32,000 nt of DNA from Desulfobulbus propionicus DSM 2032 (lineage in GTDB: Bacteria > Desulfobacterota > Desulfobulbia > Desulfobulbales > Desulfobulbaceae). A program made the position numbers and the translations under genes. This document shows positions 1 to 32,000 of the stretch, one piece after another (position 1 is the first letter of the stretch; the number at the start of each line of letters is the position of its first letter). Location: contig NC_014972.1 of assembly GCF_000186885.1 (NCBI RefSeq), positions 180,001 through 212,000 on the forward strand, written 5' to 3'. The notes below the pieces were generated by a model. The model had not been told where the DNA came from. It did not search any database and saw only the letters and a program-made list of their open reading frames with translations.

Positions 1-275
1 CGAAAAGGATGACTCTTGACCAGTCAGTTGGCAGAGTGGTTGGAAAATCAGGGCGAGAAGGATCTAGGGACGCTGTTGTCCAGTTTGCCTGGAACGCGAC
101 ACAAAAGAAGAGAGCGTGAAGCTGATGCCTTGTGTGTTTCGTGTGGCGTGAAAGAACCGAAAATCAGCTGCAGACAGGTTGCTGGGAGACAATGCCTATC
201 CTTCCACGCAGCTCACATAAATGCGCCCAAAAATGCGACTAAATAATATAAATAATTAAAAATAAAGATATTTAT

Positions 276-325
276 CAGGATTCCTAATCCTGGTGCCGCA
301 GGTTCGAATCCTGCCTGGAGCACCA
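276..325 (+). tRNA. Orphan 3' fragment of tRNA-Arg(CCT): anticodon arm, variable loop, T arm, 3' acceptor strand, ACCA. No 5' half. Probable att core or integration scar.
   Basis: CAGGA-TTCCTAA-TCCTG (anticodon CCT, U33, A37), GTGCC, GCAGG-TTCGAAT-CCTGC, CTGGAGC-A-CCA. The upstream sequence is AT-rich, with no D arm and no complementary GCTCCAG. Confidence 0.7.
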
Positions 326-362
326 CAAAAACAATGAGTTGGTCGATTGTCTAAAAACTAAA

Positions 363-382
363 AATTGACACTAATTGACACT
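363..382. repeat. Perfect tandem duplication of the 10-mer AATTGACACT, next to the tRNA fragment
   Basis: AATTGACACT at 363-372 and 373-382. Each unit contains TTGACA. Could be arm-type recombinase sites or promoter elements. Confidence 0.6.
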
Positions 383-386
383 CGTG

Positions 387-424
387 AAAAGCCGTAGCAA
401 GCCAAGCTACGGCTTTTCTTTTTT
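387..424. terminator. Rho-independent terminator hairpin, plausibly bidirectional; ends the minus-strand lysis operon
   Basis: AAAAGCCGTAGC-aagccaa-GCTACGGCTTTT followed by CTTTTTT on the plus strand. On the minus strand the same stem is followed by TTTTCAC. Lies 40 nt past the endolysin stop. Confidence 0.75.
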
Positions 425-463
425 GGCCATTTGCTCGTATTCATTCATACCCTTGCCGCCCTG

Positions 464-1000
464 TTACGCCTCGTTAACCGATATACTCCCAGTAGCGGAG
501 AGCAGAACCCTGCGCACATTAGGGGGGACTCCGATTTTGTATTGTCGGCGCACGGCTATGCATCTTGATTTTACAATTCGCTTTATAGATACCGCATCGC
601 CCTGATTTCCGCCGAGAACGTGGTAACAATCTGAGTCTTCACCGACATACAGGCCAACGTGCCCACCTGATCCTCTCTTAAAAACAAGTACATCTCCGAG
701 CTGTGCAGAAGGTGACTTTGTCCCCCATTTAGCCCAGGATCTTGCCCAGAGAGGACTGTCCGGCATATCCTTTCCAGACCGACGAGCCACAATGGCCATA
801 AACAGCCCACACCAGGGAATAGAATCAGCGTTGTAACCTGCAATGTTACATTCCTCCGCCCAGGCCAGGATATCTGGATTGTTTTCCTCCCCAACCACTT
901 CTTGAGTCCCGTAAAGCCTCAAGGCCTCAAGCAGCATTCTGGGGGCTGGCTCATTGGCTAACCACGCATACTCTTCAGGCAATTTTTGCGATCCTGTCAT
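464..1000 (-). CDS. Endolysin, TIGR02594-like (NlpC/P60-CHAP-type cell-wall hydrolase)
   Basis: 178 aa. The pattern NPDI..WAEE...D.IPWCG.F....ARSWAKWG....GDVLVFKRGSGGHVGLYVGE....LGGNQGDAVSI matches my recollection of the phage-associated TIGR02594 family. AGGAGG RBS. Last gene of the late operon. Confidence 0.8.
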   Translation of the reverse strand: MTGSQKLPEEYAWLANEPAPRMLLEALRLYGTQEVVGEENNPDILAWAEECNIAGYNADSIPWCGLFMAIVARRSGKDMPDSPLWARSWAKWGTKSPSAQLGDVLVFKRGSGGHVGLYVGEDSDCYHVLGGNQGDAVSIKRIVKSRCIAVRRQYKIGVPPNVRRVLLSATGSISVNEA

Positions 1001-1088
1001 CCTGTCCTCCTTCAGTACGTTTTCCTGTATCGTGCAGCGTTACTGTAGAAAAACTATCAATTAACCTTCCCATTTTTAATCATATCAA

Positions 1089-1349
1089 TCAAGCATCAAC
1101 CTTTTCGGCTCCTGATTGCTCGCGGGTCTGTTTGAGCTTTGTACGTCCCCACGCGTAGATTCCGACAAGCGCTGGCAACGCAATATCCCCGCCAAGCAGA
1201 CCATGGGATCTCACCTGGATAGCCTCAGCCTGCTGCTGCATATCGCTTAACATGGCGATTATCTCCTTGATGTCAACACCAAGGAACTGCATCCCAACAA
1301 TGGCAATTACGGCCCACACCATTTTTCCCTCGCTGTTTCGCTCCATCAT
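1089..1349 (-). CDS. Putative holin
   Basis: 86 aa. Two hydrophobic segments (MVWAVIAIVGMQFLGV and LLGGDIALPALVGIYAW) and a charged C-tail. ATGA-coupled to the upstream ORF. Lies directly upstream of the endolysin. Confidence 0.5.
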   Translation of the reverse strand: MMERNSEGKMVWAVIAIVGMQFLGVDIKEIIAMLSDMQQQAEAIQVRSHGLLGGDIALPALVGIYAWGRTKLKQTREQSGAEKVDA

Positions 1350-1723
1350 TGCTCTCTCCTTTCCCCGTGTGGAGGGGGATAGATTTCAATCTTTCTTCGT
1401 TCAAGCCGCTCAAAAATAGCCTTGATATCTTCCTGCATTTCTCCGATCAGGGCTTGAATGACGGCGATGTTCGTCCGGATTTCCCCGGCCTGTTCCAACT
1501 GCTGCAGGGCCGCGGTGGACATGGACTGCTGCACGACCGTCAAAATTTCCTTTCGTAGATCGGCAACGATCTGTTCCTGGGTAGACTTGAGCGATTCAAG
1601 CTGTTGTTCGAACTCCCGGGATTTTCTGCCGGCTATAAAGGACCAGGTCGCCACGGCGATCAAGGCTGCGCTGATGGCGCCCAACACCTCACGCCACCAG
1701 CTTATTTCTTCACCTGTAGGCAT
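1346..1723 (-). CDS. Membrane-anchored coiled-coil protein (possible i-spanin-like or lysis accessory protein)
   Basis: ATG at 1723 preceded by GAAGGAG. 125 aa with an N-terminal TM (VLGAISAALIAVATWSFIAG) followed by heptad-rich sequence. The longer track ORF (to 1813) starts inside a relic of the J gene. Confidence 0.45.
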   Translation of the reverse strand: MPTGEEISWWREVLGAISAALIAVATWSFIAGRKSREFEQQLESLKSTQEQIVADLRKEILTVVQQSMSTAALQQLEQAGEIRTNIAVIQALIGEMQEDIKAIFERLERRKIEIYPPPHGERREQ

Positions 1724-1752
1724 CTTCTCTCCTTCATGGTCTCGCCATAGAG

Positions 1753-1807
1753 CCCGGACAGTGTAGGCGACCCCGGCCTCCGGGCCGATGTTGCCCTCGT
1801 CCTGGCG
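1753..1807. repeat. 55-bp direct repeat, copy A (relic of the J-like gene 3' region)
   Basis: 51 of 55 nt identical to 2965-3019 by hand alignment; all 4 mismatches are C/T transitions. Encodes RQDEGNIGPEAGVAYTVRA versus RQDEGNIGPEAGVTYAVRV in the J-like protein. Confidence 0.9.
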
Positions 1808-1837
1808 TCCCAATGCTGGTTTGTCCCATCGGGGGTG

Positions 1838-2278
1838 CTATAGGGTGGCGGCCAGAGTAAAAAGATTGTCAATTTCTTCGTTGGTCAAACCCATTGCCCC
1901 GGCTATCGTGGTCAGCGTCGGCCAGTCTCTCTGTATTTCCTGCGCGTACTCCCACTCAATCCGCGCCCGGTCTCCAGCATCTCCCGCCATGTTGGCAACG
2001 GCGGCCTCTGCTTGGGTCAAGAGTCCGGCCTGAAGCAGGGCCAGCCGCGCCTGGCGCATGGTCACCGATGGCGGCACCGGATCATTGACGGCGGCAGGGC
2101 ATGGCGCGATTGCACCAAACTCCCCGGCCATGGCCCGCTGGTACAGATCGCGGTTGTAGTCCTGCGGAGAGTCTGGGGTGGCGTGGAATGGGATCTCGCC
2201 AAGCTCGGCGAATGTCGCCAGCAGGTCGACCCCGCCGGTAGGCGTGGCAACAGGTTTTTTTGCTGAAATAAAATTCAT
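1838..2278 (-). CDS. Putative tail-fibre assembly or chaperone-like protein
   Basis: 146 aa, GAGGA RBS, immediately downstream of the small fibre gene. The C-terminal half (MRQARLALLQAGLL...ARIEWEYAQEIQRDWP) resembles conserved phage tail-accessory proteins as I recall. The call rests mainly on position. Confidence 0.35.
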   Translation of the reverse strand: MNFISAKKPVATPTGGVDLLATFAELGEIPFHATPDSPQDYNRDLYQRAMAGEFGAIAPCPAAVNDPVPPSVTMRQARLALLQAGLLTQAEAAVANMAGDAGDRARIEWEYAQEIQRDWPTLTTIAGAMGLTNEEIDNLFTLAATL

Positions 2279-2285
2279 GGGGTCC

Positions 2286-2705
2286 TCATGCTATTTTTTT
2301 GGCCGCGACGATGTTGTGCAAGCCGGAAGCAGGCGTTGATGGGCTAAGGATTTTCCATGTCCCGGAAACGGTTACTGCCGATTTGTAGGCCACCACGTTG
2401 CCGTTGTTGGTGAAACTGATATTCACCAGCCTGAGAACCGTGCCGCTAATTAGGTTGCCTGGGGTGAGTGTGGTGGTTGCCGTATCGTGCGTGACCAGGG
2501 TCACGGTCCCCACATCGTCATAGCTGGTGTTCAGCGCGGTCACGTTGCTGACGTCAGTGTTGGCCAGCGTGACCGCGCCGGTCTTTCCGGCGACAGAAGT
2601 TACCGCGTCAGGGTCCAAATGGCCGACATTGCCCTGCGCATCAAACGCCATTACCTTGGCTCCCGCCCTTGTCAGCGACGGGTTGGTTGAGATGATATTT
2701 TTCAT
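2286..2705 (-). CDS. Small tail fibre / receptor-binding protein
   Basis: 139 aa, AAGGAGG RBS. Contains the motif VTSVAGKTGAVTLANTDV, typical of phage tail-fibre repeats (V.SVNGKTG.V.L). Follows the J-like gene. Confidence 0.5.
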   Translation of the reverse strand: MKNIISTNPSLTRAGAKVMAFDAQGNVGHLDPDAVTSVAGKTGAVTLANTDVSNVTALNTSYDDVGTVTLVTHDTATTTLTPGNLISGTVLRLVNISFTNNGNVVAYKSAVTVSGTWKILSPSTPASGLHNIVAAKKIA

Positions 2706-2713
2706 TTTCCTCC

Positions 2714-4972
2714 TTAAAACAGGTAGACTCGATCGCCATCAAGAGCGATATACTCGCCATCGAGGGCAACGGCGTTTTGGTCGGCGTCGATGGCAACAGT
2801 GAGGCTCCACCTCTGCTGGCTGACAAGGCTCGCGCGAATGCTCTCAAGTTCAATCCTGACCGTTTCGACATCGGTGTGGCCGAGGGCGATTAGATCAGTG
2901 GTATCGCTTGTCCCGGTGATACCGGTTTGCTCCTTGAGCATCGCCCCCGTAACGGCGTCATAAACCCGGACAGCGTAGGTGACCCCGGCTTCCGGGCCGA
3001 TGTTGCCTTCGTCCTGGCGAACCAGGGTGACGGTCTGTTGCGTTCGATCCCGGTGCGCCCAGGTAATCGTTATGCCGTCCTGGATGTTGATCTTGTCAGG
3101 CCACCGCTGCCCATTGACCTGTACGTTGCCCGGCGGATAGGGCCGCATCATCCGCCCCACGCAGGTATGGGTGTCGGTGCTGGCGTCGGCCAGTTGCAAC
3201 CGCCCCTCGGCGGTGGACGGCAACAGCTTGATCTCCACCTGCTCGCCGACGGCGCGGTCGGTGCGGTCCAGGCCGAAGAACGATTGGTGGCACCACAGGA
3301 GGGTGCCGGCCGCATGGGCCACGGGGATGGTGTCGAGCACGCCCCGGTTGACCGTCAGGGTGCCATTGATGGCATCCATGGCGGTGATGGCCACCAGTTC
3401 GTCGCCCAATGCCGCATAGGTGCCGACCTTGACCAGATCGGTGTCGATATCCGCATCCTGCAACTGGATCACCGAGCTGATCTCCGGCGACAGCGGCATC
3501 GCCGTGGCGCTGACGAACGGGAAGGAGTCGGTATCCCGCTTGACGAACTCAGCGGCGCCCACGTTGCGGGTCCACATCTCATAGTTGAGGGCATCGCTGC
3601 TGGGGCGGTCGCAGCAGCAGGTGAGCATGGTGCTGTCGTCTTCCAGCTCGGCCAGCACGGCGGCGGACTCGCCGAAGAGGCGCACGAACTGCCACCAGGT
3701 GATTTCCTGGATTTTCCGCCGCACCGCATCGGCCGGCGCGGTCAGCGGGTTTGTCCACAGGCTTTCCGCCGGGGTGGTGATGGCCACCGGGCCCAGGCCG
3801 TAGACGTCGCGGGCCGCCTTGATGCGCAAGGTGCTGTCGGTGTACTCGCCGATCTCCACCTGGTTGACCCGCATGACCACGCCGGACAGGCCGATGGGCG
3901 GCCAATCGAAGACAAAACAGTCGCCGGGCTCAAGGCTCCAGTGCTTGCGGTTGACCGTAAGCGTGCAGGAGGCCAGGGGCATGGCCATCTGCTGGAGCTC
4001 GCGGGCCGCGATCTTGTGCGCCCACTCCTCGGTGGCGATGCCGGGCATTTCGACGGTGGCCTGGATGATCTGACCGCCGGCGCGGGTGATCCCGGCAATG
4101 TCCTGGACCGTGGTGGCCTGGGCCTGATTGGCCCGGTCCACCCATTTGACCGTCACCTGGTTGACCGCCTCGGCGGCTGAGGCAACGTAGTATTCCACCA
4201 GCTCCACCGCGCTGCGCTGGTCGATCACCGGCAACAGCGCCTTGGTGTAGTCGTTGCGGATCAGCTTGAGGGTGAGCAGGCCGGTGCGGTGGCTGAAATA
4301 GAGCACGCCGTCGATGTGGTCGAGGATGATGTTGAGGAAGTCCTCGATACTGCTGTCTCTGGCCCACAGGAGCGACAGGCCGAACCCCTCCTGCCGTGGG
4401 TCGGTGCCGGAGGCGAGAAAGTAGGCGGCGCTCTCGAACGAGGCTGTGTCCAGATCGGCCACCGGGTAGCCCAGCCCGCCCCAGGTGGTATTGGTCAGGG
4501 CCTCGTAGATGATGTGTGCCGGGTTCATATCCACGTATCCATCAGCGGCGACAATATCGGCCAGATCATCCCGCCAGCCAACCCTGGATCGCTGCCCCAG
4601 GATGGCCCACTCCTTGATGTACGGATTGTTGGCCGCCAAAAGGCACCGGCGGGCGATCAGTCCAAACAGCCCGCGGAATGCCGGAATATCATTGCCCAGT
4701 TTCTTTTGCAGATAACTGTTCTGCGGCTGGTCCGGCAGGCCAAAGCACACGTCGACATTGCCCTTGATGCCGCCTTCGCGGCCATCGCCGCCGAACAGGT
4801 TTGGCTTGCTGACGGCGATGGTCTGGTTGGCGGTCACCGCGCCTTCCCAGGCCCATTTGTCGCCGACCTTGATCTTGATGAGCTTGTCGAGCGCATGGCA
4901 GAACACCAGGTGCAGGCCCGCATAGTAGCGGTACCCGGTGACGTAACATTCATCCCCCTTGCCGCCGCCCAT
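2714..4972 (-). CDS. Host-specificity / tail-tip protein, J-like (main part of a split gene)
   Basis: 752 aa from the ATG at 4972 (TGATG-coupled). Starts MGGGKGDECYVTGYRYYAGLHLVFCH..IKVGDKWAWEG. The central NPAHIIYEALTN..WGGLGYP region resembles the lambda J / Phage-tail_3 core. Position fits after the gpL-like gene. Confidence 0.75.
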   Translation of the reverse strand: MGGGKGDECYVTGYRYYAGLHLVFCHALDKLIKIKVGDKWAWEGAVTANQTIAVSKPNLFGGDGREGGIKGNVDVCFGLPDQPQNSYLQKKLGNDIPAFRGLFGLIARRCLLAANNPYIKEWAILGQRSRVGWRDDLADIVAADGYVDMNPAHIIYEALTNTTWGGLGYPVADLDTASFESAAYFLASGTDPRQEGFGLSLLWARDSSIEDFLNIILDHIDGVLYFSHRTGLLTLKLIRNDYTKALLPVIDQRSAVELVEYYVASAAEAVNQVTVKWVDRANQAQATTVQDIAGITRAGGQIIQATVEMPGIATEEWAHKIAARELQQMAMPLASCTLTVNRKHWSLEPGDCFVFDWPPIGLSGVVMRVNQVEIGEYTDSTLRIKAARDVYGLGPVAITTPAESLWTNPLTAPADAVRRKIQEITWWQFVRLFGESAAVLAELEDDSTMLTCCCDRPSSDALNYEMWTRNVGAAEFVKRDTDSFPFVSATAMPLSPEISSVIQLQDADIDTDLVKVGTYAALGDELVAITAMDAINGTLTVNRGVLDTIPVAHAAGTLLWCHQSFFGLDRTDRAVGEQVEIKLLPSTAEGRLQLADASTDTHTCVGRMMRPYPPGNVQVNGQRWPDKINIQDGITITWAHRDRTQQTVTLVRQDEGNIGPEAGVTYAVRVYDAVTGAMLKEQTGITGTSDTTDLIALGHTDVETVRIELESIRASLVSQQRWSLTVAIDADQNAVALDGEYIALDGDRVYLF
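2965..3019. repeat. 55-bp direct repeat, copy B (inside the J-like gene, about 100 codons before its stop)
   Basis: See copy A at 1753-1807. Confidence 0.9.
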
Positions 4973-5217
4973 CAGACGCACCCCCCACGCTTGGCCGCCG
5001 CATCGCCTGCAATCGGCTCCCTGGTCCAACCGGTGGACGCGGCGAACTCCACCGCCGCGATGGCCATGGCGTCACCGGAGGCCAACAACAGCTCGGCATC
5101 CACCCCATCGTTCAGCACGTCCTGCCAGGCAATGCCCCGGCTGGCAAACCACCTGCGCATGCCGCGATTGCAGTATTCCAGTGCCCGGAAATGCCAGAGG
5201 TAAACACGCTTGTTCAT
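4972..5217 (-). CDS. 81-aa ORF inserted within the J-like gene (unknown function)
   Basis: MNKRVYLWHFRALEYCNRGMRRWFASRGIAWQDVLNDGVDAELLLASGDAMAIAAVEFA... The ATG overlaps the upstream stop (ATGA) and the stop overlaps the downstream ATG (TGATG). The track ORF (to 5445) is longer but antisense-shadowed. Confidence 0.5.
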   Translation of the reverse strand: MNKRVYLWHFRALEYCNRGMRRWFASRGIAWQDVLNDGVDAELLLASGDAMAIAAVEFAASTGWTREPIAGDAAAKRGGCV

Positions 5218-5450
5218 ATTTTCTTGCCGCCTCCACAGGATTCGATCGGCGTGGTCTTGATGTCGCCGTACCACACGCAGTTGGTCTTGCTGATCAGTCG
5301 GGTGCCGAACAGCACCGGCACCGGACTGGAAGAGTCCACGGTGGTCGTTTCCACGTCGCCAGGCGTCGGGGTCACCTGTGTGTACGGCTTGGGCCGCAAC
5401 AGATAGGAGGCAACCACCAGGACCGCGAGCACCACATATTGCCAAGCCAT
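5214..5450 (-). CDS. N-terminal fragment of the J-like tail-tip protein (78 aa)
   Basis: GGGAGG RBS. Hydrophobic N-terminus (WQYVVLAVLVVASYLL), then VPVLFGTRLISKTNCVWYGDIKTTPIESCGGGKKI*. The sequence continues naturally into MGGGKGDECYV... of ORF 2714..4972. Confidence 0.6.
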   Translation of the reverse strand: MAWQYVVLAVLVVASYLLRPKPYTQVTPTPGDVETTTVDSSSPVPVLFGTRLISKTNCVWYGDIKTTPIESCGGGKKI

Positions 5451-5459
5451 GCCGCCTCC

Positions 5460-6260
5460 CTACACCAATGCGTCGCCGCTGAACGGGTTCTTGGTGGGCA
5501 GATAGGGCAGCCCGCCATAGTTGACGATGTTGTTGAATTTGCCCCCGCAGTCATTCATGTCGTGGCGGCAGCCCGGCCACAGGGTCACCTCTGTCCCGGC
5601 CACCAGGCCGCCGATGGCATCGACCATGGTGATCGTCGCCCCCTCGTGGCCGTTGATCATCCGCAGTTCGGTCCCGGCCTGCAGCATGCCGCCGAGAAAA
5701 TACCCCGAGGCGAACGAGGTCAGCCCGTCGACGGTGAGCCTGCCGTCAATCACCTCCATCACGGTGCCGACCACCTTGCGGGCGTCGGCATTGATCCCGC
5801 ACGCGGCCGAGTAGAGCACATGCGGACACCCCACCTGGTACACCCGCCGCAATCCGGCCCGCTTGAACAGGGTGAAGGCCGAGTCGCTGGAAAGGGTGGC
5901 CACGGACCCGGCCCACTTGCAGCCGGTGATCCGGCCCTTCCAGAACAGCTGTTTCTCGCTGTCGCCGTGGTGCAGCCGGAAAATGGTCACGATCACCGTG
6001 CCGGCCAGCCAGCCGTCACGGAACAACAGGGCCACATCGTTGGCCGCGTTGATTTCGATGTCCATGGTGCTCCGCCGGGCATCGCCGCCCTTGGAGAACC
6101 CGCCGCGCTTGATGTAGACGGGCTGGTATTTCTCCTCAGCCAAACTCCCCACCTCATGGTCCGCGCTGGTGAACAGCCATTGCTGGGCGCCCACCGAGAA
6201 GCGGTACAACTCCAGCGGCTGGCCGGAAGAGTCGGATTCTTCATAGGTCGCGTAGCTCAT
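5460..6260 (-). CDS. Tail-tip protein, gpL-like (DUF2163 / BR0599-type)
   Basis: 266 aa from MSYATYEES (ATGA-coupled). The C-terminal WPGCRHDMNDCGGKFNNIVNYGGLPYLPTKNPF matches the Phage_BR0599 cysteine motif as I recall it. Confidence 0.75.
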   Translation of the reverse strand: MSYATYEESDSSGQPLELYRFSVGAQQWLFTSADHEVGSLAEEKYQPVYIKRGGFSKGGDARRSTMDIEINAANDVALLFRDGWLAGTVIVTIFRLHHGDSEKQLFWKGRITGCKWAGSVATLSSDSAFTLFKRAGLRRVYQVGCPHVLYSAACGINADARKVVGTVMEVIDGRLTVDGLTSFASGYFLGGMLQAGTELRMINGHEGATITMVDAIGGLVAGTEVTLWPGCRHDMNDCGGKFNNIVNYGGLPYLPTKNPFSGDALV

Positions 6261-7822
6261 GGCAGCACCACGATCGGCAGGGTGACCTCGGCACACTCGG
6301 CGGTCACCCAATGGACGGTAATCTCATCGCTGTCCAGGCGGCACAGCTCCAGCCAGGCGCAGCGGTTGAGCGCTTCTGCGGACACAGCCACCGGCAAGGC
6401 GGCGTCCAGGGTCAGCTTTTCCTCGCCGCTGGCCAGGGTCTCCACGCCGAGCACCTTCCGCCGGATGATTGTCCCATCGGTGGTGATCAGTTCAAGGTGC
6501 TGGCGGGCCGCGCTGTCCTTGAGGGCGTACTCGTAACCGATCGGCTGGATGACGATGGACGATGCGCCCGCTTCCGCCGGCACCGAGAGCTCGAACCCCC
6601 GGTCATTGGCGGCCAGCCAGAACGGCGCCAGCCGGCCGCCCCTGGCCTTGAGAAAGGCGAGAAAGGTGTTGATGTCGGCCCGGCCGACCAGCAGGAACCT
6701 GGCATCCCGGCTCAACACCGGCTCCTCGGATTGCACATCGAACTCCAGCACCCCGGTGTCGTTGTCCAGCCGCACCCACTTGTTGTCGTAGCCCTCCTCG
6801 CCATCCTCCCAGCTCGGCACGAACGGACACAGCGGCACATCCAGATACAGCTCCACGGCGCCCCCGGACGGTTCCCAACCGTCGTCCGTGGCCAGCAAGC
6901 TGAGCCGATAATCGCCCACGTCCTCGGTGAACCTACTGACTCGCCGCTGCTCCAGGGAGAGGCAAGAGCGGCACGGCGCCATCCAAGCCAACCCGGCCTG
7001 CCAGTCCCGGCCGAACGGCGCATCCACCGCCAAATAGGTGGCACCCACGCCGGTGATGGTCCGCACCTCGGCGGTCTGCCAATCGGTCCACACCGCCACC
7101 GGCGTACCGATGACGAAATTGTCCGAGCCCTCGGTGATCGGGATGGTGGTGGCCCCGGCGGCAATATCGCCAGTCAGCCGGAACGCATCCCGCCAGATCG
7201 GCGCGAACAGGTACCGGGACTTGCGCATCCCCAGCCAGGTCTCCAGCTGGCGGCGGCCAGCCCCGGACACCAGCATCCGCACCTCCCAAGTACGCCGAGG
7301 CAGGGTACGCAACTGGACCCGCTGCTCGGTGCGGTCATGGGCAATCATCACATCCGTTTTCCAGGCCAGCGACTCATCCAGCCCGTTCTCCCAGTTGTGC
7401 GGGAAGAACAGATAGCCGATGTCGCCGGAGAGCTGCGGCGGCCGGGTGCCAAGGATGGTCCACAGCGGATCGTTTGTGGCCGTGGTCAAAAAGCTGAACA
7501 GGGCCTCGAAGATGGCCGGGCCTTCGGAGTCGACCGAGACAACGATCCTCTGGCTTGTGTGTGGCGCGATGGTCGCCGGAGTGGTCAGGTCAAGGCCGAT
7601 CCCCTCCACCTGGCCCGAGGCGTTAATTGCCGACACGGTCCGGGCAACGCTCTCGCCGTTGTGCAGATACACCGGAAACGCCTGATCCTTGGACACCAGC
7701 CCCATATCAAACCGTTCCGGCCGGATGTACCGGGTGAACAGCGCCGTCTCCAGGTTGGTTGTCCTGGCGCTCAACCCGGACAACGGCACCATGGACATTT
7801 GCATGATTGTTCCTACCGGCAT
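6257..7822 (-). CDS. Minor tail / distal-tail or tip-complex protein
   Basis: 521 aa, immediately upstream of the gpL-like gene and coupled to it. No motif recognised with certainty. Called by synteny. Confidence 0.45.
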   Translation of the reverse strand: MPVGTIMQMSMVPLSGLSARTTNLETALFTRYIRPERFDMGLVSKDQAFPVYLHNGESVARTVSAINASGQVEGIGLDLTTPATIAPHTSQRIVVSVDSEGPAIFEALFSFLTTATNDPLWTILGTRPPQLSGDIGYLFFPHNWENGLDESLAWKTDVMIAHDRTEQRVQLRTLPRRTWEVRMLVSGAGRRQLETWLGMRKSRYLFAPIWRDAFRLTGDIAAGATTIPITEGSDNFVIGTPVAVWTDWQTAEVRTITGVGATYLAVDAPFGRDWQAGLAWMAPCRSCLSLEQRRVSRFTEDVGDYRLSLLATDDGWEPSGGAVELYLDVPLCPFVPSWEDGEEGYDNKWVRLDNDTGVLEFDVQSEEPVLSRDARFLLVGRADINTFLAFLKARGGRLAPFWLAANDRGFELSVPAEAGASSIVIQPIGYEYALKDSAARQHLELITTDGTIIRRKVLGVETLASGEEKLTLDAALPVAVSAEALNRCAWLELCRLDSDEITVHWVTAECAEVTLPIVVLP

Positions 7823-7823
7823 A

Positions 7824-8141
7824 TTATGGCCTCATATAGGTGGTGAGACCGTACCGCCACTGGTCGATCATGCTAACCTCCCCGGTGGAATTGGCAATCG
7901 TCCAATGCACGACCTCGATCGGCACGGTGCTGGTGAGTGTTCCGGCTGCCGGAGTCCCAAGACCGCCTGCGGTGTAATCGGCGGTGGCCGGGATGTCGCG
8001 GTAGCCATCCACCGTTTTCGTAGCCGGGCAGAAGCTCACCCCGGACTCCAGCCCCGCATGGCCAGCAAACGGCACGACATGGCCGTAAATGGTCTGGTGA
8101 ATGATTTGAAGGCTGTGCCGCCAAAGCAGGTCTTTGGTCAC
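7824..8141 (-). CDS. Hypothetical tail-module protein (GTG start)
   Basis: 105 aa. Packed between neighbours (3-nt gaps). GTG start with no clear RBS. Confidence 0.35.
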   Translation of the reverse strand: MTKDLLWRHSLQIIHQTIYGHVVPFAGHAGLESGVSFCPATKTVDGYRDIPATADYTAGGLGTPAAGTLTSTVPIEVVHWTIANSTGEVSMIDQWRYGLTTYMRP

Positions 8142-8144
8142 GGC

Positions 8145-8477
8145 TTACATCCGCATCAGGTTCCAGGGGAATGTCCGGCCCGTGCCGGCCGTCTGGGTGA
8201 TTGTGGCGGCAATCTGATCGCCGGAGGCCAGGGGAAGGGGCACCGAATGCCAGTTCTTGTCAACCTGTGCCCCGGAAATTGTCTCAACCTTGGCGTCCTT
8301 CAGGTCATCGGTTGGGCGGCAGGTGGTCTTGAGACGAATCTCCAGGGTGTCGCCCGCCTGGAGCTCCGAGGTGTCAACCTCAAGGATGTAAATGCCGATC
8401 CCGGTCAACTGCGCCAGGGAATGTTCGGTGTTGACGGTGGCGGCCTGGGCGCCGGATGCAACGGATACAACAGCCAT
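8145..8477 (-). CDS. Hypothetical tail-module protein
   Basis: 110 aa, TAGGAGA RBS. Beta-rich composition. Confidence 0.45.
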   Translation of the reverse strand: MAVVSVASGAQAATVNTEHSLAQLTGIGIYILEVDTSELQAGDTLEIRLKTTCRPTDDLKDAKVETISGAQVDKNWHSVPLPLASGDQIAATITQTAGTGRTFPWNLMRM

Positions 8478-8486
8478 GTTTTTCTC

Positions 8487-9242
8487 CTAACTGATTTTGA
8501 ACAATAAATTTGATGAGTTGTAGGCAAACAGATAGGTACTGCCGTTGATCGTGATCTGCTCGCCGGCCGCGTAGACGTTGCCCCGCCCCTGGGTATACAC
8601 CCCGGGGAGCATGCCAATCGGGATGAAATAGGCGGTGTTGGCGTCATAGACCCCGGCAAGGATGGGACAAGGAACAACGACGGCGTTGAAATAATTCGGC
8701 CACACCGTCCCCCATTCCTGACCCCATGAGGTCCACAGTCTTCCCGCTTCCGCCGCCGACCCGGCCGTTGACCACGCCCCGTCCTTGAGCAACGCCGACC
8801 GGTAGTATGGCTGGCTGCCGAACAGGCCATAAATCCTGGTTGCGCTTGAGGTATAACTCAGGGCCAGGCACGCGCCGCCACTCCATGTCCCGCATTTTTC
8901 GGTGACGGTGAACACCCCGCCCCAATGCACCGTTACCGATACCGAATAGAGATACTCACGGGAGAAATAGAGATTGTTCCCCACCGAATAAAAGCCGTAC
9001 TTGTAGCCGACCGAGAAGTTTTGATCCAACAGCACCGGACTGGTTGACCCGCCAACCGTGATCGAGCGGTTGATGGATGTGGCGTTGGAATATTCCGAGG
9101 TGAACTCGATCCCGGCCTTTGCCATAACCACTTTTGTTGTGGTGTTGACGGAAACAACCCAACCGTTATCTGCCCCAAAAGCGGCCAGGGCTGCCAGGTA
9201 GTTGGCAACCGTGTCGAATGTGCCTTCGTAATATGCGGCCAT
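8487..9242 (-). CDS. Tail-module protein, paralog 2 of a tandem pair
   Basis: 251 aa from MAAYYEG (TGATG-coupled). The N-terminus (VANYLAALAAFGADNGWVV) parallels ANYKDLLAILTTFAAANGWTV of the upstream ORF. W/Y/G-rich. Confidence 0.5.
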   Translation of the reverse strand: MAAYYEGTFDTVANYLAALAAFGADNGWVVSVNTTTKVVMAKAGIEFTSEYSNATSINRSITVGGSTSPVLLDQNFSVGYKYGFYSVGNNLYFSREYLYSVSVTVHWGGVFTVTEKCGTWSGGACLALSYTSSATRIYGLFGSQPYYRSALLKDGAWSTAGSAAEAGRLWTSWGQEWGTVWPNYFNAVVVPCPILAGVYDANTAYFIPIGMLPGVYTQGRGNVYAAGEQITINGSTYLFAYNSSNLLFKIS

Positions 9243-10129
9243 CAGCTCATCCTCATCGCGCAATAATCACCGTATCCAACCCGATGCACATCCTGGAAAC
9301 AGATGTAGTTGACCCCGGCCACGGTGATGATGTTCTCCGAGGCGTTCTTGTGCCCGGTCACCCTGAACACGCCGTCGACGCTGCCATAGATGGCCGAACG
9401 GCGTAAATCCTTGATGAATATCGGCTCCAACAGGTATTCGTCGCCTGGCGCGGTCAACAGGTTGGCGCGCACCCCTTGATAGGGGCCGTAGATGGTCAAA
9501 TCCGGGCGAGTAATGACGGGGAAGTCAGGTTCAAAATAGGTGGCGTTGATACCGCCGTTCCCATAATTTGCCCGCCCCCATGTCCCGCCGGGCAGATAGA
9601 GGCGCCCGGGGGCCGGACTTGAGCCCGCCCACCATGCGCCTTGCGATGTCGAGGAATACGGGTTGGTCAAGGTGGAGTCGGTGCCGCCGATAAACAAGGG
9701 GTACGGGTATTGCTCGGGGGTTCCGGCAGGGTCGATGAACCCGAGATGCACCGAGGTGTAGACCGATGACACCTTGGCAAAAAGAATGATGCGTTTGGCT
9801 GAGGCGATCATCCAGTAGGGGATTTGCTGATTCCAAAAGGTGCAGAGGGTGGACCAGGTGTCCTTGTTGTTGAGGGGCTGCGCGTCAATGGGGAAGGTCG
9901 ATTTCCACAGGACCGAGCCAAACAGCTCCCAGTTGTAGTAGCCGACGGTTGAATCCTCATAGGCCTTGACGCCCACATAGATTTTATCAAGCCCGGAGGG
10001 GCCGGAGCCCCGCAGGTATACCTCGGTCGCGCTCTGGGTGAGCACGGTCCAACCGTTGGCCGCGGCAAAGGTGGTCAGGATGGCGAGCAGGTCCTTGTAG
10101 TTGGCGGCGGTGCCGTTGGTGTAGGCCAT
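9242..10129 (-). CDS. Tail-module protein, paralog 1 of a tandem pair
   Basis: 295 aa. Starts directly after the tape-measure stop (TAA ATG). Shares N-terminal and GAWW/GRLY motifs with ORF 8487..9242. Confidence 0.5.
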   Translation of the reverse strand: MAYTNGTAANYKDLLAILTTFAAANGWTVLTQSATEVYLRGSGPSGLDKIYVGVKAYEDSTVGYYNWELFGSVLWKSTFPIDAQPLNNKDTWSTLCTFWNQQIPYWMIASAKRIILFAKVSSVYTSVHLGFIDPAGTPEQYPYPLFIGGTDSTLTNPYSSTSQGAWWAGSSPAPGRLYLPGGTWGRANYGNGGINATYFEPDFPVITRPDLTIYGPYQGVRANLLTAPGDEYLLEPIFIKDLRRSAIYGSVDGVFRVTGHKNASENIITVAGVNYICFQDVHRVGYGDYCAMRMS

Positions 10130-12748
10130 TTATCCTCCGATCAAGGTGCGGATGGTGGTGCCGTTGCGGCGGATCATGTTGAGGATGGCGGTCTCGCCGT
10201 CGGCGGTGCGCAGGAAATCGCCCACCATGTTGCGGTCGAGCACATTGATCACCCGCAGCCGGGTATCGCCGGACTTGACCGTGGTGGCGGGTGCGGCCGC
10301 GGCTTGCCCGCCGGCGGCCAGCCGGTTGCCGCTGGGGATCCTCGGCAGGGTGGCCCCGGCAAGCGCCCGGGCCAGGTTACGGGGGAACAGTTTGCGCCGG
10401 ACCATCTCCATGAACGGCAGGCCGTAGTAGTCGACCGCGTCCACGGGATGGACGAACTCCCGGGCCGTGAGCCAGGCCGGGATATTGTCGGCGGTCCTGG
10501 AGGGGCTCCAGCCCTGGACCGCGCCACCGCCGGCCAGGGCCTGGACCCAGCCGCCCCGGGCGAACGCCTGCACGGCCTGGCCGCCGGCGGAGAAGCCAAA
10601 ACCCACGGCCCGCAGGGCGTTGAGGATCATGTGTTTCATGATGATCTGCGTGAGCCACGAAATGGTTGACCGGGCGAAATCGATCATGGCCTCCTTGGCG
10701 CTGGCAGTACCCGTGATAAACGAATCCCAGGCCGAGGTCAGCCCGCCGGCGATCTGCTCGCCAATGTTCTCGCCGATGTAGATCATGACCTCGGCATCGG
10801 TCTGCATCTTCTCCCTGGCCTTTTGAAATCCCAGAGAAAGCGCGGCCCCCATGTCGTCGCCGGCGGCAATCAGCTTCTCCCGCATCTCGTCGGCGGTGAT
10901 CACGCCGGCGGCACCGGCGGCACGCACAGCCGCCCTGTACTGCTCAACCGAAGCCTGGCCGCGCCTCCACGCCTGTTCAACCTCGGCCATCCGTTCAGTG
11001 GCCACCTGGGCCAGGTCCTCATGTTCCTGCTTGACCGCGTCGACCTGCATGGCGGCCAGTTCCGACTGAGCGCGGATGATATCGGCCTGGCTGGTGTTGG
11101 AATCGGGCCGTGCGGCATCGACCTTCATGGCCTCGATTTCCTGACGCTTGAGGCTGAGGCGTTCCGCCATGATCTTTTTATCAATCGCCAGTTCCGCCTC
11201 TGCCCGGGCCAGCTTGGTGCCGAGCTTCTCCGCCTCCAGTTTTTCCAGCTCCAGGGCGAGGATCTTCTCCTGGGAGGCGGCCCGCATTTTCTCGGACGCG
11301 ATCTTTCTTTGCTCCTCGTACTCCTTCTTGGCCTCGGTGGCGGCCTTCTTGGCGGCGGCTGCCGCTTCACGCTTGGCTTTCCCCTCCTCCTTGGAGGACT
11401 TTGTGGCAGCCTGCGAGGCAGCGGTCTGGACTCGGAACTGGGCCAGGGCCTCGACATTGGCTGCCTTCCTGGCTTTCTCCTTTTCCTCGAAAGCTACCCG
11501 TTCGAGCATCGCCTGGGTGCGCTGATCCGCCGCCGCCTTGGCCGTGGCATCACGTTGCGCAAGGATGGAGTCAACCGAGGCGTCACGGGCCTGGTTGGCA
11601 ATCTTCAGTTCCCTGTCCAGATCGCTGGCAATCTGCCCGACATCGTAGGTGTCTCCCTGGGTGAACATCGCCGCGATGGTGAGCTTGAACGCCCTGGCCC
11701 GCGCCATCACCTTGTCGAACTCAGCAGCAACGTAGACGGTCACCAGGCCGATGAAGGCACGGACATTCTCCGGGAACCGTTCAAAGGCGTGAATCAACTC
11801 ATCCACAACCTCCTGGCCTTGTTGGCCCAGATCCCCGGTAAAATCGCTCCACCAGCCACCAACAATATCGATGGTCTTTTTGATATCGTCCCCCCAGCCG
11901 GCAAACTGGGTGACAATGGCCCGGAGATAGCCTTCCAGCTGCCCCGAGGCGATCATGGCATTCAGCTCTTCCAGGGCATTGATACCAACTTGCACCCCAT
12001 CGGCGATCATGTTGCCGATTCCTGCCCGGGAGATGTTGAGGAAAACCTTGTTCCACTCATCAGCAAAATTCGACAGCTTGCCGTCGAGTTTTGCCATCCG
12101 GTTGGCCATGGCATCGCCGAAGTTGGTCTCGCCCAGCTTGATCAGATACTCCTCGATCTCCTTGGCGTTCTTGCCCACCGTGGTGGTGACTCCGCGAAAG
12201 GTGAAGCTGACCTTGTCGCCCTCGGAGCTGGCCTTGATGCCGAACTCCTTCAAGCGCTCGAACTCACCGGTGGCGGCATCGGCCACCGCCTCGATCATCT
12301 GGTTGAGATCCTTGCCCATCGATGCCGAAGTGTTGCCATAACTGGTCAAGGCCCGCTCCGATGGATCGAGCCCCATGTTCACCAGCTTGACAAATGCCTC
12401 AGACACCTGCGCCAAGTCGTATGGAGTCTTGGCGGCAAAGTCCTGGATGGCGGCAAAGGCAACCTCCGACTTCTCGGCGCTGCCGGTGGCTGTGATCAGG
12501 CCGGAGCTGATCTTGTCGAACTCGCGGGAGACAGTGACCAGCTTCTGCAGGCCAGCGGCGGCGGAGACCGTGGCGCCCAGGGCACGGAGCAGACCGCTCA
12601 CCGAGGACGTCAGGCCGTTGATGCCGGCATCGGCGCCCTTTGCTCCTGAGACAAAGGATTTGATCGCTCCCAGGGCACGATTGAACCCAGCCGTCAGCCC
12701 ACGGTCGACCGCGCTGAGGACGATCTCTATTCTAGACTGGTTCGCCAT
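10130..12748 (-). CDS. Tail tape measure protein
   Basis: 872 aa. Long Ala/Glu/Lys coiled-coil core (AAAAAKKAATEAKKEYEEQRKIASEKMRAASQEKILALELEKLEAEKLG), Gly-rich C-terminal part. Position after the tube and chaperone. Confidence 0.9.
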   Translation of the reverse strand: MANQSRIEIVLSAVDRGLTAGFNRALGAIKSFVSGAKGADAGINGLTSSVSGLLRALGATVSAAAGLQKLVTVSREFDKISSGLITATGSAEKSEVAFAAIQDFAAKTPYDLAQVSEAFVKLVNMGLDPSERALTSYGNTSASMGKDLNQMIEAVADAATGEFERLKEFGIKASSEGDKVSFTFRGVTTTVGKNAKEIEEYLIKLGETNFGDAMANRMAKLDGKLSNFADEWNKVFLNISRAGIGNMIADGVQVGINALEELNAMIASGQLEGYLRAIVTQFAGWGDDIKKTIDIVGGWWSDFTGDLGQQGQEVVDELIHAFERFPENVRAFIGLVTVYVAAEFDKVMARARAFKLTIAAMFTQGDTYDVGQIASDLDRELKIANQARDASVDSILAQRDATAKAAADQRTQAMLERVAFEEKEKARKAANVEALAQFRVQTAASQAATKSSKEEGKAKREAAAAAKKAATEAKKEYEEQRKIASEKMRAASQEKILALELEKLEAEKLGTKLARAEAELAIDKKIMAERLSLKRQEIEAMKVDAARPDSNTSQADIIRAQSELAAMQVDAVKQEHEDLAQVATERMAEVEQAWRRGQASVEQYRAAVRAAGAAGVITADEMREKLIAAGDDMGAALSLGFQKAREKMQTDAEVMIYIGENIGEQIAGGLTSAWDSFITGTASAKEAMIDFARSTISWLTQIIMKHMILNALRAVGFGFSAGGQAVQAFARGGWVQALAGGGAVQGWSPSRTADNIPAWLTAREFVHPVDAVDYYGLPFMEMVRRKLFPRNLARALAGATLPRIPSGNRLAAGGQAAAAPATTVKSGDTRLRVINVLDRNMVGDFLRTADGETAILNMIRRNGTTIRTLIGG

Positions 12749-12777
12749 CTACTTGCCTGTCAGTGCCGCCAATGCTC

Positions 12778-13203
12778 TCAGGAAGAAGCCGTAGCCGTAG
12801 TCCCAGACAAGGGGACCGTGGCCGGCGGTAATGAGGAGGCAAATTGCTCGGTCGAAATCTGCCCTATCCTGGACATTGCCTCGCGGAGTTCTCCCTCCAG
12901 AACCGGCTTCAGGCCGTCGATCAGGATATCGATCAGGCCGATCCGCCGGACCACTCCCAAAAAAGCGGCGTTGACCTCCTCAAAGCCTTGCCACAACTCC
13001 TCAATCTCCGAGGGATAGAGGTCGAGCAGGGCCTCGGCGGACAATTCCGGGCATGCCATGGCCAGCAGCCCCTGGCACCGGTTGAGTGCAGTTGCGGATA
13101 TCTGCGCATCCTCGCCGTTGATCAGCTCCCAGATGGCTCGGGTCGGCAATTCCTTCAGAGTGAACGACCGCTGGCCGATCTGGATGGTTTTCGTTTTTTG
13201 CAT
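12778..13203 (-). CDS. Tail assembly chaperone (gpG-like)
   Basis: 141 aa from the ATG at 13203 (AGAGGA RBS; the track start at 13209 is TTG). Acidic. Lies between the tube and tape-measure genes. Confidence 0.5.
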   Translation of the reverse strand: MQKTKTIQIGQRSFTLKELPTRAIWELINGEDAQISATALNRCQGLLAMACPELSAEALLDLYPSEIEELWQGFEEVNAAFLGVVRRIGLIDILIDGLKPVLEGELREAMSRIGQISTEQFASSLPPATVPLSGTTATASS

Positions 13204-13238
13204 GTTCAATCCTCTATAAAGACCGATTCAACGGCTGA

Positions 13239-13973
13239 TTATTCGACCTGGAACGGCCAGCTCTTGCCGGTGGGCGTGATCAGCGTGCCGGTGAACGTCA
13301 CCTCCGGAAAGTCCTCGCCCATGAAGTCGAAATCGGTCTCGCTCCGGAGCTGGGCCTGCCAGACGGTCACCAGGACGTTGCCGCCCGTGGCCAGGTTCTT
13401 GCCATCCAGGCGCAGAGCGACATTGACCACCGACTGGGTACCGGCGGTGATCTTCGCTCCCGTCTTCGCCAGGGTATCGCCGCTGACATGCAGGGTGTCG
13501 CCGTCCAGGTCCGTGGTCAGCGCCTTGATCATGCCGGTCCGCTTGTTGACCTCATAATCGGTGCCCGCGACATAGGTGGTGGTATCGGTGGCATCCTTGA
13601 CCACGCAGGTGTCCAGCCCCGTGTATCCAGTCTCCACCCACCGATCCTTGATTGCCGTGATGCTTGCGGTATATGGCCCGGCAGCGGCTGTCATATCGAC
13701 CGCGCTCCCCATGAATGCGGCCGCCAGAATCTGCGGATCGTAGCGGTTGAAGGTCATGCTCAGCGAACTGCCGGTGATTCGCGTGAACGACTCGGCCGTC
13801 TGGCCGAAGGTGTCGCGGCCGTTGAGCTTGTTTTCCTTGGTTTCGGTCTCGACCTTGGGCGCGAACTTTTTACAGTTTCCAGCGAGCTGAAAACCGGTCG
13901 AGTTCCCGTTACTGTCGAGAAAATCCATGTAGAGGTCGCCGGCGGCGATCAATCCCACAGGTGCGTTGTTCAT
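13239..13973 (-). CDS. Major tail (tube) protein
   Basis: 244 aa, GGGAGAG RBS. Beta-rich. Canonical position upstream of the chaperone and tape measure. Confidence 0.6.
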   Translation of the reverse strand: MNNAPVGLIAAGDLYMDFLDSNGNSTGFQLAGNCKKFAPKVETETKENKLNGRDTFGQTAESFTRITGSSLSMTFNRYDPQILAAAFMGSAVDMTAAAGPYTASITAIKDRWVETGYTGLDTCVVKDATDTTTYVAGTDYEVNKRTGMIKALTTDLDGDTLHVSGDTLAKTGAKITAGTQSVVNVALRLDGKNLATGGNVLVTVWQAQLRSETDFDFMGEDFPEVTFTGTLITPTGKSWPFQVE

Positions 13974-14001
13974 TGTGTCTCTCCCGGCCGGATGGCCTTG
14001 G

Positions 14002-14424
14002 TCAGGTTAAAGAAAACAGTTCGGGCATGACTCGCACCGACACCTGCAACAGGTAGACAGCCTGCCCAGAATCACCGAACCCACTCAAACCTGGCGAGTC
14101 GAACACGATCATGGGTTGGCTGCCGCGCCCAGGAAGCTGGAGCCCGTGCAGGGTCGAAAATACTTGGTCAACCAGGTTGTATAAGGGACTATCGATGCTG
14201 TTGCCGTCAGCGTCCCGTTCGAGATGGGTTTCTATCTGCACGGCAACCCGCAGGTCGATGCGGGCTTGTGGCGAATTGTCCAGGTTTTCCTTGGGGCATC
14301 CTGGTGCCCATACTTTGGCCAGTGGGTAGACAGGTTTGTCGGCCACCAACCCGCACACCGATCCAAACACCCCGAGGCTGGAGAGCCTGCCCTTGATCGC
14401 GTCTGATATCTCGGCGCGCATCAT
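14002..14424 (-). CDS. Tail terminator / tail completion protein
   Basis: 140 aa, ATGA-coupled. Position between the head-tail connectors and the tube gene. Confidence 0.4.
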   Translation of the reverse strand: MMRAEISDAIKGRLSSLGVFGSVCGLVADKPVYPLAKVWAPGCPKENLDNSPQARIDLRVAVQIETHLERDADGNSIDSPLYNLVDQVFSTLHGLQLPGRGSQPMIVFDSPGLSGFGDSGQAVYLLQVSVRVMPELFSLT

Positions 14425-14720
14425 GGCTGTTCCTCCAGCCGCAACACCACCCCGCCCTGGCCATCGGGATCGATGGCCAGGAGGGTGAAGTCGGTTCCGT
14501 TGATGGTCAGGGTGTCGCCCTGGTCGCCGGCGGCCAAGGCCTCGGTATCAGCCACCGCGGCAATGGCGAACGGTCCGGAGTGGTCGATGGTTTCTCCGTT
14601 GAACTCGGTTGAACCATCCAGAAAAGGATCCACCACGATGGTCTTCGGGCCGCCGTTGATCAGTGCCTCCACGCCGAAATCCTCCAGGAGAAAGCCCAGG
14701 GTCTCGTTGGTATCGATCAT
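14421..14720 (-). CDS. Head-tail adaptor / joining protein
   Basis: 99 aa, acidic. Called by position only. Confidence 0.4.
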   Translation of the reverse strand: MIDTNETLGFLLEDFGVEALINGGPKTIVVDPFLDGSTEFNGETIDHSGPFAIAAVADTEALAAGDQGDTLTINGTDFTLLAIDPDGQGGVVLRLEEQP

Positions 14721-14723
14721 GGC

Positions 14724-15110
14724 TTACAGGTATTCCAAGGCGACGACGAACTTGCCGGCGGTCAGAGCCGCCGTGGCAATGGTGGCCACCACCTGCCGGC
14801 CGTTTTGCGTGGTCCGGATCGCATTGGCCGCTGTGCCGTCCGGTTCCACATCCAGCAGGGCATTGGTGACCATGCCGGCCATGGCGGTTGCCGCCATGAC
14901 ATCGGCGGCACTTTCCACTTTCAGGGAAACCGTGGCCGAGGCACCGCCTGTGCAGGTTGTCTTGACATGCACCATGCCGCCGGTGACCACCGCCCCCTCG
15001 GGGAGACTGTCACCGCGCAGGGGAATATCGCCGATAGCGCCGCCATCGACGGAAAAGTCATATTCAAAATAGGCCACCCGCTTGGTGGGCTCGAGTCCTC
15101 TTCGCTCCAT
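14724..15110 (-). CDS. Head-associated structural protein (possible decoration protein)
   Basis: 128 aa, GGAGAA RBS. Immediately after the capsid gene. The YFEYDFSVDGGAIGDIPL motif resembles a conserved phage family that I cannot name. Confidence 0.35.
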   Translation of the reverse strand: MERRGLEPTKRVAYFEYDFSVDGGAIGDIPLRGDSLPEGAVVTGGMVHVKTTCTGGASATVSLKVESAADVMAATAMAGMVTNALLDVEPDGTAANAIRTTQNGRQVVATIATAALTAGKFVVALEYL

Positions 15111-15171
15111 GGCTGTTCTCCATGCCGGAGCTGGCGGTCCAGCTCCGGTCGGTTATGTTTGAGGGATATTT

Positions 15172-16722
15172 TTACTGACCAGCGTTCTTGACCAGTGCCT
15201 TCCAGTCCACGGCCTTGCCGCAGACATCGATACGGACCTTGTACTCCACGCCATCGGTGGTCCAGCCGGTCTTGGACTCCAACCAGGGCGTGCGATTGCC
15301 GTTGAGGAAGAAGAGGCGCACGGTCTTGCGCTTGGGACCGGCAAAGTAGTAAGCGGTCGGGCTTGCCTCATCGAGCCGGGCATCATAGGCCCGCTGGAAG
15401 CGGGTACCGCCGTAGATGTTGGTCCGGGTGCTGCCCTTGTCGTCCGCGGAGAACTGGTTGGAGGCAAAGAAAATCTCGGCGGAGCCCTCGATGGACTTGG
15501 GGGCGATGAAATACTGCAGGGAGATGTTTAGCGCCTGCTTGGCCTTGAGTCCCTTCTGGAGTCCGGCCAGCTTGATGGCCTCGGCAATGGTGGCCTCGCC
15601 AAGCGCCCCCGGCGTACCCAGGTTCTTGTGGTCGGCGTGAAACAGAGCCTTGCCATCCCGCATGGCCGCGTTGGCGGTCAAAACGCCATAGGCGACATCG
15701 CCGATCTTGCGGCTGGCCGCCTCGCCCATGGACATGTACATATCGGCCATGGCCATGAGGTCATCGTTGATGACCGTGGTACGGGTGATCGCCGCCATCT
15801 TGCCAAAGGTGGCAATCTGGTAGACCTCCTTGGTATCGCTCCGATCACCGTACTTGTAGCCGGAATCGTTCTTGATCTCGTCGAGATCATCGAACTCCGA
15901 CACCATGGCCAAGGTGTTCTGCTTGAAGTCCGGCACCGATCCGGATCCGTCCGCCCAAATCTCCCAGGTCTCGTCCGCCGAGGCATAGCCCTCGAACAGG
16001 GCCTTGTTGGCCACGTTGCTCATCAACACCGACAGGTCGCTTACGGTCATGGCGCGGCCGATCATCTCCATGGGATCGCCACCCGCCGACTGCCCGGCCT
16101 TGCGCAGGCACTCGCGGGCGAGTTCGCGCAGGGAGTAGCCGCGAAAGTCCCGGCCCACGTCATGGGCTCGATCCACCTTCCAGCCACAGCCTTCAAGGGT
16201 GGTCACCAGTCCGCGTTCACCGTCCAGGGGCAAGCCGCAGCGCAGGAACAGGCCGGTGCAGGCGGCGGCGCGGAACTTGTCGCGTTCATCCACCACAATT
16301 TGCGGTCCGGACGGGGCAAACCCCGGATGGTGCGCAACACTCCGTTGGGCCAGTGCGTCCAGGACCATTGAGCGGGCCTGATCAATGGTCACCTCCGGCT
16401 TGAGCATGGCCGTGCGCTGGTCGCCCTCGATGCCATGCCGGTTGCACAGTTCCATGATCTCCAGCGCCCGGGTGAAGCCGTCGTCGGACCGGTTGTTCTC
16501 CGGTGCCGGCGGTGGGGTGGGCTGGGGTGTGACGGGTTGCACCGCCGGAGGCGTTGCAGGGGCAGAGGGTATAGACCGCTGGCCATCGCCACCGATCTGC
16601 TCAGGGCCATCGAACACGACACCACGTGTCTGCATATCTTGGTAAAAATTCCACGCCTCATCCTCGGGGGCGTCGGCGCGGAGACCATTTGCCAACAAAA
16701 ATACTCGTAACTTGGGATTCAT
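15172..16722 (-). CDS. Major capsid protein with a long N-terminal (scaffold/delta-like) extension
   Basis: 516 aa, GGGAGGAAAG RBS. The C-terminal about 300 aa (FGKMAAITRTTVINDDL...ALFHADHKNLG...YFIAPKS...) resemble HK97-fold / Mu gpT-type capsids. Follows the protease. No separate scaffold gene. Confidence 0.75.
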   Translation of the reverse strand: MNPKLRVFLLANGLRADAPEDEAWNFYQDMQTRGVVFDGPEQIGGDGQRSIPSAPATPPAVQPVTPQPTPPPAPENNRSDDGFTRALEIMELCNRHGIEGDQRTAMLKPEVTIDQARSMVLDALAQRSVAHHPGFAPSGPQIVVDERDKFRAAACTGLFLRCGLPLDGERGLVTTLEGCGWKVDRAHDVGRDFRGYSLRELARECLRKAGQSAGGDPMEMIGRAMTVSDLSVLMSNVANKALFEGYASADETWEIWADGSGSVPDFKQNTLAMVSEFDDLDEIKNDSGYKYGDRSDTKEVYQIATFGKMAAITRTTVINDDLMAMADMYMSMGEAASRKIGDVAYGVLTANAAMRDGKALFHADHKNLGTPGALGEATIAEAIKLAGLQKGLKAKQALNISLQYFIAPKSIEGSAEIFFASNQFSADDKGSTRTNIYGGTRFQRAYDARLDEASPTAYYFAGPKRKTVRLFFLNGNRTPWLESKTGWTTDGVEYKVRIDVCGKAVDWKALVKNAGQ

Positions 16723-16742
16723 CTTTCCTCCCGGTTATGGGC

Positions 16743-17396
16743 TCACGCCCGACTATGCGGCAAACAACCGCTGTTGCGCGCCAAACGGCCAGCCGAACCA
16801 GATCCCCTGGTTGCCTTTGCCAGGCTGTCCGCGCCTATTGGCGTTAAAGTGAATTCCTTCAGCATCCAATCCGTGGACACCTTCAATGGACCGACAAAGG
16901 TCCGGCCGCGAATGACGACTTCAACCTCATCGGGCACCCAAATGGCATTGAGCACCCGGTATCCGGCTGACCCGTCCGTCAAGTGTTGGTCGACCACCTT
17001 TTGGCGGGTGCGCATGGCCTTGTCATCGGCGGCAAACCTGATCAACCCGTCAATGGCCTGATACTGCCCGACCAGGGTTTGCTTGAAATCGGTGACCGAA
17101 CCCAGCTGGTCGTCAACGCTCCAGCGGTTATGGCAATCAAGAAGCGGCACCTGCCGGTTTTCCGGGAACACAACGCCATCCATGAGCAGCACTTCACGGA
17201 CAACCCGATCCAGTTCCCAGTCGTAGACCAGGGCGGGTTGCTCGGTGGCCAGGATCCAGCGGATCGCATCCGGATCCACAGCCGCGCGGCAGGTGATGGC
17301 GCGCACGGTGATCCCATAGGCCACCGGCATGCTGCCCAGATATCCGGATCGTTCAAATGTGCTTTTCATCGGGACTGATCGCTGAGCCTGCATCAT
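16743..17396 (-). CDS. Prohead protease, HK97 (S78)-like
   Basis: 217 aa, ATGA-coupled to the portal. PLLDCHNRWSVDDQLGSV...DGSAGYRV resembles the H...S-G-Y pattern of HK97-family proteases. Position between portal and capsid. Confidence 0.6.
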   Translation of the reverse strand: MMQAQRSVPMKSTFERSGYLGSMPVAYGITVRAITCRAAVDPDAIRWILATEQPALVYDWELDRVVREVLLMDGVVFPENRQVPLLDCHNRWSVDDQLGSVTDFKQTLVGQYQAIDGLIRFAADDKAMRTRQKVVDQHLTDGSAGYRVLNAIWVPDEVEVVIRGRTFVGPLKVSTDWMLKEFTLTPIGADSLAKATRGSGSAGRLARNSGCLPHSRA

Positions 17397-18973
17397 TCGT
17401 CCTGTTGTTTTTTGTCGGATTGCGGGTTTCCGGCCACCGCCGCCGGGTTGGTTTGCAGGGCCTTGGAGGTGGTCACCGTCGGCAACTCACGTTTGACCAA
17501 CATATCCATCCACTCCTTGTGCTCGTTGAGTACCGCCTCGGGATCGCGGCCCCGCGCGGCAATGATCTCCTGCGGGCTCCACAGATAATTGTCCTTGAGG
17601 TCGATCTGGCCCCGGCTTTCGCGCAGCAGGTCAAGCGGCTCGACTCCGTTGGGTTGCCAGAGGCATTCCAGCCACGGCCGTGGATTGGCCGCATATCCCG
17701 GCATCCTCACCCTGCCGGAAAGGTGGCAGGCATCCATGAATGCCCGGAAGATTGGTTGGCTAAACTGGCGGATATGGCGGCTCACCATCGGCCGCAGCGA
17801 CTTTTGCCAGTCGTTGCGTACGGTGCGCGTGGTGTTGTAGTTGAGCCCGGTCGCATCACCGCTGATCAGCTCGTAGGGGACGTTCACCGACACTGCCAAC
17901 ATCTGCAGCACGAAGCGGACAAAGGGTGTGAACGAATCCCCAGGCACATCGGTGCTGTTGATGGTGACCTTGTCCCCTGGGCTCATGAAATCGATGATGG
18001 CGTTGTCGAGTACGGTCAACCGGTGGCCGGTTTCCGTATCCTTGGTGGTACGGCCCTTCTGCCAGCGAGCCACATCGGCCGTCTCAACAAAGGCCAGCCA
18101 CTTAGCCGCCATTTTCGCCCGGTCGATATTGGCGCCGAGAAATTCCTGCAGGTCGTCGGCCAGGAGAACCGCCGGAGTGAACGGACTCACCCCACGTAAC
18201 TGTCCGGGACGCAGGGTCTCGAATCCGTGGATCACGCTGGCGGCGGGCACCCGCACCGACCGTTGCTTGCCGGTGAGCTGCGAAAATCCGTCGGGAACGC
18301 GGAAATGGTAGGCAATCACCGCCCCAGTGATCCGGTCGAACTCGACGCCCTGGTCAATCATGGTATTTTCGCCCTTGGTGGCGGCATATTCGCTGGAGAG
18401 CCAGTCCGCCTCATAGCACTGCAGCACCAGGGGGAGAAAACGGCGGGGGTTCTTGTCCCACCCAAGCACGAGGATGGATTCGCCGTCGACTACATCCTGG
18501 CGCTTCCACAGGCGCTCGATTTCGTGGTAGTGGAGCTTGCCGCCGGCATCGCATTCGTCGCACCAGCGGGACCATGCATCCTCGATGGCGGCAATGGCGG
18601 TGGTGTGGAGCTTGGCCTTGCCGGTTTCGGTGGCGCCGCGCGTCACCCGGCTCTGCATGGTGATGCCGGTGCCGATGGTATGGTCGACCAGGACCCTGAC
18701 CGCCCGGGCAAAGTAGGCAAAATCCCCCACCAGCTGCCGGGTGCGGTTGCGGATGGTGGGGTTGCTGGTCCGGATCAGGGTGTTGATGTCCGTTCCCACC
18801 GGAGCCCAGTCGCCCAAGAGGCGCGATTCCTTGGCTGCCGCGAACATCCGCAGACTGAAATTGCGGATACGGGCCTCCATCATCCGGCTTTCCAGGCCGG
18901 GGAACAGCATGCCCACGGTGCGGTCGATCACCCGTTCGACCGTGGCCAGCACCCTTTGTCCGTTCAACCTCAA
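17393..18973 (-). CDS. Portal protein, lambda family
   Basis: 526 aa. The N-terminal region (RLLGDWAPVGTDINTLIRTSNPTIRNRTRQLVGDFAYFARAVRVLVDHTIGTGI) matches the lambda-gpB-type portal pattern. The track start is TTG overlapping the upstream stop, so the true start is uncertain. Confidence 0.85.
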   Translation of the reverse strand: MRLNGQRVLATVERVIDRTVGMLFPGLESRMMEARIRNFSLRMFAAAKESRLLGDWAPVGTDINTLIRTSNPTIRNRTRQLVGDFAYFARAVRVLVDHTIGTGITMQSRVTRGATETGKAKLHTTAIAAIEDAWSRWCDECDAGGKLHYHEIERLWKRQDVVDGESILVLGWDKNPRRFLPLVLQCYEADWLSSEYAATKGENTMIDQGVEFDRITGAVIAYHFRVPDGFSQLTGKQRSVRVPAASVIHGFETLRPGQLRGVSPFTPAVLLADDLQEFLGANIDRAKMAAKWLAFVETADVARWQKGRTTKDTETGHRLTVLDNAIIDFMSPGDKVTINSTDVPGDSFTPFVRFVLQMLAVSVNVPYELISGDATGLNYNTTRTVRNDWQKSLRPMVSRHIRQFSQPIFRAFMDACHLSGRVRMPGYAANPRPWLECLWQPNGVEPLDLLRESRGQIDLKDNYLWSPQEIIAARGRDPEAVLNEHKEWMDMLVKRELPTVTTSKALQTNPAAVAGNPQSDKKQQDE

Positions 18974-19212
18974 AACCGTCGCCCCGCCTTGGCATAGATT
19001 CTGGTTGGGGTGTCGGCGGATCCTTGCAGCAGGTCACGCTCGCTGATCAGTTCCCGCAGGTAGCTGCGCAAGGTATTCAGATCGACCCGTTGACTCTCCG
19101 AGGCAGTTCCGGATCCGCTGCGGCCGTACTTCTGGCTCTCGAGCGTCCGGTGGATCGACTGGCGCGCCAGGGCGATCTCCGTGGTGTATTCTTCAACCGT
19201 GTCGAAATACAT
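18970..19212 (-). CDS. gpW-like head-tail joining protein
   Basis: 80 aa. Lies between the terminase and portal, as in lambda (A-W-B). Confidence 0.5.
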   Translation of the reverse strand: MYFDTVEEYTTEIALARQSIHRTLESQKYGRSGSGTASESQRVDLNTLRSYLRELISERDLLQGSADTPTRIYAKAGRRF

Positions 19213-21135
19213 CTACCAGCGCCTCCTTTTTGAAGCGGGTTGTACGGGCTGCACCTCATGCTCTTCCAGTTCGGGCTTCCAGTCGCGGATACCCATGATG
19301 TCGATCGCCGCCATGCCGTAGACCGAGATGTCCCAGTCGTGATTGTCCTTGCCGTCCGGGCAGATCCAGTAGCCCCGGTCGTCCTGGTACTCGGCGCACA
19401 TCTGGGCCGCGTAGTCCTTGCCGATCTCCGCATGCAAACGCATTGCGCCCGGGTCGCCCGGCTCCACCGCCAGGGTGGTGGCCAGGTCGTTTTTGTAGTG
19501 GGTGACGTTCAGGGTGTAGAGGTTGAGACCACCGGCAATGGGTATCTTCTTGCCGGAGCGTGACGGCAGGTACTCAAGGCGGGTGATGCTCCAGGGCAGA
19601 CTTTGGGTCCTGCGGCCTTTGATCGGGGAAAAAATTGGGTGTTTTTTGCAAAAGAGATAGACTTCGCGGGTCCGGCTGTGCTTGGGATGGTAGGGGTCGG
19701 TGCCACCACCGGAATCGATCCAGGCGGCGGCAATTCGGTATACGTTGCCATCGGCGTCCTTCCAGTCCTTTTCGGCCAGGTCCACCAGGTTGCCGAATTC
19801 GCGCACCATGCCGCGATCGATCACGCTGATGCTCATGTCCTCGCCCCAACCGCAGGCCCAGACCTGATAGCGGAAGCCATACTTCTGGGTGTCGACCAGG
19901 AGCAGCAGGCAGGAGGTCTCCCCGGGGACTGCGCGCCGGGGCAGGCTCTCATCCTTCAACCTGAGGATGTACTCTTCGTCGCGGTCCTTGATTTCGGCCT
20001 GGTAGTCGTTAGCCTCGACACCATTGGCCCAGGCGATTTTATCGGTGAGCTTGCCTGCCAGGTTCTTCAGCCAGGCCACGCCGATCTCCCTGAGCGTGAC
20101 GTCAAGGCAGTCCCAGGCGCGGTGGATGAAACCAACCCGCTCGGGCCGTGGCAATTCGCCGCCCTTGATCGCCACCCAGGCGCCGCCGCGAATGGCGTGG
20201 ATGCGTCCCTGCTCATCCATCTCGGCGCCGCAGAGATGGCAGGCGAGGATGACGCCGTCAGATTCGATCTGTTCAATGGTCGATTTGTCGTCGATCCCTA
20301 GATGTTCGCCTTCCGGTCGGATCAGCTCGCTGCAGTGGGGACAGCGCAGCCGGTATTCCCAGATCTGGTGGCAGGCCGCGACACCTTTGCGAATGAAGCG
20401 GCCGGCAGGGGTGGAGCAGAAAAACATCTTGGAACGGCCGCGGAAAGTACGGGCACGTTTACGGATAAGGGTGATGGGATCGGACTCACTGCCGGCCTGC
20501 TCCGGGTATTTGTCGACCTCGTCGCCGAAACAGCACTGGGCCGACCAGGTGGCCATGGCCTGGGGGCTGCCGGACCAGGAGGGCCGAATAACCTTGCCGT
20601 TGACCAGACGGATGCGGGTGATGGCGGTATCATCCTTGCGCGGGCTGAGGTAGCCGCGCAGATGCGGCGAGCCTTCGAGCATCGGCCGCAGTTTTTGATC
20701 GACGATGTTTTTTGCCGTCTCCTCGGAGGGCATCAGATAAAAGATGTCGCCGGCAAGCTGCTCGATCGACCAGGCCAGGCAGTTGGTGAGGGTGATGGTC
20801 TTGCCGGATTGATCCACCCCGCAGTACCAGATCTCGCGTACCCACTGGTGCCCAAAGATGATCAGGATTTTAGCGGTGTGGGGGGCGTGTTCGCGCCGCC
20901 AAGGACCGGGATGGGCGCCATCGGTGACAACACGGTACCGCTCGGCGAACTCCAGAGGACTAATACGCGGGGGTGAGGCGACGAACCGGCGCAGGTGCTT
21001 CGGAAAGGTGATGACCGGGCAACGATCAGAGGTGACGCTACGGCCGGAAAGCCGACGACGGACACTGGCAGGCGCACAGGGGTACAGCCTGAACACCGGG
21101 GCGGCGAACGCCAGTTGTCGGGCTGTCTCGGGCAT
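19213..21135 (-). CDS. terL: Terminase large subunit, GpA family
   Basis: 640 aa. Walker-A-like GVDQSGKT, a C4 zinc ribbon (CPHCSELI...CHLCGAEM) and overall GpA-like layout. No SD upstream of the ATG. Confidence 0.9.
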   Translation of the reverse strand: MPETARQLAFAAPVFRLYPCAPASVRRRLSGRSVTSDRCPVITFPKHLRRFVASPPRISPLEFAERYRVVTDGAHPGPWRREHAPHTAKILIIFGHQWVREIWYCGVDQSGKTITLTNCLAWSIEQLAGDIFYLMPSEETAKNIVDQKLRPMLEGSPHLRGYLSPRKDDTAITRIRLVNGKVIRPSWSGSPQAMATWSAQCCFGDEVDKYPEQAGSESDPITLIRKRARTFRGRSKMFFCSTPAGRFIRKGVAACHQIWEYRLRCPHCSELIRPEGEHLGIDDKSTIEQIESDGVILACHLCGAEMDEQGRIHAIRGGAWVAIKGGELPRPERVGFIHRAWDCLDVTLREIGVAWLKNLAGKLTDKIAWANGVEANDYQAEIKDRDEEYILRLKDESLPRRAVPGETSCLLLLVDTQKYGFRYQVWACGWGEDMSISVIDRGMVREFGNLVDLAEKDWKDADGNVYRIAAAWIDSGGGTDPYHPKHSRTREVYLFCKKHPIFSPIKGRRTQSLPWSITRLEYLPSRSGKKIPIAGGLNLYTLNVTHYKNDLATTLAVEPGDPGAMRLHAEIGKDYAAQMCAEYQDDRGYWICPDGKDNHDWDISVYGMAAIDIMGIRDWKPELEEHEVQPVQPASKRRRW

Positions 21136-21156
21136 GTTTCACCGTGAGAGAGGGCG

Positions 21157-21194
21157 CCGCCGGAAGGGTTGGAGCAGAAGGCCTTCCGGCGGCC
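21157..21194. repeat. Perfect 12-bp inverted repeat (GCCGCCGGAAGG / CCTTCCGGCGGC) with a 14-nt spacer, 22 bp upstream of the terL ATG
   Basis: Arms read directly at 21157-21168 and 21183-21194. No T-tract on either side. Confidence 0.85.
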
Positions 21195-21256
21195 AAGGAG
21201 CGACGCGCAAACCAGTGGTTCACGCGCCTATCCTACACGGTGTTTTTGGCAGTTTT

Positions 21257-21326
21257 GCAAATGTCGGCAAATGTCGGCAAATGTCGGCAGATGTCGGAAT
21301 ATTTCCGCAAATGTCGGCAAATGTTT
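21257..21326. repeat. Seven tandem 10-bp units (consensus GCAAATGTCG), helically phased; candidate cos/pac recognition (terS-binding) or iteron array
   Basis: GCAAATGTCG x3, GCAGATGTCG, GAATATTTCC (degenerate), GCAAATGTCG, GCAAATGTTT. Lies between the Bro-N gene stop (21331) and terL. Confidence 0.85.
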
Positions 21327-21330
21327 GGAT

Positions 21331-22089
21331 TTATCGGTTGACGTCCATTGAAACGTCCATAATCCAGTATACTCCGCCGATCTTCCGCAAGGTGTAGCCC
21401 AGGTTGCGCAGCTCGGCGCCCAGCTGTCGCGGTTGTTTTTTTTCTCCATGGCCAACAAGATCGGCCAGCCAGCGGTTGATGGCCTCGACCGCCCGCGACA
21501 GCCGCACCCGCTCGCCGGGTGCGGCGGCAAGGCACTGCTGGCAGAAGTCGCGCACCAGCGTGTCGGCCAGGGACGAGGCGGGGTGCTCAAGCTCGGCAAT
21601 CATATCGGCGAGATCGATCCCGGTCACGCGCTGCAGCACTCGCAGCGAGGTGGAGGTCGGCCGCAACACCACCTTGGTCAGGTCAAGCTGATAGCGAATA
21701 TCAAGCCCGCCGGGAGAGACCGGGCCGCGATGGTAAAAGATGTCGGTCTTGCGGCCGCCGTCGTCCTGGCTGTAGCTGCCGGTCTTGCGGATGGAGGGGA
21801 GGACCTCTTCGTAGATCCAGGCCTCAAACTTTTCCGCAGCCGGGAGCTTTGAGTGAGCGACCAGGCGGTAGAGGTTCGGCTCGTTGATGATACGAATTTC
21901 CTGGATACCTCCAGCTGTTCGAAGGGGGTAGTGTTTCACGACCCCCTTGCAATGTCTTGAAATCGCATCTTTTGTGTTGGCATATCCCAACAATTCGGCC
22001 ACGTCCTTGGCTACAAACCAGGGGGCATTATCGATGGTCAGGGTCCGGACCATTGAATCGTTGAAACAGAAGGGGGTAATTTCAGGCAT
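21331..22089 (-). CDS. Bro-N domain protein (antirepressor-like), copy 1
   Basis: 252 aa from MPEITPFCFNDSMVRTLTIDNAPWFVAKDVAELLGYANTKDA (Bro-N motif). The C-terminus (LGAELRNLGYTLRKIGGVYWI) looks like a winged helix. Paralog of 28238..29029. Confidence 0.75.
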   Translation of the reverse strand: MPEITPFCFNDSMVRTLTIDNAPWFVAKDVAELLGYANTKDAISRHCKGVVKHYPLRTAGGIQEIRIINEPNLYRLVAHSKLPAAEKFEAWIYEEVLPSIRKTGSYSQDDGGRKTDIFYHRGPVSPGGLDIRYQLDLTKVVLRPTSTSLRVLQRVTGIDLADMIAELEHPASSLADTLVRDFCQQCLAAAPGERVRLSRAVEAINRWLADLVGHGEKKQPRQLGAELRNLGYTLRKIGGVYWIMDVSMDVNR

Positions 22090-22399
22090 GGTGGTCCTCC
22101 AACTGGGCAATGACCATAGCCAGGGAGCGGGCAATGACGCCACGAGGGCCGACCATGTCGGAGGTTTCCTTGAGATGGGTGCAAAGATAATCGAGCGTGG
22201 CCAGAGCGCCGTGCGCGGCGATGCCGGTGCGTAGCTCGGCATTTAATCGCTTTCGGGCTGCGGGCAACTGCTCCCTGGCCTCGGCAACCAGGTGGCGCAG
22301 CAGCGGGTTGGGGTGGCGGCGGGAGTCGTGTTCAGGAAAGGACGGCGGGGCGGGAATGGCGGCGGGTCTGCGCCCGCCCTTGATCAGGGTGAGATGCAT
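22082..22399 (-). CDS. Conserved small protein (MHLTL..GGR family), copy 1
   Basis: 105 aa from the ATG at 22399 (GGAG upstream). Shares MHLTL.KGGR, DSRRHP.P, LVA.AREQLP, LD.LC.HL and IAQLEDHHA with 27891..28238. Overlaps the next gene by 8 nt. Confidence 0.6.
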   Translation of the reverse strand: MHLTLIKGGRRPAAIPAPPSFPEHDSRRHPNPLLRHLVAEAREQLPAARKRLNAELRTGIAAHGALATLDYLCTHLKETSDMVGPRGVIARSLAMVIAQLEDHHA

Positions 22400-22704
22400 G
22401 GTGGTGCTCCGTGAGATGAGGTTGACCACCCCTGCGCTGCTAAACGCAAAAAGGGCGGCGATATGCGGGTTAGCAGACCGGCCTCACGGAACCGGCAGGG
22501 GTTCCCCCCTCCCGCACACCACCACCCAAGCAAGAGCAATGCTGTGCTGTGGACGCAAAAAAACCGCCAAAATGAAACCTGACGTTACTAAAAGTAAAGT
22601 CAAGTGCAAGGCGGGGCATCCGCCGCGAGGTTCGGGCTGCTAAACCCGGCCACGGATTTTGCCGTGACAGCTTGAGCATTGCACACCCCACCAAACTCTG
22701 TCAA
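22400..22704 (-). promoter_or_regulatory. Structured leader, copy 1 (promoter-like element, hairpins with 8-nt loop UUUAGCAG, GGCGG/CCGCC alternative pairing, U7 terminator-like element)
   Basis: Minus strand: TTGACA (22704-22699)-N18-AATGCT; CGGG-UUUAGCAG-CCCG (22633-22648); GGCGG-N5-CCGCC (22610-22624); GGCGG-U7 (22557-22568); CUGCUAAC (22469-22476); hairpin with loop UUUAGCAG (22429-22455). Confidence 0.55.
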
Positions 22705-22712
22705 TCTTTTTC

Positions 22713-22928
22713 TCAACATGGTTGCCTCCATAATCGTTCGTGTTCATGGTCGCCATCCCGCCGAAGGCAAGAATGGCCTGCATGAACCCGGATAGACGGG
22801 GAGTTCATATGTGTAGAGTTTATCACGGCCAAAACGGGATTTTCCTCGAAAAAACAGCCAATAGTCAGCGTGATAGGATCGAGGGGCAGAGGATACGGTT
22901 TCATGCTATCCAGGGTCGTCTCTGTCAT
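22713..22928 (-). CDS. Hypothetical 71-aa ORF (weak call)
   Basis: ATG start with a weak RBS in an AT-rich island. An antisense 64-aa ORF is equally open. Confidence 0.2.
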   Translation of the reverse strand: MTETTLDSMKPYPLPLDPITLTIGCFFEENPVLAVINSTHMNSPSIRVHAGHSCLRRDGDHEHERLWRQPC

Positions 22929-23120
22929 CGTTGATCCCCATGAAACGATTTTTCAACATTTTATGTTGGTCTGTTTTCGCATCACTTCCCCAAAACAATT
23001 GACACCCACCCCATCCTGTGGGCACAATGAAACGATATTTACAGGAAAAATATGGGCACAATAGGGAGATGAAGGTGTGGTTTGACCTCTGTGCATTGCC
23101 TTGATAACAAGGAGTATATC
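22929..23120 (+). promoter_or_regulatory. Intergenic control region with paired decamers around a promoter-like element
   Basis: TTGACA (22999-23004)-N18-CACAAT. TGGGCACAAT at 23019-23028 and 23053-23062. ATGAAACGAT at 22940-22949 and 23027-23036. Confidence 0.35.
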
Positions 23121-23288
23121 ATGAACAATGGAAACGGATTTACCACCCAGGACGCAGGAACTGATTCCTCAAGGAGTTCGACACCACAAACCATAGATGT
23201 TCCGTCAGTCAATCCCGGGACAAACTCCACCCCTCAGAATGCAGGCGATACAGGAGGGGCACCACCCCCTCCTGTGGATGACGACTGA
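23121..23288 (+). CDS. 55-aa acidic, low-complexity (S/T/P/N/G/D-rich) protein
   Basis: Strong AAGGAG RBS 7 nt before the ATG. MNNGNGFTTQDAGTDSSRSSTPQTIDVPSVNPGTNSTPQNAGDTGGAPPPPVDDD. Convergent with the membrane-protein gene. Confidence 0.45.
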   Translation: MNNGNGFTTQDAGTDSSRSSTPQTIDVPSVNPGTNSTPQNAGDTGGAPPPPVDDD

Positions 23289-23298
23289 GTTGTGGCAA

Positions 23299-23946
23299 CT
23301 ATCTTTTCTTTTTAAAACGGATCATCACTCTTGAAATTTCGCTGGCAGGCACATAGGTCAACCTATCTCCCCAATCGGCATCGCGCACTGTTGTCATTTC
23401 TTTTGTCGTCCCATCGGTTTTTCTGATGGATGTTACATACAAAGCTATGTTGCCATCGTTATCTGTATAATATTTCGGAAAGGCGGCATCCCCGAACGAT
23501 TGAACATTATTGCATATCAGAGCGGATCCGTCCTTCAACAGCACCTTGACCTGCGTTGGCCCCGCGTGCGTACATTGAGTGATTCCAGTCCATACATTTG
23601 GTATACCGTCTTCATTGAGCACACCTGCATTTTGGAAAATGGTATTTGTCAACGGCTTACCGACTTTTCTCCACAAACAAGAAATGACGACCACGGAAAC
23701 AACTGCAATAATTGCCGGTATCAAAAAATACGAAAAAAAGGGTTTCACAAGATCAAAGGCGACATACCCGAAGAGACCGAACACTATGATTCCGTAGAGC
23801 AGTTCGTCTTTTCGCTCCTTGTCCCGCAATCCGGATCTCGCTATGGAATGACCGATATAACCGGTTGCGATCACAATTTGAATATACTCGGGCAGGTTTA
23901 GTAAATTTTCAATGTCGTTCATAATCCACTCCAGATACCCAGTCAT
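23299..23946 (-). CDS. Membrane protein: three N-terminal TM segments plus a C-terminal soluble domain of about 110 aa. Accessory (moron-like) gene.
   Basis: 215 aa, markedly AT-rich versus the phage core. TM candidates are YIQIVIATGYIGHSIA, LLYGIIVFGLFGYVAFDLV and FLIPAIIAVVSVVVISCLW. Confidence 0.65.
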   Translation of the reverse strand: MTGYLEWIMNDIENLLNLPEYIQIVIATGYIGHSIARSGLRDKERKDELLYGIIVFGLFGYVAFDLVKPFFSYFLIPAIIAVVSVVVISCLWRKVGKPLTNTIFQNAGVLNEDGIPNVWTGITQCTHAGPTQVKVLLKDGSALICNNVQSFGDAAFPKYYTDNDGNIALYVTSIRKTDGTTKEMTTVRDADWGDRLTYVPASEISRVMIRFKKKR

Positions 23947-23982
23947 TTTTTTCAGTTAGGATGCCCATCTCTCCACGCTACG

Positions 23983-24105
23983 ATGGAAAGCACCACTGAA
24001 CCATCATACACAAGGAGAAGAGCAATGGGAAAAGAGGAACTCTAACTGCTGGACAAGATTCTCGGTATGTACTCACGGCTGCTCCAACCACTCGGGAACA
24101 TAAGC
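23983..24105 (+). pseudogene. Truncated copy of the 5' part of plus-strand ORF 30458..30820 (in-frame TAA after MGKEEL)
   Basis: ATGGGAAAAGAGGAACTCTAACTGCTGGACAAGATTCTCGGTATGTACTCACGGCTG aligns with 30510-30566. Most differences fall on third codon positions of the plus-strand frame. Confidence 0.4.
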
Positions 24106-24174
24106 GACCTTTAACCGCACAGCCGCCTTGCTGGTGAAACCAATGGGCAGGAGGATGAAACCGTCCTTGGTCAT
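24073..24174 (-). CDS. Possible 33-aa ORF, ATGA-coupled to the HTH gene
   Basis: MTKDGFILLPIGFTSKAAVRLKVAYVPEWLEQP. The tail resembles the C-terminus (GGFVPDWMKP) of ORF 30557..31039. Confidence 0.25.
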   Translation of the reverse strand: MTKDGFILLPIGFTSKAAVRLKVAYVPEWLEQP

Positions 24175-24401
24175 CTGCCCTCAAGATTTACCACCGACGT
24201 ATGAGCGCCTGCATACAATCGTCGTTGCCAGCTAGCCAGAGCCTCCTTGTCGGCGCAGATACGGGCCCCAGGCCGCTCCTGGTACACCGGCATATCGCTA
24301 TGGTCTTCCATCCAACCCCGCACGGTTCGTTCGGAGACGCGCAAAAACGCGGCTACTTCCTTCATCCCGATCAACACCGCCTCATTCTCGCTCATCGCCA
24401 T
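24171..24401 (-). CDS. AlpA/excisionase-type (HTH_17-like) DNA-binding protein
   Basis: About 76 aa from MAMSENEAVLIGMKEVAAFLRVSERTVRGWMEDHSDMPVY (HTH). GAGGAGGA RBS inside the end of the upstream ORF. Confidence 0.6.
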   Translation of the reverse strand: MAMSENEAVLIGMKEVAAFLRVSERTVRGWMEDHSDMPVYQERPGARICADKEALASWQRRLYAGAHTSVVNLEGR

Positions 24402-24975
24402 CCTCCTCTGTCTGTTCGAACTCACCGGCATCGATGCGCATGCCGGACAATTCACCGTAGGCCCGGTTGATCACCAATTCCAAAATCTTGTCCGCCACCA
24501 ACGGTCCCTGGTGGTAGTCCCCACCGGCCTCGAGGACAATCTCGGTGGCCGCAATGCGGGTAAAATGCTCAAGATTGCCGCGGAGCATGTTGTATCCGGC
24601 AAGCAGCTGCGCCCAGTGGTCCTCGATTCGCATCCATCCACGATCTTCCGCCCTGGCCTTGATGGCAAGGCGGTCGACCTCGAGTTCCAGCTTGCGCAAC
24701 TCAAGCCGGTCTTTTTCCTGTTTCCTGTCGACCAGGTCAAGATCGACCACGGGTGCTTCCCCCATGGCCTTCAGCAAATATTCGGCCACCGATGCCCGCG
24801 AAACGCTCTTGTCGGGAAAGACGAGATACTTGCCGGCAACGCCGTCGTCGTAGAACTTGCGCTGCGACAGGGCCACGCCCCTGCCCCTGAGCTGTTCCCC
24901 TACCCAGCGCCAGGCGGCTGATCGGTTTTTGAACCTTTCCCGCGGTTGACCGGCCACAGTATCATCAATGGCCAT
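24382..24975 (-). CDS. Hypothetical protein with a central coiled coil (architecture loosely Nu1/small-terminase-like, unproven)
   Basis: 197 aa. DRKQEKDRLELRKLELEVDRLAIKARAEDRG is followed by a helical region and an acidic tail. No confident family match from memory. Confidence 0.5.
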   Translation of the reverse strand: MAIDDTVAGQPRERFKNRSAAWRWVGEQLRGRGVALSQRKFYDDGVAGKYLVFPDKSVSRASVAEYLLKAMGEAPVVDLDLVDRKQEKDRLELRKLELEVDRLAIKARAEDRGWMRIEDHWAQLLAGYNMLRGNLEHFTRIAATEIVLEAGGDYHQGPLVADKILELVINRAYGELSGMRIDAGEFEQTEEDGDERE

Positions 24976-25083
24976 GATCAGCGGTTATCCCGGACAGTTC
25001 TGGTTGCTTTTTGCAGGGCTCTTGCCCGGGTCTTGATTCCTGCCATATAATCCTGGCCAAGGTCGATCGTGCCCAGCCGTCCT

Positions 25084-25302
25084 TTACGCGTCGCCGACAA
25101 TGAAATCTGGATTGGTTGCCTTGATTGCAACCGTACAACATTTTTCCCCATCGATTTGTCTCCTTGTCTTCCAGGCTAGTTCCGTTTCAACCAATCGCTT
25201 TTCACATTCGGGACAAAGGCTGCCATCACCCTCATGGTCAACGATTCCAACAGTCGATAATCGTCCACACCCGGCACAGAGAATTTGTATGGTTCCTTTC
25301 AT
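25084..25302 (-). CDS. Small zinc-ribbon protein
   Basis: 72 aa, CAGCG...CPEC (CxxC-N19-CxxC). ATGA-coupled. Confidence 0.5.
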   Translation of the reverse strand: MKGTIQILCAGCGRLSTVGIVDHEGDGSLCPECEKRLVETELAWKTRRQIDGEKCCTVAIKATNPDFIVGDA

Positions 25303-26249
25303 GCTTCCCGGTGAACAATGCCCACCTGCCCCTGGAGAATCTTGAGGGCAAAGTCGGCCAGCTGATCGCGGATGAGGTCATGCTCAAAACTACTTTCCAT
25401 AACAAGCCCAGACGTTGGGACTTTTTCCCACCCTTCCAGATCCTCAAGGCGTTTCTCCAGTTCGGACACCCGATTGGCGAGGACCGTGCTTTCAGCAGTC
25501 AGCCGCTCAGCGTTTTGTAGGAGGGTGGTTTTTTCAGCCTCTAGGCCGGAAAACGTTTCCGTCACCATTTCTGGTACCAAGGCCACATCGCAGGCTCCGT
25601 CGAAACCGGAATCAAGGCTTTCGCCAATTTTCAGAAGAAATGACCAATATTGATCAGCCTCCTCGGCCCGTTTTTTCCTCAATTCTTGCTCTTCGATAAG
25701 CTGGCCGCTCAGCGTTTGAACCTCTGCAGCCAGTTCGTCGCATCGTCGCGCCAGTTCCTGCTTCTCTTCATCAACGGAACCCGCGGCTGGCAGGCAGTGC
25801 GGCAGCATCTTGCGCAAGGCCTTTTCCACCGCTTCCGGCCGGTTGGCCATGGCGCCAAAGAGGTTGCCACAACTGGTACAAACGAGATCGCCATGCAATC
25901 TGGTGAGGGTCATGTTTTCGCGTCCGCAGTTTTCGCATGTTCCGTCGTGTTTTTTTCCGCCCATTTCCAGCTCCCTTTTGCATTGTGCCGAGCCACGCTC
26001 GGTCTTCAAAATTTCCAGGTCCACCACCTGTAGCTCAGGTGGCCTTTCTTTCCCCAGGCATTGCAGACAACGGCTCAGCCGGACCGCCGCCAGGGGTAAT
26101 CCATCGCTGTTTTTCACCGCCTCATGGGCCTGTGCCAGTGCTTCCGCACAGGCCTGGGCGAAGCCGTGCTCCGTCATCCGCACCGGCAGCCCCCTTGTGA
26201 CCGGGCAGACGGCCCGCACTTCAATGTCGTTACGCACCGCCTCAGACAT
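25299..26249 (-). CDS. Zinc-ribbon plus coiled-coil protein, unknown function
   Basis: 316 aa. CENCG...CTSCG ribbon, then long heptad regions (EEKQELARRCDELAAEVQTLSGQLIEEQELRKKRAEE). Overlaps its neighbours by 8 and 4 nt. Confidence 0.55.
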   Translation of the reverse strand: MSEAVRNDIEVRAVCPVTRGLPVRMTEHGFAQACAEALAQAHEAVKNSDGLPLAAVRLSRCLQCLGKERPPELQVVDLEILKTERGSAQCKRELEMGGKKHDGTCENCGRENMTLTRLHGDLVCTSCGNLFGAMANRPEAVEKALRKMLPHCLPAAGSVDEEKQELARRCDELAAEVQTLSGQLIEEQELRKKRAEEADQYWSFLLKIGESLDSGFDGACDVALVPEMVTETFSGLEAEKTTLLQNAERLTAESTVLANRVSELEKRLEDLEGWEKVPTSGLVMESSFEHDLIRDQLADFALKILQGQVGIVHREA

Positions 26250-26454
26250 ACACCGGCCCCATGCCGACCTCGATAAACGCTTCGTTGAGCACCGCCATCG
26301 GTGAGCGGTGCGTCATGTGCCATCCGCCGCAGGCGGGACATTGATAGGGTTTGACCCGCACGCCCTTGCGGTTGAGTTCGATGGCCCGGCGGGTTGCCGC
26401 TTCCCGGCTGGCGTATCGTTTCTTGTCCCGGCAGGATTTCTTGATTTTCGTCAT
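26242..26454 (-). CDS. Small zinc-ribbon protein
   Basis: 70 aa. MTKIKKSCRDKKRYASREAATRRAIELNRKGVRVKPYQCPACGGWHMTHR. Starts 1 nt after the primase stop. The remainder of the 242-aa track ORF overlaps the primase and is rejected. Confidence 0.5.
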   Translation of the reverse strand: MTKIKKSCRDKKRYASREAATRRAIELNRKGVRVKPYQCPACGGWHMTHRSPMAVLNEAFIEVGMGPVYV

Positions 26455-26455
26455 G

Positions 26456-27898
26456 TTACGCCGCATCGGTGACCTCGCTTTGCAGTTGTATAAGCGCGTC
26501 AGCGCCAATGTATCGACCGCGCGGGAGCCGCTCCAGGAAATCGGCCACCGCACCGCCGCCGTACATGATCCGGGTGATTTGCCCACGCCGCATAAACGCA
26601 TCCAGGGTGTCCGCATCGCGCCGGAACCGAACCACCAGCTCACCATGGGGAGCGCGCCCGTACCACACCGCACCGGATTCAGTGCGCAGCAGTTCGGCAA
26701 AGGCCTCGATATCGTCCAGGGGCAGCGCTGAAGAGGGGAAGAAATCTCCACCCCCATTCCCCGGCGAGCGCTGCTCAGGGGACAAGGAGCGGTCCTGGCA
26801 AATGGGCGGGGGGCAGGCCACCACTGGCGGCAGGCCGGATTCCACCCACTGGCGCAGGTCGCCGCCATGGTCGCGGACAAAATCCCCCGGGTCCTTGCCG
26901 GCCGGCATCGGCCAGAACCGCGCTTGGCGGAAACTCCGGCGCCACCGCTTGACCGCGGCCGGGCCGGCACCCAGCTTGCCGTCCCTGGCCGGATCCGCGT
27001 CCAGGGCCACCAGGATCACGGGGCACTCTTCCAGCTCGGCCCGCAGGCCGGCATCAATCCCGCCGGCCACCGTGCCCAGGGCCACCACCAGCACCTCCCC
27101 GTGGGCAGCGGCCACGGCCATGGCATCCAGTTCGGCCTCGACGATCACCGCCCCGCGAATCGAACCGGAAGGCCGCAACACCATGGGCAGGTTGCCGCTG
27201 CCCTTGATCCACACATACTTGCGGTCGGACAAAAACTTCTCCCGCGCCGCCGGCGTCCTCCGGATCCGCAACCGATGCAGTTCGCCATGGCCATCAAAAA
27301 TCGGAATCACCAGCCCGCCGGGCACCCACAACCGTTCCTTGCCTTCCTCGAGCGGCAAGCCCAGCTCGCGTCGATCCACCCGCAGGTCATGCGCCAGCCA
27401 CCCCAGTTGGTATTGATCGACCTGGGCGGTGCCGATGCCACGGCTCTCCAGCCAGCGGATCTCCTCCGGTTCCCTGGTCAAGGCCTGCCGGGCCTTCTCC
27501 ACCAGCTTCCCGGCCCAGGCGCTCCATGCGCTCCCCGGATGGGCGGCGGTCAGCTCGGCAAGGCCGTCCGGCCTGCCACCAACCTGCGGTCGCACCGACC
27601 GGGGCCGTCGTTTCACCGGTTCGCCGTTGCGGCACGGGCCGTAGTTCGGGCAGGAAGGGGAACAATCCTTGCCCTCGGCATCGTGGGCCTCACGGCAGCT
27701 CATGCCATCCATCTCCCGCAGCCACTTGATGCGATCGCCCTTGAAGCCGCAGGCAAAGCAGCGAAATCCACCATCGGTAAACAGCACGAACTTGTCCGAG
27801 TCCTTTGAACCGCCGCACTTTGGGCACGGGCCGGTATGCCGGTTGCCGCTCTTGCGCAGGCCATGCTTGGCTGCTATTTCGTGATTGGCGCTATGCAT
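26456..27898 (-). CDS. DNA primase (zinc finger + TOPRIM) with an uncharacterised C-terminal domain
   Basis: About 480 aa from MHSANHEI. CPKCGG...CFACGFKGD zinc finger. TOPRIM-like VIVEAELDAM and VALDADPARDG. Confidence 0.8.
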   Translation of the reverse strand: MHSANHEIAAKHGLRKSGNRHTGPCPKCGGSKDSDKFVLFTDGGFRCFACGFKGDRIKWLREMDGMSCREAHDAEGKDCSPSCPNYGPCRNGEPVKRRPRSVRPQVGGRPDGLAELTAAHPGSAWSAWAGKLVEKARQALTREPEEIRWLESRGIGTAQVDQYQLGWLAHDLRVDRRELGLPLEEGKERLWVPGGLVIPIFDGHGELHRLRIRRTPAAREKFLSDRKYVWIKGSGNLPMVLRPSGSIRGAVIVEAELDAMAVAAAHGEVLVVALGTVAGGIDAGLRAELEECPVILVALDADPARDGKLGAGPAAVKRWRRSFRQARFWPMPAGKDPGDFVRDHGGDLRQWVESGLPPVVACPPPICQDRSLSPEQRSPGNGGGDFFPSSALPLDDIEAFAELLRTESGAVWYGRAPHGELVVRFRRDADTLDAFMRRGQITRIMYGGGAVADFLERLPRGRYIGADALIQLQSEVTDAA

Positions 27899-28238
27899 GA
27901 CGGTCCTCCAGCTGCGCGACAATCTTGGCGAGGCCATGGGCCATGTCGGTACGATGCCCGACCAGGTCTTTGAAGAGATTGAGGTGGTTGCAGAGGTGGT
28001 CCAGGATCGCCAGTATTCCGTCGACCGCGAGCAATCGGCATTCCCTGTCGCTGAGGCTTCGCTGCGCCTGAGGCAGTTGTTCCCTGGCCATGGCTACCAA
28101 CTGTTGCACCATAGGGCTGGGGTGGCGCCGCGAATCGGTATTTGCAGCAAAAGAGGCGAAAGAGTGGGCAACGGCGGTCTTTCTGCCGCCGGGTACGAGG
28201 GTGAGGTGCATATTCTGATGCAAGACCGACCGTTCCAT
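27891..28238 (-). CDS. Conserved small protein (MHLTL..GGR family), copy 2
   Basis: 115 aa from the TGATG-coupled ATG at 28238 (or 106 aa from MHLTLVPGGRK at 28211). Paralog of 22082..22399. Overlaps the primase start by 8 nt. Confidence 0.6.
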   Translation of the reverse strand: MERSVLHQNMHLTLVPGGRKTAVAHSFASFAANTDSRRHPSPMVQQLVAMAREQLPQAQRSLSDRECRLLAVDGILAILDHLCNHLNLFKDLVGHRTDMAHGLAKIVAQLEDRHA

Positions 28239-29029
28239 CACGCCACCTCCCGCACCGTCAGACCAAACACCTGGATACGGCCGCCGACCTTGGCCAGGGT
28301 GTAGCCGAGGTCGCGCAGCCTTGCGGCCAGCTCCCGGCTGGTGGCGATATTGACTTGGTTGAGGCCGTGGTCCAGGCACCATTGCCGGTACGCCCGGTGC
28401 ATTTCGGCCAGGGTCAGGCGGGGTGCCGGGTCCGGCACGGCCCGGGTGCAATCGTTGAGGAATCCGTCCAGCGAGGTTTCGACCTCCCGGCCGGGGGTGA
28501 TATGAAGGGCGTCCTCCACCAGATCGTCCATCTCGATGCCGGTCAGCCGTTGCAGCAGGGTGAGCGAGGTCCTGGTGGGCCGGGTGAGGATCTTGGTCAG
28601 GTCCAGGGTGTAGCGGATGTCGAGACCGGAGTCGGACACCGGGCCACGGTGGTGGAAGATGTCGGCGCGCTTGCCCTGGTTGGGCAGGGCGTAGCCGCCG
28701 GTCTTGCGGATCGAGGGGAGTACCTCGGCGGTGACCCATTTACGGAAGGGTTTGGCCTGGGGTTTGTTGGAACGGATGATCAGGGTGTAGAGGCCGGATT
28801 CGGAGATGATGAGCATGTTGCGCGTCTGACCTGCTCCGGCTATTTGCCGGACCAGCTTCTCATCATCATCGAGAAATTGGGTCGCGTCACTTGCGTCGGC
28901 ATACTCCAATACATCGCAAACATCCCTGGCGACAAACCAGGGATCGCCATCAATGGTCAGGGCACGAATTTCGTTGGACTCGAACTGGAAGGGGATTACT
29001 GCGGATGGACTACTGGCGGGACTGCTCAT
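28238..29029 (-). CDS. Bro-N domain protein (antirepressor-like), copy 2
   Basis: 263 aa from the ATG at 29029 (GGAGG RBS). IPFQFESNEIRALTIDGDPWFVARDVCDVLEY (Bro-N). Central IFHHRGPVSDSGLDIRYTLDLTK and C-terminal YRQWCLDHG...LRDLGYTLAKVGG are shared with copy 1. Confidence 0.75.
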   Translation of the reverse strand: MSSPASSPSAVIPFQFESNEIRALTIDGDPWFVARDVCDVLEYADASDATQFLDDDEKLVRQIAGAGQTRNMLIISESGLYTLIIRSNKPQAKPFRKWVTAEVLPSIRKTGGYALPNQGKRADIFHHRGPVSDSGLDIRYTLDLTKILTRPTRTSLTLLQRLTGIEMDDLVEDALHITPGREVETSLDGFLNDCTRAVPDPAPRLTLAEMHRAYRQWCLDHGLNQVNIATSRELAARLRDLGYTLAKVGGRIQVFGLTVREVA

Positions 29030-29320
29030 GGCGTTACCTCCGTACAAAAAGGATTTTGACGCCCATTTCCGCTGTCAAACGGAAAAAGGGCGAACACTGT
29101 GCGGGTTGACAGACCGGTGTACGGACCGGCAGGGGTTGCCCCCTCCCACACAGCGCCGCCCAAACAAGAGAGCTTCGCCATGGTGTGGACGCAAAAAAAC
29201 CGCCGAATATGAGACTGGTGGCGGTGCGTCCGCCGTACAATCAGGCTGTCAAACCCGAGCCGCTGGATTTTGCCAGCGACGCCGTTATAATAGCCTGAAA
29301 AGATTTTTTTTGTCAACGAT
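29030..29320 (-). promoter_or_regulatory. Structured leader, copy 2 (sigma70-like promoter, hairpins with 8-nt loop UUUGACAG, GGCGG/CCGCC alternative pairing, U7 terminator-like element)
   Basis: Minus strand: TTGACA (29316-29311)-N18-TATTAT (29292-29287); CGGG-UUUGACAG-CCUG (29242-29257); GGCGG-ACGCA-CCGCC (29220-29234); GGCGG-U7 (29193-29204); CUGUCAAC (29105-29112); hairpin CGCCC/UUUCCG-UUUGACAG-CGGAAA/GGGCG (29060-29092). Confidence 0.6.
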
Positions 29321-29332
29321 ACAAAATAAAGG

Positions 29333-29794
29333 ATGGTAATAATCATGGGATACAGGGAGCTTACCGAAGTGGAATTCGACAGGATCGGAAAAACGGTCAG
29401 GACTATAACTGAAGCAAAGAAGTGGTTTGTATCGTACTTGGTTGAAAACAGGATATGCTCAGAAGAAACGGCTAAAAATAGTGCCGATGAAATACCGTAT
29501 GATTTTGAGACTGAAATTGAAAATTTAAGATTTGAAATTGATGAAGAGAAGGAAAGTTTAAGAGAAGCAAAGGCTGATTTGGCAGAAGCAAAGAGGTTGT
29601 TGAAAAAATGCAAAACAAACAAGGATAAGGAGGACGCTGCTCTTGATGTAAAAGATGCAGAAGAGGATATTGAAGAAATAAAAAAGCAAATAAGTGCGAT
29701 AAAAAGCGATATAGCAAGTCTGAAAGCTGACAAAAAGTACTTCTTGATATCATTTACGAACAGACACATTTCATACATAGAAAGAAAAAAATGA
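29333..29794 (+). CDS. Charged coiled-coil protein, AT-rich accessory gene
   Basis: 153 aa (or 149 aa from the ATG at 29345). EIENLRFEIDEEKESLREAKADLAEAKRLLKK...EEDIEEIKKQISAIKSDIASLKADKK. Transcribed divergently from the leader-2 promoter. Confidence 0.55.
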   Translation: MVIIMGYRELTEVEFDRIGKTVRTITEAKKWFVSYLVENRICSEETAKNSADEIPYDFETEIENLRFEIDEEKESLREAKADLAEAKRLLKKCKTNKDKEDAALDVKDAEEDIEEIKKQISAIKSDIASLKADKKYFLISFTNRHISYIERKK

Positions 29795-29952
29795 CTAAAA
29801 ATTTCAGCGGTGTACTCGGTGATCCAGCTGGCGGTTTGCAAGCACTTTTTCTTGTTGATCCAGGCAACCGGTTGAATCTCCGACGCGATTGCGGTACCGT
29901 GGTGACGCCAATCAACCAACAGCGACCAACCATCACGCCGGAGGTGTACCGT

Positions 29953-30369
29953 ATGTCCATAAATCCACTGAAACTTCTTGAAGATTTGATCAACGAGCAT
30001 GGCAGCAGCTCAATCCTTAGAGAGCGGTTGCTTCTTGTTAAAGATGAACTTGGCAAGGTCGAAAAAGAACGTGCTGATTTGCAGCGACAACTCGCCGAGG
30101 CGATGGAAAAACTTCGCTATCTTCGCGAAGAAGTGAAGAAAAAAAGTGTTCCCGAGAACTTTACCGAATATCGCGGGGCACTGTTCAAACGAGACGTGTC
30201 GGGTCGGCACGCCCCACTTGCCCATTGCCCCGAGTGTAAGCGGCCACTTGTGAACACAGACCCGTGCGTGTTTCCGTATAATTGCACCACACCTGGATGC
30301 CGATACGAGGTAACCATCAAGGAAGATCTTGAGCTTATTGCGCAAAGGCTTGATCATATAGCCTCCTGA
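29953..30369 (+). CDS. Coiled-coil plus C-terminal 4-Cys zinc-ribbon protein, accessory gene
   Basis: 138 aa from MSINPLKLL (GGAGG 8 nt upstream). CPECKRP...CTTPGC. The frame is also open from an ATGA-coupled ATG at 29791, through a GC-richer 150-bp patch. Confidence 0.5.
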   Translation: MSINPLKLLEDLINEHGSSSILRERLLLVKDELGKVEKERADLQRQLAEAMEKLRYLREEVKKKSVPENFTEYRGALFKRDVSGRHAPLAHCPECKRPLVNTDPCVFPYNCTTPGCRYEVTIKEDLELIAQRLDHIAS

Positions 30370-30457
30370 GAAACTGGTTCTGTTGTCCGCACGGTCATCG
30401 CGAGTGGTTTTTGCATGGTTTTTCTCCGTTGATTCTCCCATGTGCCCGCAGTAGCAT

Positions 30458-30820
30458 GTGAAGCACCACCAACAACACGCCAACCAACAGGCACACAGGA
30501 GAAAAGCATGGGGGAAGGAAGAACTCGATTTGTTGCACAAAATCGTCGACATGTACTCACGGCTTCATCCAATCGGGAACAAAGCCGCCCGCGATATGGC
30601 CCTGCAGCCGGTCAAGAGCGAGTTGCGCTATCTTCGGCAGCGGGTCGCCCTCGACCGCTCCGATATGTTTCAGTACATCGACGAGTTGGAGAGCAGTTTC
30701 AGCGGAGCACTCGCCACCAGGCCAACCCTCGGCCACAGCCCGCAGCAACACCAATTGCGGGCAAACAACGCCGTCCGGGTGCTGGAACGCAATCTCGGCA
30801 AATTCGATTATTCGGGATAA
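30458..30820 (+). CDS. Possible 120-aa ORF (GTG start); its 5' part is supported by codon-phase conservation and the rest is antisense to 30557..31039
   Basis: WGKEELDLLHKIVDMYSRLHPIGN is conserved with a truncated copy at 24025-24105, mostly through synonymous third-position changes. Downstream it sits in the pos2-pos2 shadow frame of the minus ORF. Confidence 0.35.
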   Translation: MKHHQQHANQQAHRRKAWGKEELDLLHKIVDMYSRLHPIGNKAARDMALQPVKSELRYLRQRVALDRSDMFQYIDELESSFSGALATRPTLGHSPQQHQLRANNAVRVLERNLGKFDYSG

Positions 30821-31039
30821 ACGTTGGTAGTAGGGCGTAGTTCGGTAATCCACCACTTTCCCATGTTGGTCTGGGAAGAATCGGACCACGTTTTTTCTCT
30901 GGTAATCGATGATGCTTTTCAACCGCCAACTTGCCCAGGCCAGGGAATCGGCTACACTGCACCGGCAGGGGTGAAATTCTTTGAGGTAGCCTTTACAGGA
31001 AAATGTTGATAACCCGGCTCGATCCATCATTTGTTCCAT
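30557..31039 (-). CDS. Hypothetical 160-aa protein
   Basis: Uninterrupted ORF with AGAGGGA 8 nt before the fourth codon (ATG). No family recognised. Overlaps plus ORF 30458..30820 in the complementary codon register, so one of the two is probably a shadow. Confidence 0.45.
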   Translation of the reverse strand: MEQMMDRAGLSTFSCKGYLKEFHPCRCSVADSLAWASWRLKSIIDYQRKNVVRFFPDQHGKVVDYRTTPYYQRLSRIIEFAEIAFQHPDGVVCPQLVLLRAVAEGWPGGECSAETALQLVDVLKHIGAVEGDPLPKIAQLALDRLQGHIAGGFVPDWMKP

Positions 31040-31104
31040 CCCCTCTTGCTTGCGTGTTTCATTGGCTCCAGCCGATCCAGCAGGTGGATCACACGTTCTT
31101 TTTC

Positions 31105-31133
31105 TTGATAAAGCTAATAAACGTTACTACATT
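31105..31133 (+). promoter_or_regulatory. Promoter-like element placed for a leaderless brnT mRNA
   Basis: TTGATA (31105-31110)-N17-TACATT (31128-31133). The brnT ATG begins 7 nt after the -10 and there is no SD. Confidence 0.4.
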
Positions 31134-31139
31134 AAATGC

Positions 31140-31412
31140 ATGGACATTGAATTCGACCAGGACAAACGCGACATCACCTTGCGTGAGCGCGGACTCGATT
31201 TTGCCGATGCCGCCGAGGTGTTTGCCGGCGTCTCTGTCACCATCCCGGACATCCGGCGCGATTATGGCGAACAGCGCAACGCGACCGTTGGCATGCTTGG
31301 TGAGCGGGTTGTGGTCCTGGTCTGGACACCACGCGGTGATAAACGCCGCATTATCTCCATGAGGTATGCCAATGAGCGCGAAAGGAAAAAATTCGCCGGA
31401 CGCCTGGGTTGA
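31140..31412 (+). CDS. brnT: BrnT-family (DUF497) ribonuclease toxin
   Basis: 90 aa. MDIEFDQDKRDITLRERGLDFADAAEVF...RRDYGEQRNATVGMLGERVVVLVWTPRGDKRRIISMRYANERERK matches the BrnT pattern. Overlaps the antitoxin gene. Confidence 0.8.
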   Translation: MDIEFDQDKRDITLRERGLDFADAAEVFAGVSVTIPDIRRDYGEQRNATVGMLGERVVVLVWTPRGDKRRIISMRYANERERKKFAGRLG

Positions 31413-31674
31413 TCCCGACGACGCCCCTGAACTGACCGAGGAAGATTTCGCACGCGGCCAGTGGATGATTGGCGAACGGGTTGTTTCCAAGGACGAAGCC
31501 CGCCATGAGATCAAGAAATTGTCGCGGGGTCGCCCGCCTGGCAGTGGTAGCAAGCGGTCGACCACCGTCCGTTTCGACACCGACGTGCTCGACGCCTTCA
31601 AGGCCACCGGGCGCGGCTGGCAAACGCGCATGAACGATGCCCTACGCGACTGGCTCAAGGAGCATCGGCCCTGA
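31366..31674 (+). CDS. brnA: BrnA-family antitoxin (RHH/CopG-like C-terminus)
   Basis: 102 aa. DPDDAPELTEEDFARG...GRPPGSGSKRSTTVRFDTDVLDAFKATGRGWQTRMNDALRDWLKEH is the typical BrnA signature. Confidence 0.8.
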   Translation: MPMSAKGKNSPDAWVDPDDAPELTEEDFARGQWMIGERVVSKDEARHEIKKLSRGRPPGSGSKRSTTVRFDTDVLDAFKATGRGWQTRMNDALRDWLKEHRP

Positions 31675-31677
31675 TTC

Positions 31678-31797
31678 ATGGCTGGACTGATTCCCAACGA
31701 GGTGGTCGGAGCCGTCATCGAGGGCGGGAAAACCCCTAAAGCCACGCGCGAAAAATTAGCGCGAGCCATGGGTATCACCGAACCGATGCTGCATTGA
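31678..31797 (+). CDS. 39-aa ORF with a partial HTH-like segment (possible gene remnant)
   Basis: ATG 4 nt after the brnA stop. MAGLIPNEVVGAVIEGGKTPKATREKLARAMGITEPMLH. Too short for a full HTH domain. Confidence 0.2.
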   Translation: MAGLIPNEVVGAVIEGGKTPKATREKLARAMGITEPMLH

Positions 31798-31889
31798 TTG
31801 ATACCCCCATGGTCCTGAGAACCATCCCTTTTGATGTTGTCGACCACCTGAATTCGGGTTTTTTGTTGGGTTTTACCGTTCATCTGCTT

Positions 31890-31926
31890 TCGTCCTGCTC
31901 GTCCTGGTTCGTCTTTTTTCGTCCTG
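31890..31926. repeat. Four phased copies of TCGTCCTG (one degenerate) at 9-10 bp spacing
   Basis: TCGTCCTG at 31890, 31899 and 31919; TCGTCTTT at 31909. Followed by an AT-rich stretch with TAGGATGA at 31951 and 31975. Confidence 0.7.
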
Positions 31927-32000
31927 TTTGATTTTTCTTAATGATTCTTATAGGATGATGTATTTAGTATGACGTAGGATGAAATATGTGACGTGCGCGC

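Follow-up and report, generated by a model that had tools for sequence, protein, structure and literature searches.

The 32,000-nt window analyzed in this study is a Desulfobulbus propionicus prophage, and on its minus strand lie three overlapping genes, referred to here as A, B, and C. Gene A (5450..5214) encodes 78 aa, ends in ...ESCGGGKKI, and is an exact match to Despr_0184; gene B (5217..4972) encodes 81 aa and belongs to PHROG 1196 (E 8e-21); and gene C (4972..2714) encodes a J-like central tip or baseplate hub protein of 752 aa that begins MGGGKGDECYV. The stop codon of A and the start codon of B overlap as ATGA, those of B and C overlap as TGATG, and reading of the sequence confirmed the initial annotation of three coupled open reading frames in three different frames. 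A GGGGGG run (4981..4986, minus strand) within the last codons of B (...RGGCV and stop), 8 nt before the ATG of C, may provide a Shine-Dalgarno-like site for C; the GGCV terminus of B is kept within the clade to which the D. propionicus locus belongs.

The trio follows tape-measure, Dit-like, and gpL-like hub genes, as in the Chi/YuA/PaMx25-type trio (PHROGs 1180-1196-1101). The hub gene (5460..6311, minus strand) is of the gpL or RcGTA g13-like type (Phage_BR0599; Pfam PF09356 and PF09931; PHROG 778), probably starts 3' of the listed TTG, and occupies an identical position in all related loci. A distal-tail-protein-like gene (6257..7822, minus strand; PHROG 1082, E 5e-96) opens the tip module, an order that matches those of Chi, PaMx25, and RcTitan. 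A megablast search of the region for near-identical DNA in phage genomes gave no match.

The product of C carries a Phage-tail_3 domain (Pfam PF13550, E 1.7e-18) and matches PHROG 1101 over profile positions 74-801 (E 2e-242), as well as the solved chains 8VJH_A of Chi (E 6e-104) and 8RK3_o, which is JBD30 gp53 (E 2e-102). It fits the J-like Phage-tail_3 type of the trio, which starts MGG..K..GY.YY; loci that have C only start MSGGGKGSKS, and lambda gpJ starts MGKGSSKG. The product of A matches PHROG 1180 (E 7e-19) across the full 78-position profile; it has a hydrophobic helix at the N terminus, an LxPKP motif, a PVLFGT..NxVWYGD motif, and a basic tail, and its family has 3534 members, the best 120 of which are all 74-78 aa long. 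A Pfam search with A gave no match. A is probably a small tail-tip "insertion" protein, related to the C-terminal region of lambda gpI; by sequence, this homology is weak (E about 0.01-0.03), with E values of 0.028 against Chi chi_068 (PDB 8VJH chain U) and 0.0095 against gpI residues 151-198 (hhalign, 40 columns, low probability), and it leans on a published structural comparison. In lambda, T1, and Chi, the insertion protein is described as a tripod in the tip lumen, with the gpI-type trimer located under the C terminus of the tape-measure protein (PMC11945409); the placement of Chi chain U was taken from the description in that T1 paper. Homologues of both A and C belong to the virion (PDB 8VJH chains U and A); in the solved Chi structure, the A protein forms a 76-aa chain of its own.

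The B family shares the motif YC.RG.R.WF..G.D...FL..G. An AF2 model of B (pLDDT 86.8) shows a five-helix domain (residues 1-62) followed by a disordered tail; the underlying alignment was shallow because a word-indexed search with B alone returned only 3 matches, and the model was confident all the same. Its structural neighbors were exclusively uncharacterized phage proteins, and comparison with the PDB gave no match. No transposase, nuclease, or integrase domain was found in B with Pfam, PHROG, the PDB, or the structural neighbors. Between lineages, identity to the D. propionicus protein is 26-51% for B, a divergence of the same order as that of A (23-76%).

The A/B/C arrangement is an old gene trio that is common to hundreds of phages. 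It is present in Chi, PaMx25, RcTitan, SCUT-S3, Kharn, KF4, PIN1, and B3, in metagenome relatives with 68-77% identity, and, among the loci examined, in 89; of 89 loci fetched with the N terminus of C, 83 have the trio. B lies between A and C at the same site in relatives that range from 77% to approximately 25% identity, and in the loci examined, B-family matches were found solely in that interval, with no copies elsewhere. As evidence that would count against its own reading, the initial annotation had named close homologues that always encode A and C apart, with an intervening open reading frame and no repeat; relatives at every distance show this arrangement, with B in the middle.

The initial annotation had also held that the A and C segments belong to one polypeptide, which is true of many homologues; the fused state was verified in proteins other than RcGTA g15, the type that it had named. 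PHROG 1101 spans both the A and the C portions, and fused A-C proteins account for approximately 19 of the best 150 cluster representatives and for 74 IMG/VR loci. Loci in which A and C are split carry B in every case, each time between A and C (89/89), whereas fused loci have no B in the roughly 7 kb to each side of them (0/74); B is strictly associated with the split state. Not every split state needs B, however, since I and J are separate in lambda and T1, which have no B gene.

An exact copy of GGCGGCAAG (minus-strand sense) is present at both the A/B and the B/C junctions; the copies of CTTGCCGCC lie at 4958-4966 and 5223-5231, spaced 265 bp apart, and the match extends to 11/12 nt. As the initial annotation stated, the repeat reads as whole G-G-K codons in both A and C, and A and C join in frame after deletion of one copy plus the spacer. 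The upstream copy (5223..5231, minus strand) encodes G-G-K in the A tail; when the GGA before it is included, GGAGG (5230-5234) results, a Shine-Dalgarno-like sequence 12 nt before the start codon of B, a spacing that exceeds the optimum. The downstream copy (4958..4966, minus strand) encodes residues 3-5 of C, within the N-terminal arm, (M/V)GG(G/S)(S/K)K, that is conserved in J-like proteins. In its context, the repeat is statistically unremarkable: the window holds 5 copies of the 9-mer, compared with 0.79 expected from shuffles, another of the copies is an in-frame G-G-K inside the portal gene, and the same 400 bp holds two other 10/11-nt direct repeats. The question, raised beforehand, of whether GGCGGCAAG is merely a recurring Gly-Lys codon string is thus answered in the affirmative by these 5 copies. 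Furthermore, the exact repeat is not conserved among trios. The A tail and the C head of 83 homologous trios were compared for the longest exact string that they share, which measured 4 nt in 15, 5 nt in 20, 6 nt in 24, 7 nt in 15, 8 nt in 6, and 9 nt in 3; the nearest relatives have a match of merely 4-8 nt, and the 9 nt of the D. propionicus locus is the tail of a continuous distribution.

We conclude that the region is probably a standard siphovirus prophage tail-tip module of three separate, translationally coupled genes, and that the 9-base repeat is likely to be a by-product of conserved Gly-Lys motifs and not a scar left by insertion. The A tail (K-G-G-K-K-stop) would be constrained at the DNA level because it carries the ribosome-binding site of B and the overlapping B start codon. 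This dual-coding explanation is suggested by a Shine-Dalgarno-like motif among the final A codons of 66 out of 74 nonredundant trios, by the use of GGA for 27% of the Gly codons in the A tail versus 13% in the C genes, and by the 4-nt A/B overlap, ATGA or GTGA, in the large majority of trios. The C head (M-G-G-x-S-K-K) is an ancient motif that is intrinsic to J-like proteins, and since a GC-rich genome writes both motifs with the same preferred codons, the A tail and C head could match by chance over 9 nt. In the proposed scheme, A would be a gpI-like insertion protein whose final place is inside the virion tip cone, and C is the J-like hub or central fiber protein. B is a small helical protein whose synthesis would be kept in step with that of A and C by the overlapping stop and start codons, and it would act in tip assembly and then be absent from the finished virion. 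Because B is present in split loci only and never in fused ones, B is most likely a non-virion tail-tip assembly factor that is tied to the split state, and it may have a chaperone-like role. The PHROG label "tail assembly chaperone" carried by A and B is probably misapplied. An alternative offered in the initial annotation, that B is a domesticated tip-associated factor, comes nearer the truth than insertion does, except that B is not seen in virions.

The alternative that survives best places the initial insertion idea at deep evolutionary time and is compatible with an assembly role for B: a once-fused A-C gene would have been split long ago by the entry of B into the Gly/Lys linker, with a short duplication (...GGKK-stop/MGG.SKK), after which B became indispensable for joining the halves. 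The perfect association of B with the split state agrees with this scenario, as do the linkers, since those of deep fused proteins (...K.KTG(L/M)FSSKK.T.GYKY) hold one G and one SSKK whereas split genes have G-G and K-K in both halves. In a neighbor-joining tree of C, both deep groups consist of fused loci, and the split loci fall into a single large cluster; however, this tree is midpoint rooted only and has no support values. It shows 7 fused/split changes, and three nested fused loci (L144, L156, and L110) look like secondary fusions, so that change may have gone in either direction. Moreover, I and J are distinct genes in lambda and T1, neither of which has B, and the start of lambda J is already MGKGSSKG, which suggests that separate genes may be ancestral and the fusion derived; the GGKK tail of A is also independently explained by the ribosome-binding site and start codon of B. 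We therefore regard ancient fission as a minority possibility. It is more doubtful still that B is the relic of an ancient splitting insertion in a fused gpI-J linker that reunites the halves during assembly and is lost on refusion. If true, this would amount to a "self-perpetuating gene fission" in an essential virion gene, across many siphovirus lineages.

B might instead be a virion component, for example, a low-copy-number or disordered lumen or ejection protein, and not a factor for assembly only. Its gene lies amid virion genes and is tightly coupled to A and C, and small size, disorder, or low copy number could hide B from virion data, since small flexible proteins are often missed by cryo-electron microscopy and proteins of approximately 70 aa can be missed by mass spectrometry. 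However, chi_069, the Chi orthologue of B, is not among the chains of 8VJH, and the virion proteomes of PIN1 and PIN2 list A and C but omit the B orthologue (PMC12264135, Table 1), although these lists extend to A, which is just as small, and even to holin and other contaminants. In addition, the GenBank records of PaMx25, SCUT-S3, and Kharn annotate A as a structural protein and B as a hypothetical one, and B is dispensable in every fused lineage. A virion location for B is consequently improbable.

The data already contradict the reading with which the initial annotation began, namely, a recent mobile or selfish cassette, perhaps of a new kind, inserted into the prophage J gene with a 9-bp target-site duplication. 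The exact direct repeat around a 265-bp unit, the removal of which restores a single open reading frame, is what such an event would leave; however, B occupies the same place in all relatives down to approximately 25% identity, its divergence is of the same order as that of A, its family is confined to the A-C interval, and the repeat is shorter or absent in B-bearing relatives, while the "empty" fused genes have a different linker. Presence of B is not patchy, with B in all split relatives at one site and in none of the 74 fused loci. Terminal inverted repeats were sought and none were found, a nuclease or transposase domain is absent by Pfam and PHROG, and Rfam gave no intron signal. We consider a recent insertion extremely improbable. 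An intein was ruled out, as the insert is out of frame.

Hardly any credence can be given to recoding either, whereby bypass or frameshifting between the two GGC-GGC-AAG sites, or RNA splicing, would give a fused A-C protein spanning ...ESCGGGKGDECYV...: the matching codons, the stop codon shortly after the first, and a superficial analogy to T4 gene 60 are outweighed by take-off and landing codons that are not conserved in relatives, a 265-nt gap that encodes a conserved, well-folding protein, an Rfam scan of positions 4600-5700 that gave no intron or other RNA family, and the separate A chain of Chi. How far the B frame stays open upstream of the ATGA follows GC content; in most low-GC relatives, a stop closes it after 1 to 10 codons, so that there is no conserved A-B frameshift product. 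The 157-aa open reading frame at 4972..5445, considered as a long form of B or an A-B frameshift product, is a GC artifact.

The D. propionicus locus itself adds one more example of a tail-tip module that is widespread and has been annotated before, and homologues of A and C are already present in solved phage structures. PHROG 1196 accompanies all of the split A/C loci and none of the fused ones, which provides a testable hypothesis for the function of B. The locus also serves as a caution that conserved terminal motifs, embedded ribosome-binding sites, and codon bias together can yield short exact repeats at gene junctions.

The module is reminiscent of that of Chi, in which genes of the same order, encoding 76, 79, and 1296 aa (chi_068, chi_069, and chi_070), follow the Dit-like and hub genes; chi_068 matches A, chi_069 has the B motif, and chi_070 matches C. 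Unlike the D. propionicus prophage, Chi has an enterobacterial host, a longer C protein with an extra distal fiber, an A protein that ends in AKQAKK instead of GGGKK, and no DNA repeat. Likewise, lambda (K-I-J) and T1 (gp34/gp33) have a small insertion protein gene directly upstream of the J-like gene, and lambda gpI has an LxPK...PVLYG motif and lambda J an N terminus rich in G, S, and K. However, gpI has 223 aa compared with the 78 aa of A, with a long extra N-terminal part, and lambda has gpK and no B gene, with a 60-bp gap between I and J and no translational overlap. The fused A-C proteins of PHROG 1101 (for example, P0180, P0235, and L059) combine an A-like N terminus and a C-like body in one chain but differ in having a single open reading frame, a ...KTG(L/M)FSSKK... 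linker, and no nearby B. Finally, the lambda G/GT-type tail assembly chaperones are, as B probably is, small non-virion proteins encoded in the tail gene block, and it is as such chaperones that PHROG labels A and B. In contrast to G/GT, which lie between the tube and tape-measure genes, B lies between tip genes, A is a virion protein, and A and B have neither a conserved slippery site nor a frameshift product.

The window is prophage DNA of Desulfobulbus propionicus DSM 2032, in which the genes around the tail-tip region make up a full siphovirus structural block (large terminase, portal, protease-capsid fusion, major tail protein, tape measure, Dit-like protein, and gpL/BR0599-type hub). On the minus strand, the gpI-like gene A (5450..5214; 78 aa, C-terminal end …TTPIESCGGGKKI) is followed by gene B (5217..4972; 81 aa) and the J-like gene C (4972..2714; 752 aa, N terminus MGGGKGDECYVTGYRYYAGLH). 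Reading and translation of the minus strand of 4800-5520 reproduced all that the initial annotation had stated about this sequence: the three genes lie in three different frames, the ATG of B overlaps the TGA of A (ATGA), and the TGA of B overlaps the ATG of C (TGATG). A, which is identical to Despr_0184, matched PHROG 1180, a profile family of 78 positions, over its full length (E 7e-19), and B matched PHROG 1196 (E 8e-21). C contains a Phage-tail_3 domain and matched PHROG 1101 (E 2e-242), the tip protein of phage Chi (PDB 8VJH; E 6e-104), and JBD30 hub gp53 (8RK3; E 2e-102). Positions 6-72 of PHROG 1101 match A and positions 74-801 match C; therefore, some members of this family combine A and C in a single polypeptide, as the initial annotation had stated. 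Elsewhere in the window, a 516-aa single ORF (15172-16722, minus) that matches "major head and protease protein" (PHROG 4523) appears to be the protease-capsid fusion, and a 178-aa protein encoded downstream of the tail genes (464-1000, minus), with weak CHAP and NlpC-P60 matches, could be a lysin or a tail-associated peptidase.

The A-B-C trio is old and widespread, and the region adds a Desulfobulbus prophage to the carriers of a tail-tip module that is already known and annotated in many phages. B-like sequences were detected by tblastn in 300 phage records and A-like ones in 187, and every phage inspected, by annotation or sequence, had the order hub, ~75-aa gene, 60- to 80-aa gene, J-like gene; these phages were PaMx25 (Nipunavirus), RcTitan (Titanvirus), SCUT-S3 (Septimatrevirus), Sphingomonas phage Kharn, Vibrio phage KF4, Salmonella phage Chi (Casjensviridae), Klebsiella phage PIN1, and Pseudomonas phage B3. 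Metagenomic relatives whose A protein is 68 to 77% identical have the same layout as the window. A profile search recovered 3534 A-family proteins, the best 120 of which are all 74 to 78 aa long. A 6216-aa protein (P0157) with 19 separate stretches matching A residues 21-59 could be either a repeat protein or an artifact of low complexity.

When A was scored against 1.84 billion cluster representatives, the best 150 included about 19 long proteins (650 to 1500 aa) with A at the N terminus, and an IMG/VR search with the N termini of these proteins yielded 74 loci with a fused gene and 6 with a split one. In a separate set of 89 loci, scanned with HMMs of A, B, and the C N terminus, 83 had separate ORFs in the order A-B-C. 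All scans together gave 89 loci that were split, each with B between A and C, 74 that were fused, 3 that had C alone, and 2 that were truncated. Within about 7 kb on each side of the 74 fused loci, no frame held a B-like ORF; the association of B with the split state was complete in this sample. On a neighbor-joining tree of C (residues 1 to 400), built without support values or an outgroup, architecture was strongly clustered (9 parsimony changes versus 39 to 57 for shuffled labels); under midpoint rooting, two deep groups were fused, sharing a …K.KTG(L/M)FSSKK… linker, and the split loci formed one large cluster. Three fused loci nested among the split ones (L144, L156, and L110) have short, differing junctions (e.g., …ALKKKGQTFGYAYY) without the LFSS linker and look like independent secondary fusions after loss of B. 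L022 (995-) and L023 (2483-) lack both A and B, the C gene (MSGGGKGSKSVTVGYRYY) coming right after the hub; L032 (2450-) likewise lacks both and shares this C start, but its upstream gene looks different. On the tree, all three fall within a clade of split loci, which suggests joint loss of A and B. Two split loci have a disturbed C start, with the C profile match in two pieces (L145, 7427-7813) or with ~680 nt between B and C (L165, 7410-8095); something extra may have been inserted there.

The data fit a reading in which B was acquired long ago and thereby split a fused A-C gene. They also fit a reading in which separate I-like and J-like genes, as in lambda and T1, which lack B, came first, with both the fusion and the arrival of B as later changes. 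Under either reading, the event took place long ago and is not specific to this locus. The idea of a split gene stands insofar as fused A-C homologues exist and B occurs only in split loci among those scanned, but the split is neither recent nor peculiar to this prophage.

The proposal that B is a novel selfish or accessory element, inserted with duplication of its target site, is not supported: the repeat is not kept in relatives, where A and C are likewise separate with B between them, and the 9-mer is a recurring codon string, the two findings that the initial annotation had named as refuting it. The 9-mer CTTGCCGCC (4958-4966 and 5223-5231), which encodes G-G-K in both A and C, is less special than it first appeared. 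The match lengthens to 11/12 nt, and the same 400 bp holds two other direct repeats of 10/11 nt. The 9-mer itself was found five times in the window versus 0.79 expected from shuffles, one copy (18536-18544) being an in-frame G-G-K of the portal gene. When the final 33 nt of A were compared with the initial 33 nt of C in 83 trios, the longest identical string measured 4 nt in 15 loci, 5 in 20, 6 in 24, 7 in 15, 8 in 6, and 9 in 3, so that the 9 nt of the window is the end of a continuous distribution. The nearest relatives (L003, L004, and L011-L015) match over merely 4 to 8 nt, and in several of them C starts with MGSGGDSC, without any G-G-K. Family-wide, A ends in …(K/S/C)GG(G)KK and C starts with (M/V)GG(G/S)(S/K)K…TVGYKY.

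The repeat is a coincidence of motifs, not an insertion scar; each motif has its own reason to be there. The head of C is intrinsic to J-like proteins: lambda gpJ starts with MGKGSSKG, C genes without A and B start with MSGGGKGSKS, and fused proteins have …SSKK.T.GYKY at the matching position. The tail of A probably doubles as the translation initiation region of B. A Shine-Dalgarno-like string (GGAGG, AAGG, or similar) lies in the last codons of A in 66 of 74 nonredundant trios (in the window, GGAGG at 5230-5234, 12 nt ahead of the B start), the overlapping ATG or GTG of B comes from the final AAR-TGA of A, and the otherwise rare GGA makes up 27% of Gly codons in the last codons of A versus 13% in C genes.

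No terminal inverted repeats were found at the B unit in the window, domain and profile searches found no nuclease or transposase domains, and no Rfam family matched the region. The B frame is open across all of gene A, giving 157 aa in the window (4972..5445) and an annotated 151 aa in phage B3 (L171 10601-11056, ORF55). The former was rejected as a GC artifact: the open length upstream of ATGA tracks GC content and is 1 to 10 codons in most low-GC relatives, which argues against an A-B frameshift product. Both long ORFs are therefore probably overextended calls, and such calls may inflate the 128-position PHROG 1196 profile. Around the A/C junction, a set of cysteines is confined to the clade of the window and its nearest relatives (window 5214-5450, 4972-5217, and 4880-4972, minus): NCVWYGD and SCGGGK in A, D(E/S)C and FCHA in C, and a terminal GGCV in B. 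They could form a clade-specific metal or disulfide site joining the proteins.

The confidently predicted fold of B is a five-helix domain with a disordered tail (pLDDT 86.8); its structural neighbors are uncharacterized phage orthologues only, and the PDB contained no match by fold or sequence. The Chi orthologue is absent among the deposited chains of 8VJH. In PIN1, where we confirmed the trio, the B gene lies between Pin1_0030 (A) and Pin1_0032 (C); the proteomes of CsCl-purified PIN1 and PIN2 virions list A and C and do not list B (PMC12264135, Table 1). These absences suggest that B is most likely a nonvirion factor, although small proteins can escape structural and proteomic methods alike. 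The most useful by-product of this analysis is a testable hypothesis on the uncharacterized B family, namely, that it acts in assembly and is required only where the gpI-like and J-like parts are made as two polypeptides.

A, by comparison with known tails, would be a component of the virion tip. It is weakly alignable to chi_068 of phage Chi (8VJH chain U, "Tail assembly protein 1," 76 aa) and weakly resembles the C-terminal part of lambda gpI (LxPK…PVLYG; hhalign E 0.0095). The T1 structure paper (PMC11945409) describes lambda gpI, T1 gp34, and the Chi equivalent as an "insertion protein," a trimer whose tripod sits inside the tip lumen beneath the C terminus of the tape measure protein.

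Follow-up and report, generated by a model that had tools for sequence, protein, structure and literature searches.

Two complete antisense-RNA cassettes of the immI type, belonging to the c4 family of phages P1 and P7, most probably lie on the minus strand of the window (the whole 32,000-nucleotide stretch of DNA that was analyzed), each silencing its own operon. We assign this reading a probability of about 0.9. Membership in the family, all of the complementarities and the concerted variation of the pairing sites over the family are direct observations. The layout is that of the already known P1/P7-type C4 switch, which silences genes of the antirepressor type, and the locus is an ordinary member of that system, present twice.

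Architecture of the two cassettes

The original prediction had described three 8-nt elements, two hairpin loops and their complement, that are switched in concert between two copies of a leader. All six of its coordinate ranges read as claimed on the minus strand, and the differences between the stems around the loops are real (UGCG/CGCA versus UUUCCG/CGGAAA; CGGG/CCCG versus CGGG/CCUG). The exact complementarity between loops and complement also holds, over 7 nt (UUAGCAG/CUGCUAA and UUGACAG/CUGUCAA) and not 8, and the change is no swap of a central AG/GA dinucleotide, as had been proposed, but gives two alleles, each one substitution away from the Rfam consensus UUGGCAG. In the C4 system the three switched elements are the pairing sites a1, a' and a2. 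A second set of switched elements, b', b1 and b2, was absent from that description. The parts of cassette 1 (P7-type) are as follows.

22699-22704, minus strand: putative -35 TTGACA, assigned from the sequence; aligns with the P1/P7 -35 TTGACC of P1c4/P51b
22629-22681, minus strand: c4-a1b1 motif (RF03163, 52.4 bits; threshold 46.7)
22649-22668, minus strand: hairpin 1, loop CAAAAUC
22633-22648, minus strand: hairpin 2 (a1 hairpin), reading CGGGTTTAGCAGCCCG; its 8-nt loop holds a1 UUAGCAG (22637-22643), the exact complement of a'
22623-22630, minus strand: b1 CCUCGCGG, read from the sequence; same position in P1, P7 and copy 2
22557-22624, minus strand: leader terminator region, three-arm layout, predicted fold
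22620-22624, 22610-22614 and 22564-22568, minus strand: terminator arm 1 GGCGG, arm 2 CCGCC and arm 3 GGCGG, followed by U7 (22557-22563)
22450-22532, minus strand: C4 antisense RNA (RF01695, 54.1 bits; threshold 45)
22483-22490, minus strand: b' UCCGUGAG, loop of the second inner hairpin of C4
22469-22476, minus strand: complement site, reading CTGCTAAC
22470-22476, minus strand: a' CUGCUAA, single-stranded joint of C4
22448-22452, minus strand: U5, adjoining the C4 outer stem
22429-22455, minus strand: a2 region, including TGCG-TTTAGCAG-CGCA
22433-22448, minus strand: a2 hairpin UGCG-UUUAGCAG-CGCA, with a2 at 22437-22443
22408-22415, minus strand: b2 CUCACGGA, 8-nt exact complement of b'

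Cassette 2 (P1-type) contains the following parts.

29287-29316, minus strand: sigma-70-type promoter TTGACA-18-TATTAT (11/12 matches)
29238-29293, minus strand: c4-a1b1-like hairpins (sub-threshold RF03163 match, 36.8 versus 46.7 bits, E = 1.5e-6)
29242-29257, minus strand: a1 hairpin, reading CGGGTTTGACAGCCTG; a1 UUGACAG (29246-29252) is the complement of a'
29233-29239, minus strand: b1 UGUACGG, 7-nt exact complement of b'
29193-29234, minus strand: leader terminator region, three-arm layout, predicted fold
29230-29234, 29220-29224 and 29200-29204, minus strand: terminator arm 1 GGCGG, arm 2 CCGCC and arm 3 GGCGG, followed by U7 (29193-29199)
29085-29166, minus strand: C4 antisense RNA (RF01695, 45.7 bits, just above the threshold of 45)
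29118-29125, minus strand: b' UCCGUACA, C4 hairpin loop
29105-29112, minus strand: complement site, reading CTGTCAAC
29106-29112, minus strand: a' CUGUCAA, complement of a1 and a2
29083-29087, minus strand: U5, by the C4 outer stem
29060-29092, minus strand: a2 region, including TTTCCG-TTTGACAG-CGGAAA
29066-29085, minus strand: a2 hairpin UUUCCG-UUUGACAG-CGGAAA, with a2 at 29072-29078
29039-29046, minus strand: b2 UGUACGGA, pairing with b'

Leaders were assigned to the C4 family if their covariance-model score reached the curated gathering cutoff (45 bits for RF01695), against which the P1 and P7 controls scored 68.8 and 69.6 bits, respectively. The Rfam search that the original prediction had proposed places both leaders in RF01695, and its statement that no element with such a layout had been described is contradicted by P1/P7 immI, annotated in the P1 GenBank record and represented in Rfam by RF01695 and RF03163. 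P1 and P7 give the same triple of Rfam matches as the window, in the same order, and a four-way alignment with both phages puts every element of the window on a P1/P7 counterpart. The third member of the triple, isrK (RF01394), is matched at 22557-22668 in cassette 1 (45.3 bits) and at 29193-29279 in cassette 2 (36.8 bits), below the gathering score of 50 bits, as are the matches in P1 (35.1) and P7 (43.7).

Both cassettes share one order of parts: promoter, two hairpins with a1 in the second, b1, U7 terminator, C4, a2 hairpin, b2 and cargo. A full sigma-70 site for cassette 1 was not found by consensus scan; TGCAAT (22678-22683), spaced 15 nt from the -35, is the best -10 candidate and an unconvincing one. 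The C4 of each cassette folds into three stems in both its minimum free energy and its centroid structure (z = -3.3 in cassette 1 and -3.9 in cassette 2, versus shuffles): a long outer stem surrounds a short capped hairpin and a second one, and a single-stranded joint precedes the closing strand. The outer stem begins with GGG (22527; 29161; compare the GGW start cited in the literature). The b2 element overlaps the Shine-Dalgarno sequence of the first ORF in cassette 1 (GGAG, 22407-22410; ATG 22397-22399) and likewise a Shine-Dalgarno sequence in cassette 2 (GGAGG, 29037-29041; ATG 29027-29029). The complement had also been taken for an internal site of the leader. A passive role of this kind was rejected, the site being the a' of a separate, probably processed, antisense RNA of about 77-83 nt.

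Pairing specificity in the window and across the family

All six pairing sites of each cassette are intact and cognate, with exact complementarity of 7-8 nt for a and b in both cassettes and no exact complementarity between the cassettes for either element. Duplex energies of a'/a are -8.5 and -8.4 kcal/mol for cognate versus -2.1 and -3.3 for non-cognate combinations, and those of b'/b2 are -14.9 and -12.3 versus -8.4 and -6.8 kcal/mol. Because an anti-SD core (UCCGU/ACGGA) is common to the b elements, some cross-talk is predicted. The b' loop differs between copies (UCCGUGAG in 1, UCCGUACA in 2) and pairs both with b2 over the Shine-Dalgarno sequence and with the upstream b1; in cassette 1, b1 and b' CCGUGAGG form 8 bp including one G-U. 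The a element of cassette 1 is exactly the P7 allele (UUUAGCAG/CUGCUAA, UUAGCAG) and that of cassette 2 exactly the P1 allele (UUUGACAG/CUGUCAA, UUGACAG). Because both the a alleles and the b elements differ, each C4 should repress its own operon only. This cognate-only complementarity agrees with the suggestion that two variants in one prophage would allow two operons to be addressed separately.

The signal in the a 7-mers is their clustering rather than their raw count. TTAGCAG occurs 3 times in the whole window versus 1.5 expected, and TTGACAG 4 times versus 3.2 expected, neither count being above chance. All three TTAGCAG sites fall inside 207 nt, and three of the four TTGACAG sites inside 181 nt; their positions correspond between the two copies of a repeat that is 74% identical.

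Covariation was tested family-wide in IMG/VR because the closest Desulfobulbus relatives of the prophage lack C4. Among 106 unique cassettes, 18 a' alleles were found, and the cognate 7-mer was present both upstream and downstream in 80, versus 0 of 1802 non-cognate tests. For the b' loop, a downstream match of 7 nt or more exists in 82 of the 106 cassettes, versus about 3% for non-cognate loops, and b2 carries an SD-like core in 75/87, followed in most by an ATG 6-10 nt later. With alleles identical to those of P1 and P7 and varying in concert across the IMG/VR cassettes, the a elements are indeed specificity determinants, as had been proposed, and pairing at the RNA level between hairpin-loop sites and an internal complement over about 7 bp is likewise supported.

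Presentation of the a sites in hairpin loops is common to the family. The a1 site lies in an 8-nt loop with 4/4 flanking pairs in 84/90 cassettes, and a2 does so in 65/89, with 30 different arm pairs. The a2 hairpin with its covarying arms falls outside every Rfam model. P1-type and P7-type a, the two commonest alleles in the family, are no peculiarity of enterobacteria, and the family itself is present in many uncultivated phages. In several phages 2-4 cassettes reside together, and no two of them in one phage have both keys in common.

Cargo genes and prophage setting

The genes downstream of the two cassettes are the following.

22082-22399, minus strand: MHLTL1, a leader ORF of 105 aa whose 3' end overlaps the start of the next gene by 8 nt (ATGCCTGA)
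21331-22089, minus strand: Bro-N protein 1 (Ant1), 252 aa, ATG 22087-22089 (PF02498, 2e-23; phrog_130 'anti-repressor Ant', 6e-50)
28238-29029, minus strand: Bro-N protein 2 (Ant2), 263 aa (PF02498, 1.4e-25; phrog_130, 1.3e-51)
27891-28238, minus strand: MHLTL2, 50% identical to its paralog MHLTL1 and located between Ant2 and the primase gene (26456-27937)

The first ORF of cassette 1 is MHLTL1 and that of cassette 2 is the Bro-N gene itself, with no leader ORF. The downstream ORFs of both cassettes are intact and have high GC3. Ant2 is 41.5% identical to Ant1; the exact 252-aa Ant1 product is called in Logan assemblies, and the exact Ant2 product is present in a Logan assembly. Both Bro-N proteins are putatively of the antirepressor type, a name that derives from their PHROG annotation, since the cargo is not homologous to P1 Ant1. 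Homology to P1 Ant1 was rejected because that protein is of the KilAC type (PF03374). Identity of MHLTL with Icd was likewise rejected: the Icd family NF033153 detects the P1 Icd control but not MHLTL, and MHLTL1 has no Pfam, PHROG or NCBIfam match. No repressor gene was identified and no C1-type operator recognised within the window, and no N-like or Q-like gene was found beside either cassette. Bro-N is the commonest cargo of the family (22/81, the two window genes counted), followed by Rha, P22_AR_N, AntA and KilA-N, and the same a alleles recur with unrelated cargo, e.g. Rha, AntA and KilA-N.

Both cassettes probably sit in a Desulfobulbus-like prophage, cassette 1 ahead of the terminase/packaging genes and cassette 2 at the head of the primase operon. 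Megablast of positions 19000-30400 against GenBank phages gave no match, and a distant search with the leader of copy 1 recovered only matches of about 72%, in three Bordetella phages. The closest relatives of the primase and terminase occur in Desulfobulbus MAGs, with 83-84% amino-acid identity and synteny from primase to TerL. No C4 was detected in these MAG relatives at gathering or E <= 1 thresholds, which makes the cassettes, with their Bro-N genes, mosaic inserts. Identity between the two copies is 80% in C4 and 71% along the whole cassette, and either copy is 76-81% identical to unrelated IMG/VR cassettes. The copies are no closer to each other than to these, which speaks neither for a recent duplication nor for independent capture.

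Mode of action and comparison with known systems

For the host, we infer that both cassettes are transcribed, processed, repressive and orthogonal. C4 would be cut out of the leader transcript, and its a' and b' would pair with a2 and b2 of the mRNA of the same operon. Pairing at b2 would hide the ribosome-binding site and leave the first ORF untranslated, and by translational coupling or polarity the downstream Bro-N gene would also be silent, the coupling in cassette 1 running via the MHLTL1 overlap. The upstream a1 and b1, freed as a short terminated IsrK-like RNA, could serve as a decoy or anti-antisense able to titrate C4. The C4 of P1 and P7 is a stable RNA of about 77 nt with an RNase P-processed 5' end. 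The literature on C4 describes the decoy model together with sites a', b', a1b1 and a2b2, and the P1 GenBank record annotates a1, b1, c4, a2, b2, icd and the overlapping ant1. In these phages c4 blocks ant translation and is the basis of P1/P7 heteroimmunity, which is credited to the difference between the two a alleles, and specificity resides in a few bases of a' and b', with compensating changes in the targets.

It is also possible, if rather unlikely, that a system of this same family acts mainly by transcription attenuation and not by translational block, which would be compatible with the antisense reading. An anti-terminator hairpin (GGCGG...CCGCC) has its 5' arm overlapped by b1; by binding b1, b' would release CCGCC for pairing with GGCGG-U7 farther downstream and end transcription before C4 and the cargo, following a logic like that of P4 CI with an intrinsic terminator. 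The three-arm layout is found in both window leaders, in P1 and P7 and, by an exact-copy criterion, in 30 of 70 IMG/VR leaders at a fixed 18-19 nt after a1, but the other 40 lack an exact arm 1. When b1 was forced unpaired in silico, pairing of the 3' terminator arm rose by more than 0.1 in 29/63 leaders, versus 1/63 when the a1 loop was blocked instead; for copy 1 of the window it rose from 0.73 to 0.98, whereas the arm of copy 2 is already 0.95 paired without blocking. This support is purely thermodynamic. Furthermore, the P1 mechanism was reportedly found by Biere et al. 1992 to be translational repression of icd with secondary polarity, which counts against attenuation. For STnc1160 something similar was suggested by the authors of the IsrK study, yet constitutive STnc1160 failed to prevent IsrK toxicity in Gifsy-1. 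A joint model, which we put forward tentatively, has the C4 RNAs acting at two levels, by masking of the ribosome-binding site via a2/b2 and by b'/b1 pairing that opens a conserved anti-terminator at its 5' arm and so switches on the terminator of their own leader, with the two orthogonal copies as insulated switches. If true, each cassette would combine a trans-RNA-controlled attenuator with a negative feedback loop, and each copy would gate a paralogous Bro-N/MHLTL module, one in the primase operon and one ahead of packaging.

Readings that dispense with RNA pairing fare less well. Since a direct plus an inverted repeat is formally the same in sequence as RNA complementarity, the 7-8-mers, two of them direct and one inverted, could in principle be half-sites of DNA operators bound by two different proteins such as Bro-N, a DNA-binding domain encoded in both modules, or MHLTL, with no RNA role. 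The G-U wobble test did not discriminate here (one-mismatch variants, mostly at the 7-mer ends: 1 G-U-compatible versus 14 other). However, the sites lie in covarying hairpin loops and inside a structured RNA defined by covariance models, the second element covers the SD of the sense strand, P1 and P7 have the very same alleles, for which the literature credits pairing with specificity and heteroimmunity, and a binding protein encoded by the cargo cannot explain alleles that recur with unrelated cargo. We regard this earlier suggestion of operators as extremely improbable. Recognition of the loops by an RNA-binding protein (boxB/nut-like antitermination, as also suggested before, or Hfq), the complement being incidental, is very improbable in our view: such a model does not predict a complement that covaries with both loops over 18 alleles, and the absence of N-like or Q-like genes beside the cassettes also speaks against it, even though the upstream hairpins match isrK, labelled Hfq-binding in Rfam, below threshold, and hairpin 1 has a conserved CAAAAUC loop. 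Hfq could still help pairing without being the reader of specificity. Finally, the borderline C4 score and sub-threshold a1b1 of copy 2, the lack of a good -10 in copy 1 and the complete lack of C4 in the closest related prophages might mean that one cassette or even both have decayed into relics without regulatory function. This is improbable given the intact cognate pairing sites, folds far better than shuffles, intact high-GC3 ORFs downstream and identical proteins in independent assemblies.

Likeness of the window to P1/P7 immI, on the antisense-RNA reading, comprises the order of the RNA parts, the three-stem C4 fold, the leader terminator layout and, in cassette 1, a small leader ORF whose SD is covered by b2 and whose end overlaps the next gene. 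It differs in having two cassettes in one prophage, in a host that is probably Desulfobulbus-like and not enteric, in a U5 tract after the C4 outer stem, in Bro-N cargo instead of KilAC-domain Ant1/2 with a leader ORF that is not Icd and, in cassette 2, in the Bro-N gene being the direct target.

The a1b1 region plus terminator also resembles, below the gathering threshold, isrK of the isrK - STnc1160 - orf45 - anrP locus of Salmonella Gifsy-1 (RF01394). In that locus transcription can run past a short terminated RNA into a small ORF, to which an antirepressor-like gene is translationally coupled; a processed RNA of about 80 nt lies between the terminated RNA and the coupled genes, and IsrK has been shown to be a trans-acting activator of orf45-anrP. 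The Gifsy-1 locus is in the late region of a lambdoid prophage, and cassette 1 is likewise placed ahead of the terminase gene. Phage P4 immunity (CI RNA seqB, with seqA and seqC), likened here by its description, also relies on a processed leader RNA with complementary sites on both sides. It acts via premature transcription termination, and IsrK was considered by its authors a structural homolog of the P4 SeqA RNA. P4 CI controls the alpha primase operon, and the operon of cassette 2 also includes a primase. Group 1 C4-like sRNAs of Acinetobacter baumannii AB5075 comprise many C4 homologs within a single genome that differ mainly in a'/b'. Their 5' ends appear to arise by processing at GG(W), and co-option to bacterial targets was proposed, in contrast to both window cassettes, which retain the full set of cis targets and phage cargo.

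For genome annotation, recognition of the family means that two structured leaders, so far "orphan", now have names as regulatory RNAs and targets that can be predicted. Modest new points are the multi-cassette phages without shared key pairs, the a2 hairpin and the fusion of b1 to a possible anti-terminator, and these leave the basic picture of the C4 system unchanged.

C4 antisense-RNA cassettes in both leaders

A scan of the window against Rfam at gathering thresholds returned three matches, every one inside the two leaders. A second pass with E-value reporting added the upstream hairpins of copy 2, which resemble RF03163 at 36.8 bits (E = 1.5e-6; threshold 46.7). The hairpins plus U7 terminator of both leaders resemble isrK RF01394 (45.3 and 36.8 bits; threshold 50). 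Positive-control scans of the P1 and P7 immI regions returned the same three Rfam families with their order unchanged. GenBank annotation of P1 marks a1, b1, a 77-nt c4 RNA, a2, b2 (before icd), icd, and ant1 overlapping icd, and when P1, P7 and both window leaders (74% column identity to each other) are aligned, each element falls on its counterpart.

Elements of the two leaders
22450-22532, minus: copy 1, C4 antisense RNA RF01695, 54.1 bits (threshold 45)
29085-29166, minus: copy 2, C4 antisense RNA RF01695, 45.7 bits (threshold 45)
22629-22681, minus: copy 1, "a1, b1 targets of C4 antisense RNA" RF03163, 52.4 bits (threshold 46.7)
22633-22648, minus: copy 1 a1 hairpin, CGGG-UUUAGCAG-CCCG
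within 22429-22455, minus: copy 1 a2 hairpin, UGCG-UUUAGCAG-CGCA
22469-22476, minus: copy 1 complement (a'), CUGCUAAC
29242-29257, minus: copy 2 a1 hairpin, CGGG-UUUGACAG-CCUG
within 29060-29092, minus: copy 2 a2 hairpin, UUUCCG-UUUGACAG-CGGAAA
29105-29112, minus: copy 2 complement (a'), CUGUCAAC
22623-22630, minus: copy 1 b1, CCUCGCGG, immediately 3' to the a1 hairpin, 8 bp with b' including one G-U (read from sequence)
29233-29239, minus: copy 2 b1, UGUACGG, b' complement just 3' of the a1 hairpin
22408-22415, minus: copy 1 b2, CUCACGGA, exact b' complement over the first-ORF Shine-Dalgarno
29039-29046, minus: copy 2 b2, UGUACGGA, exact b' complement over the first-ORF Shine-Dalgarno

In P1 nomenclature the loop 8-mers of the original prediction are a1 and a2 and their complement is a'; the six ranges proposed there hold these elements exactly when read on the minus strand. 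The P1 allele (UUUGACAG/CUGUCAA) is that of copy 2 and the P7 allele (UUUAGCAG/CUGCUAA) that of copy 1, so that the switch between leaders is the P1/P7 dimorphism, base for base. It had been described as an AG/GA dinucleotide swap, yet a single substitution separates each allele from the Rfam consensus UUGGCAG, and therefore no dinucleotide is exchanged.

By homology, both leaders are very probably C4 antisense-RNA cassettes (probability about 0.9). Specificity determinants had been suspected in these elements, either as RNA loops, pairing with the internal complement or recognized by a boxB/nut-like factor, or as DNA operators of two DNA-binding proteins. Rfam membership, the P1/P7 alleles and the family-wide concerted variation described below uphold RNA determinants working by pairing; the boxB/nut-like and operator readings are very unlikely. 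Nor is the layout without precedent, as had been thought, since P1/P7 immI and Rfam RF01695/RF03163 match it.

Exact pairing between loop and complement spans 7 nt in the switched elements. Totals of the 7-mers in the 32-kb window are ordinary (3 vs 1.5 expected, and 4 vs 3.2 expected); what is unusual is that the sites sit together in stretches of about 200 nt, at positions that are homologous between the two leaders. The copy 2 target 7-mer TTGACAG recurs at 22698-22704 (minus), where the -35 hexamer of the putative cassette 1 promoter is followed by G; this is probably a sigma-70 consensus coincidence, and it lies upstream of the likely transcript.

A second pairing region, b', is the loop of the second inner C4 hairpin (UCCGUGAG in copy 1, UCCGUACA in copy 2). 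Between cassettes, neither a' nor b' was found to have a complement of at least 7 nt among the transcribed a/b sites. Computed element by element, duplex energies are about -8.5 kcal/mol for cognate a'/a vs -2 to -3 for non-cognate pairs, and -12 to -15 kcal/mol for cognate b'/b2 vs -7 to -8, the remaining b cross-pairing arising because the anti-Shine-Dalgarno core is common to both cassettes.

Concerted variation across the family

A degenerate C4-core pattern search of IMG/VR recovered 119 loci with 18 a' alleles, the commonest being CTGTCAA (P1-type, 38) and CTGCTAA (P7-type, 29). The cognate a 7-mer occurs exactly both upstream and downstream in 80 of 106 unique full-flank cassettes, vs none of 1802 non-cognate allele-cassette combinations, and most cassettes failing the exact match are off at a terminal base only. 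Concerted change of the three sites thus survived the comparison with homologous leaders that the original prediction had proposed as its refutation, and it characterizes a family already known. Although the b' loop varies much more than a', it is matched downstream by a complement of 7 nt or longer in 82 of 106 cassettes, vs about 3% for non-cognate loops.

Spacing is fixed, a2 starting at a median of 21 nt and b2 of 52 nt downstream of the end of the search pattern inside C4. A Shine-Dalgarno-like core lies within b2 in 75 of 87 cassettes, in most with an ATG 6-10 nt after it. The 8-nt loop with at least four closing pairs is found for a1 in 84/90 cassettes and for a2 in 65/89, the latter with 30 distinct arm pairs; compensatory stem changes, first noticed between the two leaders, hold family-wide. 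The a2 hairpins (22433-22448 and 29066-29085, minus) lie outside both Rfam models and covary across the family.

Predicted regulation and leader termination

In P1 and P7, c4 RNA is processed out of the leader and pairs around the ribosome-binding site of the ant-operon mRNA, blocking antirepressor synthesis; competition between a1/b1 and a2/b2 for C4 has been proposed, and heteroimmunity stems from a handful of bases that differ in c4 and in its targets. In Gifsy-1, translation of orf45-anrP is activated in trans by IsrK, the homologous short RNA, and STnc1160 is a processed RNA of ~80 nt arising from read-through. It is likely, by homology, that the detailed P1/P7-type mechanism applies here. 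Each C4 would silence the first ORF of its own cassette and, via coupling, the Bro-N gene as well; a burst of leader transcription would supply a1/b1 decoys and lift the block, and the differing a/b alleles would keep the two circuits apart.

The window leaders share with P1/P7 and many IMG/VR leaders a GGCGG...CCGCC hairpin whose 5' arm takes in the last 2 nt of b1 and whose CCGCC arm can alternatively pair with GGCGG-U7. This three-arm GGCGG/CCGCC/GGCGG-U7 layout, which ~43% of IMG/VR leaders have when exact copies are required, could represent anti-terminator vs terminator.

Three-arm layout with b1
22557-22630, minus: copy 1
29193-29239, minus: copy 2
L175 (P1 locus) 670-712: P1 counterpart

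When b1 was forced to stay unpaired in silico, 29 of 63 leaders gained more than 0.1 in pairing probability of the terminator 3' arm, vs 1 of 63 when the a1 loop was blocked instead; this is no more than suggestive of C4 attenuating its own leader. In both copies the long outer stem of C4 runs straight into a U5 tract (22448-22452 and 29083-29087, minus), a feature shared by 21/106 IMG/VR cassettes and absent from P1/P7. Intrinsic termination might generate the 3' end of C4 in this subgroup, with two terminators to be read through before the cargo could be expressed.

Hairpin 1 of the a1b1 motif (22649-22668 and 29258-29280, minus) carries a near-invariant loop, CAAAAUC (CAAAUUC in P1/P7), that pairs with nothing in C4 and could be a contact for Hfq or another protein, or a processing signal.

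Cargo, host relatives and multiple cassettes

Both modules contain the same three parts, in different gene order. Cassette 1 is followed by a 105-aa MHLTL-family ORF, whose final codons run into the beginning of a 252-aa Bro-N protein (ATGCCTGA), and then by lambda-gpA-type large terminase, portal and capsid genes. Immediately after cassette 2, whose sigma-70-type promoter (TTGACA-18-TATTAT) is strong, come a 263-aa Bro-N protein, an MHLTL-family ORF and a DnaG-type primase, in that order. The Bro-N proteins share 41.5% identity and the MHLTL proteins 50%. Both Bro-N proteins match PHROGs annotated "anti-repressor Ant"; they are unrelated to P1 Ant1, a KilAC-domain protein. When the largest ORF just downstream was surveyed for 79 IMG/VR cassettes and the two window genes, Bro-N was the commonest cargo (22/81), followed by Rha, P22_AR_N, AntA and KilA-N; in cargo, the window cassettes are typical.

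The MHLTL family has no match in Pfam, PHROG or NCBIfam, and membership in the Icd family was rejected. The member between Bro-N protein 2 and the primase (27891-28238, minus) is a homologue of 22082-22399 (minus); another (L120 8053-8277) immediately precedes the primase gene of a Desulfobulbus MAG without C4 or Bro-N. The C-terminal ~80 aa of Bro-N protein 2 (28238-28490, minus) match primase PHROG C-termini (phrog_6088, 6e-6; phrog_1156, 3e-4), a hint that these "antirepressor-type" proteins have a domain in common with primases and may target replication instead of a repressor.

Among GTDB representatives, the closest primase relatives are in Desulfobulbus MAGs (83-84% amino-acid identity) that are syntenic with the window from primase to terminase (79-82% nucleotide identity), which favours a single prophage over a phage-satellite combination. 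No C4 was detected in these MAGs at gathering or E <= 1 thresholds, and the cassette-plus-cargo modules are therefore exchangeable inserts. In strain NaphS2 (Desulfobacterota), a C4 cassette with an isrK-like element lies close to a primase homologue. The window C4 copies are 80% identical, no closer mutually than to unrelated IMG/VR cassettes. Genes flanking the cassettes (22713-24200 and 29333-30369), including a phrog_12870 protein (23299-23946) and a coiled-coil ORF divergent from the cassette 2 promoter, have third-position GC of 0.36-0.51 vs 0.7-0.85 elsewhere and showed no similarity to related Desulfobulbus prophages; they look like recently acquired inserts.

Several cassettes in one phage are not unique to the window. 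Among IMG/VR loci, L042 carries four tandem isrK+C4 cassettes (2351-5108, ~850 bp spacing), each preceding a similar small ORF starting MATT...TQTQPE; L073 carries three (214-10237), L090 (676-2868) and L038 two each, and a single contig is the source of both the L020 and the L046 cassette. Across 13 co-resident pairs, from multi-cassette IMG/VR sources and the window, none shares both a' and b', a' alone being shared in two and b' alone in one. Many C4 homologues with differing a'/b' are likewise known from one Acinetobacter baumannii genome. L090 also gives a match to the type II hammerhead ribozyme (5838-5904, minus; RF02276, 52.6 bits, threshold 37) ~3 kb from both of its C4 cassettes.

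Follow-up and report, generated by a model that had tools for sequence, protein, structure and literature searches.

Two Related Leaders and Their Operons

The minus strand of the window (the whole 32,000-nt stretch of Desulfobulbus propionicus DSM 2032 DNA analyzed here, from contig NC_014972.1) carries two related leaders in an uncharacterised phage. They occupy positions 29316-29027 (copy 2) and 22704-22397 (copy 1) and are 79.5% identical, with a global alignment of copy 2 (290 nt) to copy 1 (308 nt) having the same nucleotide at 213 of 268 aligned positions. This alignment scores 22.5 sd above shuffled controls (n = 200 shuffles), so the likeness of the two leaders is far beyond chance. 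An independent repeat search lists direct repeats D1 (87%), D2 (87%), and D3 (82%) that correspond to the c4 and terminator blocks, and the best-conserved part of the leader is a structured RNA of ~75 nt located 3' of the U-tract. An earlier note on this DNA had described the block-by-block duplication, and every motif that it named is found in both copies by direct reading of the minus strand. The genes immediately behind the leaders are as follows.

28238-29029, minus strand: ant-2, Bro-N antirepressor, 263 aa (Pfam Bro-N 1.4e-25; PHROG 130 anti-repressor Ant 1.3e-51)
22082-22399, minus strand: ORF105, a leader ORF of 105 aa (MHLTL...) that occupies the place of icd in P1 and whose stop codon overlaps the start of ant-1 (AUGCCUGA)
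21331-22089, minus strand: ant-1, Bro-N antirepressor, 252 aa from the ATG at 22089 (Bro-N 2.1e-23)

The ant-1 and ant-2 products are paralogs with 42% identity. Copy 2 lies directly in front of ant-2 and gates ant-2, a 115-aa ORF, and a primase gene; copy 1 gates ORF105, ant-1, terminase, and head genes, with ant-1 following the coupled ORF105. The cassettes described below are predicted to control these Bro-N antirepressor paralogs, copy 2 directly and copy 1 via a coupled leader ORF as in P1 icd-ant. The previous statement that the first genes differ and that the leader alone is conserved is thus misleading, because both operons encode Bro-N paralogs and copy 1 inserts an icd-like ORF. Pfam and PHROG profile searches give no family match for ORF105, and its candidacy as an Icd homolog was rejected because its similarity to P1 Icd is not significant.

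Upstream, the leaders begin with the following sites.

29287-29316, minus strand: copy 2 sigma70-type promoter, -35 TTGACA at 29316-29311, 18-nt spacer, -10 TATTAT at 29292-29287
22675-22704, minus strand: copy 1 promoter-like site, TTGACA at 22704-22699, 18-nt spacer, AATGCT at 22680-22675

Both sites had been noticed before. The copy 2 promoter scores 11/12 in a promoter scan and aligns with the P1 promoter P1c4/P51b (TTGACC-17-TATAGT). The copy 1 site has a TG one base upstream of its -10 hexamer and is not called by the promoter scan; as a promoter it is weak. All of the genes have the same orientation, and copy 1 can be transcribed from upstream.

The a1/b1 Region and the Terminator

Read 5' to 3' on the minus strand, each leader consists of the promoter, a hairpin with a GCAAAAUC loop, the a1 hairpin, single-stranded b1, an anti-terminator hairpin and a U7 terminator that share a CCGCC arm, a c4 RNA of ~75 nt, the a2 hairpin, b2 over the Shine-Dalgarno sequence, and the first ORF. 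The elements up to the terminator are listed here.

29259-29280, minus strand: copy 2 5' hairpin 1 (GUCGCUGG-CAAAAU-CCAGCGGC), the first of the hairpins in the IsrK/c4-a1b1 module and also seen in the predicted fold
22649-22668, minus strand: copy 1 5' hairpin 1 (GUCACGG-CAAAAU-CCGUGGC)
29242-29257, minus strand: copy 2 a1 hairpin, loop holding a1 UUGACAG at 29252-29246
22633-22648, minus strand: copy 1 a1 hairpin, loop holding a1 UUAGCAG at 22643-22637
29233-29239, minus strand: copy 2 b1 target UGUACGG, 7 contiguous bp with the c4-2 loop b'
22623-22630, minus strand: copy 1 b1 target CCUCGCGG, 8 bp (1 G-U) with the c4-1 loop, -14.9 kcal/mol
29220-29234, minus strand: copy 2 anti-terminator hairpin GGCGG-ACGCA-CCGCC, found in the MFE structure when the leader is folded as far as the U-tract
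22610-22624, minus strand: copy 1 anti-terminator hairpin GGCGG-AUGCC-CCGCC, from folding
29193-29224, minus strand: copy 2 IsrK-type intrinsic terminator (CCGCC, 15-nt loop, GGCGG, U7 at 29199-29193), from isrK model alignment and folds
22557-22614, minus strand: copy 1 terminator (CCGCC, 41-nt loop with inner stem, GGCGG, U7 at 22563-22557), from the isrK model and folds
29187-29231, minus strand: copy 2 outer helix GGACGC (29231-29226) / GCGUCC (29192-29187), enclosing the terminator and U-tract, in the 102-nt leader MFE (z -3.5)
22551-22621, minus strand: copy 1 outer helix GGAUGC (22621-22616) / GCGUCC (22556-22551), from direct reading and covariation across homologs

Rfam models were scanned against the whole window at gathering threshold and against 22300-29500 at E <= 1. 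The c4-a1b1 model (RF03163, gathering threshold 46.7), which includes hairpin 1, matches copy 1 with 52.4 bits; its match to copy 2 (36.8 bits, E 1.3e-6) is below threshold, with both hairpins present. The isrK model (RF01394, gathering 50) covers the a1/b1 region and the terminator in both copies, and its scores of 45.3 bits (copy 1) and 36.8 bits (copy 2) fall below threshold because the terminator loops are long. These matches contain terminator-loop insertions of 42 nt (copy 1) and 16 nt (copy 2), and the architecture of two hairpins, terminator, and U-run is present. The GCAAAAUC loop of hairpin 1 is kept in all homologs. In copy 2, a1 is a perfect 7-bp complement of a' CUGUCAA and agrees in sequence and position with the annotated a1 of P1, and the last two G residues of b1 are also the first two nucleotides of the GGCGG anti-terminator arm.

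The pairing elements are those that the earlier note had described. GGCGG-N5-CCGCC is found at 29234-29220 and 22624-22610, and after spacers of 15 and 41 nt, the longer with an inner CUUGAC/GUCAGG stem, there is a second GGCGG plus U7 at 29204-29193 (copy 2) and 22568-22557 (copy 1) with GCGTCCACA directly 3' of the U-tract. The CCGCC arm can pair with either the upstream or the downstream GGCGG. The outer helix, in which GGACGC or GGAUGC is complementary to GCGUCC, can form only in read-through RNA since its 3' strand comes after the U-tract. The terminator stem is short (5 bp) and encloses a loop of 15 or 41 nt. A simple terminator scan calls this stem in neither copy; its sole call in copy 1 is a different 7-bp stem with the same GGCG plus U-tract at its end.

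The c4 RNAs and Their Targets

The 3' half of each leader contains the following elements.

29085-29166, minus strand: c4-2 antisense RNA, core helix 29161-29088, b' loop UCCGUACA at 29125-29118, a' CUGUCAA at 29112-29106
22450-22532, minus strand: c4-1 antisense RNA, core helix 22527-22453, b' loop UUCCGUGAGG at 22491-22482, a' CUGCUAA at 22476-22470
29067-29084, minus strand: copy 2 a2 hairpin, loop holding a2 UUGACAG at 29078-29072
22432-22449, minus strand: copy 1 a2 hairpin, loop holding a2 UUAGCAG at 22443-22437
29037-29046, minus strand: copy 2 b2 target UGUACGGA, b2 (29046-29039) overlapping the Shine-Dalgarno GGAGG at 29041-29037, AUG at 29029
22406-22416, minus strand: copy 1 b2 target UCUCACGGAGC, overlapping the Shine-Dalgarno GGAG at 22410-22407, AUG at 22399

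Both RNAs score above the gathering threshold of the Rfam C4 family (RF01695, 45 bits), c4-1 with 54.1 bits (fold -50.9 kcal/mol, z -5.7) and c4-2 barely, with 45.7 bits (fold -48 kcal/mol, z -4.6). Their predicted folds match the three-way consensus of the family, with b' in the loop of hairpin 2 and a' in the 3' junction strand. The structure of c4 was judged from Rfam model alignments; RNAalifold, applied to 23 c4 sequences that were aligned with MAFFT and vary in loop length, did not recover the long closing stem. The earlier note passed over the c4 RNA and the complementarity of a'/b' to a1/b1 and a2/b2.

Each c4 RNA has a bipartite target on both sides of it, positioned as in P1. The a' element forms 7 bp with a1 and with a2, the pairing of b' to b1 and to b2 extends over 7-11 bp, and the ribosome-binding site is covered by b2. 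The pairing of b' with b2 involves 8 contiguous bp in copy 2 (-12.3 kcal/mol) and 11 bp including 2 G-U pairs in copy 1 (-19.2 kcal/mol). When duplex energies are computed on the single-stranded elements alone, without flanking stem bases, cognate a' pairings (7 bp, -8.4 and -8.5 kcal/mol) are stronger than cross pairings (3-5 bp, -2.5 to -5.3 kcal/mol), and the same is true of b' (7-11 bp and -10.9 to -19.2 kcal/mol for cognate versus 4-7 bp and -5.6 to -8.4 kcal/mol for cross pairings). The two c4 RNAs differ in both a' and b', their own targets carry compensatory changes, and the a' alleles are exactly those of the heteroimmune phages P1 and P7. Having different a'/b' elements with matching targets, the two cassettes should act independently of each other, as P1 and P7 do.

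Comparison with Known Systems

The cassettes belong to an already known class of phage immunity, and the reading of the leaders as attenuators was partly right. An "IsrK-C4 immunity system" has been recognised in P4, P1, P7, N15, and lambdoid prophages (PMC3632133). The immI regions of P1, P7, and D6 (a1 b1 - c4 - a2 b2 - icd - ant1/2) have the same element order and the same c4 fold, in which the 3' junction likewise contains a' and the loop of hairpin 2 contains b'. The a1/a2 sequence is TTGACAG in P1, D6, and copy 2, and it is TTAGCAG in P7 and copy 1. As in both copies, b2 of P1 immI lies over the Shine-Dalgarno sequence, and the P1 leader has the same arms (UGCGG-ACAA-CCGCA ... UGCGG-UAUUUUU-GUGUCCG) with a post-U-tract CGGACA/UGUCCG helix. 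The small ORF coupled to ant in copy 1 resembles P1 icd-ant, although ORF105 is not homologous to Icd and copy 2 lacks a leader ORF. Unlike P1, this genome has two cassettes, and the phage is not related to P1: in tblastn against phages, no cultured phage exceeds 27% identity to its TerL, which leaves it without a close cultured relative. The b' sequences also differ from those of P1, P7, and D6. Both window copies of c4 end in GCCC-UUUUU in place of the CCACC tail of the enterobacterial members, so RNase P-type processing may differ. Mature P1 c4 is released by RNase P at its 5' end.

Termination in the P4 system is Rho dependent, and icd shows Rho-dependent polarity. The P4 immunity region (seqA - CI RNA/seqB - seqC) contains the same RNA families, with scores of 74.9 bits for C4 (CI) and 60.8 bits for isrK (seqA), and its leader has the same arms as the window leaders. 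P4 immunity acts on the alpha (primase) operon, and a primase gene is also found in the operon behind copy 2. However, P4 is a satellite whose cassette has no Ant gene behind it. The P4 CI RNA causes premature termination through seqA and seqC (PMC4825925). The attenuation that we propose below for the window leaders would follow this logic of RNA-promoted termination.

In Gifsy-1 (IsrK - orf45 (STnc1160) - anrP), the homologous terminator has been shown to be leaky, giving a short sRNA and a read-through mRNA (PMC4825925). The short RNA, IsrK, activates in trans, constitutive STnc1160 (the c4 homolog) left the IsrK effect unreduced (S14 Fig), and processed isrK-orf45' and ~80-nt species are seen (PMC4825925). 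As predicted for the window, an intrinsic terminator that permits read-through sets the end of the short a1/b1 RNA, and the ~80-nt processed RNA comes from downstream of it. Among these systems, partial termination that yields a trans-acting short RNA has been demonstrated in Gifsy-1 alone. The Gifsy-1 antirepressor gene has an AUGA-coupled upstream ORF, and copy 2 has a TTG-started frame of 45 codons that runs through c4 to an AUGA. In contrast, Gifsy-1 IsrK is described as an activator of a structured mRNA with c4 not mentioned, and the window isrK matches score below threshold.

Other antisense systems share parts of this logic. In plasmids pT181, pIP501, and pAMbeta1, an antisense RNA binds the nascent leader and prevents the anti-terminator fold, so that the intrinsic terminator forms. 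This attenuation is the mechanism that we infer for c4 with b1. However, the plasmid antisense RNAs are cis-encoded on the opposite strand, fully complementary to their targets, and without homology to c4, whereas the c4 gene lies downstream on the same strand and its RNA pairs via two short elements. The sar RNA of P22 blocks translation of the antirepressor (ant) mRNA. It shares this theme with c4, but it is a cis-antisense RNA outside of the c4 family that lacks bipartite a/b recognition.

Covariation and Alternative Folds in Homologs

A blastn search of the leader against phages finds Bordetella phage IFTN8 as its sole match. Scanning genome contigs with the pattern GGCGGTTTTTTTGNGTCC returned 120 loci, two of which are true cassettes (Electrothrix and Thermodesulfobacteriota MAGs) and the remainder chance terminators, and a contig search for relatives encoding ant-2 gave only one 1.6-kb Logan contig. 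Viral contigs contain many more examples. Among 123 pattern matches in these contigs, 114 have an exact a' complement downstream and 106 have a2. Complementarity scores of the viral-contig homologs average higher for cognate than for non-cognate combinations of b' with b1 (7.8 versus 4.8) and of b' with b2 (9.1 versus 5.8).

The switch statistics are based on 37 viral-contig representatives with <80% mutual similarity. Helix covariation was evaluated by alignment-free permutation tests of cognate versus non-cognate arms; MAFFT alignments from b1 to the terminator were not used because the arms fall in different registers and loop lengths vary. Compensatory changes preserve the three-arm pairing and the flanking GGACGC/GCGUCC helix in P1, P7, D6, P4, the Bordetella phage, and the 37 representatives, in support of the mutually exclusive CCGCC pairings that had been proposed. 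Complementarity is stronger in cognate than in non-cognate combinations for the anti-terminator (-7.71 versus -6.15 kcal/mol) and for the outer helix (-7.26 versus -4.71 kcal/mol), with 0/5000 permutations reaching the observed value in each case. The upstream hairpin hides the 5' arm of the terminator in 36/37 representatives, a U-tract of at least 5 is kept in 73/81 unique leaders, and in 31/36 representatives the anti-terminator arm shares 0-4 nt with the 3' end of b1.

Folding suggests that b1 could be the trigger of this switch. The terminator is present in the MFE of 9/37 free leaders but in 37/37 with b1 masked, and mean ddG changes from -0.01 to -5.44 kcal/mol. Control masks that were shifted or trimmed place the terminator in the MFE in only 17/37 and 14/37 cases. 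For the copy 2 leader up to the U-tract, the energy is -8.2 kcal/mol with the terminator forced and -9.3 kcal/mol with the terminator 3' arm blocked, compared with an MFE of -11.6 kcal/mol, and here too the terminator becomes the MFE once b1 is masked.

These folds bear on the central claim of the earlier note, that transcripts are terminated in the leader unless a factor intervenes. A terminator-like hairpin and U7 tract are present, and the Gifsy-1 homolog is leaky. However, the default state of the leader in these models is probably read-through and not termination, because the anti-terminator fold is favored or equal in the free leader up to the U-tract (mean ddG ~0, n = 37). Of the alternatives that had been suggested, a riboregulator fits best; the likely trans factor is the c4 RNA of the same leader and not an N/Q-type antitermination protein.

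A Model for Leader Function

Each leader is very probably a complete IsrK-C4 antisense-RNA immunity cassette (P1 immI / P4 CI type) that precedes an antirepressor operon. If the window cassettes operate as their homologs do, then some transcripts would stop at the U-tract to give a short a1/b1 RNA (an IsrK/seqA analog), and read-through transcripts would be processed to release free c4; both steps are established in the homologs. Pairing of c4 with a2/b2 would leave the first ORF, which is ant-2 in copy 2 and ORF105 (coupled to ant-1) in copy 1, untranslated and the operon silent. The short a1/b1 RNA could titrate c4, as it can in the homologs.

In an additional attenuation branch, c4 would also pair with a1/b1 of the nascent leader. 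Since b1 covers the first ~2 nt of the anti-terminator arm, this pairing could free CCGCC to form the terminator. Because of this overlap, c4 and not an N/Q-type protein would be what flips the leader toward termination. This step relies on thermodynamic masking and the ~2-nt overlap, and the adjacent duplex might stack on the hairpin instead. We propose c4-dependent attenuation (autoregulation) through b1 pairing tentatively, as something short of an even bet.

The same modules could also work with a terminator that is constitutively partial and independent of c4. It would set the ratio of decoy a1/b1 RNA to read-through RNA, with the upstream hairpin tuning its leakiness. A free-RNA ddG of ~0 by itself yields partial termination, the Gifsy-1 terminator is leaky while its short RNA trans-activates, and there is no sign of increased termination with constitutive STnc1160. 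The position of b1 does not fit as well with this alternative, given its overlap with the anti-terminator arm in 31/36 representatives and the conversion of 37/37 leaders to the terminator fold by a full b1 mask alone, nor does the premature termination that P4 CI promotes through seqA. Fixed partial termination is a serious possibility, if a somewhat doubtful one.

It is unlikely that the region containing the anti-terminator, terminator, and outer helix functions mainly in RNA processing or stability, for example as a nuclease entry site that parts the a1/b1 module from the c4 precursor. Strong covariation of an outer helix that exists only in read-through RNA would be accounted for in this way, and so would the processed isrK-orf45' and ~80-nt species of Gifsy-1. 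What it leaves unexplained is an upstream arm that copies the terminator 3' arm and abuts b1, and the retention of a U-tract of >=5 in 73/81 unique leaders also speaks against it.

The attenuator would stand alone, with the terminator gate as the conserved unit, if a lambda N/Q-type protein, a ligand, or an alternative fold overcame termination. The terminator-like element and mutually exclusive hairpin of this proposal are real, but the best-conserved part of the leader is a c4 RNA with matching targets, free-RNA folding prefers read-through, and the homologous systems are RNA controlled. No nut/qut site or N/Q gene is detected: the Rfam gathering scan of the window finds only the C4 clan, the E <= 1 scan of 22300-29500 adds only isrK, and an N/Q-type antiterminator match occurs in 0/27 distinct ORF translations scanned, a subset of the window ORFs. 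Likewise, neither a known riboswitch aptamer upstream of the terminator nor another cis-regulatory family is detected (whole window at gathering threshold; 22300-29500 at E <= 1 for aptamers). We consider such an attenuator highly improbable. It is just as improbable that one copy is a decaying, functionless duplicate: copy 1 would be the candidate owing to its poor, uncalled promoter, but it has better Rfam scores than copy 2, its a1, a2, b1, and b2 all match a'/b' elements that differ from those of copy 2, its ORF105-ant-1 coupled pair is intact, and transcription could come from upstream.

Implications

With these assignments, what appeared to be a novel attenuator is settled as an IsrK-C4 antisense immunity cassette. 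An uncharacterised phage thereby gains annotations for two previously unannotated RNA genes and their targets as well as for two antirepressor operons. The presence of two cassettes with the P1/P7 heteroimmune alleles in one genome amounts to a natural set of orthogonal RNA repressors inside one phage.

To our knowledge, no agreed role has been assigned to the upstream a1/b1 (seqA/IsrK) module since 1990. Its mechanism is called unclear in the description of the IsrK-C4 system (PMC3632133). The homolog comparison gives this module a concrete, testable candidate function, c4-dependent attenuation via the overlap of b1 with the anti-terminator. A broader conjecture, which we regard as possible but less than probable, is that a1/b1 is the sensor of a c4-driven attenuator throughout the family that autoregulates c4 and releases the decoy RNA. 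Two orthogonal switches would then gate the replication and packaging/head operons separately, and a full-size temperate phage may have a largely RNA-based, two-checkpoint immunity with P4-like logic.

Two IsrK-C4 cassettes

The minus-strand leaders copy 1 (22704-22397) and copy 2 (29316-29027) are identical at 213 of 268 aligned positions (79.5%) in a global alignment that scores 22.5 sd over shuffles, and a repeat search also recovers their homologous blocks. The homology claimed in the earlier note is thus borne out, and its motifs all lie where it placed them: both promoters, GGCGG-N5-CCGCC, the 15- versus 41-nt spacer, GGCGG-U7 and GCGUCCACA. GGACGC in copy 2 and GGAUGC in copy 1 are complementary to GCGUCC. 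An Rfam scan of the window (C4 gathering score, 45 bits) and a promoter scan give the following features.

22532-22450 (-), C4 antisense RNA (RF01695), copy 1, 54.1 bits
29166-29085 (-), C4 antisense RNA (RF01695), copy 2, 45.7 bits (gathering score, 45)
22681-22629 (-), a1/b1 target motif (RF03163), copy 1, 52.4 bits
29293-29238 (-), a1/b1 motif, copy 2, 36.8 bits, appearing only with an E-value threshold
22668-22557 (-), IsrK sRNA model, copy 1, 45.3 bits with an E-value threshold
29279-29193 (-), IsrK sRNA model, copy 2, 36.8 bits with an E-value threshold
TTGACA-N18-TATTAT (-), copy 2 promoter, 11/12 in the promoter scan
TTGACA-N18-AATGCT (-), copy 1 promoter-like site, no call in the promoter scan

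Because both IsrK-model matches extend from the first hairpin as far as the U-tract, GGCGG-U7 is probably an IsrK-type terminator. The region downstream of GCGUCCACA, which the earlier note left uninterpreted, is the c4 RNA. The predicted folds of c4-2 and c4-1, the c4 RNAs of copies 2 and 1, have the three-way structure of the family (-48.0 and -50.9 kcal/mol; z -4.6 and -5.7). Within 29027-29084 and 22397-22449 (-), the a2 hairpin takes its UUUCCG/CGGAAA stem from the U-run after c4, and the stem enclosing the SD/b2 region varies with compensation (GGCGU/ACGCC in copy 2, GGUGGU/ACCACC in copy 1) and may pre-sequester the ribosome-binding site.

P1 immI, as annotated, shares the element order of the window copies: promoter P51b, a hairpin whose loop is GCAAAUUC, another hairpin with a1 (TTGACAG) in its loop, b1, UGCGG-ACAA-CCGCA ... 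UGCGG-UAUUUUU-GUGUCCG, c4, a2 (TTGACAG), b2 over the SD, icd and ant. In P1, a' (CUGUCAA) is a junction strand and b' a hairpin-2 loop, and the window copies are built alike. In P4, the CI region scores 74.9 bits with the C4 model and the seqA region 60.8 bits with the isrK model, and the leader has arms like those of the window leaders. P4, P1, P7, N15 and lambdoid prophages have already been grouped as the 'IsrK-C4 immunity system', the role of its IsrK-like part being called unclear (PMC3632133).

Recognition elements and specificity

Both recognition elements of the antisense RNA, a' and b', differ between c4-1 and c4-2, and all four targets in each cassette are changed to match.

Recognition elements of the two cassettes
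a': copy 2, CUGUCAA; copy 1, CUGCUAA
a1 and a2: copy 2, UUGACAG; copy 1, UUAGCAG
b': copy 2, UCCGUACA; copy 1, UUCCGUGAGG
b1: copy 2, UGUACGG; copy 1, CCUCGCGG
b2: copy 2, UGUACGGA; copy 1, UCUCACGGAGC

Cognate a' pairing comprises 7 bp (-8.4 and -8.5 kcal/mol), against 3-5 bp (-2.5 to -5.3) for cross pairing; the corresponding b' energies are -10.9 to -19.2 and -5.6 to -8.4 kcal/mol. In an alignment of P1, P7 and D6, heteroimmune P1 and P7 differ in exactly these two a' alleles and in 2-3 nt of b', with cognate-versus-cross gaps resembling those of copies 1 and 2. P1/P7 heteroimmunity acts through c4, according to a review. We infer that the two window cassettes act independently of each other.

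The a sites are otherwise absent from the window except for the copy 1 -35 hexamer, which with one further base (22698-22704, -) reads TTGACAG, an a target of the copy 2/P1 type; a transcript entering copy 1 from upstream would include it. A 14-nt ATGAAACGATTTTT-like repeat occurs at 29295-29308, in the copy 2 promoter spacer, and at 22940-22953 and 23027-23040, which lie 240-330 bp upstream of copy 1. A protein repressor could use this repeat as its operator; none was identified within the window.

Conserved alternative pairings

A pattern combining the loop of the first hairpin with the a1 hairpin, run on viral contigs, gave 123 matches. The exact reverse complement of the leader's own a1 7-mer lies downstream in 114 of these, 106 of which also have an a2 copy. 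From 81 unique leaders, 37 representatives with <80% mutual similarity were taken, including both window copies and P1. In 36 of the 37, the RNA preceding the terminator 3' arm forms a hairpin that begins directly after b1 and wholly or partly sequesters the terminator 5' arm. The arms co-vary (GGCGG/CCGCC/GGCGG in the window, UGCGG/CCGCA/UGCGG in P1, and elsewhere GGCGC/GCGCC/GGCGC and GCGGC/GCCGC/GCGGC). Without alignment, complementarity across the representatives is stronger in cognate than in non-cognate combinations both for this anti-terminator hairpin (-7.71 versus -6.15 kcal/mol) and for the outer helix, in which a strand immediately before the terminator pairs with one immediately after the U-tract (-7.26 versus -4.71 kcal/mol); 0 of 5000 permutations matches the observed value in either case. 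The mutually exclusive GGCGG/CCGCC pairings and the GGACGC/GCGUCC helix described earlier are therefore conserved features of the family.

A model for c4-driven termination

In 31 of 36 representatives, b1 shares its last 0-4 nt (mode 2) with the start of the anti-terminator arm. In free RNA, the folds with and without the terminator are on average equal in energy (ddG -0.01 kcal/mol), and the terminator is in the MFE structure in only 9/37. With b1 masked as if paired to c4, it is in the MFE in 37/37 (ddG -5.44); moving the mask 3 nt upstream or shortening it by 4 nt lowers this to 17/37 and 14/37. Copy 2 up to the U-tract has an MFE of -11.6 kcal/mol with the GGCGG/CCGCC hairpin, compared with -8.2 when the terminator is forced. 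Masking b1 brings the copy 2 terminator into the MFE.

From this overlap and these folds, we propose that read-through of the leader terminator is the default and that c4 promotes termination within its own leader, which would constitute negative autoregulation and would release an a1/b1 decoy RNA. The attenuator idea holds in part, a leaky intrinsic terminator being opposed by an alternative hairpin, but its polarity is probably the reverse of the termination by default first envisaged, and a leader-encoded RNA is a likelier factor than an N/Q-type protein. The termination logic of P4, whose CI is summarised as an antisense RNA causing premature termination via seqA and seqC (PMC4825925), agrees with c4-promoted termination, and the IsrK study speculates along these lines (PMC4825925). 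The model stays a proposal in view of the short stem, its long loops of 15 and 41 nt, the small overlap and a Gifsy-1 experiment that gave no hint of a c4-type termination effect (S14 Fig of PMC4825925). In Gifsy-1, the IsrK terminator undergoes read-through, ~80-nt STnc1160 is processed out of the read-through transcript, and short IsrK turns on translation of orf45 and the coupled antirepressor gene anrP (PMC4825925). The outer helix can form in read-through RNA only, and may serve processing, instead or in addition.

Genes behind the cassettes

28238-29029 (-), ant-2, Bro-N antirepressor, 263 aa, directly behind copy 2
21331-22089 (-), ant-1, second Bro-N antirepressor, start overlapping the ORF105 stop (ATGCCTGA)

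A 115-aa ORF and then primase follow ant-2; behind copy 1 come the 105-aa ORF105, ant-1, and then terminase, portal and head genes. The two antirepressors share 42% identity over their full length. The earlier note held that the first genes differ (Bro-N versus a small ORF) and that the leader alone is conserved; instead, both cassettes guard ant paralogs, and what is conserved as a unit is the entire c4 cassette plus ant. ORF105 was rejected as an Icd homolog on comparison with P1 Icd, and occupies the icd position only.

A 45-codon TTG-started frame (29026-29163, -) without a visible Shine-Dalgarno passes through c4-2 and a2/b2 and ends at a UGA overlapping the ant-2 AUG (AUGA). Its length and overlap are as in Gifsy-1 orf45, a match that is probably coincidence; the equivalent frame in copy 1 is shut by UAA within a'. 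A 324-aa ORF (29026-30000, -) covering the entire copy 2 leader had no match in a family search and is most likely spurious. Divergent ORFs at 29333-29794 (+) and 29791-30369 (+), without significant match in family searches, look like the real neighbours. Farther on, 31003-31362 (+) and 31366-31674 (+) resemble a BrnT/BrnA toxin-antitoxin pair: the second matches BrnA_antitoxin PF14384 (1.8e-22) and phrog_4692, and the first, without a family-search match, is a putative toxin by position only.

Other cassettes

The IsrK-C4 system is already known and has Rfam families, and unannotated copies are common, two MAGs included. Bordetella phage vB_BaM-IFTN8 (OM293957, 29844-30100) carries an unannotated c4 cassette upstream of an annotated antirepressor. 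This cassette shares the b' core CCGUAC and b1/b2 GUACGG with window copy 2 and has a different a' (ACUGCAA). A truncated Burkholderiales-2 RNA match lies at the edge of this locus.

Two cassettes per element also occur on two viral contigs. In L039, tandem cassettes 854 bp apart have different a'/b' elements, and each precedes a paralogous gene starting MATTPTQTQPEVLLVEG. In L091, cassettes at 6558 and 8306 (1.75 kb apart) have an identical a1/b1/terminator module (a1 UUAGCAC) and different c4 a' elements (AGGUCAA versus GUGCUAA), so that the a1 of the first fits the c4 of the second and not its own. This sequence comparison suggests that the L091 cassettes may be cross-wired.

No close cultured relative of the window's phage was found. 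The novelty of the window is modest and comprises a new, distant member of the IsrK-C4 system, two cassettes predicted to be orthogonal, one heading a replication operon and one heading a packaging/head operon, and a family-wide, testable model for a1/b1.
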